In this document: positions 1-64,000 of the stretch, piece by piece
Layout of the letters: the number at the start of each line of letters is the position of its first letter
Numbering within the stretch: the first letter of the stretch is position 1
Assembly: GCA_030390025.1 (NCBI GenBank)
Contig: CM059432.1
Location: forward strand, 53,446,001-53,510,000
Length of the DNA stretch: 64,000 nucleotides
Source: Squalus acanthias
Taxonomy: Eukaryota
Direction of reading: 5' to 3'
The notes under the pieces: model-generated
Seen by the model: the letters and a program-made list of their open reading frames with translations, nothing else
The model's database searches: none
What the model was told of the DNA's origin: nothing
Position numbers and translations under genes: made by a program

Positions 1-2535
1 TGAACCTTAGAGAGTAGTGTAGAGGTGGGATCTGCATGTAGTGAGTCACCGGGCATGAGTGGGCAGCAGCCAGGCCAGGGGGAAAGTGTAGCTCAGGTGC
101 CAACTCCTTGTTGCTGCACAGGACTCAGATGAGGACTTCAATGGGGTGGCTTTCTGAAGAAGAGTGATGGGCATGTACACAGAAATGCTTGGTGCAATGG
201 CAGACCTGCCAGAGAGCCTCTTTTCCGTGTCAAGGAGCATGGAGGAGTTCAGATCCAACATTGCCCCGGGCTTTGTGTGAAGCTTGGAACGCATGATTTC
301 CAGGATGGAACTGATAGGCGACTCCATTAGAACAATTGTGGACCCAATCGTGATGCTGGGTGTGATGGGCGATGTCGCAGCTTCCATTGCAGCACAAGCG
401 GAAGGGTCCCAATGTCTGAGTGCTGCAGTGGAAGCTCAGAATGCTCTCATGCAGGCTCAGCTTGCTGCCATGCAAGTTCAGACTGCTGCTACCGTGGCTG
501 GGTTTACCAGTGTCGAAAGGGGCTTGCAGGGGGACGCAGCAGTCCAGCAATCTGTCCTCCAACAGATGGCTAGGAATGCTGAGGCACCACCCCATGGAGT
601 AAGAACCTGCTGCCCTTTCTCAGGATGACAGCATTCGTACTCCCACCACTGCCACCACAGTGCCCTTGTTGCTGCCTGTCAGCCAGCCAGCCCAGACTGC
701 TGCCGCCCATGCCGAGATGGTGCAGTCTACAGCCGGGTCTTCTAGGCCCAGAGGTCCTCGAGGTCGTCCTGCAAGGCCAGCAGCACTGTTTCCCACTGAA
801 AGTCAGCAGCCTTCCACCAGCCATGCTGCAGCCATTGGGGTAGCACTGTGTAGGAGCACTAGAATAGGCAAAGGAACACGAAAGACAGACACTAAGGGAA
901 TGCACAAGGGCGATTAGTTGACTTTTTTATGTAGTATTGGATTGAATAATTTATAAATTATGTTTGGAATGTTTGTTTTGTGGTGGCTTTCATTTCAGCT
1001 TTGTGCGCAAGAGGACACTGTGAGAAGTGCTGAGCAACGGGGATCTGGGTTTTCATTCATTGGACCTGGAGTCTGATGAGGCGCTCACAGAAAGCCAGTC
1101 CGGAGCGGGGTTTTGCTGCCTGCCTCCTCCTCTTCCTTCTGCTCTTCCTCCTCCTCTTCCTCCTTTTCCTCCTCCTCCCCCTGAGGTGGTCGCAGAACCC
1201 GTGGTGGCAAGGGCTGCGCCCTCCTGATGGCCAAATTGTGGAAGTTGCAGCAGACCACCACGAAATGGGACACCCATTCTGGCCTGTACTCGAGGGTTTC
1301 TCTTAAGCGGTCAAGGCAGCAGAACTGTTGCTTTAGCACCCTGATGGTCTGCTCAATGATGTTCCTCATGGCAGCATGGCTCTCATTATATGACTGCTGG
1401 CCTCGAATGGTGGGGTAGCAGAGGGGAGTCATCAGCCAGGTGTAGAGCGGATAGCCCTTATCTCTGAGCAGCCATCCTCCGGTTCGTTGTGGTGGCTGGA
1501 AGATTGCTGGCACACCGGACTGGCGCATGATGAATGCATCATGACTGCTGCCAGGATAGCGGGCATTCGCCATCATGATGTGCTGGGCGTGGTCACACAC
1601 CAACTGCTCATTAAGTGAGTGGTAGCCTTTGCGGTTGCGGTATATCTCAGGATTGATATGCGGCGCCCACAAAGCTAAGTGTGTGCAGTCGATGGCATCC
1701 TGCACCATGGGAAGCCCACTATCCTGGCTAAGCCACATGTGCGTTTCCTGCTTCTCTCTGTTCGGAGAAAAGATAATGTAATCCCTTCTTCTGGAGTACA
1801 GAGATTCTGTGACCTCCTAGGTGCAACGATGGATGACGCATTGGGAGAAGTTAGCTATGTCGCCTGCTCCAGACTGGAAGGATCCGGTGGTGAAAAATTG
1901 AGTGCCACGGTCACCTCGAGGGCCACTGCCAGAGCCTTCATCGCCCTGCTCTGAAGCTGCAGGTCTGGTTTTAAGAGGTGGAAGAGTTCTGTGATCACCT
2001 CCTTGGTGAAGTGGAGCCTCCGAGTACACTGCTCCTGGCTTAAGTGCAGGTAGGAGAAGTGCTCTTGGGAGACCCTAGGTGGGTAAGGCCTCTTGCTGAG
2101 AGCCCTCTTGCCCCTCCTCTTCCCTCCCTCTGCGAGCAGCTTGTCTTCTTTGCTGCCTCTGCTCCATCTCTCTGTCATGCAGCAGCGAGGGGGACTGCAA
2201 GTAGAGCCCCCATGACTGGGAGCAAGTGGTGTGAGCAGAGCCTGTGAAATCAGAAGCAAGGCCTTTTCCACTTGCAGCTCCACAACAGTCAACTCACCAA
2301 CTTTAAATAACTCTAGAAAGCTCCAAACAGTTGCACCAAATGACACCGAGCCAGTAGAAATAAGAAGGCAAGTTGCCCGAAAGTTGTCGATGATCCTTTT
2401 AAAGATCACTGGTGAGGGGGTCCCTCGAGCGGCTGAACGCTTTGGAGAGAGCGCGCTGTCGAGCGGCGATATCTGAGATAGCAGGTTATGTGTGAAATCA
2501 GCGTGTCACGCGCTAAGAGGGGGAATTTCACGGCC
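1..2535. mobile_element. PIF/Harbinger DNA transposon, degenerate; left part outside the window
   Basis: Convergent partner-gene remnant (+, ~1-916) and transposase remnant (-). Ends in a Harbinger-type terminus GAATTTCACGGCC at ~2535. Confidence 0.8.
1056..2213 (-). pseudogene. Harbinger DDE transposase (HARBI1-like), frameshifted
   Basis: ORFs 1085-1738, 1817-2029 and 1855-2409 carry AIDCTHLAL, YPGSSHDAFI, DKGYP and IIEQTI motifs split across frames. Confidence 0.85.
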
Positions 2536-3134
2536 AATGTTGGAGCAGAGTCAGACAAAGTAGAAGGAGCTTTACTCTGAATTTAACCTAGGATTGCTTG
2601 ATACTGACACACAGTCCAAAATAGAAAACTATTCTTGTCCTGGTGCCAACAACCCTCAACTTGATGATCACAAACATTTGCCATTTTTTTAAATCACTGG
2701 GCCACCTTAATAGTAGTTTTATTCCAAATCTATAGTTAGCAAACCCATTTAATAAATAATTCCTGTGTAATAGCCTATTAATATATATGATACCAATGCT
2801 GCGGATTCAATAAATCACAAAATATAAAATTTTCTAAAAATAATATATGCATTCATTAAACTAAACTTATATCTTATGTAATCATGGTATTAATAACCAG
2901 GAAATAGTAGATAGAAATTGCAGGGAGGCTCTTGCTCGGCAGAGATGGTGTGATTAGCAAGATAATGCACACAATTTTTTTTTATGTTTTAAAAATTTCA
3001 TCTCTTTATACATTTTTAACTAGGTAGGGATTTGAAAAGCTGAAATGTACTGGGACAAAAATAGGTTGGTATTACGTAAATGCTAACTCATTTCTGCATT
3101 ATTGATTGTTCTCCACAGGTCCAGCTAGACCTAT

Positions 3135-3817
3135 GGGGCTAGAAATTCGATGCCTTAGCGTCTCCCGTTAGTGCCTCTGGGTGGCAATAATGGGGCGCTA
3201 AGGACTTACCGCCCGGGCGTGGCGATGTTACCGCCGCCCACGAAATTCACGTAGCGGTTTGCGGTGGCGGTAACCCCTAGCACCACGATCTCCTGCGCCC
3301 GGAGATCGTGACATCATCCGGCTGCGCATCGCCCTGGTAGTGCCCTGACCCGAAATTAATTTCCGCCCCCTGCAGCATTGCCGGGTGATGACACCGACAG
3401 CTGCAGGAGGCGTGGATCAGGAGGCCGGGCGCTTCGGGGACGATACTTAAAGGCGAGGTGGCCGAGGTAGGTTAAAAAAAATCTGAAATGCTCTTTGTGT
3501 TTTTTTTTGTTTCGATCAGCCCGGCGCTCTGCTGCAGTGCATCGGGTTGATCGGGCCGGATCGCGGCTGCCGTCAGGGACCAGGTAAGTTTTCCCCTTGC
3601 AGAGCCTGCAGTGATGGCCCTTCCCTTTAAGGGAGGGAAGGAGCCTTCCAACGCGGCAGCGCTGCACGGCCCATTGTGCAGCGCTGCACACCTACCACCC
3701 CGCCTGCTGCCTGTTGTGCTCCAGGAAGGAAGTCGAGCGCTTGATTTAGCGCTCCACATCCTTCCTGGAGCACAAAACCGAATTTTTAAAAAGTTAGCGC
3801 CCCAAATTTCTCCCTCC
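3135..3817. mobile_element. Non-autonomous Harbinger-like element (MITE-like)
   Basis: GC-rich island bounded by GGGGCTAGAAATT...AAATTTCTCCC. Subterminal sequence resembles the ends at 17440-18181 and 47236-48124. Confidence 0.55.
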
Positions 3818-3912
3818 TAGTCTCTAAATAAATTGTCTGTGCTGGGAATCTGCAGTTCTTTTTAGTTCTGTAACACCTGGAAATGTGTTATTTTTCAATG
3901 CTATTTACTTAC

Positions 3913-3935
3913 ATCTCTTTTGGCTGTACAGCCAT
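3913..3935 (-). other. Possible host-gene micro-exon (23 nt)
   Basis: Minus strand reads acctag|ATGGCTGTACAGCCAAAAGAGAT|gtaagt in non-repetitive AT-rich sequence. Confidence 0.2.
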
Positions 3936-4354
3936 CTAGGTTGACAACACACAAAGCTTATATTTATATATACCAGTAGTTATTAACCATACTATAACAT
4001 TACGACCTAGTTGAACTATATTATATATTGAATTTAGATCAGCTATCCATCCTTTATATACTCCATGCATTTTTTTTTGATGTCCTCGTGATGTTGTACT
4101 GACTGGACCAGGAATATTTGTCATTCATATTTAGCAGCTTTTAGATTGACAGAAAGTTTATTGAACACCTATTTTACTACAATTCATAAATTCAAATCTC
4201 GATTGCTTCATAAATAGGTCTATTATTATCTTTATTAATATAAGCAATGTGTATACATGTCAAATATAACCTTTCAGTAGTAATGAAATCACAACTCCAC
4301 AGTGGATTGTTAAAATCCCACCAATTTATTAATCTGCTGGTGGTTTCAAATTAC

Positions 4355-4387
4355 TTCCTTGGGTTCTTAGCAGCGTTCTCACAGCAA
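4355..4387 (-). other. Possible host-gene exon (33 nt)
   Basis: Strong polypyrimidine acceptor (cttttcttattccctgctttcttatcttctag) and a gtaatt donor; two frames are open. Confidence 0.2.
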
Positions 4388-5248
4388 CTAGAAGATAAGA
4401 AAGCAGGGAATAAGAAAAGATCGTCTGCTCCTCAAGCCTGCACCCACTGTAAACAGGTATACACTTCTCACTTTGACAGGCTGCCATCTGGGGGGAAAGT
4501 TCTGGACAAATACTGCCTGATCCCCAAAAGCAGTCAGGCAAAACTCCAATGTAATTCATCCATCCTCACTTTTTCACGATCCCACCATCATCTGCAGCCC
4601 TCCACAGACAACACTTCCATCCCACCCCAGCCACAGCAACATAGGAATTATAATCCAAGTCCACACCTGTCACTTATACCTCTATTCCCTTTCTCAGATA
4701 AATATTTATGAAGTACTTTTTGAAGTAGTTAAGCAACTCAGCCTCAATTGCACTTGCAGGGAGTTGCTTCCACGTATCCAGTGCTATGGGTATATTTTCC
4801 TGTGGCCATTCATTGAAACTAAAAGTTAGACATGAATAAACAGATGAGTAAAATGGGTAGAAAGCGGCAATGGACTTTTCTCCTATTCCAGGTCTTGCTT
4901 CCATTCTGAAATGAAATTTGTGAAAGAAAAACACCACAATTTGCCTGTTAAAGTAAAGTGAGGCCTTTTTATAGACCTATCCTGAGAAAAATCACACAGA
5001 ACTTTACAGTGAGGGATCGAAATGAAACATAAACCCAAAACTCACATTTGGAACTGGTGTCACTTACACGAGGGGTAAGATTTCAAAGTATCAGCAAAGG
5101 TCATATTTGTTATTTTAAAAAATCTAAATGTAGCACTGTGCCATAATACAATAATAATGTAAATAATTCAGATATATTTATTTAACCAAAATGATTTAAT
5201 ATCAATATTTTATTAGGTTGCAGTCACTTTTTATGTGCCCCATACATT

Positions 5249-5903
5249 GGGGGTAATTTTAACCCCTATAAATGGATGGGTCTGGGTCAGGTGGGAGGTG
5301 AAAATGTTAAAAATCTGAAACAGGAACCCAACCTTCTCGAATCCATCCACTTCCGTTTTTAACGCAGGTGGGTCGAGGGGCGAGCAACCAATCTGTTCTC
5401 AGAGTTGGTCGCTGAAACCTTTTAAGGAGGCTTTTAAGCATGTCCCCAATTTAACAGGAATTCTATTGTTAACCAGTCGGCCGAGAAACCCGGCAGGTAA
5501 AAGGAGGCAAGAAGGGTCAGATCCATGAGGTAAGTGCATTTATAGCACTGCTTGTGGGCCAGGAGGAGCAGGAGAATTTTCTCCCAGCCCAACAAGCCAA
5601 CCTATAAACCCTACCATCTCCACGATCTCCCACTGACTCCCCCAGTGATTACTAACCCCCGCCCGTGATCATGAACCTCCCCCATGATCACTGACCTCTC
5701 TCCAATCTCACCCCAACCCCCCATCTCTGTTTCTGATCTCCAAACCCCCTCTGATCACTCCCAGACCCCCATCTCTGTCCCCAATCTTCGAGCCCCTCCT
5801 CTGATCGCTCCTTCATTCCCCCTTATCGTCCACCTCCTCCTCCGAGGTCACCCCTGACCCTCCCAAACACGCTTTACCTAACCCCGTAATCTCTACCCCC
5901 AAC

Positions 5904-5935
<32 letters not shown>

Positions 5936-6320
5936 AAATTCTAATTCCGGTGGGAGACTGATGGAAACCACAGGGATACGATGGAGACCCAGGTGGACCC
6001 TTGAAAAATGTTTTTTAAAATTCAAAAACAGCCAGATCAACCAACTTGCTCAGGGGGGCTGATTGGATGATTGTTGGCTTAGAGGAGAGCAGGGCTTGGG
6101 CAACTGCTGCCTCTCAAATGGCAGAACAAGTTCAGAATATTTGGCAGCATGGGGAAGGCAGACTCCAGGGATGCATCCAAAATGGCGCTTGTGCTTGTCT
6201 GCCATATGCTATTGAAGTGCCTCCTCACTGCCTCCATAATCTCCAGTTGGGTTCATGCTGGAGGGCACTGGCGGGCACGATCCTGGCATAACCTCCAGAA
6301 TCATAGACCGAGCAATTTGA
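5249..6320. mobile_element. Degraded non-autonomous DNA transposon (Harbinger-like ends)
   Basis: Begins GGGGGTAATTTTAACC and has a C-rich internal repeat; the right boundary is uncertain. Confidence 0.35.
5905..5937 (+). repeat. (AGAA)n microsatellite
   Basis: Directly visible tandem AGAA units. Confidence 0.9.
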
Positions 6321-6534
6321 GGGCTGTAGCCTTTATGTACCACATTTAACTTGGGAAGTGACTAAATATAAAATATTTTTTCATAGATAAATTAGGCCTA
6401 AAAATATCCCTTAGGCTTTTGCTCTATCAAATGGAAGTCTTGTACCTTTTGTGGAAGAGGAATGGTATGTCTTCAAATTCATCTAGTCTTGGATCCACAA
6501 TATTATAATAAATTTTGTTAAAGATTGAGTCAAA

Positions 6535-6950
6535 TGGGCCTATATTCTCTGGAATTTAGAAGAATGAGAGGTGATCTCATTGAAACATATAAAAGTCTTC
6601 GAGGGCTTGACAGGTTGGATGCAGGGAGGATGTTTCCCTGGCTGGGGAGTCTAGAACCAGGGGTCACAGTCTCAGAATAAGGGGTCGGCCATTTATGACT
6701 GAGATGAGGAGAAATTTCTTCACTCAGGAGGGTTGTGAATCTTTGGAATTCTCTGCCCCAGAGAGCTGTGGAAGCTCAGTCAATGAGTATATTCAAGAAT
6801 GAGATGGATAAACTTTTGGGCACTAAGGGAATCAAGGGATATGGGGATAGGACGGTAAAATGAAGTGGATGTAGAAGTTCAGCCATTGAATAGCGGAGCA
6901 GGCTTGAGGGGCCATATACCCTACTCCTATTCCTATTTCTTATGTTCTTA
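6535..6950 (+). mobile_element. CR1 LINE 3' fragment
   Basis: Encodes LEFRRMRGDLIETYK...RGHSLRIRG, homologous to the end of the CR1 at 53385-54549, and ends in a TTTCTTATGTTCTTA tail. Confidence 0.85.
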
Positions 6951-7105
6951 AAGTTGATTTTAAATCAGTTACATTTCATCGTGCATGTCTATTCAGTGAT
7001 AAAATTACATTAGATTAGGAAAATTAGATTAGTTGGTAACTGAGAAATGTCTGACTAGATTCTGTATTCAGCTTTGTAACATTTTCAAATAGCATTTTAT
7101 AATAG

Positions 7106-8080
7106 TCAGCATGGATTGCATTTTTTGAAGAAGTAACAGAAAGAGTAGACAAGGGCAATGTAGTAGATGTGGTGTATATAGACTTTCAGAAGGCCTTTGA
7201 TGAGGTGCCACATAAGAAACTCATGGCAAAGGTCAGGGTGCGCGGAATCAGGGGCTAAGTAGCAGGATGGATTGAAAGATGGCTGCAAAAAACAGAAAAC
7301 AGAGGGTGGGAGTTAAAGGAACTTTCTTAGACTGACAAGAAGTGGGAAGTTGTGTCCCACAGGGATCAGTGCTGTGACTATTGTTGTTCACTATATAAAT
7401 GAATTATTTGGACTCAGAAATTGGAGGTATGGTGTTGAAACATACAAATGATATCAACAAAACATAAACAGGCTTGCAGAGTGGGTGGATAAATGGCAAA
7501 TTAAATTCAATATAGTGAACTGTGAGTTTGTTCATTGTAGTAGGAGGAATAAGGAGGCCAATTATTTTTTGAAAGGTAAGAAACTAAATGGGGTATATGC
7601 AGCAAAGAGATCTTGGAATACATTACATAAACCAATAAAGTAGCAACACATGTTGATAAGGCCGTAAAGAGTACAAACATAGTACTGGGTTAATTTCTAG
7701 AAGATTAGAATACAAAAGCAGAGATGTATTGTTAAACTTATGTAGAATGTTGGTTAGACCACACTTGTAGTACTGTGTGCAGTTCTGGTCTCCAAACTAC
7801 GAAAAGGATATTGAAACACCAGATATAGTGCAGAAAAGATTTGAAAGGGTGTTAGCAGAATTGAGAGGATGCAACTATCAGGACAGATTGAACAGACTGG
7901 GGCTCTTTTCGCTGGAAAGAGAAGACGAGAGGAGACCTGATAGCGGTCTTCAAAATTCTGAAGAGGTTCGATAGGATGGACATGGAGAAACTGTCATTCC
8001 ACTTGTGCGTGAATCCATAACAAGGGGGCATAAATACAAAATAGCCACTAACAGTTTAACTAAAGAATTTAGAGGAATTT
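7106..8080 (+). mobile_element. Degenerate CR1 LINE ORF2 (RT) fragment
   Basis: Remnants of VYIDFQKAFDEVPH, VPQGSVL and VQFWSP with many stops. Confidence 0.8.
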
Positions 8081-8879
8081 ATTTTTTAATGGTGTTCACA
8101 TCGTTTGGAGATCACATCAGATAAGTAGGTCAGGTTCTCTCTCTCTCCCCATTGCTGTGAATAGGTGACAGCTGCAAAAGTGGTATGAAAGCTACCATTT
8201 CACAGCTGTTCACTTTCCAATGTCAGAAGCTTGAGCCTTCAGGACTTGGAAGACACTTTTGAGCTTTATGCAGTTTGGAAGTGTTTGGAGTAAACTCTCT
8301 ATTCACTGTCACCTCCTTGGAGCAACCTCTCTCACCATTGACAGATCGCTTCTGTCATCTCAACTTCAGCTGCCATCTATTGCAGCAACATCAGTGCCCT
8401 TGAAAAAATCTCACCTTGGTCCTCTGAATCCCTCCACGATCAGCCCCAGCACCAACATCACCAGGCACACCAACATCATCAACAACAATACCAACCTTTT
8501 CCGCAATTACCTGATACAGCACAGGACACAGGGCATCAGGACCCGACAACATTGCTGCCTGGGAGGCCAGCGATGGCATCACCATGGCCAGATTTAATTC
8601 ACTTGCCGCTGTACACCCTGGCTGCCACATGATGCACCAGGTTGACACCACCCCACACCAGCACCATAAAGAATTCCTACAATATCCAAGCCATTCATTT
8701 CACACTCATCACAACTGGGGGGAGGGGGGGGGGGAATTATGTCTCAACATTCACTGGAACTAACTAAGACATTTCCAAAGGTGAGCACAGATCTATCCCA
8801 TAAGGTAAAGTGTGGAAAAGATAGATTTCAATGTTTGACAACACATTAACAGAAACTTCACATGAACATTGGATCAACC

Positions 8880-9742
8880 ACCCAGGTGCCTACCCTTTTG
8901 TGTTGTTAGTTTGTATGCTTGCAGTAGGTTGAGGGTGAGTGTGAGGGGTGGCTAGTGAGATGGGGAAGTGATAATGTAGATAGAGAGGGCTGGGTGGAGG
9001 TGCAAGGTGAGTTGGTGTGAGTAAGGATGTGCAGGAGAAGGGTATGGAAGGTAGAGTGATGGGGATGTGATGAGAGGCACAGCAGGATAAGGTTGAGTGT
9101 GGCTCGGCAGTAACGTTTTGTGATCTGCTCAGATCCTCCTGACGACATCCCTGCTTGTACCCTCCTGTGCAATGTGCAACCAGGCTGCATTGATCTCCTG
9201 GGGAGGTCTCTTCCACCTGTGGGAAGGGAAGAAAACCTCCCTGCATGCTGTGACTCCCTCCATAAGCATATAGAGGGAGTCATGGGAGAGCTGGGTGCAG
9301 CTGTGCACCTCTGTGCAGGGCTTGTCAGTGTTTACAGCACCTCAATGCTGCAGAACACTGACAGCACAACTGTCAAAATGAATTTGGACATGACCCCTTT
9401 AAGGAAACTGGCTGATGACACGTCATCAAATGACATCAGTAGACCCGATTCCTATTAATTGGAACCTCGCAGGACGGGCTTAAAAAGCCCAATCAATGAA
9501 AAATCGCTTGGAGAGTGCGAGCTGCAATAGGCACTGACCGTGACACTGACCCCGGCCGCCCCGGACCTGCCTCGGTCGGCAAAATCGTGGCCATTGTCCC
9601 GGATCCCTCCAGCAATGCCACCAGGACGGCGTTGCATGAGCGCTGTGCCACCTATATTCATGCTCCCCAGACCAATTTCACTTGGTTAGCGTTGCGGCCA
9701 TTTCCAGCGGTTGTTAACTGCAGGTGAAGACAAATTTTCCCC
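8880..9742 (-). mobile_element. Degraded Harbinger fragment (partner-gene 5' region and terminus)
   Basis: Resembles the Myb/SANT-like first exon and intron seen at 60200-60650; ends AAATTTTCCCCC. Confidence 0.45.
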
Positions 9743-10065
9743 CTCCTATTTTTAAATGATGTTTATTTTTTTCATTTTAGAAGGCAGTTCCCCTTTAAGG
9801 GATCGACACTGCTTTCTAAAATGACAGGTTAGCTTTAAGACAACGCTCGTCTTGCTACAATGACACTATGGCCATGCTACACTGGGCCTCCTGCTGGAGA
9901 CTACCACCGGAAAACCAATGTTGCACTCCAGGTTTTGCGCTGTGCTAATTTAAATAGCAGGCAGCACCAAAATACCAGTGTTGCCTGCGCTATTATTTCA
10001 GGCGGCCATTAACTTTGGCCCCGCAGTGGCACCAGCAGGGGTCCGGCCTACTCCAATTTCTAGGC

Positions 10066-10210
10066 CTATATCTTTAGACATCCAGGGAGCTCCATCTTTA
10101 GATGCCCTTCCTTTCCCCCTCTTGGGGATGTATCTACTCTGTACCCGAACCATCTTTCCTTTGAAGGCCTCCCATTGTTCAATGACTGTTTTGACTACCA
10201 ATTTTTGATT
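10066..10210 (-). mobile_element. Short CR1 ORF2 fragment
   Basis: WEAFKGKMVRVQSRYIP...APWMSKDI is typical of the CR1 ORF2 region between endonuclease and RT. Confidence 0.6.
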
Positions 10211-10675
10211 GGCAAAAGGACCTCCTTAAATATGGCCATACTTTAAATAAATACAAAGTATCATTTAGGTGTGTTTGTATCTTGTCAGCCATGTGGTATA
10301 TTGGCCCCAATTTTATCATGGGGTGGGATTGTTCCATGCGAGGAGCCTGGGCGAGCTGCAAGCTTGCATGTCGAGTCCCAGAGAGATTGTAACTCCTGGG
10401 CCTCATTTCCATGTCCAGGCCCCGACTCTCACCCAAACCTGGTTTAACTTGGTCAACTCAATTTAACTTTTTACTCTTATTATTTCATATGACTTTCAAG
10501 AAGTAATTTCAAGCATTCATGGTCAGTTGTAGAAAATATTTATAGCATTATAAGCACTGCAGATGTCACAGTAGAAATAGTCACCAGAATAATGCGAGTG
10601 ATTAACACTTCCATTCCACAACCAAAGAAAATTCTATGACTGGATATAAGATCTCTTCATGTTACAATAAAATAC

Positions 10676-10772
10676 CATTGTGCTACATTTGAATGAAAAT
10701 TTTATGAGTTCTGTGGTAAGGAACTTTAATGATTTTTGTTGCTCCTCTGCTTCTTGTAATATATTCAATGCA
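10676..10772 (-). CDS. Possible host-gene coding exon (97 nt; ALNILQEAEEQQKSLKFLTTELIKFSFKCSTM)
   Basis: Upstream T-rich tract, aag| acceptor, open frame and ATG|gtattt donor; not similar to the repeats in the window. Confidence 0.3.
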
Positions 10773-11713
10773 CTTTCAGAACCATTATGTAAAAAGGAAA
10801 AAAAAAGTAATTGGCTCCAAGTATTAGTTCAGGATTTGTATTATTACCAGTGGACCTGTTTTAGGCTCTTACTTCATTTGAAGTAAACAGTCTCCCTTCC
10901 AAATTTGCTATTTAAAGACAATGGTCATTAAATATGTGAAATTAAAGGATGAAATACAGCCTCTAGTGAGCAATGAAATGATGGATAATGACAGTGGATT
11001 ACCAGTAACTCTGAATATTTTAATAGTCAGAGTACTGCTATATGACACCGTGTTAGGTGGCATGTGTCTCCATATTGGGTTGTCAAGCCTCTGATGACGT
11101 TTATTTCCAACATTGCAAAGCTCCATATGCCAAGGTTCTAGGCAAGCTCTTTGATGGATTGACCTGCTGCTGGAACTGTGTTTGTTCCGGGAACATGCTC
11201 AGGGGATTAAAAGGATTTCGCCTCATCACAGTAAGGTCAACCTGTGTTCAGAATGCAATTGGATACAATATTAATTTTTGCATAATTGGAAAATTTATCA
11301 ATCTGGTGCTGTCAGTAACTGCCAGCCATCTGGACTTGGAGCGGAAGTCATTAGCAGTAATTGTCATAACAATAGCAGCTTATTGGCGCTAATGAATGTG
11401 ATTAAAATGTTTCACTAAAAGTAATACACAGTAGTTGCAAACCATAACAGCAATACCGAACATGAGAACATTAAAATACAGAACAGCTTTTGTGATTTAT
11501 ATTTTATAAATACTTGAACATTTCATCTGGAAACTTTCTGAAAATATTTCAGTTATTACCAGTTTCTCTCCAGTGTCACTTGGTATTGTTCCTTTGCCAA
11601 CTGAGATACTTATAAACAGAAGTCGTGAATAAAAATTACATAGGTGATGGTGACAGTAATTTAACGCACCTGATTGTCACTTTCAGAAGAGCAATTCTGT
11701 TAAGGTACACATA

Positions 11714-12905
11714 GGGCTAAAATTTCAGTTGCGTAGCGCCCGTTGTTTGAGCGCTATGGGTGCCGAATTGGGTCCAAAATGGCACGCACAGTTCTGGTGT
11801 GGGCCGCGCCGGACACCATCTTGGTGAGGGCGGTAGGGCGGCCGTTAGGAGCAAGCGCTGGAAGTATGGTCAGTAGGCAGATTGTGATGTCAATCAGTTT
11901 GCAACACTGATTTGATGCCAGCGCTGCCATTTTCATCGTCATCGCTGAAACTAACGCCCTGTGTTAACCTTGCACAGCTGCACATGCGTTTAGCAGCAGG
12001 AAGGACCCCCCCCCACAACGATATTTAAAGGGATCATCACCAACTTTCAGGTAACTTGCTTTTTGATTTCTACTGGCTCTGTGTAAGTTTGTGGAAGTGT
12101 TTGCAGCTTTCTAGAGTTATTTAAAGTTGGTGAGGTGACAGGGAGTGGTGCTGCAAGTGGAGAAGGCCTTGCTTCTGACTTCAAGGGTTCTGCTCAGACC
12201 ACTTGCTCCTAGTCATGGATGCTCTTGTTGTCATCCCCCTCGGCCTGCAGCATGACAGGGAGATGGAGTGGAGGCAGCAAAGGAGTGGACAAGCTGCTCG
12301 CAGAGGGAGGAGCAGGAGGGGGGAGAAGAGCTCCTAGCAGGAAGCCTTACCCACCTAAGGTCTTCCGAGAGCAATTCACTTAGTGTTTAGCGGCAGACAA
12401 TGACGATGTCATCACCGTGCGCAGTGCCCCATTTTTGCCCTGCCTGCAAAATTGGCCCGCGCCCCCTGAATCTGCGCCGGGCGATGACAGCGACTGATTC
12501 AGGGGGCGGGAACGGAGCGGCAGGAGGCTCGTGGGGCACTAAGAAAAGGGGAGGTGGCGGGTGGGGAAAAAAATCGTCCGGCTTACTTGTCGTGGCCCGT
12601 TGCCTCTTTCACTTTGGGGTCCATGCCGTGATCTGACAGCCCGGCACTCCTCTTCAGTGCCGAGCTGCTGGCACGACACTCCGCTCCCTGGTGGTCCAGG
12701 TAGGGCCCCTCAGAGTTGTGGGCTTGGGCCCTCCCCTTTAATGAGGGGAGGAGCCCTTCCATGCGGCAGCACTACGTGGCCCAGTGCGTAGCGCTGCAGA
12801 ATACACCGCCCCGATATTCGGGGTTAGCGCTCTAAGAAGGAAGTGCAGTGCTTGAATTAGTGCTCCACCTCCCTTTTGGGGCGCTAAAACTGAATTTAGC
12901 AACCG
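11714..12905 (+). mobile_element. Internally deleted Harbinger derivative with 5' transposase fragment (~12214-12380)
   Basis: Starts GGGCTAAAATTTCAG. Region 12130-12380 resembles the transposase 5' region of the element at 1-2535 (RKPYPPKVFREQF). Confidence 0.6.
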
Positions 12906-12933
12906 CTGGTGCTATTTTTATTTTATGATGTTA

Positions 12934-13664
12934 TGTAAGATTTTCAAAATGTGCAGATTCCCAAAAACATATATCGAAAGGAAAAAAATAGGGACTTTGG
13001 AAATTTAAAGGAACATGCCTGAACATGTACCTGGTCTGGGAATTCAAGACCAGCAAAAAAATCACCATATGGACAATAGGCTCTGGGGAAAAACTGCCCC
13101 ACCCAAAACACAGAGCCCATCACGATTTCAATGACAATGAACAGGCCCTACCTGAGAACTCACTGCATTACGAAACCAGTTTTTTTCATGAGGAGTTTGT
13201 GGTGGGGGGGGGACGAAGAGCACTATAATTGCAGCAGAACCCAAGATTCTTTCTCTTTTCGACTCGACCGACTACGCGGGAAGCAGGGGTCTCTGGCAGC
13301 ACTGCCCAGAAGCCACATGGTGAAGGAAGACGTTCTATGACCAGAATCACCATCGACTTACCTGGCTGGACCACGGATTGTTAATACCCCTGTCTGGTAA
13401 GCATTATCCCTGATCTCCTGAAACCGAAACCTAGCTAGAAGTGGGAAGTTTTCCTCGCCTGTAACCGTGTGCTCCCCAAACCTGTTTAAGTGTGAAGTGT
13501 GTTTAAGTTTGTTACCTTTTAACTTTAATAAAAGTTATAGTTCTTTTCATTGGAACCTGTGGTCTACTGCATTTTTATTCACAACGCCTAAATAAGTCCA
13601 AGTTTTGAACCTGGGGCGTGGGAGCGATTCGAACCGCTCACTTTATAACAACCACACCCTTACA
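12934..13664 (+). repeat. 5' LTR (731 bp) of an older, second family of the retrovirus-like element
   Basis: TGTAAG...CTTACA termini, CACTATAATTGCAG TATA (13221), TG|GTAAGC donor (13397), AATAAA (13527); directly followed by PBS and gag. Confidence 0.8.
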
Positions 13665-14793
13665 ATGGCGACTGTGGCAAGGACTTGGCAAAAGGGTTGT
13701 GAAGCAGTAGACACTGATTCAGAAGAGAGAACTGTAATGGAAGAGAGGATTTCAGATTATGTATTCAGCAAAGTGAATATGGAAAAGAAGTGGGTCACTA
13801 ATCTATTAAAAACTGGGCGCCCGGTAGATGCAGCAGTTAAATGGACAGAAGGGAAGGATCATAAAAAATCCTTAGAAAAGGCAGTCTGGCTGATGTGCTT
13901 CAAGAAACAGATCCAACTTTTGGACAGACTCGTTGAAGCACAGGCAGCCGAGATTCGGGAGTCGGCCCTGGAAGTCCAAACGAAGGCCCTAGATGGGGAG
14001 AAGATACTGTTAGCATTGCGGGCGCTAAACCAGGAAAGGGTGCAGTTAGTGGGGGAACACAAGACCCGGCAGGATTATTTACAGTGCCAGGCCACTGAGG
14101 CCAAGAACAATGAGCTGAGGTTGCGGGAAAAGAATGCCCGCCTGGCAAAACAAGTAAGAGAGCAGGAGGAGACAGTAAAAGGCTTACAGGCAGCCTATAA
14201 GGTAATGAGCGCACAGGGGTTTGAGGATGCGGACCACAGCCCCTGCCAGAAGCAGATAGAGAGTCTCAGCCTTGCTCTAAGGAAGGCAAGAGGCGTGGTG
14301 TGCCTCATAAGCCCAAGTGCAGCCCAGGTCAACTTTACAGGGAACCTGGGGAGAACGGTTCAGACACCAAAGATAGCGCCAAGGGACGACCCGGTTGAGG
14401 AGCGGGAGGGCCCACGACCACCACCCATAGCACCAAGCTTTAGCGCAGTCTGGCAAGAAGAAGGGGTGGAGTTATGGGCAGAAGCTGAGGTGGAAAAAAC
14501 CCCGCAAGAGAGGCTGGGACCGGGGCCGATGTGCCCGGCCCGGCAGGACAGATTGGCCCACCCGCTGATAACGGGGATGCAGGACCCCTCCAAAGCCAGT
14601 TCGTGGCTCCCCACGGTACACAACAGCTTAGGGTTATGGTAAGCCACCTGAGTAAACTCACCCAATAAGGGGACCCCTCAGTTCACTTCATAGAAGTAGA
14701 ACAGGCAGCAAGCATTAACGGCTGTGACGATGCCGAGATGGCAAAAATGCTCCTGTTCTCACTGGACAGCCGATTATATCAGTCTCTCTCTGC
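13665..14793 (+). pseudogene. gag: Truncated gag of the older family, frameshifted near 14580-14700
   Basis: Collinear with the young gag: ISDYVFSKVN/IADYVFGKVN, EKAVWLMC, YLQCQ/YLECQ, AKMLLFSLDS. Confidence 0.85.
13666..13684 (+). promoter_or_regulatory. Degenerate tRNA-Arg primer-binding site overlapping the gag ATG
   Basis: TGGCGACTGTGGCAAGGAC versus TGGCGACCGCGGCAGGAC in the young provirus: two CpG transitions and one extra A. Confidence 0.7.
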
Positions 14794-17700
14794 TGGGGCT
14801 GATGTGGGTGAAGCTCCAGGACCCAGCGGGCTGCAGCAACGCCACAGGGAAAGGGAAGCTCGGGGGCCATCTCCCCGGAGGGTGAATTCGTTCGCAAGTT
14901 CTGCTGCACAGGACTCAGATGAGGACGTCGATGGGAAGGCGTTGACCAGACGGACGATGGCCATGCACACCGAGCTCATGGGTGCAATGGCAAGGAGCGT
15001 GGAGAAGTCCGCCTCCAACATTGCACTCAGCTCTGCTCACACCATCGAGCCCATCCTTGGCAGAGAGACCGTGGGGACCCAGACCTCATGTTGCGTGTCA
15101 TGGGTGAGGTGGCAGCAGCTATTGCAGCACAGGCTGAAGCAACGCAATGGCTTAGCACTTTAATGGAGTTAGTGGTTGCTGGCATCCAATCTCAGACTGC
15201 TCTCATGCAGTCTCAGATTGATGCCACACAAGCGCTGACTGCTGCCATCATCGCTGGGTTGCCCACTGTCCACCGGGGATCTCACGGTGCCGCAGCAGGC
15301 CAGCAATCTGTGCTCGAGCAGATTGCTCCGGATGCTGAGGTTCTGTCCCGGGGGAGTGGCAGTTTGTCGGTCAAGCAGGAAGGTGCTGTCCTCTCTCAGG
15401 ATGACAGCATTCCTGCTCCCACCACTGCCACTCCGCCATGCACTTGTCGCAGCTTGTAACCCAGCCAGCCCAGACTGCTGCCATCCATGCTGAGGTGGTG
15501 CAGTCTGCAGCCGGGCCTTCCAGGCCCAGAGCTGGTCGAGGGCATCCTGCAAGGCCATCTGCAGTCTCTGGCTCCCAGACTCAGCAGCCTTCCACCAGCC
15601 TTGCTGCAGCCACTGGGGCCACATTACGGAGAAGCAGTAGGGTTGGTAGGGGGGAACTCAAAAGGGGAGGGAAATCATTGAAGAAGGGGGAATAAAGAAC
15701 ACCTCAGTAGAAAATGGGGGTAGTGTGTGTTAATAAATCAATGTGTTTGTAAATATCTTGTTGTGTTTGTGAACAAATAGTTATGCTTGTAAATATATAT
15801 TTGTGGTTGGTAACAAATAGTTCAGTTTGACAAGAAAGAGTTATATTTGTTGATAAATGGTTGTGTTTGTTTATGAATAATTGTGTTTCATAAGAGAGAG
15901 TTGTGTTCGATAATAAATTGTTAATTTGACATTGCACATTTTGTGATGTTTCTCATTTGACCTTTGCCCGGTGATAGGGGCTGTGAGCTGGATGTAATGA
16001 TGTGTTTGTGCTGCGCAAATGCATGTGCTATATCATTGATTGGAAGCGCTGTCTAATGAGGTGCTCACGCACGGCCCTTGCAGAAGCAAGATTGAGTGCC
16101 TCCCTCCTCCGTTGCTGCTGCTCCTCCTCCTCCGCCTCCTCCTCCTCTCCCTCTTCCTCCTCCTGAGGTGGACCTGCAATCCCTGGTGGCAATGGCTGGG
16201 CCCTCAAACTGGCCAGGTTGTGCAGCATGCAGCACACAACAATGAAAAGGGAGACTCGATCAGGGGAGTACTGCAGGGCTCCTCCAGAGCGGTCAAGGCA
16301 GCGGAACCGTTGCTTTAGCACAGCGATAGTCTGTTTGATCAGGTTCCTAGTGGCGCTATGGCTCTCATTGTATGCCTGCTGAGCAGCAGTGTTGGGGTTG
16401 CGGAGGGGTGTCATCAGCCAGGTGGCGAATGGATAATCCTTGTTTCTGAGCAGCCAGCCGTGAGCTTCATGTGGTGGGTGGAACAGTGCTGGGACACCAG
16501 TCTGTCGCAGGATGAATGCATCATGGCTACTGCCAGGATAGTGGGCATTGACGGCAAGGATAAGCTGTCTGTGGTCGCACACCAACTGAACGTTCAGAGA
16601 GTGGTTTCCTTTGTGGTTATGAAACACCTCTGCATTGTGATGAGGTGCCCGCAATGCCACATGGGTGCTGTCAATGGCGCCCTGAACCATGGGGAAGCCC
16701 GCTATCCTTGCAAAGCCACATGAGCATTCGTCCTGCTTCTCTCTGGTGATGGGGAATGAGATGTACTCCCTTCTCCTTCTGTAGAGAGCATCTGTTACCT
16801 CCCGGATACAGCAATGGACAGCGATCTGTGAAATGTTTGCAATATCCCCTGTTGAAGCCTGGAAGGAGCCGCTGGCGTAGGAATTGAGAGCGACTGTGAC
16901 CTTAACTGCCACTGAGAGAGACATCCTGGTCCTGAGCTGAGGCTGGAGGTCTAGCTGCAGGAGGTGGCAGAGCTCTGTGACCACATCCTTGCTGAAGCGA
17001 AGCCTTCTAAGGCACTGCTCCTCTGAGAGATGAATGTAGGAGAAGTGCTCCCGGAATACCCAGAGAGGGTAAGGCCTCCAATTACGAGGTCTGTCGGCCC
17101 TCCTCCTACATCTGGCCACATTTGGCAATCTCTGTCTCTGCATCCGCTGCCTCCGATGTAGTTGCCGGAGGGCAAGGTGGAGTGCCAGTACAGCCCCCAT
17201 AAAGGAGAGAAACGAGGATGCAGAAATGTTCAGAGCAATACAAGTGAAAAAACTGTTAGAGCAGCAACAAACCAAAAATGGAGAAAATGTGAATGCAACC
17301 ATAACGCTATCTGTCACGCCAGCAATGAATCTGACCTCCCAATGAACCCGGTAAGTGAATCCTTTAAATAGCGCCCCGGGAGCAGCAATCCCAGGTATCA
17401 ACGCCTGCTTTTTCTGTTGTTCTCAGCACCAGGCGGTAAGTCAGGGGAAGCAACTGAATTTTGCATCCGGGGCACTAACGGGGTGTTGCACACTCATTGA
17501 CATCACAGTCTGAGTGGCGCGAGAGGGCCAGGCGCTAAGTTCACTGGTAGCGCCCCAAAAGGAGGTGGGGCACTACTGGAAGCGCCCCGCCATCCTCTTG
17601 GGGCGCTGCGAGTGTATATCACGGGGCTACATGCCACAACGTCATGCGAGCCGGCACGTCGCACTGCGGTACTGCAGGCCTTCCTCCCCTTATTAAAGGG

Positions 17701-18181
17701 GAGGGGCCTAGCGCAGCGAGAACCAGGGCCCAGCTGGGCCACCAGGGAGTGGAGTGCCGGCAAAAGAGCGCAGCCGGCACCCTGCGGGGGGGCTTCACAG
17801 GAGGTCGGGGACAGCAACGGGGGCAGGTGCTGGCAGGCAGCCAGCAACTAAAATGGCCGTCCAGCACCTCCCCTTTAATTTGCGCCATGCCAACCGCACA
17901 TACGCCCCCTTGACCCTGTCGGACATAGCGTCTGGTGGTAAGTCAGGGAGCGCTATCGAAGATCACGGCTGGGGCGTCGAGCAGGGCGCTGCGCACGGCG
18001 ATGACTTCATTGCTGGAGGTGCAGCGCCGTGGGGCGCTAACGGTTACCGCCGCTGCTAACCTCCCGCTGAATTTCGCAGGAGGCGTTAGTGGCGCCACGC
18101 CCGGGCACTTATTGCTTTGCGCACCGTTAGCATCCTCTTAGGGCACTAACGGGAGGCACAAATCAACCAAACTTTCCCCCC
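14794..18181. mobile_element. Harbinger transposon, left end deleted and fused to the gag remnant
   Basis: Partner-gene 3' part (+, 14794-15695), convergent transposase (-), and a GC-rich subterminal region ending AAACTTTCCCCCC. Confidence 0.8.
16028..17200 (-). CDS. Harbinger transposase, open frame but catalytically altered
   Basis: Uninterrupted ORF, likely start MGAVLAL at 17200. First Asp retained (IDSTH), but GDKGY reads RNKDY and IEQT reads IKQT. Confidence 0.85.
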   Translation of the reverse strand: MGAVLALHLALRQLHRRQRMQRQRLPNVARCRRRADRPRNWRPYPLWVFREHFSYIHLSEEQCLRRLRFSKDVVTELCHLLQLDLQPQLRTRMSLSVAVKVTVALNSYASGSFQASTGDIANISQIAVHCCIREVTDALYRRRREYISFPITREKQDECSCGFARIAGFPMVQGAIDSTHVALRAPHHNAEVFHNHKGNHSLNVQLVCDHRQLILAVNAHYPGSSHDAFILRQTGVPALFHPPHEAHGWLLRNKDYPFATWLMTPLRNPNTAAQQAYNESHSATRNLIKQTIAVLKQRFRCLDRSGGALQYSPDRVSLFIVVCCMLHNLASLRAQPLPPGIAGPPQEEEEGEEEEAEEEEQQQRRREALNLASARAVREHLIRQRFQSMI

Positions 18182-18305
18182 AATAGACTTCATGGTTTAT
18201 ATGAAACCTGAAAGTGACTGCAAGATATGGGATTGTACTTGTTGCAATACAAAGTGTAAAGGCTCCCAAGTTTATATAGCTGAGTCCTGGCTCTTCCGAC
18301 ACATC

Positions 18306-19068
18306 GGCCCAAAACGTCGGCTGAATACGGGAGAGTACGAACTGTGTACTCTCGCGTATTCGGTCCTGAAGTGCCGGTTTCCTGCATGCACTGCGCATGC
18401 GCGGGAAACCGGCACTTCCGGTATTGCTAAGGGGGCAGTTCCTAAGTGAACCGTGTGCGTGCTAGAGGCTGCGCGCACGCAGCACACTTAGGTTTTTTTC
18501 AGGTTTCAACGCAAGGGTAAGTATTGAAGATTTTACACATGAAGAAAGGAGGCGTAAGACCCCCTTTTAACAAGGTAAGTAGTTAATTAAGTATTATTTT
18601 AAATTTTTTTCAACAGGTTTATCTTTTTTAGAGACTTTAAAGAAAGGTAAGTTTATTTTTATAACTTTTAAAAAGAATTAAAACATTTTCAAAAATTTTA
18701 ATTTTTGTTTAAAGTGGTTAATTTATTTAACTATAGTTATTTTATTAATGTGATGGTTTTTTTTAAATTTATTTGAGGTTTAGCTGTTCTTTTGGGGGCA
18801 ATTTGTATTCATAGTTTTGACAGGTCTCCTGTCAAAACTATGAATGAAAGATGGTGTGCTGCCATTGGCTCTCCATGTCCCACGTGATCCCAGAGGTCGC
18901 ATCGAACTAACTGCGCCTCTGGGACACGCACACACTGCGCGCCGGCACCAGGGAGAGGCCCAGGACCAGAAGTTCGTGTGGGCCCGAAACATAAAGGCAG
19001 GCGCGGTAGGTAAGATCGCGCGCGATCCTTACCCCCGCGGCAAGCCTCCAAGTCCAATTTCTGGGCCA
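18306..19068 (+). mobile_element. ~770-bp MITE family, copy 1
   Basis: Collinear with 31231-31996 and 52076-52809; GGCCC(A)-type terminal inverted repeats. Confidence 0.8.
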
Positions 19069-21104
19069 ATATATATAACTGCAATTAGAGCATAAATACC
19101 TACAGTAAAGCCTGATTCATCCCATAACTAAAAAAGGAGGAACAGTGAATGTGAAATCTTTCCAATCATTTTATTTTGCCTTGCAACATAATTCCACTGC
19201 TATATAACCAAAGTACCATGTGAAGGAAACAAAGTTAGATGAAGGCTTATAAAAACACTATTTGCTCCCTGCTATTGAAATAACACACTATTCACAATTG
19301 GAAATATATGAAAAAATGTTTGCCAGACATTATATCTAAATATATGCTTACCAAGGATAGATAAATAAAACAAACGTATAAGCAGAAGTGAACTAAATCA
19401 GGCCTTTCGGTTTATTGCCAGTGACCAAATTTAGAAAAAATGGACCATATCGAATTCAAGCCTGCCTTTCCTTTATTTTTTTTACTAAAGTTAAAAATCA
19501 TGCACTAGTTTTCATAATGATATAGTACTAGTGTAAATTCTCGACAGAGCGTTTACAGGTGGGTACACTGACAGCCTCGTTGTGCATATGTATACAGTAA
19601 TTTAACACACGTCAGTTCTGAGGCAGGCGTGGTGTGAGATCACCGGGCATGCACAGGGGCGAATCCATCCCCTCCAGTGATGCTTTTGGGTCGGGTCACT
19701 TCTTCTGTACAGCTGAGACTAATGGTGGTGTGAATCCCACACAAAACCCAAGTGTATTGAAGCATTGTGTTAGGGAATCCCAGTAGCTAGCTTACAATAG
19801 TGGAAGGGTATTAGATGCTTCTTCTTCCCTCTACCAATATGCTCACCGCCAAGAATTAGATTGAGATCTCCTCTATTATGTCTAGGGTTTTGCATATACA
19901 TTATCTGCCTAAGCTGGCTTGCTTTGGATTGCTACATAACCCAGCTCAAAAGTATCAATTAATGACTGAACTAAATCAACATCAGGGCTACTGTCCAATG
20001 CTGAATGAAATGCAACTTTTATTTGCCAGAGACATTAAAGACTAAAGTTGAAACTGCTGCATTACCAATATTATTTAACGACAATTGCATAGATGTGATC
20101 AATATAATCATAAGGTTAAGCACTGGTGATTACAATAAAAGTAAATTGAATCTTAACAGCCATTAACAGAATCTAAATCACCATAACTATAACAGCAACT
20201 TAATTACAGGTTTCACAATACAGTCCCCACCACATATAGCGTGAGCGTTCGTGTTAATGAGATTTGTAGTTGTCCGAAATCTCCACTTTTGACTACGTGC
20301 CACAGTTGTTAATAGTGCAAACAGCTCATTGAAGACCTAACTTTGCCTGAAATCAGCAGAACTTTTAAATCGGGAAGTAAGGATAGGTTTTAAGCGGTGA
20401 ATTCGTAATTGATGTCCAGGGCAATGATAAATGGTTAGCACCATTTGCCCAATATAGGCAGCTGTCCGTGATAAGCGTAAACAGTGTAAGTGGTGGGGAC
20501 TGTATGTCAGCTTTCTCTTAATAATGGTAGAATACAATTACATTGGATGTCCAGGATTACAGTATGGCATAATTTGAGTTCAAAGGTCGAAGTATACATT
20601 AAAAATTCCTCGGCTCCACACCACCGGCTAGTGTGGCAGAGCATATGCTGGTGACCTCCACTCCTGACCCTGTCAGATTATCTGGGGTCAGTGAGAGGTT
20701 AACCTATTAGCATTTCAGTGGCAGGCACCTGTGCCACTGTGGGCACCACTTGGGTGTCCGTCAGAGGGAGGGGCAGGAATACCAGCACTGGCCATCCACT
20801 AATGTCTCAGTTGGAGTCATCTGCCAGTAAATGTTACTTTCCGCTGCCCCATCACACTGGTCCCAACATTTTTTGGGTGGTCCAGACAAGGACCCAGACA
20901 TGGGCGCCACATTGGGGCCAAGTTGTAATGTTGAGCAGATCTGTATGCCCATTTGATCCCAGCATCCAGGTTGCTTGACGTTAGTGAGGCCGGGGACAAG
21001 GAAGCACCCAGCGTGGGAATTCCATCCCTCCAGCCCGTCCTGCCCCATCCAGCAACATGGGCCATGCTTTGGATGGAAGGAGGTGCTGCGCCAAACAAGC
21101 CCTG

Positions 21105-21370
21105 ATGGAAACAAGTGCCAGGCAATGACTATCTCCAACAAGCGAGAGCCTAACCACCTCCCCTTGACATTCAACGGCATTACCATCGCCGAATCCCCCT
21201 CCATCAACATCCTGGGGGGACACCATTAACCAGAAACTTAACTGGGCCAGCCACATAAATACTGTGGCTACAAGAACAGGTCAGAGGCTAGGTATTCTGT
21301 GGCGAGTGTCTCACCTCCTGACTCCCCAAAGACTTTCCACCATCTACAAGACACAAGTCAGAAGTGTGAT
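21105..21370 (+). mobile_element. CR1-clade LINE ORF2 fragment
   Basis: KCQAMTISNKREPNHLPLTFNGITI, the same family as 22961-24391. Confidence 0.8.
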
Positions 21371-21880
21371 TTTTTAAAATTCGTTCATGGGATGTGGGTG
21401 TCACTGGCAAGGCTGGCATTTATTGCTCATCCTGAAGTGCCCTTGAGAAGGTGGTGGTGAGCCGCCTTCTTGAACCGCTGCAGTCCGTGTGGTGAAGGTA
21501 CTCCCACAGTACTGTTAGGGAGCGAGTTCCAGGATTTTGACCCAGTGACAATGAAGGAATGGCGATATACTTCCAAGTCAGGATGGTGTGTGACTTGGAG
21601 GAGAATTGGAGGTGGTGGTGTTCCCATGCGCCTGCTGCCCTTGTCCTTCTAGGTGGTAGAGTCCGCGGGTTTGGGAGGTGCTGCCGAAGAAGCCTTGGCG
21701 AGTTGCTGCAGTGCATCTTGTAGATGGTACACACTGCAGCCACAGGTACGCCGGTGGTGGAGGGAGTGAATGTTTAAGGTGGTGGATGGGGTGCCAATCA
21801 AGGGGGCTGCTTTGTCCTGGATGGTGTCGAGCTTCTTGAGTGTTGTTGAAGCTGCACTCATCCAGGCAAGTGGAGAGTAT
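21371..21880 (-). mobile_element. 3' end of the same LINE family, inverted
   Basis: TLKKLDTIQDKAA...WNSLP...GLQRFKKAAHHHLL, followed by a 3' UTR and A-rich tail at ~21371. Confidence 0.8.
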
Positions 21881-21884
21881 TCGG

Positions 21885-24391
21885 TAACGGAGCATAGTGG
21901 TTATGTTACTGGACTAGTAATCCAGAGGACATGTGAGTTCAAATCCCACCACAGCAGCTGGGGAATTTAAATACAGTTAATTAATTAAATATATCTGGAA
22001 TAAAAAGCTAGCCTCAGTAATGGTGACCATGAAGCTATCGGATTGTCATAAAAACCCATCTGGTTCACTAATGTCCTTTAGGGAAGGAAATCTGCCGTCC
22101 TTACCTGGTCTGGCCTATATGTGACTCCTGACGCATAGCAATGTGTTTGACTCTTAACTGCCCTCTGAAATGGCCTAGCAAGCCACTCAGTTGTAAAAAA
22201 CCACTACGAAACACAATAAGCATAAAACCAGACGGACCACCTGGTATCGAACTCGGCATAAATCCAAACGGCACACGAAGCCCAGTCGATCCTGCAAAGT
22301 CCTCCTCACCAACATCTGGGGACTTGTGTCAAAACTGGGAGGTCAAGCATGGACAAGGAAACCTCCTGCTGATTACCATCTACCGCCCTGCCTCAGCTGA
22401 TGAATCAGTACTGCTTCATGCTGAACACCACTTGGGAGAAGCGCTGAGAGTAGCAAGGGCACAGAATGTACTCTGGGAGGGGGACTTCAATGTCCATCAC
22501 CAAGAATGGCTCAGTAGCACCACTACTGACCGAGCTGGCTGAGTCCTGAAGAACATAGCTGGCAATCTGGGCCTGTGACAGATGGTGAGAGTACCAACAC
22601 AAGGGAAAAACCTACTTGACTTCATCCTCACCAATCTACCTGTTGCATTGACAGTATTGGTAGCAGTGGCCACCGCACAGTCATTGTGGAGACGAAGACC
22701 CGTCTTCACACTGAGGACACCCTCCATCGTGTTGTATGGCACTACCACCGTGCTAAATGGGATAGATTCAGAACAGATCTAGCAGCTCAAAACCGGGCAT
22801 CAATGAGGTGCTGTGGGCCATCAGCAGCAGCAGAATTGTATTCCACCACAATCTGTAACCTCATGGCCTGGCATATCCCTCACTCTACCATTACCATCAA
22901 GCCAGCTTCAATAAGAAGTGTAGAAGAGCATGCCAGGAGCAGCACCAGGCATACCTAAAAATGCGGTGCCAACCTGGGGAAGTTGCAACACAGGACTACA
23001 TGCATGCTAAAAAGCGGACGCAGCATGCTATAGACAGGGCTAAGCGATCCCACAATCAATGGATCAGATCAAAGCTCTGCAGTCCTGCCACATCCAGGTG
23101 TGAATGGTGGTGGACCATTCAACAACTAACTGGAGAAGGAGGCTCCATGAATATCCCCATCCTCAATGATGGTGGAGCCCAACACGTGAGTGCAAAAGAC
23201 AAGGCTGATGCGTTTGCAAACATCTTCAGCCAGAAGTGCCGAGTGGATGATCCATATCAGCCTCCTCCTGAGGTCCCCACCATCACAGAAGCCAGTCTTC
23301 AGCCAATTCGATTCACTCCACGAGATATCAAGAAACGGTTGAGCGCACTGGATACAGCAAAGGCTATGGGCCCTGACAACATCCCAGCTATCGTGCTGAA
23401 GACTTGTGCTCCAGTACTAGCTGCACCTCTAGCCAAGCTGTTCCAGTACAGCTACAACATTGGCATCTATCCGACAATCTGGAAAACTGCCCAGGTATGT
23501 CCTGTGCACAAAAAGCAGGACAAATCCAATCCGGCCAATTACCGCCCCATCAGTCTACTCTCAATCATCAGTAAAGTGATGGAAGGTGTCATCTCGACAG
23601 TGCAATCAAGCGGCAATTACTCAACAATAACCTGCTCACTGATGCCCAGTTTGGGTTCCACCAAGACCACTCGGCTCCCAACCTCATTACAGCCTTGGTC
23701 CAAACATGGACAAAGGAGCTGAATTCCAGAGATGAGTTGGGAGTGACTGCCCTTGACATCAAGGCATCATTTGACCGAGTGTGGCATCAAGGAGCCCTAG
23801 TAAAACGGAAGTCAGTGGGAATCGGGGGGGAAATTCTCCATTGGCTGGAGTCATACCTAGCACAAAGGAAGATGGTTGTGGTGGTTGGAGGTCAATCATC
23901 AGAGCCCCAGGACATCGCTGCAGGAGTTCCTCAGGGCAGTGTCCTAGACCCAACCATCTTTAGCTGCATCATCAATGACTTTCCCTCCATCATAAGGTCA
24001 GAAGTGGGGATGTTCACTGATGACTGCACAGTGTTCAGTGCCATGCGCAACTCCTCAGATAATGAACTGTACAACATTCAGGCTTGTGCTGATAAGTGGC
24101 AGGTAACATTCACGCCACACAAGTGCCAGGCAATGACTATCTCCAACAAGCGAGCATCTAACCACCGCCCCTTGACATTCAACAGCATTACCATCGCTGA
24201 ATCCCCCACCATCAATATCCTGGGGGTAACCATTGACCGCAAACTTAACAGGACCAGCCACATAAATACTGTGGCAACAAGAGCAGGTCAGGGGCTGGGT
24301 ATTCTGCGGCGAGTATCTCACCTTTTGACTCCCTAAAGCCTTTCCACCATCTACAAGGCACAAGTCAGGAGTGTAATGAATAATCTCCACT
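21885..24391 (+). mobile_element. CR1-clade LINE (5' region plus degenerate EN-RT ORF2), interrupted by a Harbinger element
   Basis: GDFNVHH and LDFILTN (endonuclease); NYRPISLLS, GVPQGSVL and MFTDD (RT) across ORFs 22141-24336. Resumes at ~28395-28505. Confidence 0.85.
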
Positions 24392-24392
24392 G

Positions 24393-26358
24393 GTGGAGGG
24401 AGCAAGAGCAAATAAGGAAGAGCTCTTTCCTTTCTCAGGGAGGAAAAAGCCTCCACAACAGACCAAAGCTGTGTGGCTGCAAGTGGCACAGGAGATGAAT
24501 GCGATATCAATGTGCAGCAGAACCTGGCTGCAGTGCAGAAGGAGGTTTCATGACCTTCTCCGCACAGGAAAAGTGAGTATTCCATCCCCATGACCCTCAA
24601 TCTGATCCCCATCGCCTCTCATCACCAGCACTCTGCTTTGTCAACCTCCTCCTCCACATCCCACTTCACCCTTACATCCCTGCACCCTTACCCATTCCCT
24701 CTCTCTGTATGTTCACATTCAATTAACTATTCGACTATGCAGCCCTCAAACTCCCTATCACTGTGATGCTATGACAACAACTTACAACACACAGGGAGGG
24801 CCCTTGGACTTGGCACCTCACTCCATCTTTGTGTCCTTCTAAGCATCCATGCTATGGATTCTCTACACTCACTCCTTCATTCTCACTCAAACTCCACTTG
24901 TGTACCTCATTGCAGGAAAGGAGAGCCCACAATAAGAGGGAGAGGGTGAGGACAGGAGGAGGGCTACCCTCAATAGCCTAGCTCACCGCTGCAGAGGAGG
25001 CGGCCCTGGAGATCGTGGGAGTGGAGGAGGATGCGCAAGTGGGGGACGGACAGACGGGCGCATCAGAGCAAGCTGGTGACAGAATAGTTTTTCATCTCTC
25101 TCATTGACATTGCATCAGTGACTGATATTGATTCTGACGCTCTAACAGATTGACTTATGATCATCTGCACAATTCAATGTGCATGCAACTTTTATTTCAC
25201 ATGTCTAACTCTTTCGTTTACTCCCCCACAGGACCATCGACAGCCCCCCTCCCCACTGTCCAGGAGGAACAGCCTGAGCGCCCAGACTCCTCAGAGGAAG
25301 CTGCAACCTCTGAGGGAGCAGTATCAGCAGAATTCAGTGCACCCAGCACAAGTGCAGACACTCACACCTCGGTGGGACCTTCGGGACATGGAGTAAAGTT
25401 GTCACCTGGTGTATCACTGCTCACAAGTGAGCATCAGCAGATGGTGCAGACAGGCACAGCAGTGGAGAGTCCTCGTCGGAGGCCACAGGACTCTCCCAGC
25501 TCGGCTCCGCTGCATGTTGACCCTGTGCCTCCGGGTCCATCCAGAAGGAGAGCAGTGCTCGAACTCCAGGAACAGGTGCAGGAGTTTCTGGCAGGTTTTG
25601 TCTCAGGGTTGCTGCGAGTGTGGAGCGAATGGAGGAGTCCATCGCGAACATGAGCAGGGCCTTTGTGGAGGCGTTGGCGCATGAACGCATCACCACGGAA
25701 AGGATGGCAACCTTCGTGAAAGGATGGCTACCTCCGTGGTAAGGCTGGCTACCATAGAGGAGAGGATGGCTACGGTAGAGGAGAGGATGGCTACGGTAGA
25801 GGAGAGGATGGCTACGGCCATGGAGGAGCTTAGTCACCAGGGTCTTGAAAACATGGTCATTGTTCAGAATAGAATGATGTCTCTTGAGGAGCGATGGTCA
25901 GCTATTGAGGAGAGAAACCAGAGCTTCATGGAAGTCCTCTGGAGTAGGACCTCCAGTGCAGAAACGGGTCCTCATGGTTCCCCTGAAGTGCAGCGAGGTG
26001 CTGTCAAGTCACTTGCTAGCTCTGAAGTGGGGCTGACCCATGAGAGGGATGTTGGTGGCAGAGAACCAGGAAGTGGGGGCTCCTCTCCAACGCTCACACG
26101 ACCAGGCCACTGCAGAGCCCTCGGTCAGAGCCCCACCAGAGTCCTCACCCAACTGAGATCGGCGTCTCAACCCCTGCACAGCCGCAGGAGCAGCAGACTG
26201 TGGCTGAGCCCTCACAGGCTCGCAACTCCAGAGGACGCCCGCCAAAGGTGCCGAGACAGGAGCAGCAAGAAAGTGAGCAAGGGGCCTCCACATCTGCTGA
26301 AGCCACAGGGGAAGCACCACGTAGGAGCACGCGTAAGAGGAAGATAAAGCACAAGTAG
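24393..26358 (+). pseudogene. Harbinger Myb/SANT(MADF)-like partner gene, exons ~24393-24572, 24916-25075, 25232-26358
   Basis: WLQVA...WLQCRRRFHDL trihelix motif, canonical GT-AG sites and ERMATVE heptad repeats; contains a stop and frameshifts. Confidence 0.75.
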
Positions 26359-26599
26359 TCACAAGTGTAGTCACTTGGGTGTTCTGTTGTGTTTATTTTT
26401 GAAATGCCATCCGTGAATTGTTGTGATAAAAAAATTTGATGGCTAACCATTGAAGTTGTGGCCTGTGTCATTTCGCAAATGAGACTTCCACATTGAGGGC
26501 TTAGGGCGACTTGCAATTGTCAGTATGGTGGTCAGATTGATAGGAATCCGCAGGTTCTTGGCCATTGTTGATGCTCTAGTAAGAAGGCAAAAGTGTTTG

Positions 26600-27864
26600 A
26601 TTGGGCAGGCTAAGCAAATTTGGCCAAGATGAGTGCGTCCCTTATATCCTTGATCCTTGGAGAAGTCAATGTGCTCGCGTGCTACTGCCGCTGGTTGATG
26701 CGCCTCCGCAAGCTGTTCGTTGTCGCTCTCCTCCTCCTCCTCCTCCTCATCTGAGGAGGCTATGCGATGAGCCACTTGTACCTCAGGCATCTGCAAGCCA
26801 TGATGCTGTGCCATTTTGTGAAGTGCACAGCAGACCACGACGATTCTGGAGACCTTGGCTGCTGAGTACTGCAGGGCTCCACCTGATCTATCAAGGCATC
26901 TGAATCGCATCTTCAGCAAGCCGATGGTTTATTCGATTATGGGTCTTTTGGAAATGTGGCTGGCGTTGTAGCGCTCCTCAGCTTCGTTGGATGGGCTCCT
27001 CAACGGCGTCATTAGCCACGTCTTCAGGGGCTAGCCCTTGTCTCCAAGTAGCCATCCGAAAAGCTGGTCTGGCAGACTGAAGAGCGGAGGCACACTAGAC
27101 TGCCGCAGGATGAAGGAGTCATGGCAACTGCCAGGGTACTTGGCGCAAACATGCAAAATTTCCTTCTTGTGGTCGCACACCAGCTGCACGTTGAGGGAGT
27201 GGAAGCCCTTGCGGTTGACAAAAATACCTGGATTGTGATGGGGTGCCTTAAGGGCCACATGTGTGCAGTCAATGATGCCCTGAACCCTTGGAAAGCCTGC
27301 CAGATTAGCAAATCCAATCGCACGTGCGGTTACACTTGCTTGATCCTTGGAGAAGTTAATGTAATTGTGCGCGATGGCAAAGAGGGCATCGGTTACCTGC
27401 GTGATACAAGTGTGTGCGGCCACCTGGGAGTCGCTGCTGATGTCTGCTGTTGTTCCCTGGGATGAGCCTGAAGCAAAAAAGTTGAGTGCGGTGGTGACTT
27501 TGACGGCCACTAGTAAGGGGTGTCCACCCGCTCCTCTGGGCTCCAGGTCTTGCTGCAGCATTGCGCAGATGTCAGCCATTACCTCTCGCGAAAGTCTGAG
27601 CCTCCTTTGGCACTGCTGCTCAGTCATGTTGAGATAGCTCATCCTCTGTTTGTAAAGCCTGTTTTGGGGGTATCTCCTGCGGCGACGTGCTTCCATGTGC
27701 TGGCACCTTCTGGCCTATGCAGCTTCAGGTGGGTGAGCAGCAGCTTGGCGCTCCTATTGTTGCTCCTGCTGTTGGTGCTGCTGTTGTTAAGGGTTCTGCT
27801 GCTGCCGCGTCTGGTCTTCGTCCGAATCTGATGTCCAGGAGGAAAGGAAATAAATGGTTCCCAT
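26600..27864 (-). pseudogene. Harbinger transposase, disrupted
   Basis: [18 protein letters not shown] and LLGDKG followed by a stop; frameshifts present. Confidence 0.85.
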
Positions 27865-28505
27865 GCTTCTGGTATATGCCTCAGTTGAGGAAGCGCTCAG
27901 TCAATGTGGGGAGAGGGGTTTCCCAGGAGGTCACACTGGAGATGGGTCTCAGGCTCCAAACTTCCACAACAATGAGTAGGCCTGCTAAAAGTTCCCCCAG
28001 ACCTGAGACAACAAAGTTCTGCCACCTGCAAATGATGATTGCTGAAAACTCTTTTTTAATGGTGGAGCTGCAGCTGTTAGTAAGCAATGCACTTGTGAGG
28101 CCGCCAGGATTAACTGGCGTGTTCCAGAGGAGACGTTCAGCACGGGGGAAATGTGTTAAATTCAGAAAGGCCTCTCAAAATGGGATTATGGAGGCACTTA
28201 GCTGGTTGTTAAGGGCCTTAAGGGCCTATCTCGCCTCTTGGAGGCGGGATGGAAACGGGGTCTGAAACCCCGATTTTGGGAAAATTGCTCGGAGGCGGGC
28301 TGGAGGTGTGATCGGATCCGCCCACCATTTTTTGCGATTTTAACACCTCACACGCCTCCAAACCCGCCTCCTCAGGCCTGGCAAAATCAAGCCCATTAAC
28401 TCCCTGCACCACCAGCGCATCGTGACTGCAGTATGTACCATCTACAAGATGCACTGCAGCAACTTGCCAAGGTTCCTTCGGCAGCACCTCCCAAACCCGC
28501 GACCT

Positions 28506-28960
28506 ATCATAGAATCATAGAATGGTTACCGTACAGAAGAAGGCCATTATCCCAATCGATATTTGGGTAATTAAAGTCCCCCAGTATCACCACTCTATAG
28601 CTCTTACATATCTCTGCGATTTCCCTGCAGATTTGCTCCTCTACCTCCCTCTCACTATTTGGAGGCCTGTAGAGTACCTCCAATAGCGTGATCATACCCT
28701 TTTTGCTCCTTAACTCTAACCAAATGGATTCTGTCCTTGTCCCCTCAAGAACATCCTCCCTTTCCAACACTACAATGTCTTCCTTAATCAGCACTGCCAC
28801 TTCACCTCCCTTTTTCCCTATCTTTTCTGAACACCTTGTACCCTTGAATATTAAGTGCCCAGTCCTCACCGTTTTTAAGCCATGTTTCCAGTATTGCCAC
28901 AACATCATATTGCCACACGGCTAATTGTGCTTGTAGCTCACCAACCTTATTCACCACACT
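28506..28960 (-). mobile_element. CR1 endonuclease-region fragment
   Basis: ESIWLEL...YRPPNS...ILGDFNYPNIDW, with a CR1-like (ATTCTATG) tail. Confidence 0.8.
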
Positions 28961-31230
28961 TTCTTCTTAACATCTTTTCTCATGAAATGGAGGGTTATAT
29001 TTTCTGCTCATCCTCCGCTGATTTTTCAATAGATCTGGGGTGAGTGTGGGCAGACACTTGCTCAGAGGCACACTTTGCTATATCTCTGTTACCCACCCAG
29101 TGGGTGGAGCCGTGGCCTAAAATGAGGCCACCCACATATGCAAATTAAATGATAGAAATGTGACCTCTGCATTATTTCCCACCACTTCTTCTGATTGAAT
29201 GCTGAATGCTGAGGCCACAAGTTAGGTTCCAGCATCCAGCATTTAAAGATCAATGGAGGAGGCCTAGGAGGAATAATTGTCAAGAAGCCTGTGTTAGCAC
29301 TCTTAGAGCACAGCTGTGCACAAGCATCAGCAGCATCATGAAATATTTTGGGACAAAAATGTTTATTTAGGCACTTTGGTCGCCGTCTTCTTCCTCCCAC
29401 CATGATAGGCCCTCCAAGGTCTACTGCAGCAAGTCTCCACCCCATTCAGAGTTTTGGGTGAACATCCTGCCCCACTGGAGATGCTTCCAATTGAAAAAAC
29501 CCAGACTGGAATCTTTTATTTTATATACCTTAAACTTCACATTAAGGAATGTCGCTTCTGGTGACTTAACTAACCAAAGATCATTGTAGTGACCTACACC
29601 TCTTTCTAAGGTGTCACTCAACCATATTTGCATGCTTTTTAAAGTTTAATTGTCTGTAACATTTTTAGCAATATAGCTTTTTATACTGATGACGAGTAAT
29701 GTTAGACTCCTTACACAATTCGAAAAATTATTTGCAGCCCCCGAATTATTTGGTCGAGAATTCTTATCCAAGGCCCAAGTCTAATTGATCCAAAAGAGAA
29801 TTCTCCTTTGCATTCGTATCACCTACATATGGGTTCAATGAAGTCCATTTTAATTGATCACATAAAGTATGTAGTGAACCACCACATTGTCTAAATACCT
29901 GCCATTTTGTAGGTCACTGAAATTCCCATAAAGGAATGAATTAATTCCTTTTCAATCACAGCTACCCTACACTTTCATTGGCATTGACTCATCCCTCCCT
30001 CAGCAAGGCTGAGTTGTGGAGTTTGTGAGAGGGTCTCGTTGAATAGGTTTCCAAGAAGGAGGTGGAGACCGTTTGAGAGGCCATACATCACACCCTGTGA
30101 CTGGCACATGTCCCACAAATGCTTAAATCGAAATGTTTGTAGTGGAAAGGACCAGGTGTCACCCTAGTGCTGCGATGCCCCTTCTTGTTGTGATCATTAA
30201 AAGCTGTGCTACTCTGTGTATCTCAGGCAGATCTCGCATCCCTGGACAGGTCAGATAGATGAGGGAGTGGATTTGCGGGGACTTCAATGCTGATAATAGG
30301 CCTTTATAATATCCCATTGTAGCTCTTTAATGTGTATTTTTAATATCATTTTCTTTGCAAATTATCCTTCATCATCAGTCCACCTCATCAAGCCAGTTCT
30401 GCCGCTGAGAGCACAGGAGCTGCTGAGAGCACAGGAGATTGATCTGCTCCCTGACTGCCATCAGTGCTCTTTGCAGCCAGCTACCAAGAAACACTGCAGA
30501 ACCTAAGGCAGGGCTCTCTTTGCTGAATGATGCTGAAGGGATACATCAGAATCCCAGCTGTTCAGTGGAGGGGGCATGGACAGAGTTCTGGTGGTTTAAT
30601 GAGAGAAAAGTGTGCTTGTATTTCTTGGTAGTCTATTGGTGGTTTTCTGTCCAATCACTGGTGCTCTACTGGCAGTATAATCTTAGCATTCAGCTGATTC
30701 CAAAATTTGTACCTTTAAAAGTCATGGACAAGGTAGAAAGACAAATAAATCCAAATCACTTCCACAATAGCTAAAAGTGATGCATTTTATTAGTATGACT
30801 GCACAGCCTAATCTAGTTTGCAGTGATAAATTGTGATAAAAAAAATGAACAAGTTTGACCAGCACCTTGTGAATGGAAGTGAAAATCCTACAATATGATT
30901 TTTACCATGCACTTGATTTGATTTGGATTAAGATCCTAAATCAATTTGACCGAGTGAGTTGAATTTCCATGCCAATTTTTAAACATCAGCTCACACTGTC
31001 TACAAGTTACTCCATCAATCTGGAATGTCAATTAATCTGACGTGCAGTTTGAAAAATACATGGAAGCATAAAAATATTTCTTCATCTACAGTGTTCCCCA
31101 AAAAAATGTCAAGCTGTCCATTTGGCAGCTGAAATGTCCGTTCATTATTTTTTGATTCAAAACATTAACACTGCGGTAAGTTTCCTCTGCAAGCTATATG
31201 TTATAAAAATCATACAGTTCAGAGTCAATT

Positions 31231-31996
31231 GGGCCAGAAATTCGGCACTTGCCGGGTGAGTACACAACGTGTACTCACCCGTAAGGCCACCTGAAGTGCC
31301 GGTTTCCTGCATGCATTGCGCATGCGCGGGAAACCGGAACTTCCGGTCTCGTGAAGGGAGGGGTTCAGAGGTGAACCGCGTGCGCGGGAGAGGCTGCGCG
31401 CACGCAGCGAACTTCGTTTTTTTTTCAGGTTTCTCCGGGAAGGTAAGTATTGAAGAAGCTGCGCTTTTAAAAAGGAGGCGCAAGACCCGTTTTTAACAAG
31501 GTAAGTAGTTAATTAATTACAATTTAAAACATTTTTCAACAGCTTTATCTTTTTTAGATACTTTAAAGAAAGGTAAGTTTATTTTTAGCACTGTTAAAAA
31601 GTATTTTAATTTTTTCAAAAATTTAAATTTTTGTTTAAAGTAGTTAATTTATTTAACTTATAGTTATTTTAAAAATGTGATGGTTTTTTAAAAAATTTAT
31701 TTGAAGTTTAGGTGTTGTTTTGGGGCTGATTTCAATTCATAGATTTGACAGGTCTTCCTGTCAAATCTATGAATGAAAGATGGTCTGCTGCCATTGGCTC
31801 TCCATGGCCCACGTGATCCCAGGGGACGCATCGCACTAACTACGCCCCTGGGACACGCAAGCACTGCGCGCCGGCAGTTGGGGGAGGCCCAGGAGCTGAA
31901 GTCCCCGTGGGCCCAGAGGTCAACGGCAGGCGCGGTAGGTAGGTGCGCGCGCGATCCTTGCACCCGCGGGAAGCCAGGGAGCCGAATTTCTGGCCC
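31231..31996 (+). mobile_element. ~770-bp MITE family, copy 2
   Basis: Perfect TIR GGGCCAGAAATTCGGC / GCCGAATTTCTGGCCC. Confidence 0.85.
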
Positions 31997-32199
31997 AATG
32001 TTGAGGACTCCCAGGGCCACTCCCAGACAACTTTATATTATGTGCCCCCACCTCTAGTGGGTCTATCCTGCTGGTGGGACAGAGCAGCATCAGACATACC
32101 TTAGAATGAGGCACCCACCTGGTGAAGCTACCTGCATGCTAAACACTAAAACAGAAGATAATAAACAGAAGTAAACAGTTCCACAACCAATGAATCAGA

Positions 32200-33180
32200 A
32201 TGAAGCTCTGTGGCCCTACTACATTTCGTCCCCTAGCCAATGTGTTCCAGTACAGCTATGACACTGGCATGAATTGACAATGTGGAAGATTGCCCATGTA
32301 TACCCTAACCACAAAAAATAGGATAAATCTAACCCAGCCAATTACAGCCCCATCAGTCTCCTCCCAGTCATCAGTTAAGTGATGGAAGGAGTCATTAATA
32401 GTGTCATCAATTGACAATCCATTCACCTATAACCTTCTCACAATGCTCAGGTCAGGTTCCATCAGAACCACTCAGCTCCAGATGTCATCACAGCCTTGAT
32501 CCAGACATAGACACAAGAACTGTATGCCAGTGGAGAGATAAAAGTAGCTGTCGTAACCATCAAGTCAGCATTCAACCTAGTATAGCACCAAGGAACCCTC
32601 GCAAAGCTGATGTTAATGGGGGTCAAAGGGAAATCCATCCAGTGGCTGGAGTCATACCTGACACAAATGAAGATGATTGTGGTTGCTGGAGGCTCAACCA
32701 TTCATCAATGACCTTTCCTCCATCATAAGGTCTGATTGGGGCTGTTTGCTGACAATTCCACAGTGGTCAGCTCCATTCACAACTCCTCTGATAATGAAGC
32801 ATGCCAGCTTACAACAGGACCTGGATCGCATTCAGATTTGGGCTGACAAGTGGCAGGTAGGTAACATTTGCACCACATAAATGTTAGGAAATGATCATCT
32901 TGAACAAGAGAAAGCCCCAGATATTTCCTCTTGATGTTCAGTGGCACCAACTTTTCCGAGTCCCAAACTGTCACCATCCTGACCAGAAGCTGAACTGGAC
33001 CAGCCATATCAACACCATGACTAAAAGAGCAGGACAGAAGCTGGGTACTCTGCAGTGAGTGGCTCATTTACTGACCCCTCAACGCCTTTCCATCATCTAC
33101 TAGACTCAAATCAGGAGTGTGATCGAACTCTCACCACTCACCTGGATGAGTGCAGCTGCAACAACACTCAAGAAGCTGCA
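32200..33180 (+). mobile_element. Highly degenerate CR1-clade LINE fragment
   Basis: Collinear with 23360-24390 (NPANYSPISLL, IWADKWQV). Confidence 0.7.
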
Positions 33181-33577
33181 GGTGCACCCAACATTGCATC
33201 ATTTTTATTACAGGGAAAAAAACAAAAGTACACAAAAGCGCAGATTGAAGCAGTGGTCGAGTTAGAAGTTAGTAAAGGGGCTATGAATGCAGAAGGCATG
33301 ATATTGAAGTGCCAAGCTTCCTGGCCCTGCACCCCAGGAAAGCCAATAGAAGGAACACAGTGAACCGGATATACGGGCTCGGGTTCCTTTCCAACATGTT
33401 TCCCAGAAATTTCCTGCTGTAAATGCTGAGGGCCCACATAGTGCTACATCTAATGGAAGTATACTACTGGAATCAGGAGTTTTCATCATGTGTATGACAT
33501 CACAGGAAGCTGTGACATGACTTGTGGCAGCGTTGCCAGACACAGATATTGAGCTCCATAGAAAGGGAGCACCACGA

Positions 33578-33875
33578 ACAACAACAACAACAACTTGTAT
33601 TTATACAGCACCTTTAATGTTGTAAAACGTCCCAAGGCGCTGCACAGGAGTGTTATAAGACAAAAAATTTTACACCGAGCCACACAAGGAGAAATTAGGG
33701 TAGGTGACCAAAAGCTTGGTCAAAGAGGTAGGTTTTAAGGAGCGTCTTAAAGGAGGAAAGAGAGGTAGTGAGGCGGAGAGGTTTAGGCAGGGAATTCCAG
33801 AGCTTAGGGCCGAGGCAACAGAAGGCACGGCCACCAATGGTTGAGCGATTATAATCAGGGATGCTCAAGAGGGCA
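33578..33875 (-). mobile_element. L2 LINE 3' end, target of the provirus
   Basis: (CAA)n tail on the + strand. The sequence continues seamlessly at 46699 (ATGCTCAAGAGGGCA|GAATTAGAGG). Confidence 0.8.
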
Positions 33876-35583
33876 TGTAAGGGATTCCCCTGACCCTGCG
33901 TGTCTCGTAGCCTGTGAGATTCACGCGGCTCTGTGCAGCCTGTATGTCAGTGCGGGTCTAGGCCTGGTTGCCTGTTCTGGTCTCCAGCCAGTCTGGGAAC
34001 ACTAGACACACCTGTGAGTGGTTCGAATCACTCTCCCTTACGGTTCTAGACACTGGACTTAGATGCGAGAGCAGTAATGGAGATAAAACTCATGTAGACT
34101 TGGTTTGAATGGTACGAAATGGAAAATCTTTATTGCATGATACTTAAAATTATGAAATACATGTCATAAGCACAGATTAATGACAGTACAATCTTACAAA
34201 CGGTTATATAATCGATCTTAGGGAAACGAGGAACGAACGGCACAACGTAAATAGGGGCACACATTACAAATATCCTTAATCTTTAAACCCTCCCCTATCA
34301 ATATCTATCCTAAACTAGCTTCGTAGGATCTCGAGACTCATGCTCACCACTCGTGATAACTCGGAGAAATTCCGAATAGCTGATCGGATGTTTTTCACCG
34401 CAGCACCCACGTGTCGGTCAGGAGATCTCCTGGTCCCACTTGTTTACTTGCTTCTGCTGCTCCGGCTAGTAGGCTGGACCGTCTGCTGTGGTGAAGACCT
34501 CTGTTGGTGGGTTTCACAGTTTAGTCTTGGAGCACCGTTGTCAATATCATTGATACGATGTGTTTTCCACGTTCCAACCTCCTTAGAAGTTTAAAGAGGA
34601 AAACTTCCTGGCGAGAAAACTTGGCTGATCGACCTACAGGCGCGGTCGGGATTTACTGACCGTGGCGATGGATATGGTCTTCTTCTCTTCTCCTCTCATC
34701 TCATCTCATCTCGGGCCTTTGGTTCCGCTGCCAGTTACCAACATAGGTCTTCGTTACGCGACACGAGGTAGATCCGTACGGATCAGAAAGTTCAACAGTC
34801 TTTTCAGAAGAGGCAACAGGCACGCAGAAACCCAACTACGAGTACACAGGAGCAGCCACGAGGTTACGAATCGACCAGATAAAACACAGGAGCAAGCGAG
34901 CGAACGCAGGAGCACGAACAAGAGCACGAGGCCAGAGGCAAGAGACAAGAGAGCGAATGGACGGTTCGGGGCCTGCAATTATAGTGCAAAAATCTTCCGT
35001 TTCCCGCCCAACTATAATGTCCATTCTTTTGTTTAGGGTTTGGCGCCCAAATGTCTTGTATGGGTGATCTCCGTTCTTAATGGGTTTCGGGCTACTCATG
35101 AATGTTTGAGTACCTGTTAATACTTCTCCCATTGTTAAATCGGTCGGTGTTCTCCCTGGAGGGGTTTGGGGCTTCCAAGTGTCCTGTATAACTACCTGCT
35201 AACGGCTCTCTCATCGTAGAGTCGTTGGGAGTTTACATATTAATGTCCTTTGGATGGGCCCTTGATTACTCGGTACAATGGCTTTCCTTTGTACCTGGGA
35301 GACCGATTCCAGTATCTATGTTTATACTGTAAACCCATAATGTCTCGTGTATTATCTTCACTGTGCTGAATCGTTATCGATCTTGCACAAATGTTTAATG
35401 GAACGCCATCTTGTCTGCCTGTTGAAAAGTCTAGAATGTTCTGTCACGAGGTGCGGCGGCCATTTTACAGGCTGCTTGTGTCCAATTTAAACCTGCCAGC
35501 ATTCTGCTGAAATAAAAGCTGTTTGAACGAAACTTTGTGTTTTCTCCTTATTAATCAAATCGCGATATATTGCGAATTCTACA
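33876..35583 (-). repeat. 3' LTR
   Basis: Direct repeat of 44987-46694 at offset 11111; three transitions found by eye. Confidence 0.97.
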
Positions 35584-35595
35584 GTCCCTCCTGTT
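35584..35595 (-). promoter_or_regulatory. Polypurine tract
   Basis: Minus strand AACAGGAGGGAC immediately before the 3' LTR TGTAG. Confidence 0.7.
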
Positions 35596-36009
35596 GATGC
35601 GAATAACTCCGCTTATCGTATCAAAAATCACAGTGGTGAGCAATCTTATCTCGATTTCACTCCGAATCCAGTAAATTAATCCCATAAATTTTAACTTAAC
35701 TAGGGTCTCTGTGTCGTCCTTATTTCCCAAGAAAATCACATTTTATATCACCGTAGGCATCATTTGCCCTTAAACTTACACCACTTGTTTTCCTTCCCGG
35801 CGTAACCAGGCCGATACCTCACGCATCACCTGTATATTTGTCTTTTATTCAGGGAAAGGAAAAAAAAACAAAACCCAAAACCAAACAATCAACACCATCA
35901 CCAAAATAAACAAATCCCAACTCTTAAACATGTCGAGTTTCCAACGTATTTACAATGAGTACAAACTTCCGCGGCGCACGCGGCGAGCGGGAGTGACGCC
36001 ATTTTCCGA

Positions 36010-38361
36010 TTACACGGTGCTCTCATCGTGCACGCGCACGTAACGTTCTCGCCACTCTCCCGTGTTTTCATGCTTGGTGAGGCACTTGTCTCTTTTACAA
36101 TGTATGACCAATAGGTACACTACAATAAACACTTGACAGACGACTAAAATGTGGGAGGCTATTCTGATCCATGAAGGCACTTCAATATTGGTGAACAGAT
36201 TCCACCACGGTGGAACCACTATGTCCAAAATGTCTGTTCCTATCTCGACAGTTTTCTGCTCTAACGTATAAAAATGTTTCTGTGATACCGCGACGGCTTT
36301 CAGAAGTTTGGTTAAATGCTCAGGGAGAGGGGGAATGAGGTATCCAAAATGTGCGACAAATCGCTGCAAGTCGGTGAAATTCTCTTTTACTGTGAGATGA
36401 ACAGTGGATGGTTCAGGGATTGGGATAATTCGCTGTTGTGCTACTTGAACTTCAGCCCTGGGTTTAAAACAGAAACTGCTGTCACTCACCGGACACCGGC
36501 TACGGTTTCCATGCTGGTAGTGTTGCGCTGCAGTGGTAACACAATATGTTCCACCCCCGATGTATGCTACCTGCGGAGGCACATGATCTTGTGCCATTGC
36601 CTCCATGGTGCAATTCATGGACTTGGCGCCAGCCGTTCTGAACCCGCACTGTGGTGTTAAAAAGGCATTCAAGTGCTGGGGGCACAGTATTATGTGTGCT
36701 CCCCTGCCACGACAACCAGAGAGATCTGTACCTGTCATCGTTTGCTCCCAGCGGATGACGTAAGGTGGAACCGCTGCATAACGAATGTGGGCTCCCCCCT
36801 GAATGACACCGATGTTCTCTACCCGATACACCGGGGCGGGCTTTGCTGTGTTGCCCAAAACCGGCATGCGTAATACTATTCCCATAATAGTATGGTTTGA
36901 ACGTCCGCAGTCCACGGGGACTGGGTAAGCTTCTGAAGCTAGCCTGAGCTGGCACGGACTTAATGCGTTCTGAAAAGGGTGGAGCGCCCGTAGGTGTTTG
37001 TTACTTATCCAGGACGGAACCAAACCTTGTTTTAAATCCTCCAAATTACTGCGGCCCTCGCCCAGTAACCACGCCCCGTAAAGCACGCACACCTCGTTCT
37101 GCGCAGCTTGATCGGATGCATTCCGATCTTCCCTGATCAGGGCATTTACCGTACGCGCATGTTTCTCCAGCTCTGCTATAATTTCCTTTAAATGGAGAGT
37201 CATGGCTTGGTCCTCGTGTAGACCTGACCCTACCACTTTATTCTCATCTGTTAGAATGTCTTTTAACTGGGTTTTTAAACCATTAATCTGGGTCTGCAGC
37301 TCCACACTGTCTAGAGCGTTGACCACAGATGTCCCTGTGTTAAAAGCAGTGAACGCATCGTTCACCAAACCCCTTCTTTGCCTCCCTACTTGATCCAAAA
37401 CTTCCTGCGGTGTGGTGTACAAACTTGCCTTATCAATTTCTGCAAAATCAAACTCGTAAAATTGTCTGAACATCTTGGTCAACAGGACCTGATACAACTG
37501 TTCCGTCTTTTTGGGGCACCACTCTGGTAACCGTACCTCAGTGAGATTTAAAATCACCGAGGCCACCGCGTAATGTACCCCCTGAAATAGTATCTGGTCT
37601 GTGGGGACCAGTACCAAACCGTTCCCGGGTCCCTTACTAGTTTTAGGGCACCCTTCTTCCTCAGCTAGAACCACCGGAATCGTGGGCGGGGCTTTGCGTG
37701 GGCGCGTAATGAGTTCAGTGGCATTTACTGGGATCGGGGAGAATGGGGCTCCGCACCCCCTGGTGCTCGCATCCCACCTCATCCCCTGTCCGTTATCCTG
37801 CCACTGATTAATAAAAAATATGGAGATGCCTTTGGGGCAAACGTACTTTGACCCCCACATACATACATAAATCCCCTCATCCGGTTCCCACCATTTGTCC
37901 CAACAGACTTTCACTTGTCCGTCTGTCCCCGTAATTGTCCGATGGGTATTATTACCCAGTCGTTCCCACTCGACCGAAGAGTTTCTCATAGTTTTGCTCA
38001 GCTTTCGCAGCCACCACCATCGGCTCAATGGGACATCCCCACTACAGGTCAAACAAATCCGTTTGCCGACGGTGACGCTGATCCTGGGTGCGATGATCCG
38101 TACTTTGGGGCACATTAAAGAAGTCTCTTTGTAGGCGAACCCCGATGTGCTGGAATACTCCGTTGAGTTCGTTCCCAGCCATCCTGGCCACCTTCCCTTG
38201 TGGAAATAGGTGCTGGTCCCCTCTGCCTTCCGTCTTCCGGTCCCATCCACCGCGATGGGGGCCGTGTCCCCGGAACATCCGAACACCACGACATCCTTGG
38301 TGTGGCCTCGATAGGCCAATCCACATCCGATTGCCACGAGCAATACTAGAATTCGTTCCAT
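36010..38361 (-). CDS. env: Envelope glycoprotein (783 aa): signal peptide, Ig-like domain, furin site, fusion peptide/heptad repeat, Cys-rich F1-like ectodomain, TM
   Basis: MERILVLLVAIGCGLA signal; RQRR|GLVNDAFTAF cleavage site (37372-37383); heptad repeat; C-terminal TM ILVVCQVFIVVYLLVI; intact ORF. Confidence 0.9.
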   Translation of the reverse strand: MERILVLLVAIGCGLAYRGHTKDVVVFGCSGDTAPIAVDGTGRRKAEGTSTYFHKGRWPGWLGTNSTEYSSTSGFAYKETSLMCPKVRIIAPRISVTVGKRICLTCSGDVPLSRWWWLRKLSKTMRNSSVEWERLGNNTHRTITGTDGQVKVCWDKWWEPDEGIYVCMWGSKYVCPKGISIFFINQWQDNGQGMRWDASTRGCGAPFSPIPVNATELITRPRKAPPTIPVVLAEEEGCPKTSKGPGNGLVLVPTDQILFQGVHYAVASVILNLTEVRLPEWCPKKTEQLYQVLLTKMFRQFYEFDFAEIDKASLYTTPQEVLDQVGRQRRGLVNDAFTAFNTGTSVVNALDSVELQTQINGLKTQLKDILTDENKVVGSGLHEDQAMTLHLKEIIAELEKHARTVNALIREDRNASDQAAQNEVCVLYGAWLLGEGRSNLEDLKQGLVPSWISNKHLRALHPFQNALSPCQLRLASEAYPVPVDCGRSNHTIMGIVLRMPVLGNTAKPAPVYRVENIGVIQGGAHIRYAAVPPYVIRWEQTMTGTDLSGCRGRGAHIILCPQHLNAFLTPQCGFRTAGAKSMNCTMEAMAQDHVPPQVAYIGGGTYCVTTAAQHYQHGNRSRCPVSDSSFCFKPRAEVQVAQQRIIPIPEPSTVHLTVKENFTDLQRFVAHFGYLIPPLPEHLTKLLKAVAVSQKHFYTLEQKTVEIGTDILDIVVPPWWNLFTNIEVPSWIRIASHILVVCQVFIVVYLLVIHCKRDKCLTKHENTGEWRERYVRVHDESTV

Positions 38362-38374
38362 CCTTCCTTGGTTC

Positions 38375-38394
38375 CTGTGATCAGATAGAATGAG
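38375..38394 (-). promoter_or_regulatory. Putative env splice acceptor
   Basis: Minus strand CTCATTCTATCTGATCACAG|G, 13 nt upstream of the signal-peptide ATG. Confidence 0.6.
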
Positions 38395-38647
38395 GTAGCC
38401 AGCCTCGCAAAAGTCTCTGGCTTTTGTGAAGGGTGAGCGGGTCCCCTGACCTCGCCTCACGTAAACTTCAACGTTTGCTGAATAGACTTCCTCTAAACCT
38501 AGCCTTAAAACTCCCATCATTTTATCGTTTTCTGTTAAAAACACTACAAACTTAGCCTTATTAAAACTACAAACTTAACCTTGAACTATAAACTTAAAAC
38601 CTTAACCTAATAACTTTACAGTGCCGCCCGTTCTCAGGGCGGCCCCT

Positions 38648-41600
38648 TTAAATTCTGAGAAGGCTGCTGCGAGCTCTTCCCGACGGTGGGAGGGCACTGA
38701 CCCTTCCCTCTGATCTGCCGCAGCCTGTTGCTGCGCTGACCCTTTCCTCTGATCTGCCGCAGCCTGTTACTGCTGCGATGTGGCCTGTCTCTACCCGGGT
38801 TATCTTAACCTGAATTTTACGCCTTGGGGCTGTCTGGGGACATGACCACATCCTCCTGGGCTGGGGTTCTCTACTAGACCTACGGGGAGTTGCTATGGGC
38901 GGGGGTTCCGTGACGGACGGACCGGGTTCCGAGACCTCCAACGGGATGACCTGGGGTTCCATCACAGTCGCCGGCTCCGCCTCCGCTGACTCCGCCTCCC
39001 TAACCTCGGGGCTGGTAGTTCGTGGCTCCGCCCTGCTCGGCCCAGCAGGCGGCCCTTCACTCGTGATCTCTGCCTCCCCTGAGGACTGGACGTTCAAAGC
39101 GGGCGGCCACATCTCTGGGAACCACATTGGTACTCTCTGTGCTCCTATAGCGGCTGGCCCTGCCTCCTCTAGCTCCTCCCTCCTGTCCTCGGGACCTGCA
39201 GCTTGTGTGTCCACCCCGTGTGGATCTCTACCTATCGGCCCCATTCCCCCCAGACCGTTCCTCAGGAACCACCCGTCATCATCACTATGCTCATCTGCAC
39301 TATCCTCAACTGACCAGGGTACCCTGGGTTCTTCGTCATCTAACCCCCAACTCCAGAAAAACGCTGCATGATCGTCCGGGATGTCCCTTCCCCTGATGCA
39401 AGCTGCTACGCCTGCCTGTGTGCCTTGTGGTCCTACCTGGGGCTGTGTTTTCCCATTGGCGGGATTTACCCCTGTAGTTTTCCCCTGCGCACCCGGCTGG
39501 TACAGTTTGCATTGGTTTATGTGGAACCACTTAGTGCGCCGAGGCACTTTTACGGCGTAAACCATGGGACTCGCCTTGTCTACAATGTTGTAGGGTCCCA
39601 TATACAGTGGTTCCAGACTCCCTACTCTGGCGTAGTTTCTGACCATGACCTGGTCTCCTACTTCCCACTCCCGCGTTTTGCGGGGTTCCAGCAACAAGCG
39701 ATTGCCCTGATGCTGCCTTCCCATGTTCCCAGCCGCCTGCTCATAAACTTGCTTCAGGCGCTCCAAGAGATTTTGGGCGAACTTGTCCCTGCTGATCTCT
39801 TGAAGCTGACCCTCAGTGAGCACCGGGGCTAGCACATGGGTGGGGGTTCGCATGAGCCTGCCGGTCATTACCTCGTGCGGGGAGTACCCCGTACTTTTTG
39901 ACTGACTGGCCCGGACCCCCATGAGGACTAAAGGCAGAACTTCCGCCCATTTTTGGGGCGAGTTCCTAGTCTCTTTCCTCAATTTCTCCTTCAGGGTCCG
40001 GTTCATACGTTCAACAATCCCGGATGACTGGGGATTGTGCGCTACGTGCCACTTCCCTTCAATGCCCAAAAGCATGAGGGTGTTCTGCATCACCTGGCCG
40101 GTGAAATGACTCCCTTGGTCTGACTCCACGAAACGGGGGAGTCCCCACCGCGAGAACACTTCCCGGACCAAGATTTTTGCTGTACCCAGTGCCGTAGCGG
40201 TTCGACAAGGGAAGGCTTCCACCCACTTGGAAAACACATCTACCAGGACGAGGCAGTATTTATAACCTCCCTGGGTGGTGGGCAGGGGTCCTATATAGTC
40301 GATCTGTATCGACTGCCATGGTCCCTCTACCCTTCTTACGTGTCCCATGGGCACCTTCCTTTTCTGGGGGTCTGGGTTGTTTGCAGCGCACACAAGACAG
40401 TTTGCACAGAACTCGCGGACTTGTTCCCTGAGCCCCGGCCACCATCCCGCTTGCTCTACCCGTTGCCAGGCAACCTCGGGCCCGGGGTGCCCTGCCCCTG
40501 GTCCCTCGTGAGCCAACTGGAGGAATTCCCTCCTGTGCTGCTGCGGCACAACCCACTGCTCCCCGCGGAACAGCATGCCTTCCTTAACTGAGAGGGTTGC
40601 CGTACTGTACGGACCTTCTACCTGCCTCCCCTCAGCAATCGTTTTTAGGACTGCTTTTAGGGCGGGATCCTGGGCTTGGACGGTCTTAAGGTCTAGGGGC
40701 AATGCTACCCTGGTGTTCCCGGTATTCCCGTCCCCGCCTCGGACCGCTGCTATGGGTCCGGTCCTATAGGGGTTCCAGAAAGTGCCGTCGCGGGCACCCT
40801 CCCTGGCTAGCGCATCCGCCTGCCGGTTGCCCTCCCCACGGGGCTCTGTGGAGGAGTGAGCTTTCACCTTATGGATGAAAATCTCCCCTTCCTCCCCTAC
40901 TGCTGCTGCTAAGATCTTTTCCAGCAAGGGCTTCACCGTTAAAGGTCGCCCGTCCGCGGAGGTGTATCCGCGGCGGGACCAAATGGCCAGGTATTCCGTA
41001 CACGAATTGCAGGTGAACATACTGTCCGAGCAAATCGTGTATGGGGTTGGGAAAATGTCTGGGTGGGTCACCACGTACACCACGGCAGACAGCTCAGCCT
41101 GCTGCGCGCTCATGGTGCTAGGGAGCTTGATCGCCAGGGCAAGGTCTGCCGCAGGGTCATAAACTCCACACCCTGTGAGTCGCTCGCCAGCAGACACTGT
41201 GCTAGACCCATCAACATAAATCTCGCGCCCAGTGGGATGTATCCCGGCCCGTAAACCTATGTTGACGTCCCACACCCCTTCCACCGAACACCGGTGGGCT
41301 GTACCGGGGTATACCAAATTGGCCGCAAGCCTGGGCTCGCAAAGACCTTTTACTCTAAGATCCAACTGGGAGAGAAGAAGGGTCCAACGCGCAATGCGTG
41401 CGCTGCTTACGGTCCCGTCTTTAATCCTCCCATCCAGAAGCATCTTAGTTGGTGTGTGATGTGTGAGGAGAGTGATGGGAGAGAGCCCTGTGAAGATCGC
41501 TGATCTTTTCACAGCCCAATGCGTGGCTAAAAGGTGCCTTTCGCAATTGGAGAAACTTCTCTCCACATCCGTTAATACCCTGGATGAATAGACAACCGGC

Positions 41601-43171
41601 CTCAGCTTGCCGTGACGCTCTTGGAGCAGCACGGCGCTTAAGCTGTCTCCGCTGGCAGCTACCTCCAGGAAAAACTCCTTCCCCCCATCTATGGCCCCTA
41701 AGGCTGGCACGGTCTGCAGATCCCTTTTTAACTTCTCGAAGGCTGCTTGGCAGCCCTCGTCCCAAAGCCACTCCGCCCCCTTATGGAGGAGTCGGAGGAG
41801 CGGCGCCGCTGTGGCCGCATAATCTTCGATAAAATCCCTGCAGTAACCGGTCAGTCCCAAGAAGGACCTCACACCCCTTACGTTGTTGGGAATCGGTAAT
41901 TCTTGCACCGACTCCCTCCTTGCTTTGTCTATGGCTCTTTCCCCAGCGCGTAGGGTCAGTCCCAGGAATTTTACTTCCTGCTGACCGATACGTGCTTTCT
42001 TTGGGTTTACTTTGAAACCCTTTCTCGCTAACAGCTCCAATAACTCGTCCAGTAGTGGTCCATGCTCCTCCCTTGAGTCCGTAAATAGGAGCAAATCATC
42101 CACATACTGTACTATCTGATTGGGCTGACTAAACTCCTTTAAACTTCCTGCCATACACTGATGAAAAATACTGGGGCTATTGTGGAAACCCTGTGGCAAA
42201 CAGTTCCACGTGTACTGTTGCCCTTTAAACGTAAAGGCAAACTTGTACTGGTCCTCTCGCCGCAGCGGGATGGACCAAAAACCGTTCGAGATATCCAGCA
42301 CCGTGAACGTGGTCGCGGACGCTGGGATGCTCCCTATTAGGTCAGCAACTGCTGCTACTGTGGGCGCGCAGGCGGGAATGTTACTGTTAAGGACTCTGTA
42401 GTCCACCGTGGCTCTCCACGAATTATCCGGCTTCCTAACCGGCCATAATGGGGAGTTCACGTGTGTGGCTATCGGCCTCAACACGCCCTGCTGCACCAAG
42501 GAAGACATTGCTGTCTCCATATCGGGTTCGGCTTCTTTGGGGAAGTTATACTGCTTTTGGGGTCGGGTCATGGGGTCCCCATCTACGCTGACCTCAAACC
42601 CGACCACCCTCCCACAATCGTGCTTGTGGGTTGCAAACGCGTGCATATTATCTGACACGTACGTTTGCATGTCCGTTGGGACATCTGCGACCATAAGCCT
42701 GAGGTCGTAGCCTCCGGATGGCTGTACGGTACACAGGACCCCTGTTTCTTCCTCCCCCGGAATCACCATTACCTCGCCTTTTTCACCCTTAGCCCCCCAG
42801 AGACAGTGATTTCTGAGGTCCACGAGGATCCCGTGTCCCGCTAGGAGATCGGACCCGAGAATACCTCTTCCACCCCCCTTTTGCCATGCCATCAGTATAC
42901 ACTTCCACTTAAGGCGAAGTGTTCCTAAACGAATGGATAGCGGGAGGGAAAACGTGCCAGCCTGTTCTTTCCCTGTGAACCCTGCCAGCGTGAATGGGAC
43001 CTTGGTAGATAGCGGCGAGTCAAAAGGGTTATCCGTATGGATTATGGTGCAAGAAGCTCCCGTGTCCAACAAATAACTGCCCTTCTGTTTCTCTACCTCC
43101 ATCTCCACCACAGGTCGCCTCCACGCATCATAGCTGAGCGGACACAGGTAGACGGGCTGTGCTGGTTCTAG
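38648..43171 (-). CDS. pol: Pol: protease, RT, tether RNase H, RNase H, integrase (HHCC, DDE, GPY/F) and C-terminal extension
   Basis: LLDTGAS; LPQG...YVDD; YVDGS/AEL/SDS/GNRQAD; H-H-C-C zinc finger, IDYIG, SDQG, VERMN, GPY. Intact frame continuous with the gag stop. Confidence 0.95.
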   Translation of the reverse strand, partial: LEPAQPVYLCPLSYDAWRRPVVEMEVEKQKGSYLLDTGASCTIIHTDNPFDSPLSTKVPFTLAGFTGKEQAGTFSLPLSIRLGTLRLKWKCILMAWQKGGGRGILGSDLLAGHGILVDLRNHCLWGAKGEKGEVMVIPGEEETGVLCTVQPSGGYDLRLMVADVPTDMQTYVSDNMHAFATHKHDCGRVVGFEVSVDGDPMTRPQKQYNFPKEAEPDMETAMSSLVQQGVLRPIATHVNSPLWPVRKPDNSWRATVDYRVLNSNIPACAPTVAAVADLIGSIPASATTFTVLDISNGFWSIPLRREDQYKFAFTFKGQQYTWNCLPQGFHNSPSIFHQCMAGSLKEFSQPNQIVQYVDDLLLFTDSREEHGPLLDELLELLARKGFKVNPKKARIGQQEVKFLGLTLRAGERAIDKARRESVQELPIPNNVRGVRSFLGLTGYCRDFIEDYAATAAPLLRLLHKGAEWLWDEGCQAAFEKLKRDLQTVPALGAIDGGKEFFLEVAASGDSLSAVLLQERHGKLRPVVYSSRVLTDVERSFSNCERHLLATHWAVKRSAIFTGLSPITLLTHHTPTKMLLDGRIKDGTVSSARIARWTLLLSQLDLRVKGLCEPRLAANLVYPGTAHRCSVEGVWDVNIGLRAGIHPTGREIYVDGSSTVSAGERLTGCGVYDPAADLALAIKLPSTMSAQQAELSAVVYVVTHPDIFPTPYTICSDSMFTCNSCTEYLAIWSRRGYTSADGRPLTVKPLLEKILAAAVGEEGEIFIHKVKAHSSTEPRGEGNRQADALAREGARDGTFWNPYRTGPIAAVRGGDGNTGNTRVALPLDLKTVQAQDPALKAVLKTIAEGRQVEGPYSTATLSVKEGMLFRGEQWVVPQQHRREFLQLAHEGPGAGHPGPEVAWQRVEQAGWWPGLREQVREFCANCLVCAANNPDPQKRKVPMGHVRRVEGPWQSIQIDYIGPLPTTQGGYKYCLVLVDVFSKWVEAFPCRTATALGTAKILVREVFSRWGLPRFVESDQGSHFTGQVMQNTLMLLGIEGKWHVAHNPQSSGIVERMNRTLKEKLRKETRNSPQKWAEVLPLVLMGVRASQSKSTGYSPHEVMTGRLMRTPTHVLAPVLTEGQLQEISRDKFAQNLLERLKQVYEQAAGNMGRQHQGNRLLLEPRKTREWEVGDQVMVRNYARVGSLEPLYMGPYNIVDKASPMVYAVKVPRRTKWFHINQCKLYQPGAQGKTTGVNPANGKTQPQVGPQGTQAGVAACIRGRDIPDDHAAFFWSWGLDDEEPRVPWSVEDSADEHSDDDGWFLRNGLGGMGPIGRDPHGVDTQAAGPEDRREELEEAGPAAIGAQRVPMWFPEMWPPALNVQSSGEAEITSEGPPAGPSRAEPRTTSPEVREAESAEAEPATVMEPQVIPLEVSEPGPSVTEPPPIATPRRSSREPQPRRMWSCPQTAPRRKIQVKITRVETGHIAAVTGCGRSEERVSAATGCGRSEGRVSALPPSGRARSSLLRI

Positions 43172-44982
43172 TCATGGGGCACTATTAGACGGTCCTGCGG
43201 CACCTACGGGGCCGGTTGCGACCGCCACCTGTCCACGCGCATTCAAAACCATCTTGCGCATGGCTCCTAACACTGCTTCGAGGTCGTCGGGAGGGGTGGG
43301 TGCCTTTGCTTCCTTAGGCGGGACAGGCGCCTGGGCTCGGACCGCGGGATTTTTATCCTTGGAATCCTTCCAAGGGTTCCTGCAGTGCTTGCGCCAGTGC
43401 CCTGTCTTCCCACACCCGTAACAGGCATTACTTGCCTGTGGGGCGCGATTACCCTCCTGATGCCACTCTCTTTGAGCCGGGGCTGCGGGTCGTACCTCAT
43501 GTACTCTTCCCTTAAAGGGACGTGTCGTCATACCCCTTATGTTACGATAACCTAACGTGAGTCGATTCAAGACCGACTCTTCCGTAAGGTTGAGGTCATT
43601 GGGATCGAACCAGGCTTTTGCCTGCTCTCTAACGGCTGGTAAACTGTTGGCTATTATGCACCTAAGCCAATGAATTAGAGCGGCGCCTTCCACATCTTCG
43701 CGCTCGGGCGCACCTAGACAGCTGCGCTCATATACTGGCCACAGCCTGTCGGCAAAAACCTTCGGGGGTTCTCCCTCCATCTGCACTGTCTGTCCCACTC
43801 TAGCAAACGGACCTCCGTCGTTCGCCCCCACTACTTCGAGGACCTCATTTTTCAATTCCTCATAACTTTTGTTTCCCCTCTTGCTCTCGCCTGAGAGACA
43901 CTGAAGGACCGAGCTATCTAACGAGAACAGCAGCATTTTTGCTGTCTCCCCATCATCGCAGCCGTTAATGGCTGCGGCTTGCTCAACTTCCCTGAAATGT
44001 ACGGAAGGGTCGTCTATCTCGGTCAGCTTCCTTACGTGGTTTATCATAGCTCTCAGCTGATGTGAACTGTGAGGCAACACCAGCTGTCCGAGGAGATCCC
44101 CCGGTTCTTCCCCACCGTTTCTGCTTGGGCCCCTTTTAATCCCCGTTACTGGATACAACGATCCCTTTTCTACCTCCTTTTTAATGGGCTCTTTTGTTTC
44201 TTCCGTTGCTTCCTCCCTAACCCAGGTTTCTGAATAGCTGGGTGGCGCGGAGGGCGCAGTGGCTACTACTTCTTCTGCTTTACTTGGTGGGGAATTTCTA
44301 AATCTCTCATTTACTAGCGGCTGGTGCGCCGACGGATTGATAAGGCACACCATGCCGTTCGCATTATTCACGGCCTTTTTGAGGCTCTCTATCTCCCTTT
44401 GGCAGGCGCTATGGTCGGCTCCCTGAAACTTATCCTCAAGGGCCAACTTATACGCCGACCTAACCCCCATTAAGCTCTCTTCTTGAGTTCTTATCTGGGC
44501 AGCTTGGCGGTTACATCTTTCCTTTAACCTACTCTCATTCAATTTTGCTTCAGTGACCTGGCACTCGAGATACTCTATCCTTGTTTTAAGGTAACTGGAG
44601 ACTTCCTGGCTTTCCTGGTGTAACTCATTTAAATTCTTAATGAGCACCTCCCCTCAGAAACCTTCTCCTCCATTTCTCCCTCTAAATGGCTGACACGAGC
44701 TGTTAGCGCTGTAATGGTCTGGTTTGAAATCTGAACCTGCCTTTTGTAGCACATAAGCCAGACTGCTTTCTCAACTGCCTTTTTATGTTCCTTACTATCA
44801 GTCCACCTTTCAGCTGCCTCTAGTGGGCTCTTATCCGCTAACAATTCACTTATCCACTTCTTAGTTAGATTAACCTTTCCAAACACATAATCCGCTATCT
44901 TTTCCTGCATAACATTTCGTACAGTCATTCCAAAATCTAACACACTACCCTCTCGCTGCCAGTGTCCTGCCGCGGTCGCCAT
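43172..44982 (-). CDS. gag: Gag with N-terminal coiled coil, PSAPPSY late domain and one CCHC zinc knuckle; single 1-nt frameshift at ~44650
   Basis: ORFs 44629-44982 and 43172-44647; CYGCGKTGHWRKHC at 43382-43423; homology to the gag at 13665. Confidence 0.9.
44964..44981 (-). promoter_or_regulatory. Primer-binding site, tRNA-Arg(TCG) type
   Basis: TGGCGACCGCGGCAGGAC is complementary to the vertebrate tRNA-Arg(TCG) 3' end GTCCTGCCGCGGTCG-CCA, as I recall that sequence. Confidence 0.85.
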
Positions 44983-44986
44983 TTTC

Positions 44987-46694
44987 TGTAAGGGATTCCC
45001 CTGACCCTGCGTGTCTCGTAGCCTGTGAGATTCACGCGGCTCTGTGCAGCCTGTATGTCAGTGCGGGTCTAGGCCTGGTTGCCTGTTCTGGTCTCCAGCC
45101 AGTCTGGGAACACTAGACACACCTGTGAGTGGTTCGAATCACTCTCCCTTACGGTTCTAGACACTGGACTTAGATGCGAGAGCAGTAATGGAGATAAAAC
45201 TCATGTAGACTTGGTTTGAATGGTACGAAATGGAAAATCTTTATTGCATGATACTTAAAATTATGAAATACATGTCATAAGCACAGATTAATGACAGTAC
45301 AATCTTACAAACGGTTATATAATCGATCTTAGGGAAACGAGGAACGAACGGCACAACGTAAATAGGGGCACACATTACAAATATCCTTAATCTTTAAACC
45401 CTCCCCTATCAATATCTATCCTAAACTAGCTTCGTAGGATCTCGAGACTCATGCTCACCACTCGTGATAACTCGGAGAAATTCCGAATAGCTGATCGGAT
45501 GTTTTTCACCGCAGCACCCACGTGTCGGTCAGGAGATCTCCTGGTCCCACTTGTTTACTTGCTTCTGCTGCTCCGGCTAGTAGGCTGGACCGTCTGCTGT
45601 GGTGAAGACCTCTGTTGGTGGGTTTCACAGTTTAGTCTTGGAGCACCGTTGTCAATATCATTGATACGATGTGTTTTCCACGTTCCAACCTCCTTAGAAG
45701 TTTAAAGAGGAAAACTTCCTGGCGAGAAAACTTGGCTGATCGACCTACAGGCGCGGTCGGGATTTACTGACCGTGGCGATGGATATGGTCTTCTTCTCTT
45801 CTCCTCTCATCTCATCTCATCTCGGGCCTTTGGTTCCGCTGCCAGTTACCAACATAGGTCTTCGTTACGCGACACGAGGTAGATCCGTACGGATCAGAAA
45901 GTTCAACAGTCTTTTCAGAAGAGGCAACAGGCACGCAGAAACCCAACTACGAGTACACAGGAGCAGCTACGAGGTTACGAATCGACCGGATAAAACACAG
46001 GAGCAAGCGAGCGAACGCAGGAGCACGAACAAGAGCACGAGGCCAGAGGCAAGAGACAAGAGAGCGAATGGACGGTTCGGGGCCTGCAATTATAGTGCAA
46101 AAATCTTCCGTTTCCCGCCCAACTATAATGTCCATTCTTTTGTTTAGGGTTTGGCGCCCAAATGTCTTGTATGGGTGATCTCCGTTCTTAATGGGTTTCG
46201 GGCTACTCATGAATGTTTGAGTACCTGTTAATACTTCTCCCATTGTTAAATCGGTCGGTGTTCTCCCTGGAGGGGTTTGGGGCTTCCAAGTGTCCTGTAT
46301 AACTACCTGCTAACGGCTCTCTCATCGTAGAGTCGTTGGGAGTTTACATATTAATGTCCTTTGGATGGGCCCTTGATTACTCGGTACAATGGCTTTCCTT
46401 TGTACCTGGGAGACCGATTCCAGTATCTATGTTTATACTGTAAACCCATAATGTCTCGTGTATTATCCTCACTGTGCTGAATCGTTATCGATCTTGCACA
46501 AATGTTTAATGGAACGCCATCTTGTCTGCCTGTTGAAAAGTCTAGAATGTTCTGTCACGAGGTGCGGCGGCCATTTTACAGGCTGCTTGTGTCCAATTTA
46601 AACCTGCCAGCATTCTGCTGAAATAAAAGCTGTTTGAACGAAACTTTGTGTTTTCTCCTTATTAATCAAATCGCGATATATTGCGAATTCTACA
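44987..46694 (-). repeat. 5' LTR (TATA ~46094-46089, splice donor 45458, AATAAA 45245-45240)
   Basis: Direct repeat of 33876-35583; TGTAG...TTACA termini on the minus strand. Confidence 0.97.
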
Positions 46695-47235
46695 GGCAGA
46701 ATTAGAGGAGCGCAGATATCTCGGGGGATTGTGGGGCTGAAGGAGATTAAAGAGATAGGAAGGGGCGAGGCCATGGAGGGATTTGAAAACAAGGATGAGA
46801 ATTTTGAAATCGAGGCGCTACTTAACCGGGAGCCAATGTAGGTCAGCGAGCACAGGAGTGATGGGTGAACGGGACTTGGTGTGAGTTAGGACATGGGCAG
46901 CCAAGTTTTGGATGACCTCAAGTTTATGTAGGGTAGAATGTGAGAGGCCAGCCAGGAGTGCATTGAAATAGTCAAGTCTAGAGGTAACAAAGGCATGGAT
47001 GAGGGTTTCAGCAGCGGATGAGCTGAGGCAAGGGCGGAGATGGGCGATGTTACGGTGGTGGAAATAGGCGGTCTTTGTTATGCTGCGGATATCTGGTCGG
47101 TAGCTCATCTCAGGGTTAAATATGACACCAAGTTTGTGAACAGTATGGTTCAGCCTCAGACAGATGTTAGGGAGAGGGATGGAGTCAGAGGCTAGGGAAT
47201 GGAGTTTGTGCCGGGGATCAAAAACAATAGCTTTG

Positions 47236-48124
47236 GGGGGAAAAATTCAGTTGGTTGTGCCTCCCGTTAGCGCGTTAAGAGGGCGCTAATTGGGCGCAAA
47301 GCAACTAGCGCCCGGGCGCGGCGATGTTTGCACAGCTCACAAAATTTACTAGACATTTTGCGGCGGCGCTAAACAGTACCGCCACGATCTCCTGCGCCGG
47401 CAGATCGTGACGTCAGTTGAGTGCGCAACGCCCCTGTAGCACCCCGGAGCGGATATTGAGTGGCGCCCCCTGCCTTACCGCCTGACGCTAACAACGACAG
47501 GTTGAGGGGAGCGTTTTGCAGTCAGGAAGGGACTGGGGGAGCGCTATTTAAAGGCGACCGCTTCCTGCCTTTTTTTGTTGGCGACATTTTTGAACCACGC
47601 ATTCTGAGAGAGAGAGAGACTTCTGGAGAGATTCAACGCTGTGTGAAGGAGTTTTGGGTACTGAGCAGCACTTTGCAGGTTCATTTTGATTTGCCCTTCC
47701 TTGTATCGATTTAGAAGAGAATGTGGGGGCTGCACTCTGAGATCTTTCCCTGGGCCTCTCCATTGTTCTTTCCAGCAGATTTGATGTACAGGTCTCTCCA
47801 GGCCGAGATTCAAGGCTGCAATGAGCAGGATGTGGATGGAAAGCAAGATCAACCCTCCCCTTTAAGAACTGGCCGGGACCATTGTGTCTGTGTTCCATTG
47901 CTGACTGACATCACATGAGCTTCGCCAGCGCTCTGAGTTAGCGCCTCACTCCTCAGCCTTTGCGCCTTAAGACAGATGTGTAGCACCTGATTTAGCGCTC
48001 CAATCACCTCCAGGGGCGATAAAAGTCAAGTTTGCAGTCAGAGGCGATAATTAGCGCCAGGCGCTAATCTTTGCGCACAGCCGATAATTGCGCCCCAAAC
48101 GGGGCGATACTGAATTTTTCCCCC
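47236..48124. mobile_element. Non-autonomous Harbinger element inserted in L2
   Basis: 15-bp TIR GGGGGAAAAATTCAG/CTGAATTTTTCCCCC; 3-bp TSD TTG (47233-47235 and 48125-48127). Confidence 0.85.
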
Positions 48125-48810
48125 TTGGTCTTCCCAATATTTAATTGGAGAAAATTTCTGCTCATCCAGTACTGTATGTCGGCCAAGCAGTCTGACAATT
48201 TCGAGACTGTGGAGGGGTCGAGGGAAGATGTAGTGAGGTAGAGCTGGGTGTCGTCAGTGTACATGTGGAAACTGACGCTGTGTTTTTGGTTGATGTCACC
48301 AAGGGGCAACATGTAGTTGAGAAATAGGAGGGGGTCAAGGATAGATCCTTAGGTGACACCAGAGGTAACGATGTGGGAGTGGGAAGAGAAGCTGTTGCAG
48401 GTGATTCTCTGGCTACGATTAAATAGATAAGAATGCAACCAGGCGAGTGCAGTCCCACCCAGCTGGACGACGGTGGAGAGGCGTTGGAGAAGGATGGAGT
48501 GATCAACCGTGTCAAAGGCTGCAGACAAGTCAAGAAGGACGAGGAGGGATAGTTTACCTTTGTCACAGTCACAAAGGATGTCATTTGTGACTTTGATGAG
48601 ATCTGTTTCGGTACTGTGGCAAGGGCGGAAACCTGATTGGAGGGATTCAAACAGGAAAGATGGGCACAGATTTTGGAGACGACAACACGTTCAAGAACTT
48701 TGGAGAGGAAAGGGAGGTTGGAGATGGAACGGTAGTTTGCAAGGATAGAGGGGTCAAGGGTTGTTTTTTTGAGGGGTGATGACGGCAGATTTGAGGGAGA
48801 GGGGGACAGT

Positions 48811-50373
48811 CTTCTTAGGCAGTCCTTCGGAACCGAGGATGACTTGCTTCCACATTAAAAATGAGTTCTCAGGTGACTGATGAGCCCAATGCGGGACCTA
48901 CAGGCTCTGTCACAGGTGGGGCAGACGGTGGTTGAAGGGGCGGGTGGGTGGGGTGCTTGGGTTGACGTGCGCTTCCTCCGCTGTTTGCGCTTGGCTTCTG
49001 CTTGCTCCCGGCGAAGAGACTCGAGGTATTCAGCGCCTTCCCGGATGCTTCTCCTCCACTTTGTGCGGTCTTGGGCCAGGGATTCCCAGGTCTCGGTGGG
49101 GATGTTGCACTTTTTCAAGGAGTCTTTGAGGGTGTCCTTGAAGCGTTTCCTCTGCCATCCTGGGGCTCTCTTGCCGTGTCGGAGGTCCGAGTAGAGCGCT
49201 TGTTCTGCGAGTCTTATATCGGGCATGCGGACGATGTGGCCCATCCATCGGAGCTGATCGAGCGTGGTCAAAGCTTCGATGCTGGGGATGTTGGCCTGAG
49301 CGAGATCACTGATGTTGGTGCGCCTATCTTGCCAATGGATTTGCAGGATCTTGCGGAGGCAGCATTGGTGGTACCTCTCCAGTGCTTTGAGGTGCCTGTT
49401 GTACTTGGTCCATGTCTCTGAGGCATACAGGAGGGCGGGTTTCACTACTGCTCTGTAGACCATGAGCTTGGTGCTGGGTTTGAGGTCCTGGTCTTCAAAC
49501 ATTCTCTTCCTCAGGTGACCGAAGGCTGCACTGGCAAACTGGAGGAGGTGTTGGACTTCGTCATCAACATCTGCCCTTGTTGACAGTAGGCTTCCGAGGT
49601 ATGGAAAGTGGTCCACGTTGTCCAAGGCCTTGTCGTGGATTTTGATAATCGGGGGGCAGTGCTGTGTGGCGGGGGCAGGTTGGTAGAGGACCTTTGTCTT
49701 ACGGATGTTTAGTGTAAGGCCCATGCTCTCGTACGCTTCGGTGAAGGTGTTGACGATGGTTTGGATTTCGACCTCCGAGTGTGCGCAGACGCAAGCATCG
49801 TCTGCATACTGTAATTCGACGACAGAGGATGGGACGACCTTGGATCTGGACTGGAAGCGACGGAGGTTGAACAGTTTCCCGTTTGTTCTGTAAATTAGCT
49901 CCACTCCAGTGGGGAGCTTACTGAGGGTGAGATGGAGCATTGCAGCAAGGAAGATCGAAAAGAGCGTTGGTGCGATGACACAGCCTTGCGTGAATTGGGT
50001 CTGTGGTGGAACTGTTGGTCAGGATCATGGCTTGCATGTTGTCGTGAAGCAGGCGGAGGATGGTGACAAACTTTTGAGGGCAGCTGAATTTGCGGAGGAC
50101 ACTCCATAATCCCTCACGGTTGACAGTGTCGAAGGCCTTTGTGAGATCAAAGAAGGCCATGTACAGCGGTTGGTGCTGTTCCCTGCATTTCTCTTGTAAT
50201 TGACGCGCAATGAAGATCATGCCCATTGTGCCCCTTAGTGGGCGGAATCCGCATTGCGACTCTGCGAGGAGCTCTTCAGCCACTGGGAGAAGGCGACTGA
50301 GGAGGATTCTTGCGATGACTTTCGATGTGGTAGACAGCAGGGAAACTCCTCTGTAATTACCGCAATTGGACTT
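48811..50373 (-). mobile_element. 5'-truncated RTE-clade LINE inserted in L2
   Basis: ESQCGFRP, FFDLTKAFDTV, LQYADD, QLRWMGH and a C-terminal C2H2 motif (CPTC...HLRTH); L2 sequence resumes on both sides. Confidence 0.9.
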
Positions 50374-52075
50374 GTACCTGAGGAGAGAGAATCGTTAACA
50401 ATGTCAGCTAACATGGGAGCCAGAAGAGGAAGTTGGGTGGTCAGTAGTTTGGTGGGAATAGGGTCGAGGGAGCAGGAGGTGGGTCTCATGGACAAGATGA
50501 GCGTGGAGAAGTCATGAGGGGAGATCGGAGAGAAACTGGAGAAAGATGTGAGTTCAGGGCTAGGGCAGGGGGGAACCTTGGAGGAAGTTTGGCCCGGTGG
50601 GCTAGGGGTAGGAAGGGAAGTGGCAGAGTGAATGGATGATCTCAATCTTAGAGACAAAGAAGTCCATGAGCTCCTCACACTTGTTATTGGAGGTGAGGGT
50701 GGCGGAGACAGGGGAGAGGGGTTTAAGAAGATGCTTAGCAGTAGAGAATAGGAGCCGGGGTTTATCTATGCATTCCAGAATGATTCTGGAATAGTGAGCA
50801 CTTTATGTGGTCCAGCCCTCTCTGGCGGTGAATGGCTAAAGCAGTTAAAAAGTGGTAGGATGCTGTAAGACCTGCCTAAGCAAGTTAGCAAAGCCAGTAA
50901 TCTGATAGAGAAGTTTTAGGTTGCTAATTAAAGAGGCATTAATTTGTGATAGTTTGTCCAGCTATTTGTGGCTACAGGGAGGATGCTAGAGCAAGATGCA
51001 TGCAACGTTTTAAAACTTTTGATCAATTTTTCTTCACAAAAAGTATTTTGGAGGTGATAAAGGATTTTAAAACTAAGTGAATTCACACAGGTTTAAAAGA
51101 AAGGCCACAGGCTGCAGGCATTGGAAATTGTGTATTAAAGATGTGCCATGCTGACCATGGGCATTAATAAATTTGTCATCTCAGCTCTGGTGGCCAAACG
51201 AGTATCCACACCAGTTGTGGAGATGGTAAGAGGCGTCTGCAGAGGCTATAGCTCTGGGAGAGCAGGTAGTCAATTTGGTTTACAGGCCTGAGGAAAGTGT
51301 CAGGGACGCCAACCCTCTGCTTTTAGGTGTCAGAATTAACAGAGAAAAGGGATAAAGGAGCACAGGAGAAAAAAGGTTTTTGAACAAGAGTCTGTGGCAC
51401 ATAGACCTAAGCCTTGAGCTGGGTGCTAAAAATGTGGGTCAGTGTTGCAGTTAGAAGTAGCGTGAAAGAAAAGTAATAACAAAAACTGGTCAGCCCACAG
51501 AAGGGACAGGGCACTTAGCTTTATTATTTTTTCCCATGTTTCAAGAAGAGAAGTGAGATTGAGTTAAGTAAATAAAATTTGCTTTACTGTTGTTCTGTAC
51601 ATTCACTCGCTGTCTGTGAAATAAAACAGCTTAACTATTCGTATATGGCTTCATCTCAGCAAATGTTTTAGTCTGCCTTCGAAAAGACTGATGAAGCACA
51701 TGTGAGGGCATATGCGAAAGACATCACAAGGGGGTCCTATTCTTACATTCCTGGGTTACGCAATTGTATAGTTAGATATTAGGAAGTATGGACATACATT
51801 TAAACGTAAGCCGCTCAGATCACTTATGGGAGTGACCAGCAAGCCATTGTATTTGGGAAAGTGTCTAAGGCAGACCCAAAAATTGCAACAGTACAAAATG
51901 GGTATGTCCTTTGGGATACCCTTTTGATGTGTTATATGGAGAAGGAGGAAGATGAGCAGGAAGTTCAACACCAGAAGAGCAGACAACACCAGAAGTGGAG
52001 GATGCTGACTTGGAGGTATCCTGCTGAGCGGGTTTGTAGACCAAGGCAGAGGTTCCTGGACTCTCAGAGAAGTAT

Positions 52076-52809
52076 TGGCCCAGAAATTTGACTCGGAGGC
52101 TTGCCGCGGGGGTAAAGATCGCGCGCGATATCACCTACCGCGCCTGCCGTTCTTGTTTGCCCCCGCAGGAACTTCGGGTCCTGGGCCTCTCCCTAGTGCC
52201 GGCGCGCAGTGTGTGCGTGTCCCAGGGGTGCAGTTAGTGCGATGCGACCCCTGGGATCACGTGGGCCATGGAGAGCCAATGGCAGCAGACCATCTTTCAT
52301 TCATAGATTTGACAGGAGACCTGTCAAATCTGTGAATTGAAAGAGGCCCCAAAAGAACAGCTAAACCTCAAATAAATTTAAAAAAAACCCATCACATTAA
52401 TAAAATAACTATAGTTAAATAAATTAACCACTTTAAACAAAAATTTAATTTTTTAAAAAAAATAAACTTTCTTTAAAGTCTCTAAAAAAGATAAACCTGT
52501 TAAAAAAAATTAAAAATTATACTTGATTAACTACTTACCTTGTTCAAAAGGGGTCTTACGCCTCCTTTTTACTTGTGTAGAATCTTCCATACTTACCCTT
52601 GCGTTGAAACCTGAAAAAAAACCTAAGTGTGCTGCGTGTGCGCAGCCTCTAGTGCGCACGCGGTTCACCTAGGAACCGCCCCCTTCGCCATACCGGAAGT
52701 GCCGGTTTCCCGCGCATGCGCAGTGCATGCAGGAAACCGGCACTTCGGGAACGAATACGGGTGAGTACGCACTGAGTACTCACCCGTTCTCGGCCAAATT
52801 TTTGGGCCA
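52076..52809 (-). mobile_element. ~770-bp MITE family, copy 3 (inverted)
   Basis: Reverse complement of copies 1 and 2; TGGCCCAGAAATTT / AAATTTTTGGGCCA ends. Confidence 0.85.
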
Positions 52810-53384
52810 ATACTTAAGGAGGCACTGATTTAGCAGGGAGTTAGTATGACAGCTCTGTCACCTGCTGGAAGAGGACATGTAGTCATGCTCCCAAGCTCTT
52901 TCAGGGTCAGTTAAAATAATAACGGTACTCAACTTTTTTGCCACTGGAGGTTTTCAGGGGGCCACAGTGACATTGATGCCCTGTTTGACAGGTAGAATGG
53001 CTGTAGCTTTTCAAGGATCCTAGGGAGCATCAAACACATGCTCCTGATTTTTGCCATCTTGCGGATTTGCCCTAGGTGCAGGGTGTAATTGACAATACCC
53101 AGAGACTGATAGCTGGGGAAATGGAGCCTTCTGGAGAGAGAATACCACCATCCACAGTCTGTTCTAACATTTTTCATCTCTTGGCCTCTCTGCTACTCTA
53201 CTTTGTCAGACCCCGTCACAGGATTGATAGAGCACATGGCAGATTCTCTCTTCTTTGAGCAACCTCTTCTGTGAGCTTGTCCATGGAGGCTGTCAAACTC
53301 CATTTCAGCATTCTGAACATTGATGAGAAAACCTAAGACTGGCTACAAGGCCTCCGCTGTAAGGGATTGCACAGCCAATGGCCC

Positions 53385-54549
53385 TGGAGATTGGTGAGCA
53401 AAGTTAAAGCACATGAGATTGGGGGTAATGTGTTGACGTGGATTGAGAACTGGTTGGCACACAGGAAACAAAGAGTAGGAGTAAATGGGTACTTTTCAGA
53501 ATGGCAGGCAGTGACCAGCGGGGTACCGCAGGGTTCGGTGCTGGGACCCCAGCTGTTTACATTATATATTAATGATTTGGACGAAGGGATTAAATGTAAT
53601 ATCTCCAAATTTGCGGATGACACTAAATTGGGAGGCAGTGTGAACAATGAGGAGGATGCTAGGAGGCTACAGAGTGACTTGGACAGGTTGGGTGAATGGG
53701 CAAATCTATGGCAGATGAAGTACAATGTGGATAAATGTGAGGTTATCCACTTTGGTGGTAAAAATAGAGAGGCGGACTATTACCTGAATGGTGGCAGATT
53801 AGGGAAAGGGGAGGTGCAACGAGACCTGGGCGTCATGGTACATCAGTCACTGAAGGTGGGAATGCAAGTGCAGCAGGCAGTCAAGAAAGCAAACGGAATG
53901 ATGGCCTTCATAGCAAGGGGATTTGAGTACTGGAGTAGGGAGGTGATGCTGCAGTTGTACAGGGCCTTGGTGAGGCCACACCTGGAGTATTGTGCGCAGT
54001 TTTGGTCTCCTAACTTAAGGAAGGACATTCTTGCTATTGAGGGAGTGCAGCGAAGGTTCACTAGATTGATTCCTGGGATGGCCGGACTGACATATCAAGA
54101 AAGATTGGGTCAACTGAACTTGTATCCTCTGGAGTTCAGAAGAATGAGGGGGGATCTTATAGAGACATTTAAAATCCTGACTGGTTTAGACAAATTAGAT
54201 GCGGGCAGAATGTTCCCAATGTTAGGGAAAACTAGAACCAGGGGTCACAGTCTAAGGATTAAGGGGAAGCCATTTAAGACTGAGCTGAGGAGGAACTTCT
54301 TCACCCAGAGAGTGGTGAATCTATGGAATTCTCTTCCACAGAAGGTTGTTGAGGCCAGTTCGCTAAATATATTCAAAAGGGAGTTAGATATAACACTCAC
54401 AACTAGGGGGATCAAGGGGTATGGCGAGAAAGCAGGAATGGGGTACTGAGGTAGCATGTTCAGCCATGAACGCATTGAATGGCGGTGCAGGCTCGAAGGA
54501 CCGAATGGTCTACTCCTGTACCTATTTTCTATGTTTCTATGTTTCTATG
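53385..54549 (+). mobile_element. 5'-truncated young CR1 LINE with an open ORF2 C-terminus
   Basis: ORF 53367-54449 (GVPQGSVLGP, KFADDTK) and a (TTTCTATG)n tail. Confidence 0.92.
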
Positions 54550-57215
54550 GAGCTGCCACTCACTCTAAGGATATCTGCATGCTTTCTATGCCATGTCACC
54601 AGCACCTCACGATGTGGACTCCTCCTCTACATTTGTCACCATGGTGCAGAATCTGCTGGGCACATCATACAATGACTGCGACAGTCTATCATGCTCTGAA
54701 AGCATTCTTTTGAATGCTGGGCCATTTAGATTTGGGTCCACTGCCTCCTCTTCTTCTACCTCCTGTCCTTCCTGTTTCTGCTCTCCCATGGTCAGTGATT
54801 TCACCTCAGTGGTCCCCCTATACTCTCAATCTATATCCCACTGAGTGGATGAAATTGGACTGATGCATGCCAAGTCTTGTGATGGCATACCTGATAAGGT
54901 GCTTCTTGTAGGTTCCATGGAGGATGTGATCTCTGATTTATCTGCCATTTCTGTGCATACATATAAAGGGACAATCATTAATAGTTAAGTGAATGTGTAC
55001 TCCTGGCTTCATGTCACTGTCATCATCACAGGAAGGTCCCGAAAGTTGAGATTTTGAAACACGTTGACCGGAATAGAGAGGGAGGAAAGGAATAGAGCAA
55101 TGAACTGTCAGTGGGAACATACCCACCTGCTTCACAACCACTTGCCACCTCTCTCAAACAGTGTCACTTCCTGAAATGTAACAAATCCTGCTCCAATAGC
55201 TGTGGCCTGAATTCTGTTAAATGCCTCCTTCTCCTGCAGAGATTTATCAGACACCCATGATTTCTGCAGCATCATGACCCCTACAAAATTAGCAGTGCAT
55301 TTCCCCTTTCCATTCCAAAGTAGTTGGATTTACTGTGAAGATGCTGTGTTAGGTGCTGCAAATGTCACATTGCTCACCCAGGCTCAGGCGTCCCTGTTCC
55401 CTCTGCAGATTCTCCCACAGCCCCAAGTTGCTCAAACCATCTTAAGCAGCCATAGGTCTTCAAGACCTACAGGAGCCCATCAATGTCTTGTGTCTACATG
55501 ACTACTAACCAAAGGATGCTTTAGTGCTCACTCGTGTACTATCCACAACAAGCAAATTAGCCCTAAGAGGAAATTAGGATGTAGAAAAATGACTTCAGGT
55601 TCAGCGCTTTTCCAGTGTGCTGCCCATGGACCCCAGAAAAATTAGTCTTTCATTCTTTAGGGTTGATGGGCATTCCACCTCTCCTCCCGAATAATGCCCC
55701 AGAAAATTCTGATTTTTGATATTTCATTTGGTGCATTTTCTGACATTTTATGGACTGTGATTCTGCCTTTCAATTCCTGGAAGGGTTACAAGTACTTTAA
55801 AAATTAGAATGATAGTGCTTGGAAAGATTTCAATTCAACTTTAACAGGGTCCAGTTCCTTTCTTTGGGAATCTAATGCAAACTATGAACTGAAGCTTTTT
55901 ACACCAGCACCCCCTTCAACAATTCCAATCAGCAGTGCATTCTACACTCACAAGACAAAACTGGCTATCACATCTACCCCTGTCCCAGACCCCGTGGCAG
56001 TCCAGAGACAGGTGGGGCCCTACCCGGATCTCTGATTTAAACAAACAGCTTTTATTTTAAAGTAGCTTTAGGGGTGATAAAGGTGAATCAATAAATATCA
56101 TTGAAGCAAAATCTTAGAACTGAGTTCCGATAAAGATTCACACTCAAATATTTGCTTGTCTTAGATGTTGATCAAATGCAATGCATTTCAAATACTTTCT
56201 GATTTTAAAACCAAAATAGACAGGAGGCTGGAATTTAGTGCTAACGGTAAGAGCAAGTACTAAACGTATTTGTAGGACATACTGCTATTTTAATAACAGA
56301 GCGTTTCATGATTCACTATTCAAAATAAATGGCCAATCTGATTGGTTCTGACAACCTCCAGCATTGCCCTCCAACTGATCTGGTTGGTTAACTACTACCA
56401 ATCCCAGTGAAAGCCACTTTGATGAAGTATGAAGTAGGAATAAGGTATAAGGTTGAGTACAGCTGTGGAATCATACTCCAGTATTATTCACTCTCTTCAG
56501 CTGAAAAACAACAATACCTTGCACTTGTATAGCACTCCTCACATGGAGAACAAATTTTTAGAACATCAAACAGGAGAGAAAAGAGAACAACAGGGTTTGG
56601 CACGGTCAAAGAAAAGGGCTTTAATAGAGGCTTTTCAAAGCAGGGTGGAAGGTGACAAGGCAATGAGATTTTGGAAGAGAGTTCCAGAGGACAGAGACAT
56701 AGGCCTGCGATTTTATCGGCACTGAGAGGGCGGGTTTGGAGGCGGGTCAAGGGTCAAAATCGTTTTGATTGACGGCGGGTTGCGATCCCGCAGGCAACAC
56801 GCCTCCACACCACCCGATCGGTCCCGCCACCAAGCGGTGGGAGAGGTTCTTGAGGCAGTTAACAGCTTGTTAACTGCCTGGATAAGCTTATTTTAACAGA
56901 GATTTCCGATTTTATAACATTTTCTGCATGTTCCAGGCCGTTCCCAAACCATGTCAGCTGATTGTGCCGGGTTCAGCAAGTGCCTGCCTTCTTGACAGCT
57001 GCAGCTCCAGCATAAAAACAGAGCTCTAACATGGCTGACTTACAGATGACAGAATTTTGTTTTTGCAGGTCTTGGAAAACTTTTTGCAGGTCTACTGATC
57101 TTGTAAGTGATGAAGCTGAGATCCATCTCCACTGTGACCTCCTGGGAAAACCCTCTCCCCACATTGACTGAGCGCTTATAACTTCTATTCCTCAACTGAC
57201 ATAGCTACCAGCAGC

Positions 57216-58409
57216 ATGGGAACCATTTATACCCTGTCATCCTGGTCCTTAGATTCGGAGGAAGAGCAGCAGAACCAGGCACAACAGCAGCACCAACAAC
57301 AGGAGCGCCAACCTCCTCCTCACCCACCTGATGCTGCACAGGGCAGAGGGCGTCAGCACAGGGCTGCACCTCGCTGCAGGAGATACCCCCAACACAGGGT
57401 TTACAGGCCGAGGATGAGCATCCTCAACATGACTGAGCAGCAGTGCCAAAGGAGGCTGAGACTTTCGCAAGAGGTAGTCGCTGACATCTGCGCAATGCTG
57501 CACCAACACCTGGAGCCCAGAGGAGCGGGTGGACACCCCTTACCAGTGGCTGTCAAAGTCATCACCGCCCTCAATTTTTTTGCTTCAGGGTCCTTCCAGG
57601 GATCATCAGCAGACATCAGCAGCATCTCCCAGTCGGCCGCACACACTTGCAATATGCAGGTTACCGATGCCCTCTTTGCAAAGGCGCACAATTGCATTCA
57701 CTTCTCCACAGATGAGGCAAGTGTAACCGCGCGTGTGGTTGGCTTTGCAAATATGGCAGGCTTGCCAAGGGTGCAGGGCGTCGTAGACTGCACACATGTG
57801 CCCATTAGGGCACCCCATCACAACCCAGCTGTATTTGTCAACCGCAAGGGCTTCCACTCCCTTAATGTCCAGCTGGTGTGTAACCACAGGAAGATTATCA
57901 TGCATGTTTGCGCCAAGTACCCTGGCAGTTGCCATGACTCTTTCATCCTGCGGCAGTCCACTGTGCCTCCGCTCTTCAATCCGCCAACCCAACTTTCCGG
58001 ATGGCTACTTGGAGACAAGGGCTATCCCCTGAAGGCGTGGCTGATGACGCCATTGAGGAGCCCATCGAACGAAGCAGAGGAGCGCTACAATGCGAGCCAC
58101 ATTTCCACCAGAGCCATCATCGAGCAAACCATCGGCTTGCTCAAAATGCGATTCAGATGCCTTGACAGATCAGGTGGAGCCCTACAGTACTCAGCAGCCA
58201 GTGTCTCCAGAATCATCGTGGTCTGCTGTGCACTGCACAACATGGCACAGCATCATGGCTTGCAGCTGCCTGAGGAACAAGTGGCTCAGTGCATAGCCTC
58301 CTCAGATGATGAGGAGGATGAGGAGGAGGATCAGCCAGCTCCAGCAGCACGCGAGCACATTGCTGCTCGTGATGCAAGGGATGCACTAATCTTTGCCAGA
58401 TTCGCTTAG
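57216..58409 (+). CDS. Harbinger DDE transposase, intact (397 aa)
   Basis: [15 protein letters not shown] and IIEQTIG give an intact catalytic triad. Confidence 0.92.
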
Positions 58410-58685
58410 GTAGACGAATCAAACACATGTGGCTGGCACCTTCTTATCACACCATACACAATGTACAAGAACCTGTGGGTTCCTATCACTCTCACCACCA
58501 TCATTACAAATGCAAGTCACCCTGAGCCCTCAATGTGCAACTTCCATTTCCCAGAACACAGAGGCCAGACCTTCAACTGTTTGCCATCACTTTTGTTTTA
58601 AACATGCACCAAAAGGATGCCAATGCCAAATATTAAACACAACAAAAGACAACAGAACAGAACACCCAAGTGACTACCCTTGAGA

Positions 58686-60648
58686 CTAATTGTGCTTTAT
58701 CGTCCTTTTACATGTGCTTCTACGTGGTGCTTCCCCTGTGGCTTCAGCAGATGTGGAGGCACCTTGCTCACTTTCATGCTGCTCCTGCTTTGACACCTTT
58801 GGCAGGCGTCCTTTGGGTTTGCAAGCCTGTGAGGGCTCGGCAACAGTTTGCTCCTCCTGCGGCTGTCCAGGGGCTGTGTCGCCCATCTCAGTTGGATGAG
58901 GACTCTGGTGGGGCTCTGACTGAGGGCTACGCAGTGGCATGGGAGTGTGAGCGCTTAGAGAGGAGCCCCCACTTCCTTGTTGCCTGCCACCAACATCCCT
59001 CTCATGGGTCAGCCCCACTTCAGTTCCAGCAAATGGCTGGACAGCACCTTGCTGCACATCAGGGGGGCCATGAGGACCCGTATCTGCACTGGCAGTCCTC
59101 CTCAAAAGGACTTCCATGAAGCTCTGGTTTCTCTGCATAATAGCTGCCCATCGCTCCTCCAGAGATGTCAATCTATTCTGAACATTCACCATGTTTTCCA
59201 GACTCTGGCAACTTATTTCCTCCATGACCGTAGCCATCCTTTCCTCTACCGTAGCCATCCTTTCAACGGAGGTAGCCATCCTTTCCACGGAGGTAGCCAT
59301 CCTTTCCATGGTGGTGCGTTCATGCGCCATTGCCTCCACAAAGGCACTGCTCATGTTAGACATGGACTCCTCCATCTTCTCCACACTCGCAGTAACTTTG
59401 GATGCAAAATCTGCCAGAGACTCCTGCACTTGTTCCTGGAGTTCCAGCACCGCTCTCTTTCTGGATGGCCCCAGAGGCACAGGGCCCACATGCAGCTGAG
59501 CAGAGCTGGGAGCGCCTTGTGGCCTCCGACAAGGACTCTCCACTGCTGTCCCTGTCTCCACCATCTTCTGATGCTCACTTGTGAGCTGTGATACACCAGG
59601 TGACAACACTACTCTATCTCGCGAAGGTCCCACCGAGGTGTACGTATCTGCGCTGGTGCTGCGTGCGCTTAATTCTGCTGACGCTGCATCCTCAGAGGTT
59701 GCAGCTTCCTCTGAGGAGTCTTCAGGCTCTTCCTCCTGGACAGTAGGGAGGGGGGCTCTCGATGGTCCTGTGGGGGAGTAAAGGAAAGAGTTAGACATGT
59801 GATAATAACGTAGCATGCACATCGAATTGTGCAGATGATTATAAGTCAATCTGTATGAGCATCAGATGCCGTATCAGTCACTCATGCAATGTAAATGAGA
59901 GAGATGCAAATCTATTCTGTCACCAGCTTGCTCTGCTGCACCCGTCTGACCATCCCCCACTTTCGAGGGCAGCCTCCTCAGCGTTGGTCAAATGGGCAAT
60001 TGAAGGTGGCCCTCCTCCTGCCCTCCTGTCCTAGCCCTCTCCCTCTTTTTGTGGGCTTTCTTTTCCTGCAATGAGGGACACAAGTGGAGTTTGAGCGAGA
60101 ATGCTGGATTCAGTGTAGAGAATCCATAGCATAGATGCTTAGAAGGAAACAAAGATGGAGTGAGGTGCCAATACCAAGGGCCCTCCCTGTGCATTGTTAG
60201 TCGTTGTCATTGCATAACAGTGATAGCGAGTGTGAGGGCAGCATAGTCGAATAGTGAAGTGATTGTGTACATAGAGAGAGAGGGATGGTTAAGGGTGCAA
60301 TAGATGTAAGGGTAAAGTGGGATATGCAGGAGTAGGTTGACAAGGCAGAGTGCTGCTGATGAGAGGAGATGGGGAGCAGATTGAGGGTAAGTGTGATGTT
60401 ATACTCACTTTTCCTGAGCATACCAGGTCATTAAACCTTTTCCTGCACTGGACCCAGGAGCGAGAACACAAAGACCTGGAGCTGACCTCCTCAGCAATTT
60501 GCAGCCAGGCTGCTTTGCTTTGCTGAGGAGGCTTCCTCTGTCCAGAGGATGGGAATAATACCTTCTTGCGCCCTCTTACTCCATCCACAAGAGCATGGAG
60601 GGAGTCATCATCAAAGCGGGGCGAGGCCTTGGCTCTTGAAGCAGTCAT
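58686..60648 (-). pseudogene. Harbinger Myb/SANT(MADF)-like partner gene, exons 60648-60409, 60065-59924, 59767-58686
   Basis: PRF...WLQIA...WVQCRKRFNDL motif and GT-AG junctions. Compared with the 24916 copy, exon 2 has compensating indels with an intervening stop. Confidence 0.75.
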
Positions 60649-62852
60649 GGGAGCAGTTGCCCCCACAAAAACCAACATAAAAGGATGAAAATGAAAGAAG
60701 GCTGCATGGGCCCCTTAAATACAGCTGGCTGATAGACGTCAGCAGAGGCGAGCAGCAGACCCGAAACCACTAATTGGGCCGGGTAGCGCGCACGCAGAGA
60801 TTCAATAGGGCAATTAAGGTAAAATTTCAATTTCTGACTGGCTGAAAGCGGAGGCGGGACCGGAACCCGCCGACCACCTGACCCGCACCAAACCCGCCAC
60901 CAATGTTAAAATCGCGGCCATAATGGTTGAAAGAATAGCTGTCAATGGTGGAGCAGAGTACAAGAAGTAGATCAGTGCCCGTGGAGCGGATAGTGTATGA
61001 GCGACATTTGCCTGGGGGAGGTCACTGACTTCGAGTGGAGTGAGGTCATAGAGGGATTTGAGCGAGAAGATGAGAATGCAAAGGCATTTTGGGGATGCAG
61101 AGCTTTGTGCAAGAGAGGACACAGGCTACGTTATTCTAGGTAAGTTGTAATTTGTGGAGGGTAGGGGGGCTAGCAAGGAGTGTGTTCAAGTAGTTGAGCC
61201 TTGAGGTGATGAAGTCATACACTAGGGTCTCGGCAGAGGTGAGAGAGAGGAAAAAAATTGAATGTAGTGTGGGTGATGCAGATGCTAAGAATACTATCCT
61301 TTTAGTTCTAGCACCTTGAATCGAGACCAGCTGCTGCTGATTCAGGGAGCTGATTAAAACCTCATTCAAACTCCTGGTGTACATGAATCCAGGATGTAAA
61401 ACTGCCTTTCAGTTGGCACAACAGAAAAAAAGAATTGAAAATGTGTAAAAAGGCAGGCAAAATACAATTTTCTATTGTTTTTGTTTTTTGACTGGCTTAA
61501 CGTGGGTGTCATTGACTTTTCCGAACATGACTTATGAGGATGTTGCTAGTGACCTTCAGTAAAATTGACTTGGTTCAGTCCTGCTGAAAACTACAGTAAT
61601 TGTGTGTTTTATTTCACTATTAATAGCCAAAAGCACATAGCTGAGTTTAATACATTGTGAGTCAAATGCCAGCTCAGATTCCATATATGGTCAAACAAAA
61701 TCCCACAGGAATTATGCCAGCTCCATAGACAGCATAGCTCAGTTACATAGCACATCTGATCACTAACCCATAAAATCATATTGCACATTACTACTGCTAG
61801 AATCCTCTGGAGCAATAGCTGAGATTTCATCTTTCATTGGTATACACACCCACACACATATACACAAACTGAAGAAAGGTTTCCTGGAATATGTTTTTAA
61901 TTGACACTCAAAATTTCACCACTAGAGATCACTCTAACCCAGAAAGAAAAGAAATGAAATATGTCTTCGCATACTTCAAATATTAAAAATACAAATATGT
62001 AAAAGACTTCTCAACACTTTGTCTTATTTCTTTACCTTTAAAGTAGGATATGGTCACATGATGGTGAACTTGTTTTAAAACTGGGAGAAGCTTTCCAATG
62101 TTCACTAGTCCAAGTTAGATTGTAAACGCATGTATAAAGAATGCGGCTACAATTTCATAATAAGTAACAAGTAGCTTTTGGTAGGGGCACTGAGATTTAG
62201 TGAATGAAATCAAGTAAAGTTGTACCATCTGAAAGTTGAGGAAGTACTGAATTCAGTAATTTTATCAAATGCAATTTTAAATAAAAACTTTTCTACATTC
62301 CCCCCTCCCTTTTTCTGAAGGCACTGACTCTTGAATGGGGGAGATTGCACAGGGGCAAACAACCCTCCAGTACCTCGTCCAAGTGACCATTCTTCAAATG
62401 TAAGCCTCGACATTCCATTTAATTTAGTCTATTATTCTAAAATACAGCAATTAAATCAAACCCGCTGACACTTTGTGGGGTATGGCAGTGATGATGTATA
62501 TTGTGGGAGCTCTGTTGTGGATGTGAAATCTCCCAGATGGTTAATGCACTGGGTGTGAATTACTTCTCGTATTGTTTTACAGAACTGAAAGAGACCCAGT
62601 GATATAGCAATTAGACTACAATTTTATGTTTATAATACAGGTTCACGTTGACATCTGGTCTGGAATGTATCACATGATTTAGTTACTTGACACATTGCTG
62701 AGCAGTGACAATATCATGAACACCAGTATAATAAGCTATAGTATGAAATGCTAACAGTTAAATAGTAAACTACTTTCTTACATTTAGATGTTAAACATAA
62801 TGCTTAAAAAATGTAAACGGTTCAAGCTGTCTGGCATTTTCTTAATCTTTAC

Positions 62853-62904
62853 CAACTTCCTTTGCCGCGATATCTCCATCCGTTCTTCAATTTTCTTATA
62901 AAAT
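62853..62904 (-). CDS. Possible host-gene coding exon (52 nt; FYKKIEERMEISRQRKL)
   Basis: ttacag| acceptor, open frame and TTG|gtaaag donor in non-repetitive sequence. Confidence 0.3.
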
Positions 62905-64000
62905 CTGTAATTCAATCAATAGAATTAATTTAATACGACTCTCCAACAATTGCAGCTGATTATTTTTTTAAACTTTTTTCTAAGAGTTTGGCAGATTGAT
63001 CGACCATGAAGTATCACAGCAGAGCCTAATCATGTCCTTATCCGAAGTGCACAGATATGCACTTTCAAGTAGAGATCACTGAGTGGTGATCAGGAGCAGG
63101 AACTTGGCGGAATTTCCCCTCCCCTCACCGTAGCCCAGGGACATTGAGGACAATTGCAGCACTTGACTGCTGTCCCAGCCAAGATGAGTTAATTCAGAAC
63201 AAACTGGGAATTAAATAAGGGATCTTCCAGTTTAGTGGTCTGTAACTTGAGAAAAGCTTGTAACTTAAAGAAAATGTCATTTTTTAGCAGAATGTCAGGC
63301 GTTTGACCCTATATTCTTAATGAGTACAGTGTTAAAAGTGATAGGAACACTAACTATCACATTTCATACCAAAGGTGAAATTGCGTGACCTCAGATTGCT
63401 ATGGCCTGAATTAGAGCTAACTGGGATTGAGTGATCCAAAAGGTTTGATTTTAAATGTATTGCAAATACCATTTTATTTTATCATTTAAGTTTAAAAACA
63501 GATGCCAGAATGACAGTTTTCTCATGAAACATTTATTTATCCACTGAAAACAGACAGAAACAACAGGATTAATGTCATAACCAAGTGCACAAATAACAGT
63601 CTGAGGGGCCAAGACGTCCTCGTGGGTAAGATAATCGTTTCCCTGGCAACAGATAAGTGAGAAAGTTGATGTAGAGCCAGAGGAACCAATGAATGTCCTG
63701 AGTCCATAAAGGGTCCACAAATAAATAAATAGAAGGAAAACAAAGTAAAATGATACAATGAACTTCTGTTATTGGATAACAATTGCTGTTCTTTCAACAA
63801 CCAATGACCGACAGAGCCTGTCTATTGACTATGCCTTATTTCAGAAACACCTTCCTCTAACTGTGCATGATTGTATTGCTACATATTTTTATGAAGGTAG
63901 AGGTTATGGCACACTAAAACTGACAGGGGTCATTTTGACTTTGTGAGATAGTGTAAAACAGGTGATAACGAATTGGCAGCCTGTTTTACATCTCTCTCAA

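Follow-up and report, generated by a model that had tools for sequence, protein, structure and literature searches.

Structure of the provirus

The 64-kb window, that is, the whole stretch of DNA analysed, contains a provirus on the minus strand, organised as follows.

33876..46694 (-), near-intact provirus
46695..46698, target site duplication GGCA, 5' side of the element
44987..46694 (-), 5' LTR, 1708 bp
44964..44981 (-), primer binding site (PBS), 5 nt past the LTR, TGGCGACCGCGGCAGGAC
44629..44982 (-), gag, 5' part, from the first ATG; open frame 44629-45057
43172..44653 (-), gag, 3' part, with a coiled coil, a capsid-sized middle region and one CCHC zinc knuckle
43168..43174 (-), gag stop, in frame with pol, TGA then CTAG
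38648..43171 (-), pol, open, 1507 codons
36010..38361 (-), env, 783 aa from the Met at 38361; open frame 36010-38574
35584..35595 (-), short purine-rich tract adjoining the 3' LTR, a weak polypurine tract candidate
33876..35583 (-), 3' LTR, 1708 bp, three transitions relative to the 5' LTR
33872..33875, target site duplication GGCA, 3' side of the element

The initial annotation had described a vertebrate provirus that is young and near-intact, its 1708-bp LTRs different at three sites, with a 4-bp GGCA duplication, intact pol and env and a dual RNase H, and this description stands. The LTRs, which end in TG...CA, align without gaps and show exactly three mismatches, every one a transition and at the same sites as first reported (34857/45968, 34877/45988 and 35357/46468), i.e. 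a divergence of 0.18%; depending on the rate, the insertion would be 0.4-4 Myr old. GGCA occurs on both flanks, and pol and env are single open frames. The 5' LTR has a TATA-like box at LTR position 1374 and AATAAA at 1450; I infer U3/R/U5 borders that give a U3 of about 1.4 kb and an R-U5 of about 300 nt.

Both flanks consist of multicopy repeats, and insertion into an abundant LINE-like repeat is the best explanation of the site. The target repeat is found unbroken, with a single GGCA, in contigs of two public runs, which may represent other copies of the repeat and not the provirus site itself; because the unbroken repeat has a single GGCA, the duplication is read as 4 bp long. No contig spanning the whole element was among those listed for the public runs. 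The flank also carries a Harbinger transposase, whose ESM Atlas match is labelled 'Chordata' or wider.

The PBS is identical to the SnRV (L001) site at 13 of 18 positions, and the primer is presumably tRNA-Arg, arginine tRNA being the SnRV-type primer; no tRNA genes against which to check it occur in the 64-kb window. The first gag ATG (44982) overlaps the PBS, an arrangement shared with the relative P0116 and with a decayed copy near 13665. A second, decayed gag is present in the window at 13596-14642. The gag of the provirus is divided between two frames that overlap by 25 nt, and the two parts lie in a single frame in P0116, in the relative P0117 and in the decayed gag. The split had been ascribed to one homopolymer indel: there is indeed a single frame break, within 44629-44654, but no run of six or more is found there, so that any homopolymer is a short one. 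The initial annotation took the provirus to be possibly still infectious or insertionally polymorphic; going by its reading frames, the provirus as assembled cannot produce a full Gag or Gag-Pol. That the break is an assembly error, the locus having every frame open, is conceivable if somewhat doubtful; the break falls at a short single-base run, and in four of four runs contigs of differing length occur there (36-78% of the summed depth), but these contigs pool many family copies and are not assignable to the provirus locus, and family contigs carry other one-base length variants too, in env and pol.

The capsid-sized region of Gag was matched to no family. TGA-CTAG is a known leaky-stop context, and there is no stable hairpin downstream of it (z +0.66). 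Within pol, protease, RT, tether (a degenerate RNase H), second RNase H and an integrase with a GPY motif follow in this order, ahead of a long low-complexity C-terminal tail; the tether and the second RNase H were recognised by Pfam (PF17919/PF17917, then PF00075). The catalytic motifs of protease, RT, RNase H and the DDE triad (D-59-D-35-E) are present, and a zinc-binding domain of the integrase was found by Pfam, the motif pattern for its HH pair giving no match. The provirus has no clear accessory ORFs, and no splice joint to env was seen among the joints listed, which concern contigs only.

The envelope protein

Env starts with a hydrophobic, signal-like N-terminus, followed by a probable Ig-like domain (about aa 95-190), a Pro/Thr linker and, from aa 236, an F-type core with an RQRR cleavage site (aa 327-330), heptad repeats and a transmembrane anchor near aa 734-753; it bears 10 N-glycosylation sequons and lacks the CX6CC motif. 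The claim of an F-like env, although the similarity went undetected by Pfam (no PF00523) and by PDB sequence searches, was borne out by a structure search with the Env model (mean pLDDT 62.9; 40-64 in the Ig-like part). Foldseek retrieved RSV F (E 8e-11) and hPIV3 F (E 1e-10), the comparison with NDV F gave Z 11.0 (rmsd 18.5 over 359 aligned residues) and that with foamy Env Z 8.2-8.8 (at Z 8.2, rmsd 5.3 over 265), and the predicted Envs of the walleye viruses matched as well (WEHV1, E 1.8e-14; WDSV, E 2.1e-12). An F-type fusion core as in the provirus characterises both foamy Env (PDB 8RM0/8RM1; PMC11468914) and, in predicted structures, the Env of the walleye epsilonretroviruses.

The Env of SnRV aligns with the profile of the provirus Env family (hhalign 94.9%, E 4.4e-8, 337 columns; hmmsearch 27.1 bits, the best of 200 shuffles reaching 3.4); a single-sequence model of its core had a pLDDT of 36.6. 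Relatives of the provirus Env occur in frogs and coelacanth among other hosts, and the ESM Atlas returned only a chordate cluster (0.84). To go by the Env relatives, the host is most probably an elasmobranch.

Placement among retroviruses

The RT tree comprised 53 rows, with two Loki rows (P0019 and P0020, both teleost-type) and without foamy, ERV-L, Odin or class II RTs; the published sequences of Loki, foamy and ERV-L elements came into the comparison only through motif searches and inspection by eye. The identity of the two Loki rows rests on a motif found 21 times in the supplement of the Loki paper, with Loki-like RTs in 16 of the 16 places shown, and the SnRV row (P0023) shares 99.4% identity with the Pol of L001, an element identified as SnRV by the agreement of its RT with the published one. 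P0016-P0018, considered as Loki and rejected, come from birds and have a degenerate RT site; they are probably Ovex1-like and were left out of the later Loki group.

In this tree the provirus belongs to a 23-row clade (100/99) together with SnRV, epsilon/gamma-like and class III-like RTs, the two verified Loki RTs falling outside it, and the RT+tether tree gives the same placement (SH-aLRT 99). By likelihood mapping, quartets place the provirus with the canonical groups in 85/88, 871/880 and 438/440 cases for RT, and in 86/88, 876/880 and 431/440 for RT+tether, as against 0, 0 and 1 with Loki in either data set. Within the canonical clade it stands in an open fork and is not the sister of SnRV, whose place is with the epsilon/gamma-like rows (89/93 in the RT tree, 98 with the tether); in the integrase tree, which included no CGIN1 row, it is likewise in an open fork. 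PDB sequence scores were 240 bits for MLV, 220 for foamy virus and 147 for Ty3. Relatives were found in none of 44 candidate metagenome contigs and in one of nine viral contigs.

Taken together, these data identify the element, with a probability of roughly 85%, as a recently integrated canonical retrovirus of the SnRV-related class III kind, one member of a large and varied elasmobranch family. The RT is 43% identical to that of SnRV, with shared motifs, and along the same line gag and pol are in frame across one stop, Gag is a coiled-coil protein with one CCHC knuckle and the long Env is homologous, its F-type core being preceded by an N-terminal extension. The Gags themselves are weakly alike (14.5 bits, composition-biased; best shuffle 7.1), and BLASTP aligns their zinc knuckles only. 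The differences are also clear: the stop is TAG in SnRV and TGA-CTAG in the provirus, gag starts about 250 nt downstream of the PBS in SnRV, and the SnRV Env lies in a 1134-codon frame whereas the 783-aa Env of the provirus has a hydrophobic N-terminus of its own. SnRV is said, in the account of Hart et al. from 1996, to have a leader exon and accessory genes as well.

Class III ERVs ('clade Huo'), which occupy the same region of the RT tree, are known in cartilaginous fish (PMC6001957), and SnRV-like ERVs have been reported from the elephant shark (PMC4422223); compared by description, the LTRs of the elephant-shark CmiERV lineage I diverge by 3.3%, against 0.18% here. The chicken element Ovex1 resembles the provirus in its coiled-coil Gag and in-frame gag-pol (PMC2717909). 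In a largely non-subscription literature, no description was found of an F-type Env, Ig-headed too, in SnRV-like ERVs. Foamy viruses have a Gag without zinc knuckle and express Pol from a spliced RNA; the zinc knuckle and in-frame gag-pol of the provirus argue against membership of the Spumaretrovirinae.

Alternative readings

The element might instead represent a separate deep canonical lineage near the root of the Retroviridae, SnRV-like in a loose sense only and perhaps allied with the 'NYNRIN-like' ERVs of frogs and coelacanth. Its long stem (0.55-0.58) in the open basal fork of the canonical clade is consistent with this, as are the distance of the closest RTs (50-54% identity to P0005-P0008, the three frog ERVs among them, the closest that are named, reaching only 50-52%), a tether that is 39-40% identical to Loki and less close to SnRV, which does not appear in the best 26 rows shown, and two traits, the gag start at the PBS and the signal-like N-terminus of Env, that are not as in L001/SnRV. 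However, surveys assign such ERVs from fish, amphibians and reptiles to a single broad SnRV-related clade that is present in every vertebrate group (PMC6001957, PMC4977317), and I regard a separate lineage as unlikely, if far from negligible. Since those surveys already use one broad clade, the choice between a deep lineage and an SnRV-like element may be a matter of naming.

A recombinant origin, in which a class III gag-pol would have acquired its env from a lokiretrovirus or from some other element with an F-type envelope, appears improbable. Conflict between Env and Pol trees is frequent in anamniote ERVs (bioRxiv 2021.11.23.469661), but here the relatives of Env and of Pol come from the same host groups (frogs, coelacanth) and the SnRV Env is homologous to that of the provirus, which together suggest long co-inheritance of Env and Pol; moreover, none of the 23 Env matches viewed, out of 50, had by eye the look of a Loki Env.

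The initial annotation had favoured a lokiretrovirus, the combination of dual RNase H and F-like Env being taken as its signature. Both share the order LTR-gag-pol-env, a tether plus RNase H and an F-like Env with a basic (RxxR) cleavage site (PMC7947760, PMC9040795), the Env core is colinear by eye with the published Loki Env, and the coiled coil, which in relatives of the provirus is part of Gag, may recall the optional 'smc' found near gag in some Loki elements. A tree joining provirus and Loki survived the AU tests (p 0.101 and p 0.113). Such an element would be new to cartilaginous fish, because a Loki screen of 2020 scored 0 in six of six chondrichthyan genomes. Nevertheless, the RT, whose nesting in canonical retroviruses had been named beforehand as speaking against the label, lies essentially there, near SnRV and the class III ERVs of frogs, coelacanth, turtle and birds, and RT trees and quartets exclude Loki. 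Its identity to Loki RTs is 34-36%, and it reads LPQGFHNSP (canonical LPQGF) where Loki RTs, in the published supplement alignment, have PFGY.NSPAEFNIF before YxDD, the basal eel element also showing PFGY; a 10-residue motif of the provirus RT occurs three times in that supplement, always in SnRV. The RNase H tree, poorly resolved as it is, separates provirus from Loki at 98. Finally, the F core directly follows the signal peptide in Loki Envs, whereas the provirus, with about 230 extra N-terminal residues, shares a long extension with SnRV. Neither half of the supposed signature is private to Loki: all retroviruses have a dual RNase H (PMC7947760), and an F-like Env is shared by SnRV, walleye viruses and foamy viruses (PMC11468914). 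As walleye and foamy Envs match the Env model too, the two features are not diagnostic, and a true lokiretrovirus is very hard to reconcile with the data.

An epsilon/gamma-like (class I) ERV was rejected on an RT outside the five-row clade of that type (99/94; rows assigned by motif and Pfam) and an Env without CX6CC, and Ty3/Gypsy (Metaviridae) on the dual RNase H and the 100/100 split from 28 Gypsy-like rows.

Proposed replication cycle

For the SnRV-related class III retrovirus, a working cycle can be outlined. Transcription would start in the 5' LTR, Gag would be translated from the AUG at or just past the PBS, and ribosomes reading through the in-frame UGA-CUAG stop would yield Gag-Pol. 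tRNA-Arg would prime reverse transcription, and the integrase would produce the 4-bp duplication. Env, made from a spliced mRNA and cut by furin at RQRR, would bind cells through its Ig-like head and drive fusion as the paramyxovirus F protein does. The present copy could nonetheless produce Env, and other members of the family could package it. None of the public runs listed is recorded as RNA; one of them (X14) covers all 30 bins, its RNA nature being a guess.

Implications for envelope evolution

Comparing Loki Env with retroviral Env, Wang and Han detected no significant similarity overall, and they considered four origins possible. The sequence comparison by Env-family profile links the SnRV Env to the F-type group, and the Env model matches walleye-virus and foamy Env structurally; with these two results, an Env-core tree could test what the ancestral Env was. 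I tentatively propose, with the odds slightly against it, that retroviral envelopes go back to an F-type fusion protein and that an F-type, Ig-headed Env family goes with the SnRV-related retroviruses, both SnRV itself and those of sharks and rays, frogs, the coelacanth and the eel. If so, the F fold of SnRV-related, foamy, walleye-epsilon and Loki Envs would sit on all deep branches, and gamma- and beta-type Envs would have displaced it later (scenarios 1 or 3 of PMC7947760).

To sum up, the F-type envelope is more widespread among retroviruses than the description of lokiretroviruses implied, and 'dual RNase H plus F-like env' is unusable for calling Loki elements, which affects the labels of similar proviruses. 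A copy with 0.18% LTR divergence and open pol and env points to recent retroviral activity in elasmobranchs, and the shark family with its gag start inside the PBS would, were the proposal true, be the best-preserved example of the ancestral type and may still be spreading.

Structure and age of the provirus

The provirus (33876-46694, minus strand) is delimited by two LTRs:

33876-35583, minus strand: LTR, 1708 bp
44987-46694, minus strand: LTR, 1708 bp

The LTR pair shows three mismatches, all transitions, at the positions reported in the initial annotation (34857/45968, 34877/45988 and 35357/46468). The GGCA target-site duplication was likewise found on both sides of the element, and since the target repeat, possibly in copies elsewhere, runs on without interruption and with a single GGCA in contigs of the public sequencing runs X10 and X14, its length is 4 bp. 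Both pol (1507 codons) and env (783 aa, counted from Met) have open frames, in agreement with their description as intact, and the catalytic motifs of the enzymes were found. The LTR-LTR K2P distance of 0.0018 yields an insertion age of 0.4 Myr (Poisson range 0.08-1.2 Myr) with the mammalian rate of PMC7947760, or 4.0 Myr (0.8-11.7 Myr) with a tenfold slower shark rate, itself an assumption of PMC4422223. The provirus had been called very young; this stands in the sense of 0.4-4.0 Myr, but not beyond that rate-dependent sense.

A 98-aa ATG ORF lies within U3 of both LTRs (34836-35132 and 45947-46243, minus strand), possibly an accessory gene or a product of chance. Beyond the integrase, Pol has an acidic, Pro-rich tail of ~270 residues (38648-39450, minus strand) holding a 39-bp tandem duplication (38694-38771).

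In the flanks lie Harbinger transposons and LINEs; a host gene was not recognised there within the 64-kb window. Two inverted Harbinger copies (24447-28249 and 56822-60534), 80% alike across 3.9 kb, have ORFs for a transposase and a Myb/SANT protein; other transposases of Harbinger type lie at 1085-2505 and 16028-17422.

Placement among retroviruses

Judged by its sequence, the element is young and very probably a class III-type ERV of cartilaginous fish, related to snakehead retrovirus (SnRV); the earlier lokiretrovirus (Loki) label is not supported by the RT phylogeny. The Pol search gave 112 relatives, the best at 86%, followed at 37-43% by 'NYNRIN-like' proteins from frogs, turtle, coelacanth and ostrich. 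A duck-type Pol (P0205, P0206), probably Ovex1-like, also stands in a Priestia megaterium genome record, where contamination is probable. Relatives were labelled using RT alignments in the PMC7947760 supplement. There, a 10-residue motif of the window RT occurs three times, every time in SnRV, and the Loki motif carried by the reference RTs P0019 and P0020 occurs 21 times, all 16 occurrences listed being Loki-like RTs. SnRV itself is represented by a 10,688-nt viral contig (L001); by eye, the RT of this contig agrees with the one published for SnRV, and its Pol is 99.4% identical to P0023.

The RT tree comprised 53 rows, namely the window RT and 52 of 111 sufficiently covered relatives (24 retrovirus-like and 28 hand-picked Gypsy-like). 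With two Loki rows, and with foamy, ERV-L and Odin RTs absent, the element groups with SnRV, epsilon/gamma-like and class III-like rows (support 100/99), Loki falling outside. The RT+tether tree (47 rows) gives the same grouping with support 99. In six likelihood-mapping tests, 96.6-99.6% of quartets place the element with canonical retroviruses, and 0 or 1 quartet per test with Loki; AU tests against the tree joining element and Loki were not significant (p 0.101 for RT, 0.113 for RT+tether). RT identity is 50-54% to P0005-P0008 (three frog ERVs and one other), 43% to SnRV and 34-36% to Loki. Because the element branches from an open fork among canonical retroviruses and SnRV is not its sister, the 'SnRV-like/class III' designation rests on motifs, identity and anatomy. 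The 2020 Loki screen scored 0/6 chondrichthyan genomes positive, and the element leaves that score unchanged.

Several traits are shared with SnRV: the primer-binding sites are identical at 13/18 positions, gag and pol are in frame across one stop, and Gag has a coiled coil and one zinc knuckle, the Gag sequence match being weak. SnRV Env is found by a profile of the element's Env family (hhalign 94.9%), at 27.1 bits versus <=3.4 for the best of 200 shuffles. SnRV-related ERVs are present in all vertebrate groups (PMC6001957) and have been reported from the elephant shark (PMC4422223).

The gag gene and the element family

As had been noted, gag appears broken: in the assembly it occupies two frames, with a single break near 44629-44654. 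This is a break, not two genes, because the skate protein P0116, the relative P0117 and a decayed copy at 13596-14642 each span both parts in one frame. A portion of contigs in each of four runs differs in length from the window at this point; the break is therefore not family-wide. At 44964-44982 (minus strand), the primer-binding site and the first ATG of gag overlap, and the N-terminus MAT....WQ is common to the Gags of the element, P0116 and the decayed copy (n=3), unlike that of P0117, which starts differently. If this ATG were used, gag would follow the primer site with no leader, and packaging signals would have to sit in R-U5 or within gag.

The decayed copy belongs to a second element of the same lineage (13300-14810, plus strand), with an LTR-like remnant bearing AATAAA and, near 13665, a degenerate primer site. 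Its gag is 44-52% identical to that of the main element; the match stops near 14810, followed by Harbinger-like sequence.

Parts of the window are contained in 20 public runs under five coded organism labels, pieces from organism C being 94-100% alike. Since coverage reached 30/30 bins, with hundreds of variant sites, in each of the four runs compared, the data indicate that the family is large and varied and occurs in two or more of the labelled organisms, read depth not being equal to copy number.

Proposed replication cycle

Reverse transcription would be primed by tRNA-Arg, to which we take the primer-binding site to correspond. Gag-Pol may be made via read-through of the UGA-CUAG stop, a leaky-stop context in other systems; a hairpin check found no stable hairpin downstream of the gag stop. 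Env would be expressed from a spliced RNA and its product presumably cut by furin at RQRR.

The envelope

Sequence libraries gave no F-protein match for Env. A deep search found 50 relatives, and a model folded from an alignment of 44 sequences reached a mean pLDDT of 62.9. With this model, all 39 PDB matches listed by Foldseek are paramyxo-/pneumovirus F proteins (best RSV F, E 8e-11), and the best 12 matches of VIA-align include F proteins and foamy Env (Z 7.3-11.0). In a viral library, ranks 2 and 7 are the predicted Envs of walleye epidermal hyperplasia and dermal sarcoma viruses (Q9WHI8, A4GTG3), with feline foamy Env at rank 47; the review PMC9967133 calls the walleye epsilonretrovirus Envs only 'distinct' from gamma-type. 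The F-like Env is thus confirmed, but as a Loki mark it fails, since Loki, foamy, walleye-epsilon and SnRV-type viruses have it in common.

Among the 50 relatives, names were sought for 23 and obtained for 21, comprising 16 elasmobranch (Rhinoraja, Pristiophorus, Mustelus, Chiloscyllium, Heterodontus, Scyliorhinus, Rhincodon), three frog, one coelacanth and one eel. Named matches above 30% identity are elasmobranch without exception, with skate and sawshark at 72-75%. The probable elasmobranch host is deduced from these viral relatives. Env-family pieces also appear to be fused into shark gene models (P0002, P0003, P0125, P0154; Niban-like, zinc-finger, cadherin-related, fbxo15), through exonisation or as annotation artefacts. 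In the frog Mantella aurantiaca, this Env family has expanded recently, to judge from the P0162 cluster, whose 16 members are mostly full-length Env relatives of 677 aa spread over many chromosomes.

Some 230 residues lie upstream of the F core, and this part probably includes an Ig-like sandwich. The model, at low confidence, places beta strands at aa 102-169, with weak sandwich matches in VIA-align (Z 5.3-6.2); Pfam Ig_3 and V-set each occur in 1/44 family members, and the UniRef name of the relative P0127 is 'Ig-like domain-containing'. Such a head would bind the receptor. An F-type, Ig-headed Env of SnRV-related ERVs was not found in the published literature searched; it is the part worth following, as it bears on the ancestral retroviral envelope.

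Follow-up and report, generated by a model that had tools for sequence, protein, structure and literature searches.

A shark provirus encoding a predicted paramyxovirus-F-type (class Ib) envelope fusogen with profile links to the envelopes of SnRV, WDSV and foamy viruses

In the shark Squalus acanthias, a 64,000-nucleotide window of contig CM059432.1 (positions 53,446,001 to 53,510,000 of assembly GCA_030390025.1; positions below count from its first letter) contains a provirus with an open env gene. Very probably, the Env product is a predicted fusogen of the paramyxovirus F type (class Ib) that would be cut at a furin-type site, RQRR, and may bind cells through an N-terminal, probably Ig-like head, and its carrier is a recent provirus of a deep retroviral lineage outside the lokiretroviruses. 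An F-like retroviral Env as such is already known; published examples come from lokiretroviruses (PMC7947760), foamy viruses (PMC11468914) and errantiviruses (bioRxiv 2023.10.26.564294). In the literature searched we found no F-type Env described for a shark lineage that is neither lokiretroviral nor foamy, nor for SnRV or WDSV, although an earlier statement of the SnRV/epsilonretrovirus link is possible.

The provirus occupies 33876-46694 on the minus strand (12.8 kb) in the order LTR-gag-pol-env (Table 1), and no 3′ORF was seen in it. Pfam places RT_RNaseH at residues 497-602 and RNase_H at 650-793 of Pol, and the zinc knuckle of Gag is a weak zf-CCHC match. The stop of gag, in the sequence TGA CTA G, shares its frame with pol, and TGA CTA is a type II readthrough context (PMC13517186); Pol would be made by readthrough of this stop, while RNA folding downstream of it showed nothing unusual (z 0.19).

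Table 1. Features of the provirus and of its env product (aa, Env residues; strand as read in the window)
Feature	Position	Strand	Remarks
5′ LTR	44987..46694	-	1,708 bp, TG...CA
3′ LTR	33876..35583	-	3 differences from the 5′ LTR over 1,708
Target-site duplication GGCA, left copy	33872..33875	.	4 bp
Target-site duplication GGCA, right copy	46695..46698	.	4 bp
Primer-binding site	44964..44981	-	5 nt behind the 5′ LTR
Polypurine tract	35584..35595	-	directly before the 3′ LTR
gag	43172..44982	-	spread across two frames that break near 44630-44655, with a single zinc knuckle
pol	38648..43171	-	open over 1,507 codons; encodes protease, RT (YVDD), tether, RNase H and integrase, followed by ~280 extra residues
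env	36010..38361	-	783 aa, open; frame open from 38574; Met at 38361
Probable signal peptide, aa 1-17	38311..38361	-	hydrophobic N-terminus; inferred
Probable Ig-like domain, aa 88-170	37852..38100	-	within N-terminal head aa 18-205; Pro/Thr-rich linker follows
F2-like segment, aa 238-326	37384..37650	-	long beta strand and helix of fusion core; pLDDT 86-93 over 241-300
Furin-type site RQRR, aa 327-330	37372..37383	-	relatives also have a basic site here
Predicted fusion peptide, aa 331-350	37312..37371	-	placed after RQRR; mild hydrophobicity
HRA and central helices, aa 351-444	37030..37311	-	AlphaFold2 model
Cysteine-rich beta domains (F domains I/II), aa 477-651	36409..36933	-	model, structure matches, cysteine conservation
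HRB, aa 663-715	36217..36375	-	AlphaFold2 model
Membrane anchor, about aa 730-756	36094..36174	-	then 27-aa tail to 36013

The start methionine of env aligns with the N-terminus of two relatives (P0004 and P0132), and the stretch 36010..37640, to which a sequence-only reading had first drawn attention, is the 3′ part of this open gene. That reading had described a furin site followed by a 453-aa membrane-anchored subunit. Both hold: RQRR is the sole R-X-K/R-R site in Env, exactly 453 residues follow it, and one strong membrane anchor is predicted (Kyte-Doolittle 2.55 at residue 734). The peptide and motifs that it quoted (YRVENIG, PPYVI, TDLSGC, ILCP, NC, YCVTT, FCF) are all in the translation. 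The fusion peptide does lie behind RQRR, but it is mildly hydrophobic (19-residue mean at most 0.73) and modelled at pLDDT below 50; the long heptad repeat is predicted to be helical, but split into one helix at 333-374 and another at 383-444. In the beta region (550-631), seven cysteine positions are conserved, each in 15-20 of the 17-24 relatives that the alignment covers at that column; Cys282 and Cys425 are kept in 13/14 and 17/19. Among named relatives, identity is 54-75% to those of skate, sawshark and catshark and 28-32% to those of other sharks.

As had been claimed, a scan of Env for CX6CC and for the pattern of the immunosuppressive motif found neither; the same scan saw CX6CC in 9 of 14 class I/II orthoretroviral reference genomes, and the references with CX6CC have 176-214 aa behind the cleavage site, as against 453 aa in the provirus Env. 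The features of the gamma-type class Ia subunit (short TM, immunosuppressive motif, CX6CC) are thus absent from Env. The wider statement that orthoretroviral TM ectodomains are much shorter fails for SnRV, whose Env extends about 510 aa beyond the aligned cleavage site; the Env of WDSV is likewise a match to the family. Nor can Env be called "not a retroviral TM", as the protein is a retroviral Env, of a type published for lokiretroviruses and foamy viruses.

The F-type assignment rests mainly on predicted structure. An AlphaFold2 monomer model, built from an alignment of 31 sequences, has a mean pLDDT of 61 and a pTM of 0.44, with pLDDT 80-94 over most of 241-300 and 421-650, and its rmsd to most targets is large. 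Among the matches listed by Foldseek against the PDB, all are paramyxovirus or pneumovirus F proteins, the best being hPIV3 F (1ZTM, E 4.3e-11). In the VIA comparison, chains of F or foamy Env fill the first 16 rows (Z 11.6 to 6.0) and the next, unrelated row stands at 5.3; NDV F heads them (Z 11.6, rmsd 18.5, 374 residues aligned), and RSV F (Z 8.8, rmsd 6.0, 283 aligned) and foamy Env (Z 8.4, rmsd 7.6, 272 aligned) are among the others. The prefusion forms of RSV, hMPV and foamy proteins superpose at an rmsd of about 6 over 280-290 residues. Foldseek against BFVD returned lispivirus G, baculovirus F, WEHV1 Env (E 2.4e-11) and WDSV Env (E 1.8e-9), and a language-model atlas search pointed to clusters of Baculo_F (0.92) and Fusion_gly (0.91).

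The VIA matches span 243-651 and include the beta domains. They start at residue 243-245, so that the F fold begins ~90 residues ahead of the furin site, and the fusogen therefore includes the F2-like segment that precedes cleavage. This bears on classification, since a class Ib fusogen requires a fusion core built from the segment before the cleavage site too (PMC11468914). In the predicted model, the core beta sheet, helical bundle and domains I/II draw on both subunits, and the cleavage site stands directly before the fusion peptide, followed by HRA, HRB and the anchor. Paramyxovirus and pneumovirus F proteins (hPIV3 1ZTM, NDV 3MAW, RSV, hMPV) have the same order of F2, furin site, fusion peptide, HRA, beta domains, HRB and anchor. 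However, they share only 9-16% identity with Env, which adds an N-terminal head and, unlike them, is encoded by a provirus without a partner attachment gene. Sequence searches gave less: the proposed check against Pfam Fusion_gly and Baculo_F found no match at E up to 1 in Env and none in 31/31 aligned members, and a relative outside the alignment (P0135) reached Baculo_F at E 0.001, below cut-off. An Env profile against PDB sequences and a phmmer search of the PDB with Env found no F chain, and a single-protein scan of viral contigs found no match. The F1-like layout and the shared ancestry with paramyxovirus and pneumovirus F proposed earlier are supported, then, by predicted structure and by the language-model search.

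Env residues 18-237 have no counterpart in F. Within them, residues 88-170 are probably an Ig-like domain, as judged from an Ig-type pattern and five weak lines that agree but stay short of every cut-off. The pattern is present (C103, W115-117, DEGIYVC at 161-167), the atlas search of the head points to Ig (0.84-0.85), Foldseek with the head model (pLDDT 36) lists nearly only Ig V-type domains, with a best E of 5.5e-3 and no match reaching E 0.001, and UniRef names one Env relative Ig-like. Pfam Ig_3 matched the head segment at E 0.012, below cut-off, and phmmer against the PDB matched JAM-A at E 1.3; in the same kind of search the relative P0108 found antibody V domains at E 0.05-0.9 and P0129 found none. 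The best VIA score of the head (Z 5.3) is to an entry outside the Ig superfamily, and a head profile gave no alignment with the SnRV N-terminus (prob. 2.5). The PDB matches of head profile A3 are void because zinc-finger parts of a chimeric gene model had entered that profile. With no separate attachment gene in the provirus, binding is placed by analogy in the head, an assignment to which we give a little less than an even chance. Ig-like binding domains are known on gamma-type Env, which belongs to another fusogen class (bioRxiv 2024.03.17.585361).

By analogy with F and foamy Env, entry may proceed as follows. Env would form a trimer and be cleaved by a furin-like protease into an N-subunit, comprising head, linker and F2-like segment, and the 453-aa F1-like subunit, the two probably staying together through a Cys282-Cys425 bond. 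The head would bind the cell; a trigger would then extend HRA and insert the fusion peptide, and HRB would fold back to give a six-helix bundle.

At the level of sequence, the nearest relatives of Env are other retroviral Envs, those of sharks and frogs at 19-75% identity. A profile of the Env ectodomain core without its anchor was used to search 463 ORFs and 463 reversals. The top 19 were SnRV Env (E 2.6e-8), WDSV Env (2.1e-5) and 17 foamy-type Envs, of which 14 scored below E 0.01; the best other Env stood at E 0.8 and the best reversal at 0.99. Local shuffles reached at most 6.6, 4.4 and 3.8 bits against 28.7, 19.2 and 17.2, and no gamma-, beta-, delta- or lentiviral Env among the 463 ORFs was picked out. 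One of the 17 foamy-type Envs was confirmed as such by Pfam, eight more by the RT tree and the rest by likeness. The identity of the two fish references was read from their length and gag-pol junction, SnRV (L001) having 10,688 nt and the junction TAGGGC as published, and WDSV (L090) 12,708 nt and the junction given in PMC13517186. Pairwise hhalign comparisons agree, with probabilities of 95.8 over 350 columns for SnRV Env and 96.6 over 297 columns for WDSV Env, and in the SnRV alignment three landmarks coincide: the cleavage site, the CP..GP..G motif where F2 begins and the cysteine of the central helix. On this profile evidence, the provirus Env qualifies as a homologue of SnRV Env.

The resemblance to SnRV extends beyond the best Env profile match, as both viruses have one zinc knuckle, lack CX6CC and have a stop codon separating gag from a pol in the same frame. 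They differ in that stop (TGA CTA in the provirus, TAG GGC in SnRV) and in Env, which has 783 aa and a 27-aa tail in the provirus as against about 1,130 aa and a 136-aa tail in SnRV; the provirus also has an env with its own Met and signal peptide, an LTR of 1.7 kb and no visible 3′ORF. Between the Gag proteins, likeness was found at the zinc knuckle only. The primer-binding site of the provirus, a candidate for the tRNA-Arg type to which that of SnRV is assigned, differs from the L001 site. WDSV, an epsilonretrovirus, shares with the provirus the Env profile match, the Foldseek matches (together with WEHV1) and the lack of CX6CC, but its RT lies far off in the tree and its Env, of about 1,230 aa, has a long tail. 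Foamy Env (PMC11468914; PDB 8rm0 and 8rm1) shares the predicted core (Z 8.2-8.4), the contribution of the N-subunit to it and, through 17 foamy-type Envs, the profile similarity. However, foamy Env has a leader peptide and a binding domain inserted between the subunits, whereas the extra module of the provirus Env is N-terminal. Pfam Foamy_virus_ENV has no match in the provirus Env, as against 1,538 bits for a foamy-type reference (L043), and Gag, unlike that of foamy viruses, carries a zinc knuckle and shares its frame with pol. The marks of Spumaretrovirinae (RT in the foamy clade, Foamy_virus_ENV, a knuckle-less Gag) are absent from the provirus.

These relatives bear on whether a shark retrovirus recently captured the F gene of a negative-strand RNA virus in place of its own envelope. 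The best structural matches in both libraries are indeed negative-strand virus proteins, but library rank mirrors which structures have been solved, identity to those proteins is 9-16%, and the sequence relatives are retroviral Envs of sharks, frogs, SnRV, WDSV and foamy viruses. Capture from a negative-strand virus is thus not demonstrated, and in its recent form we regard it as very unlikely.

The RT sequence supports an old retroviral lineage. RT identity is 52-54% to frog, coelacanth and other relatives, 43.5% to SnRV (the highest among the exogenous viruses tested), 36% to WDSV, 33-35% to Loki-type elements and 32-37% to foamy viruses. RT trees held 70 rows (one FastTree) or 45 of those 70 with near-duplicates dropped; reference genomes came from IMG/VR, to our knowledge without ERV-L, ERV-S, fish foamy-like or Odin RTs among them, and Loki was represented by P0017, P0020 and P0024, assigned by motif match to the supplement of PMC7947760. 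In a mixture-model tree, the element falls in an open basal fork with a frog/coelacanth group and a ratite element, a fork placed outside foamy viruses, SnRV and orthoretroviruses at 84/89 only. The element lies outside the 100/100 foamy branch, and deep RT nodes are weak: a clade of the element with SnRV is absent from the best tree but not rejected (p 0.245), and one with foamy viruses is neither shown nor rejected (p 0.283). Judged by RT, the element may fairly be called a retrovirus of clade-III grade, deep in the tree and close to SnRV and foamy viruses. Most RTs of cartilaginous-fish ERVs are reported to be clade III (PMC11089739).

An F-like Env is a published hallmark of lokiretroviruses, and the provirus could accordingly be read as the first of them in cartilaginous fish. 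Both have the plan LTR-gag-pol-env, a tether with dual RNase H and an F-like Env with an R-X-K/R-R furin site (PMC7947760, PMC9040795), and the top named Pol matches of the provirus, "NYNRIN-like" proteins, come from frogs and coelacanth, which also host Loki. However, tether and second RNase H are common to all retroviruses. In the part of the supplement searched, Loki Pol as published shows LIYVDD at 15 places and YVDDLLL at 0; it matches P0017, P0020 and P0021, whose RTs are 33-35% identical to that of the element and form a branch of their own (100/99). Three RT trees place the element outside Loki, and an AU test rejects their union (p 0.005). The two Loki Env N-termini examined start the F2-like motif directly after the signal peptide, whereas the provirus Env has a 220-aa head; its Pol is shorter too. 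In the published Loki screen, 0/6 cartilaginous-fish genomes were positive, including two species that carry relatives of the provirus Env; the host class thus scored negative. On the Pol motif, RT identity, trees and AU test we consider the lokiretrovirus reading very improbable, and by RT phylogeny the element falls outside the lokiretroviruses.

The provirus is young and recently integrated. LTR divergence of 0.18% translates into 0.4-3 My if the rate is taken as 2.2e-9 to 3e-10. In run X7, one contig passes straight from the left flank to the far flank, with the element absent and the site within a host repeat. The family is present as many variants per sequencing run. Variant sites fall mostly at third codon positions, 11/15 in env (p 0.002) and 11/16 in pol (p 0.004), as counted in four other sequencing runs from the 31 coding rows among 40 variant rows listed of 811. 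This pattern suggests that the family spread by reinfection, for which Env would be needed; the present copy, with its broken gag, would be mobile only with the help of others. The open env beside that broken gag could also mark a host-adopted, syncytin-like gene kept for host function, and one of the four other runs, guessed to be RNA, covers env. Such an adoption is hardly to be expected of a provirus with this age and empty site, an open pol as well, and so many family variants per run. Least credible of all is a convergent likeness to F produced by a coiled coil and a cysteine-rich region, as suggested by the missing Pfam and PDB sequence matches and by the way long helices inflate structural scores, for the match takes in beta domains at pLDDT 80-94, reaches an rmsd of about 6 over 280 residues to prefusion F, and leaves pure coiled coil at Z of at most 5 in the VIA list.

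The predicted class Ib Env of the shark provirus adds a third deep lineage to the F-type envelopes, profile-linked to SnRV, WDSV and foamy viruses, and makes testable a scenario of ancestral F and later replacement. According to this scenario, the F type was the ancestral envelope of all retroviruses and was kept in Loki, the shark/frog lineage, foamy viruses, SnRV and walleye epsilonretroviruses, while the short HIV/MLV-type subunit replaced it later in one branch; the shark Env, with an F core reduced to its minimum and an exchangeable Ig-like head, would be the bridge that exposes the homology. We put this forward tentatively, as slightly short of an even bet. It is favoured by the selectivity of the Env core profile, which recovers the Envs of SnRV, WDSV and foamy viruses but none from gamma-, beta-, delta- or lentiviruses. 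Every deep RT branch with known Env is F-type, and mapping envelope type on the RT tree, with the Loki state taken from PMC7947760 and rows without known Env uncounted, needs 2 changes, a count that does not give their direction. Envelope genes move between lineages and the deep RT nodes are weak, which counts against an ancestral F. For WDSV, Env has been argued to be a late acquisition (PMC9967133). Wang and Han set out four scenarios for Env origin (PMC7947760) and in a later paper favoured separate origins in Loki and in other retroviruses (PMC9040795).

The profile links likely extend the F-type envelope to two fish retroviruses, SnRV and WDSV, whose envelopes had been left unexplained. 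In the literature, epsilonretrovirus Env is called distinct or uncharacterised (PMC3758190, PMC9967133), could not be modelled (bioRxiv 2021.11.05.467493) or, for WDSV in Viro3D, scored 0 with no class I match. If the ancestral reading is true, the shark Env would explain both uncharacterised envelopes. It also offers a compact natural example of a predicted F core joined to a putative N-terminal binding module, a layout that PMC11468914 names only for the coronavirus spike.

The F-like profile, built from the provirus' Env family, matches the Env regions of the reference genomes taken as walleye dermal sarcoma virus (WDSV; L090, 5962-9648) and snakehead retrovirus (SnRV; L001, 6131-9535), and the start of the SnRV Env gives a weak V-set match (E 0.084). 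In the frog Mantella aurantiaca, at least 13 full-length Env relatives of 677 aa are present among the matches listed (P0147-P0161, cluster of P0143), which suggests that the family underwent a young expansion there as well. Because 56-79% of the 31-mers sampled from window 36010-38400 recur in 20 runs from 9 studies under six organism labels, near-identical copies exist in several of the labelled organisms.

The gag frame terminates at TGA CTA G, which lies in the reading frame of pol, and by its sequence this would be an alphavirus-type (type II) readthrough context. Retroviral readthrough contexts in the available portion of PMC13517186 comprise UAG contexts and UGAAGA, UGACGA, and UGAAGU; UGACUA is absent from those given there. 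At the other end of gag, there is overlap between the primer-binding site, itself 5 nt from the LTR, and the earliest ATG in the upstream frame; the provirus would be nearly leaderless before gag, unless a later ATG serves as start. Within the 1.7-kb LTR, a TATA-like signal (LTR position 1375) and AATAAA (1451) imply a putative U3 of about 1.4 kb. The LTR also carries a sense-strand 120-codon frame without a match in a Pfam search.

Pol is ~280 residues longer than in 11 relatives, where it stops at about residue 1,200-1,240; the extension is a low-complexity tail containing a short tandem duplication. The ostrich and kiwi Pol relatives (P0015, P0171) branch deeply and differ very little in RT, with branch lengths of about 0.01, possibly representing a conserved, adopted locus. 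The window also holds Harbinger-type transposase copies and RT fragments from non-LTR elements.

Window coordinates of proviral features and other mobile elements
Feature	Position	Strand
gag-terminal stop	43172-43174	minus
First gag ATG/primer-binding site	44964-44982	minus
LTR 120-codon frame	45947-46309; 34836-35198	minus
Pol tail	38648-39500	minus
Pol tail duplication	near 38700-38780	
DDE_Tnp_4 (Harbinger-type) transposase, four copies	1085-2505; 16028-17422; 27031-27714; 57168-58409	
21-nt repeats in transposase partner frames	25718-25822; 59230-59313	
Non-LTR RT fragments	48855-50018; 53337-54449

Follow-up and report, generated by a model that had tools for sequence, protein, structure and literature searches.

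A single in-frame UGA-CUAG stop between gag and pol of a young basal retrovirus in Squalus acanthias, with a predicted long hairpin downstream, as a candidate signal for Gag-Pol readthrough

In the stretch of Squalus acanthias DNA analysed in this work (64,000 nucleotides of contig CM059432.1, referred to below as the window), the gag and pol genes of an endogenous retrovirus share one reading frame, with just one stop codon between them, and the question that this locus raises is how the Pol protein of such an element would be made. The provirus, which is 12.8 kb long and located on the minus strand, has an internal region of 9.4 kb and the Retroviridae layout (viz. LTR-PBS-gag-pro-pol-env-PPT-LTR) together with a target-site duplication (Table 1). 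The insertion is very young, as seen from the LTRs, which differ at 3 of 1708 bases, the target-site duplication, and the open pol and env frames. Relatives of its env are present in skate and sawshark records. Similarity of Env to the paramyxo/pneumovirus F protein (PF00523) is a lokiretrovirus trait; the env frame of this element gave no match in Pfam or PDB, the only Atlas lead being under 0.9, and its single-sequence structure model (pLDDT 33.8) is unusable.

Table 1. Positions in the window of the main features of the provirus and of its gag-pol junction
Feature	Position	Strand	Remarks
5' LTR	44987..46694	-	1708 nt, TG...CA
3' LTR	33876..35583	-	3 differences from the 5' LTR
Target-site duplication	46695-46698 and 33872-33875		4 bp, around the provirus
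Primer-binding site	44964..44981	-	presumably tRNA-Arg(UCG); 13 of 18 bases shared with the snakehead retrovirus site
gag N-terminal piece	44629..44982	-	different frame; AUG overlaps the primer-binding site; matches P0124/P0125 N-termini, 41-44%
Main gag frame	43172..44653	-	493 open codons; has a coiled coil, a capsid-like part and a single CCHC knuckle
TGA	43172..43174	-	single in-frame stop closing gag; candidate readthrough codon
CTAG	43168..43171	-	immediately 3' of TGA; type II / vertebrate-gene leaky context
Predicted RNA hairpin	42950..43168	-	unbranched, 79-83 pairs, +7/+13 to +219/+225 (numbered with respect to the U of UGA)
First protease strand	43103..43126	-	AWRRPVVE, codons 16-23 past the stop; aligns with HIV-1 protease residues 5-12
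pol frame	38648..43171	-	1507 codons, encoding protease, RT (YVDD), tether, RNase H and integrase, followed by a long low-complexity tail
env frame	36010..38361	-	783 aa when started at the signal-peptide Met; the frame opens at 38574

Based on its RT sequence, this element appears to be a basal, snakehead-like retrovirus. In a tree of 30 rows drawn from 199 RT segments, none of the rows being a foamy virus, its RT groups with those of retroviruses (98/99 support), in agreement with a quick version of a 72-row tree, and its tether and RNase H are recognised by Pfam. The nearest RT group consists of the amphibian/coelacanth "NYNRIN-like" Pol proteins (80/85), and the RT is 43% identical over 256 aa to that of the snakehead retrovirus (SnRV; our locus L001, recognised by the identity of its RT with the published sequence). 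Both RTs branch off at the same basal fork of the tree, where a clade of 10 rows that includes SnRV is neither recovered nor rejected (p-AU 0.17). The look of env had suggested a lokiretrovirus, but grouping of the RT with the Loki-like sequence P0029, the one such row on which this test rests and which was recognised by eye against published RTs, is rejected (p-AU 0.006). Assignment to the gamma/epsilon (class I) retroviruses was likewise rejected: the RT lies outside the class I group (100/99), and the stop is UGA, not UAG-G with a pseudoknot.

The end of gag reads GCC CCA TGA CTA GAA on the minus strand; the bases and peptides given in the first-pass annotation, in which the strand was unstated, are correct, and translation of 43234-43028 (minus strand) yields ...GPSNSAP*LEPAQPVYLCPLSYDAWRRPVVEMEVEKQKGSYLLDTGAS. 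This is the only stop between two long open frames, of 493 codons before it and 1507 codons after it, and past the TGA the frame leads into the protease as that annotation had described. Its further statement that UGA-CUAG is an established leaky context, in alphaviruses as well as vertebrate genes, is backed by PMC4132726 and PMC4359377, the latter giving readthrough levels of 1.55% for LDHB and 2.91% for MDH1, and the gag stop has the base context of the type II viral readthrough signal of Beier and Grimm, in which UGA is followed by CUA or CGG (PMC13517186). CTAG follows no more than 3 of the 2364 TGA triplets of the two strands and occurs 33 times in the 12,820 bases of the provirus; due to this rarity, finding it at the single gag stop has a likelihood of about 0.1-0.3% by chance, a figure that rises if further leaky contexts (e.g. 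CGG) are counted too. The 7-mer TGACTAG is without enrichment in the 64-kb window (3 matches versus 7.1 expected). Among the 40 of 489 family variant rows listed (from 4 of 24 sequencing runs, all contigs), none falls at 43160-43180, and none of the long pieces listed crosses the junction.

A TGA at this position could also result from a nonsense mutation, or from an assembly error, in a frame where gag and pol are ordinarily joined. The gag gene of this copy does have a frame break, as it consists of two overlapping frames split near 44,630-44,655; because of this split, whole Gag or Gag-Pol is unlikely to be produced from this particular copy, and as its gag bears one lesion or more, whether real or introduced in assembly, other lesions are possible. 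Further, the titles of 8 of the 24 lokiretrovirus entries name a fused (smc-)gag-pol gene, and the Gag relative P0124 carries Gln opposite this stop, its own end coming one codon later. However, P0124 (619 aa) and P0125 (628 aa), two full-length close relatives of this Gag that are divergent from it (42-52% identical; 46% and 34%, respectively, over the main frame), both terminate at most one codon away from this stop, although in principle these could be the ends of the records. A search with gag-X-pol as the query yielded 106 protein matches, of which 10 correspond to the gag half and 95 to the pol half while none crosses the stop, and longer fused forms of Gag were absent at E 0.001 among 8000 candidates, which is weak evidence. 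A stop at the same place is also seen in SnRV, where 625 open gag codons are followed by UAG-GGC and then by pol, its catalytic Asp lying 32 codons past the stop versus 36 here, and in an elephant-shark ERV (PMC4422223), which has an in-frame UGA-C at the equivalent junction; in 7 of 24 published lokiretrovirus sequences an in-frame UGA-CUA(G/A) is found at the end of gag (the ERV and lokiretrovirus junctions were read by eye). In addition, a random lesion would seldom fall before CTAG. A mutational or assembly origin of the TGA is thus extremely improbable, and the aligned sequences indicate that the position of the stop is a family-wide characteristic. Of the other collections searched, the viral contigs gave no match with a single-protein query and only SnRV with an alignment query, and the best 80 of 130 metagenome loci are distant (best-segment identity 24-36%) and include no family member. 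The CCHC knuckle of gag, located at about 43379-43426, was detected with an E value of 0.071.

In the pol frame, the first AUG is codon 24 (43102-43100) and it lies 3' of the first protease strand, which is conserved in relatives; the Pfam RVP match (E 0.00084, just under the cut-off) starts at codon 17. Codons 16-23 therefore need to be translated, and because they precede the first AUG of pol, readthrough is favoured over separate initiation. If Pol, as in foamy viruses, were instead made from a spliced mRNA or from a start codon of its own, then the in-frame layout and CUAG would be incidental. The AUG at codon 24 is in a favourable context, with G at both -3 and +4, its Met is kept in P0001, a weak acceptor-like AG is present at +40 (13 of 18 pyrimidines), the lineage is basal and close to foamy-related groups, and the records of several relatives begin with M 25-34 residues ahead of the protease motif, where gene callers write M for GTG/TTG too. 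However, a start at codon 24 would lead to loss of the conserved strand, and separate initiation leaves both the rare CUAG and the position of the hairpin described below unexplained. Minus-strand GT-AG ends are also found in none of the 8 joints listed, which is a weak point as these are contigs whose RNA status is only guessed. Production of Pol by either of these routes is accordingly considered very unlikely.

Folding of the region 3' of the stop, which the first-pass annotation had put forward as a check, revealed a long predicted hairpin that was missed in it. Its six tested core pairs have probabilities of 0.96-1.0 in five folding contexts, and those of its outermost four-pair helix range from 0.05 to 0.78. 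With 83 pairs, versus 58 in the next independent stem (in pol, at 40048-40216), it is the longest unbranched stem in 91 windows of the internal region, none of 150 synonymous-codon controls matches it, and its window has the best z value (-4.6) of 20 pol windows. Upon dinucleotide shuffling, the 200 nt 3' of the stop rank second among 31 windows (z -3.6 versus -3.8), due to which pol is seen to be structured elsewhere too, and the first 80 nt past the stop on their own are unremarkable (z -1.4). The 3 family variants listed that fall at paired positions are one-sided and all leave the pairing intact, which is expected by chance in about 17% of cases. A scan for H-type pseudoknots gave 29 combinatorial candidates, which come without energy or control and compete with the high-probability rod, and the equivalent region of SnRV is no more structured than expected, 21 of 100 controls folding equally well. 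The start of the hairpin at +7/+13 compares with +9 to +16 in alphaviruses and +12 in MoMLV (PMC13517186). This predicted hairpin may matter as much as CUAG, and the folding results somewhat favour a role for it as a stimulator of readthrough. It is also quite conceivable, if a little less so, that readthrough is real but occurs via CUAG alone, the hairpin having another job such as a shield from nonsense-mediated decay, packaging or dimerisation. Functions of these kinds are known from Rous sarcoma and foamy viruses. According to PMC4132726, UGA-CUAG works without structure in mammalian genes; further, structure is only conditionally required for UGACUA, with no stimulation in PSIV (PMC13517186), and other long stems exist in pol. 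Against this, the hairpin starts where known stimulators do and is the longest stem of the internal region. This alternative concerns only the role of the hairpin and is compatible with readthrough of the UGA.

The ribosome could also get past the stop by other kinds of recoding, viz. A-to-I editing, guided by the duplex, of the UGA into a codon read as Trp, selenocysteine insertion or frameshifting. A 215-nt imperfect duplex would be a plausible ADAR substrate. However, the stop is outside the predicted stem, and the share of minus-strand A>G-type changes in runs guessed to be RNA is not above that in the DNA run. Rfam gave 4 weak matches within the provirus, of which none is a SECIS and none is at the gag-pol junction, and the junction has no slippery heptamer, with both other frames closing within 20 codons. 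Recoding of these types is thus highly improbable.

Based on these observations, programmed readthrough of the UGA is very probably the means by which Gag-Pol is made in this family. Most ribosomes translating the unspliced RNA would stop at the UGA and release Gag, whereas a few per cent would insert an amino acid and continue through protease, RT and integrase. In UGA readthrough, it is a near-cognate Trp, Cys or Arg tRNA that inserts. CUAG would be the source of the basal leakiness, which the hairpin of about 215 nt, starting 4-10 bases past the stop, probably raises in the manner of the alphavirus extended stem-loops. We infer the occurrence of readthrough, its level and the inserted residue. 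Programmed readthrough, as proposed in the first-pass annotation, is the best reading of this junction, but the contrast drawn there, that others use UAG and this lineage has found a different solution, was overstated. In-frame gag-UGA-pol junctions of fish and amphibian retroviruses are printed for SSSV (UGAAGA), ZFERV (UGACGA) and the cane-toad RMERV (UGAAGU), with readthrough inferred there (PMC13517186), and likewise for XtERV-S (PMC8278194); for none of these four is a CUA(G) context or a structure 3' of the stop listed, the context of XtERV-S being given only in a figure. Nor is the UGA-CUA signal unique to this element, as it is also present at the 7 lokiretrovirus junctions noted above (followed by G in Ofa, Cne, Pyo and Sau and by A in Bsp, Dcl and Lro), which are undiscussed by their authors (Wang and Han, PMC7947760).

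In comparison to known systems, SnRV and SnRV-like ERVs (including the elephant-shark CmiERV) similarly have a coiled-coil Gag and one in-frame gag/pol stop, from which the protease motif is about 30 codons away. However, SnRV has UAG-GGC (type III-like) and no comparable hairpin, no pseudoknot having been found at its junction (PMC3835772), the CmiERV copy (PMC4422223) reads UGA-CAU, and the env shows no detectable likeness over the 260 aa of SnRV env compared. The lokiretroviruses share with this element the dual RNase H and Pol relatives named NYNRIN-like (PMC7947760), but the RT described here does not fall among them and is 36% identical to a Loki-like RT, its protease-RT linker is short and insert-free, and its Gag has one CCHC knuckle. 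Type II signals control nsP3-nsP4 expression in alphaviruses, with UGA-CUA in SINV, UGA-CUAG in ONNV and UGA-CGG in VEEV, and there, as predicted for this element, UGA-CUA(G) is combined with an extended stem-loop, 9-16 nt from the stop, in the control of a polymerase (PMC13517186). However, these viruses are an unrelated family, and their elements of 126-177 nt consist of a short helix at the base with a large loop, in contrast to the near-continuous rod predicted here. A leaky in-frame stop also sets the Gag:Gag-Pol ratio in MoMLV, where it differs in being UAG-G with a 50-nt pseudoknot (PMC13517186). Our literature search, which covered the text of openly accessible papers, found no description of a retroviral UGA-CUAG, and the accessible portions of PMC5210030, PMC9040795, PMC12440569, PMC10435555 and PMC8310308 make no mention of it. 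Thus, most likely, the strategy is one known for retroviruses and involves no new mechanism, while this type of signal is apparently undescribed for them. The same strategy extends beyond retroviruses, as the fungal copia retrotransposon Tca2 also uses a leaky in-frame stop to set its Gag:Gag-Pol ratio.

To our knowledge, detailed work on readthrough in retroviruses is essentially confined to gammaretroviruses (UAG and pseudoknot). For epsilonretroviruses, a 2026 review describes readthrough as without experimental verification and its cis-elements as unclear (PMC13517186). The UGA-CUAG and the sharply defined predicted hairpin make up a small testable cassette for control of the Gag:Pol ratio in non-gamma retroviruses, in which the same signal design would be found in retroviruses, alphaviruses and vertebrate genes. 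A broader proposal, which we consider doubtful, is that basal retroviruses and lokiretroviruses share an overlooked alphavirus-type cassette for Gag-Pol, consisting of UGA-CUA(G) and a long 3' hairpin. If this were true, the rod of about 215 nt would be longer than any local stimulator listed for animal viruses (PMC13517186), UGA-C readthrough would be ancestral in the retrovirus/lokiretrovirus lineage, and the gammaretroviral UAG-pseudoknot would be a later replacement. Together with the lokiretrovirus junctions, the signal described here bears on how Pol was expressed in the earliest retroviruses.

Translation of the minus strand bore out the bases of the gag end (GCC CCA TGA) and the in-frame continuation, CTA GAA and then LEPAQPVYLCPLSYDAWRRPVVEMEVEKQKGSYLLDTGAS, which the first-pass annotation had read as a UGA-CUAG readthrough signal. 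The most likely route to Gag-Pol, and one that we consider very probable, is that it is made via programmed readthrough at this UGA. The provirus (coordinates in the table) has LTRs of 1708 nt each, which start with TG, end with CA and differ at 3 positions, and its flanks carry a 4-bp duplication; because of these features its insertion is very young. Between the LTRs lie, in this order, the primer site, gag, pol and env, and the stretch is present in 20 of the 24 listed sequencing runs. In the pol frame, Pfam matches were found for RT, two RNase H-type domains and integrase, with the retroviral protease marginally under the cut-off, and the env relatives (3 matches, 8000 candidates searched) come from skate and sawshark, which suggests a cartilaginous fish as the probable host.

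Coordinates of features of the provirus and its surroundings
Feature	Coordinates	Strand	Size or remark
Provirus	46694 to 33876	minus	12.8 kb
Primer-binding site with gag AUG	44964-44982	minus	overlapped by gag AUG
Gag frame break	44629-44660	minus	two overlapping frames
Gag frame, stop-to-stop	43172-44653	minus	493 codons
Gag-pol junction	43160-43180	minus	
Pol frame, stop-to-stop	38648-43171	minus	1507 codons
Predicted stem in pol	42363-42497	minus	46 pairs
Predicted stem in pol	40048-40216	minus	58 pairs
Pol C-terminal tail past integrase	38648-39480	minus	~280 residues
Env frame, stop-to-stop	36010-38574	minus	854 codons
Env with Ig-like match	36010-38361	minus	Pfam Ig_3, E 0.64
Interspersed repeat, first copy	24390-27966		inverted, 73-89% alike
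Interspersed repeat, second copy	57102-60591		inverted, 73-89% alike

The gag of this copy is split over two overlapping frames near 44,630-44,655, a break absent from the first-pass annotation, and the upstream part of this gag aligns with the N-terminal ends of two Gag relatives (viz. P0124 and P0125), the latter sharing its six N-terminal residues with the provirus gag. Length differences at the break were seen in family contigs from all four sequencing runs examined. The break looks peculiar to this copy or its assembly (a lesion or an assembly error), and a whole Gag is unlikely to be made from this copy as it stands. Among other features, env may consist of an Ig-like N-terminal domain ahead of an F-type fusion body, and the pol tail is acidic and proline-rich with short repeats; such a tail is missing in the amphibian relatives fetched, and those of snakehead retrovirus (SnRV) and the database protein P0017 are shorter. 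The interspersed repeat is probably a LINE, and the rest of the window holds many other LINE-like fragments.

If pol were translated from its first AUG (codon 24), the protease would lack the strand that aligns to HIV-1 residues 5-12, since pol codons 16-23 align to these residues without gaps (best whole-sequence E 7.6e-06); the P-L...W/G-R-P-x-V motif is seen again in relatives. As regards frameshifting, no slippery heptamer was found near the gag end, and the two other frames after it are both closed within 20 codons. For a spliced pol mRNA, a weak acceptor-like AG lies at +40, and no pol-like splice was seen among the 8 joints listed in family contigs, which are weak evidence on this point.

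Readthrough at the UGA also accords with its context. CTAG directly follows only 3 of the 2364 TGA triplets, and hence chance is unlikely to have put it at the single gag stop; the window as a whole shows no enrichment of the 7-mer TGACTAG (3 observed vs 7.1 expected). Folding of the downstream RNA revealed a long structure missed in the first-pass annotation, viz. a single unbranched predicted hairpin of 79-83 pairs, extending from +7 (firm from +13) to +219/+225, counted from the U of the stop. When the RNA was folded in five contexts, the longest of 800 nt, the six core pairs tested kept probabilities of 0.96-1.0, the outermost helix being unstable (0.05-0.78). A scan of the 9.4-kb internal region in 91 windows gave no longer unbranched stem (the next independent one has 58 pairs), and none of 150 synonymous-codon controls was as long. 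Against codon controls the hairpin comes first of 20 pol windows (z -4.6), and against dinucleotide shuffles second of 31 windows (z -3.6). The first 80 nt after the stop, taken alone, fold in an ordinary manner (z -1.4). Among the family variants listed (40 of 489), none falls at 43160-43180 and four lie inside the hairpin, one unpaired and three at paired sites with the pair kept; as chance would give the latter result in ~17% of cases, it is only consistent with the hairpin. No Rfam match was found at the junction, and the matching region of SnRV (locus L001) has no excess structure (21/100 controls). The two other long stems predicted inside pol may possibly be packaging or export elements.

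When the junction, with its stop read through as X, was searched against 1.84 billion representatives, 106 proteins were obtained; by BLAST, the gag half was matched by 10 of them and the pol half by 95, with none covering both. The two close Gag relatives of full length, P0124 (52% identity across the C-terminal half) and P0125 (42%), terminate no more than one codon away from the provirus stop; in P0124 a Gln is aligned to it and the protein ends one codon later. Most of the 18 Pol matches fetched start at the protease or slightly upstream, and P0004, P0007 and P0022 are longer Pol gene models with predicted joins. In L001, whose RT matches the published SnRV sequence, 625 open codons are followed by UAG-GGC and then pol, the catalytic Asp lying 32 codons from the stop vs 36 in the provirus. 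The first elephant-shark ERV, in the part of the PMC4422223 supplement consulted, carries, as read by eye, an in-frame UGA and then CAU where gag meets pol. Judged by these sequences, the stop position is old, because P0124, P0125, L001 and this ERV end gag at an equivalent place. The sequence collections searched yielded no DNA of the provirus family itself. Separately, the metagenome contigs L002 (at ~2370) and L004 (at ~2160) carry degraded class I-type ERV fragments with gag-UGA-CGG, the other type II context, 27 codons before the protease motif, and the Gypsy-type loci L024, L025 and L036 have a long gag frame with a single in-frame stop (UAG-GAA, UGA-CGG and UAG-CAU, respectively) 45-47 codons ahead of the protease.

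In an RT tree of 30 rows picked from 199 segments, no foamy virus among them, the provirus falls within Retroviridae (98/99) but not within the gamma/epsilon group, and shares an unresolved fork near the base with SnRV (43% identical); a clade that includes both is compatible with the RT data (p-AU 0.17). It lies closest to a group of amphibian and coelacanth Pol proteins annotated 'NYNRIN-like' (80/85), and the frog/coelacanth proteins so named (P0002-P0005) are full retroviral Pol of the same basal clade. Grouping with the single lokiretrovirus-like RT was rejected (p-AU 0.006).

Stop-codon readthrough for Gag-Pol is a textbook strategy and UGA junctions are already in print, and due to this the contrast drawn in the first-pass annotation, of gamma- and epsilonretroviruses using UAG and this lineage a different solution, is overstated. 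The portions of a 2026 review covered (PMC13517186) list UAG for gamma-/epsilonretroviruses and SnRV, and UGA for SSSV, ZFERV and a toad ERV (contexts AGA, CGA and AGU), describe epsilonretrovirus readthrough as unverified, and name CHIKV, SINV and PSIV as UGACUA examples. In the excerpts seen, XtERV-S is also gag-TGA-pol (PMC8278194), the single-frame layout is treated as common to gamma, epsilon and SnRV (PMC1224870), and the leakiness of UGA-CUAG in vertebrate genes is established (PMC4132726, PMC4359377). Within the PMC7947760 supplement text searched, 4 of the 17 TGACTAG places listed are lokiretrovirus gag ends in frame with protease (Ofa, Cne, Pyo and Sau), and three further gag ends are TGA-CTAA (Bsp, Dcl and Lro), the published Bsp sequence having a frame slip further downstream. 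By eye, UGA-CUA(G/A) junctions thus occur in at least 7 of 24 lokiretrovirus sequences, with 8 titled fused gag-pol and the junctions of the other 9 left out of this count. In that source the seven are annotated as separate genes without comment, and the word readthrough is absent from the supplement text searched and the main-text portions covered. No retroviral UGA-CUAG was found in the searchable literature, a coverage that excludes subscription papers, Repbase and figures. Like alphaviruses, the provirus pairs UGA-CUAG with a long predicted 3' hairpin; what is new here, as far as the published material covered extends, is this alphavirus-type combination in a retrovirus and the previously unnoticed presence of the same UGA-CUA(G/A) context in lokiretroviruses.
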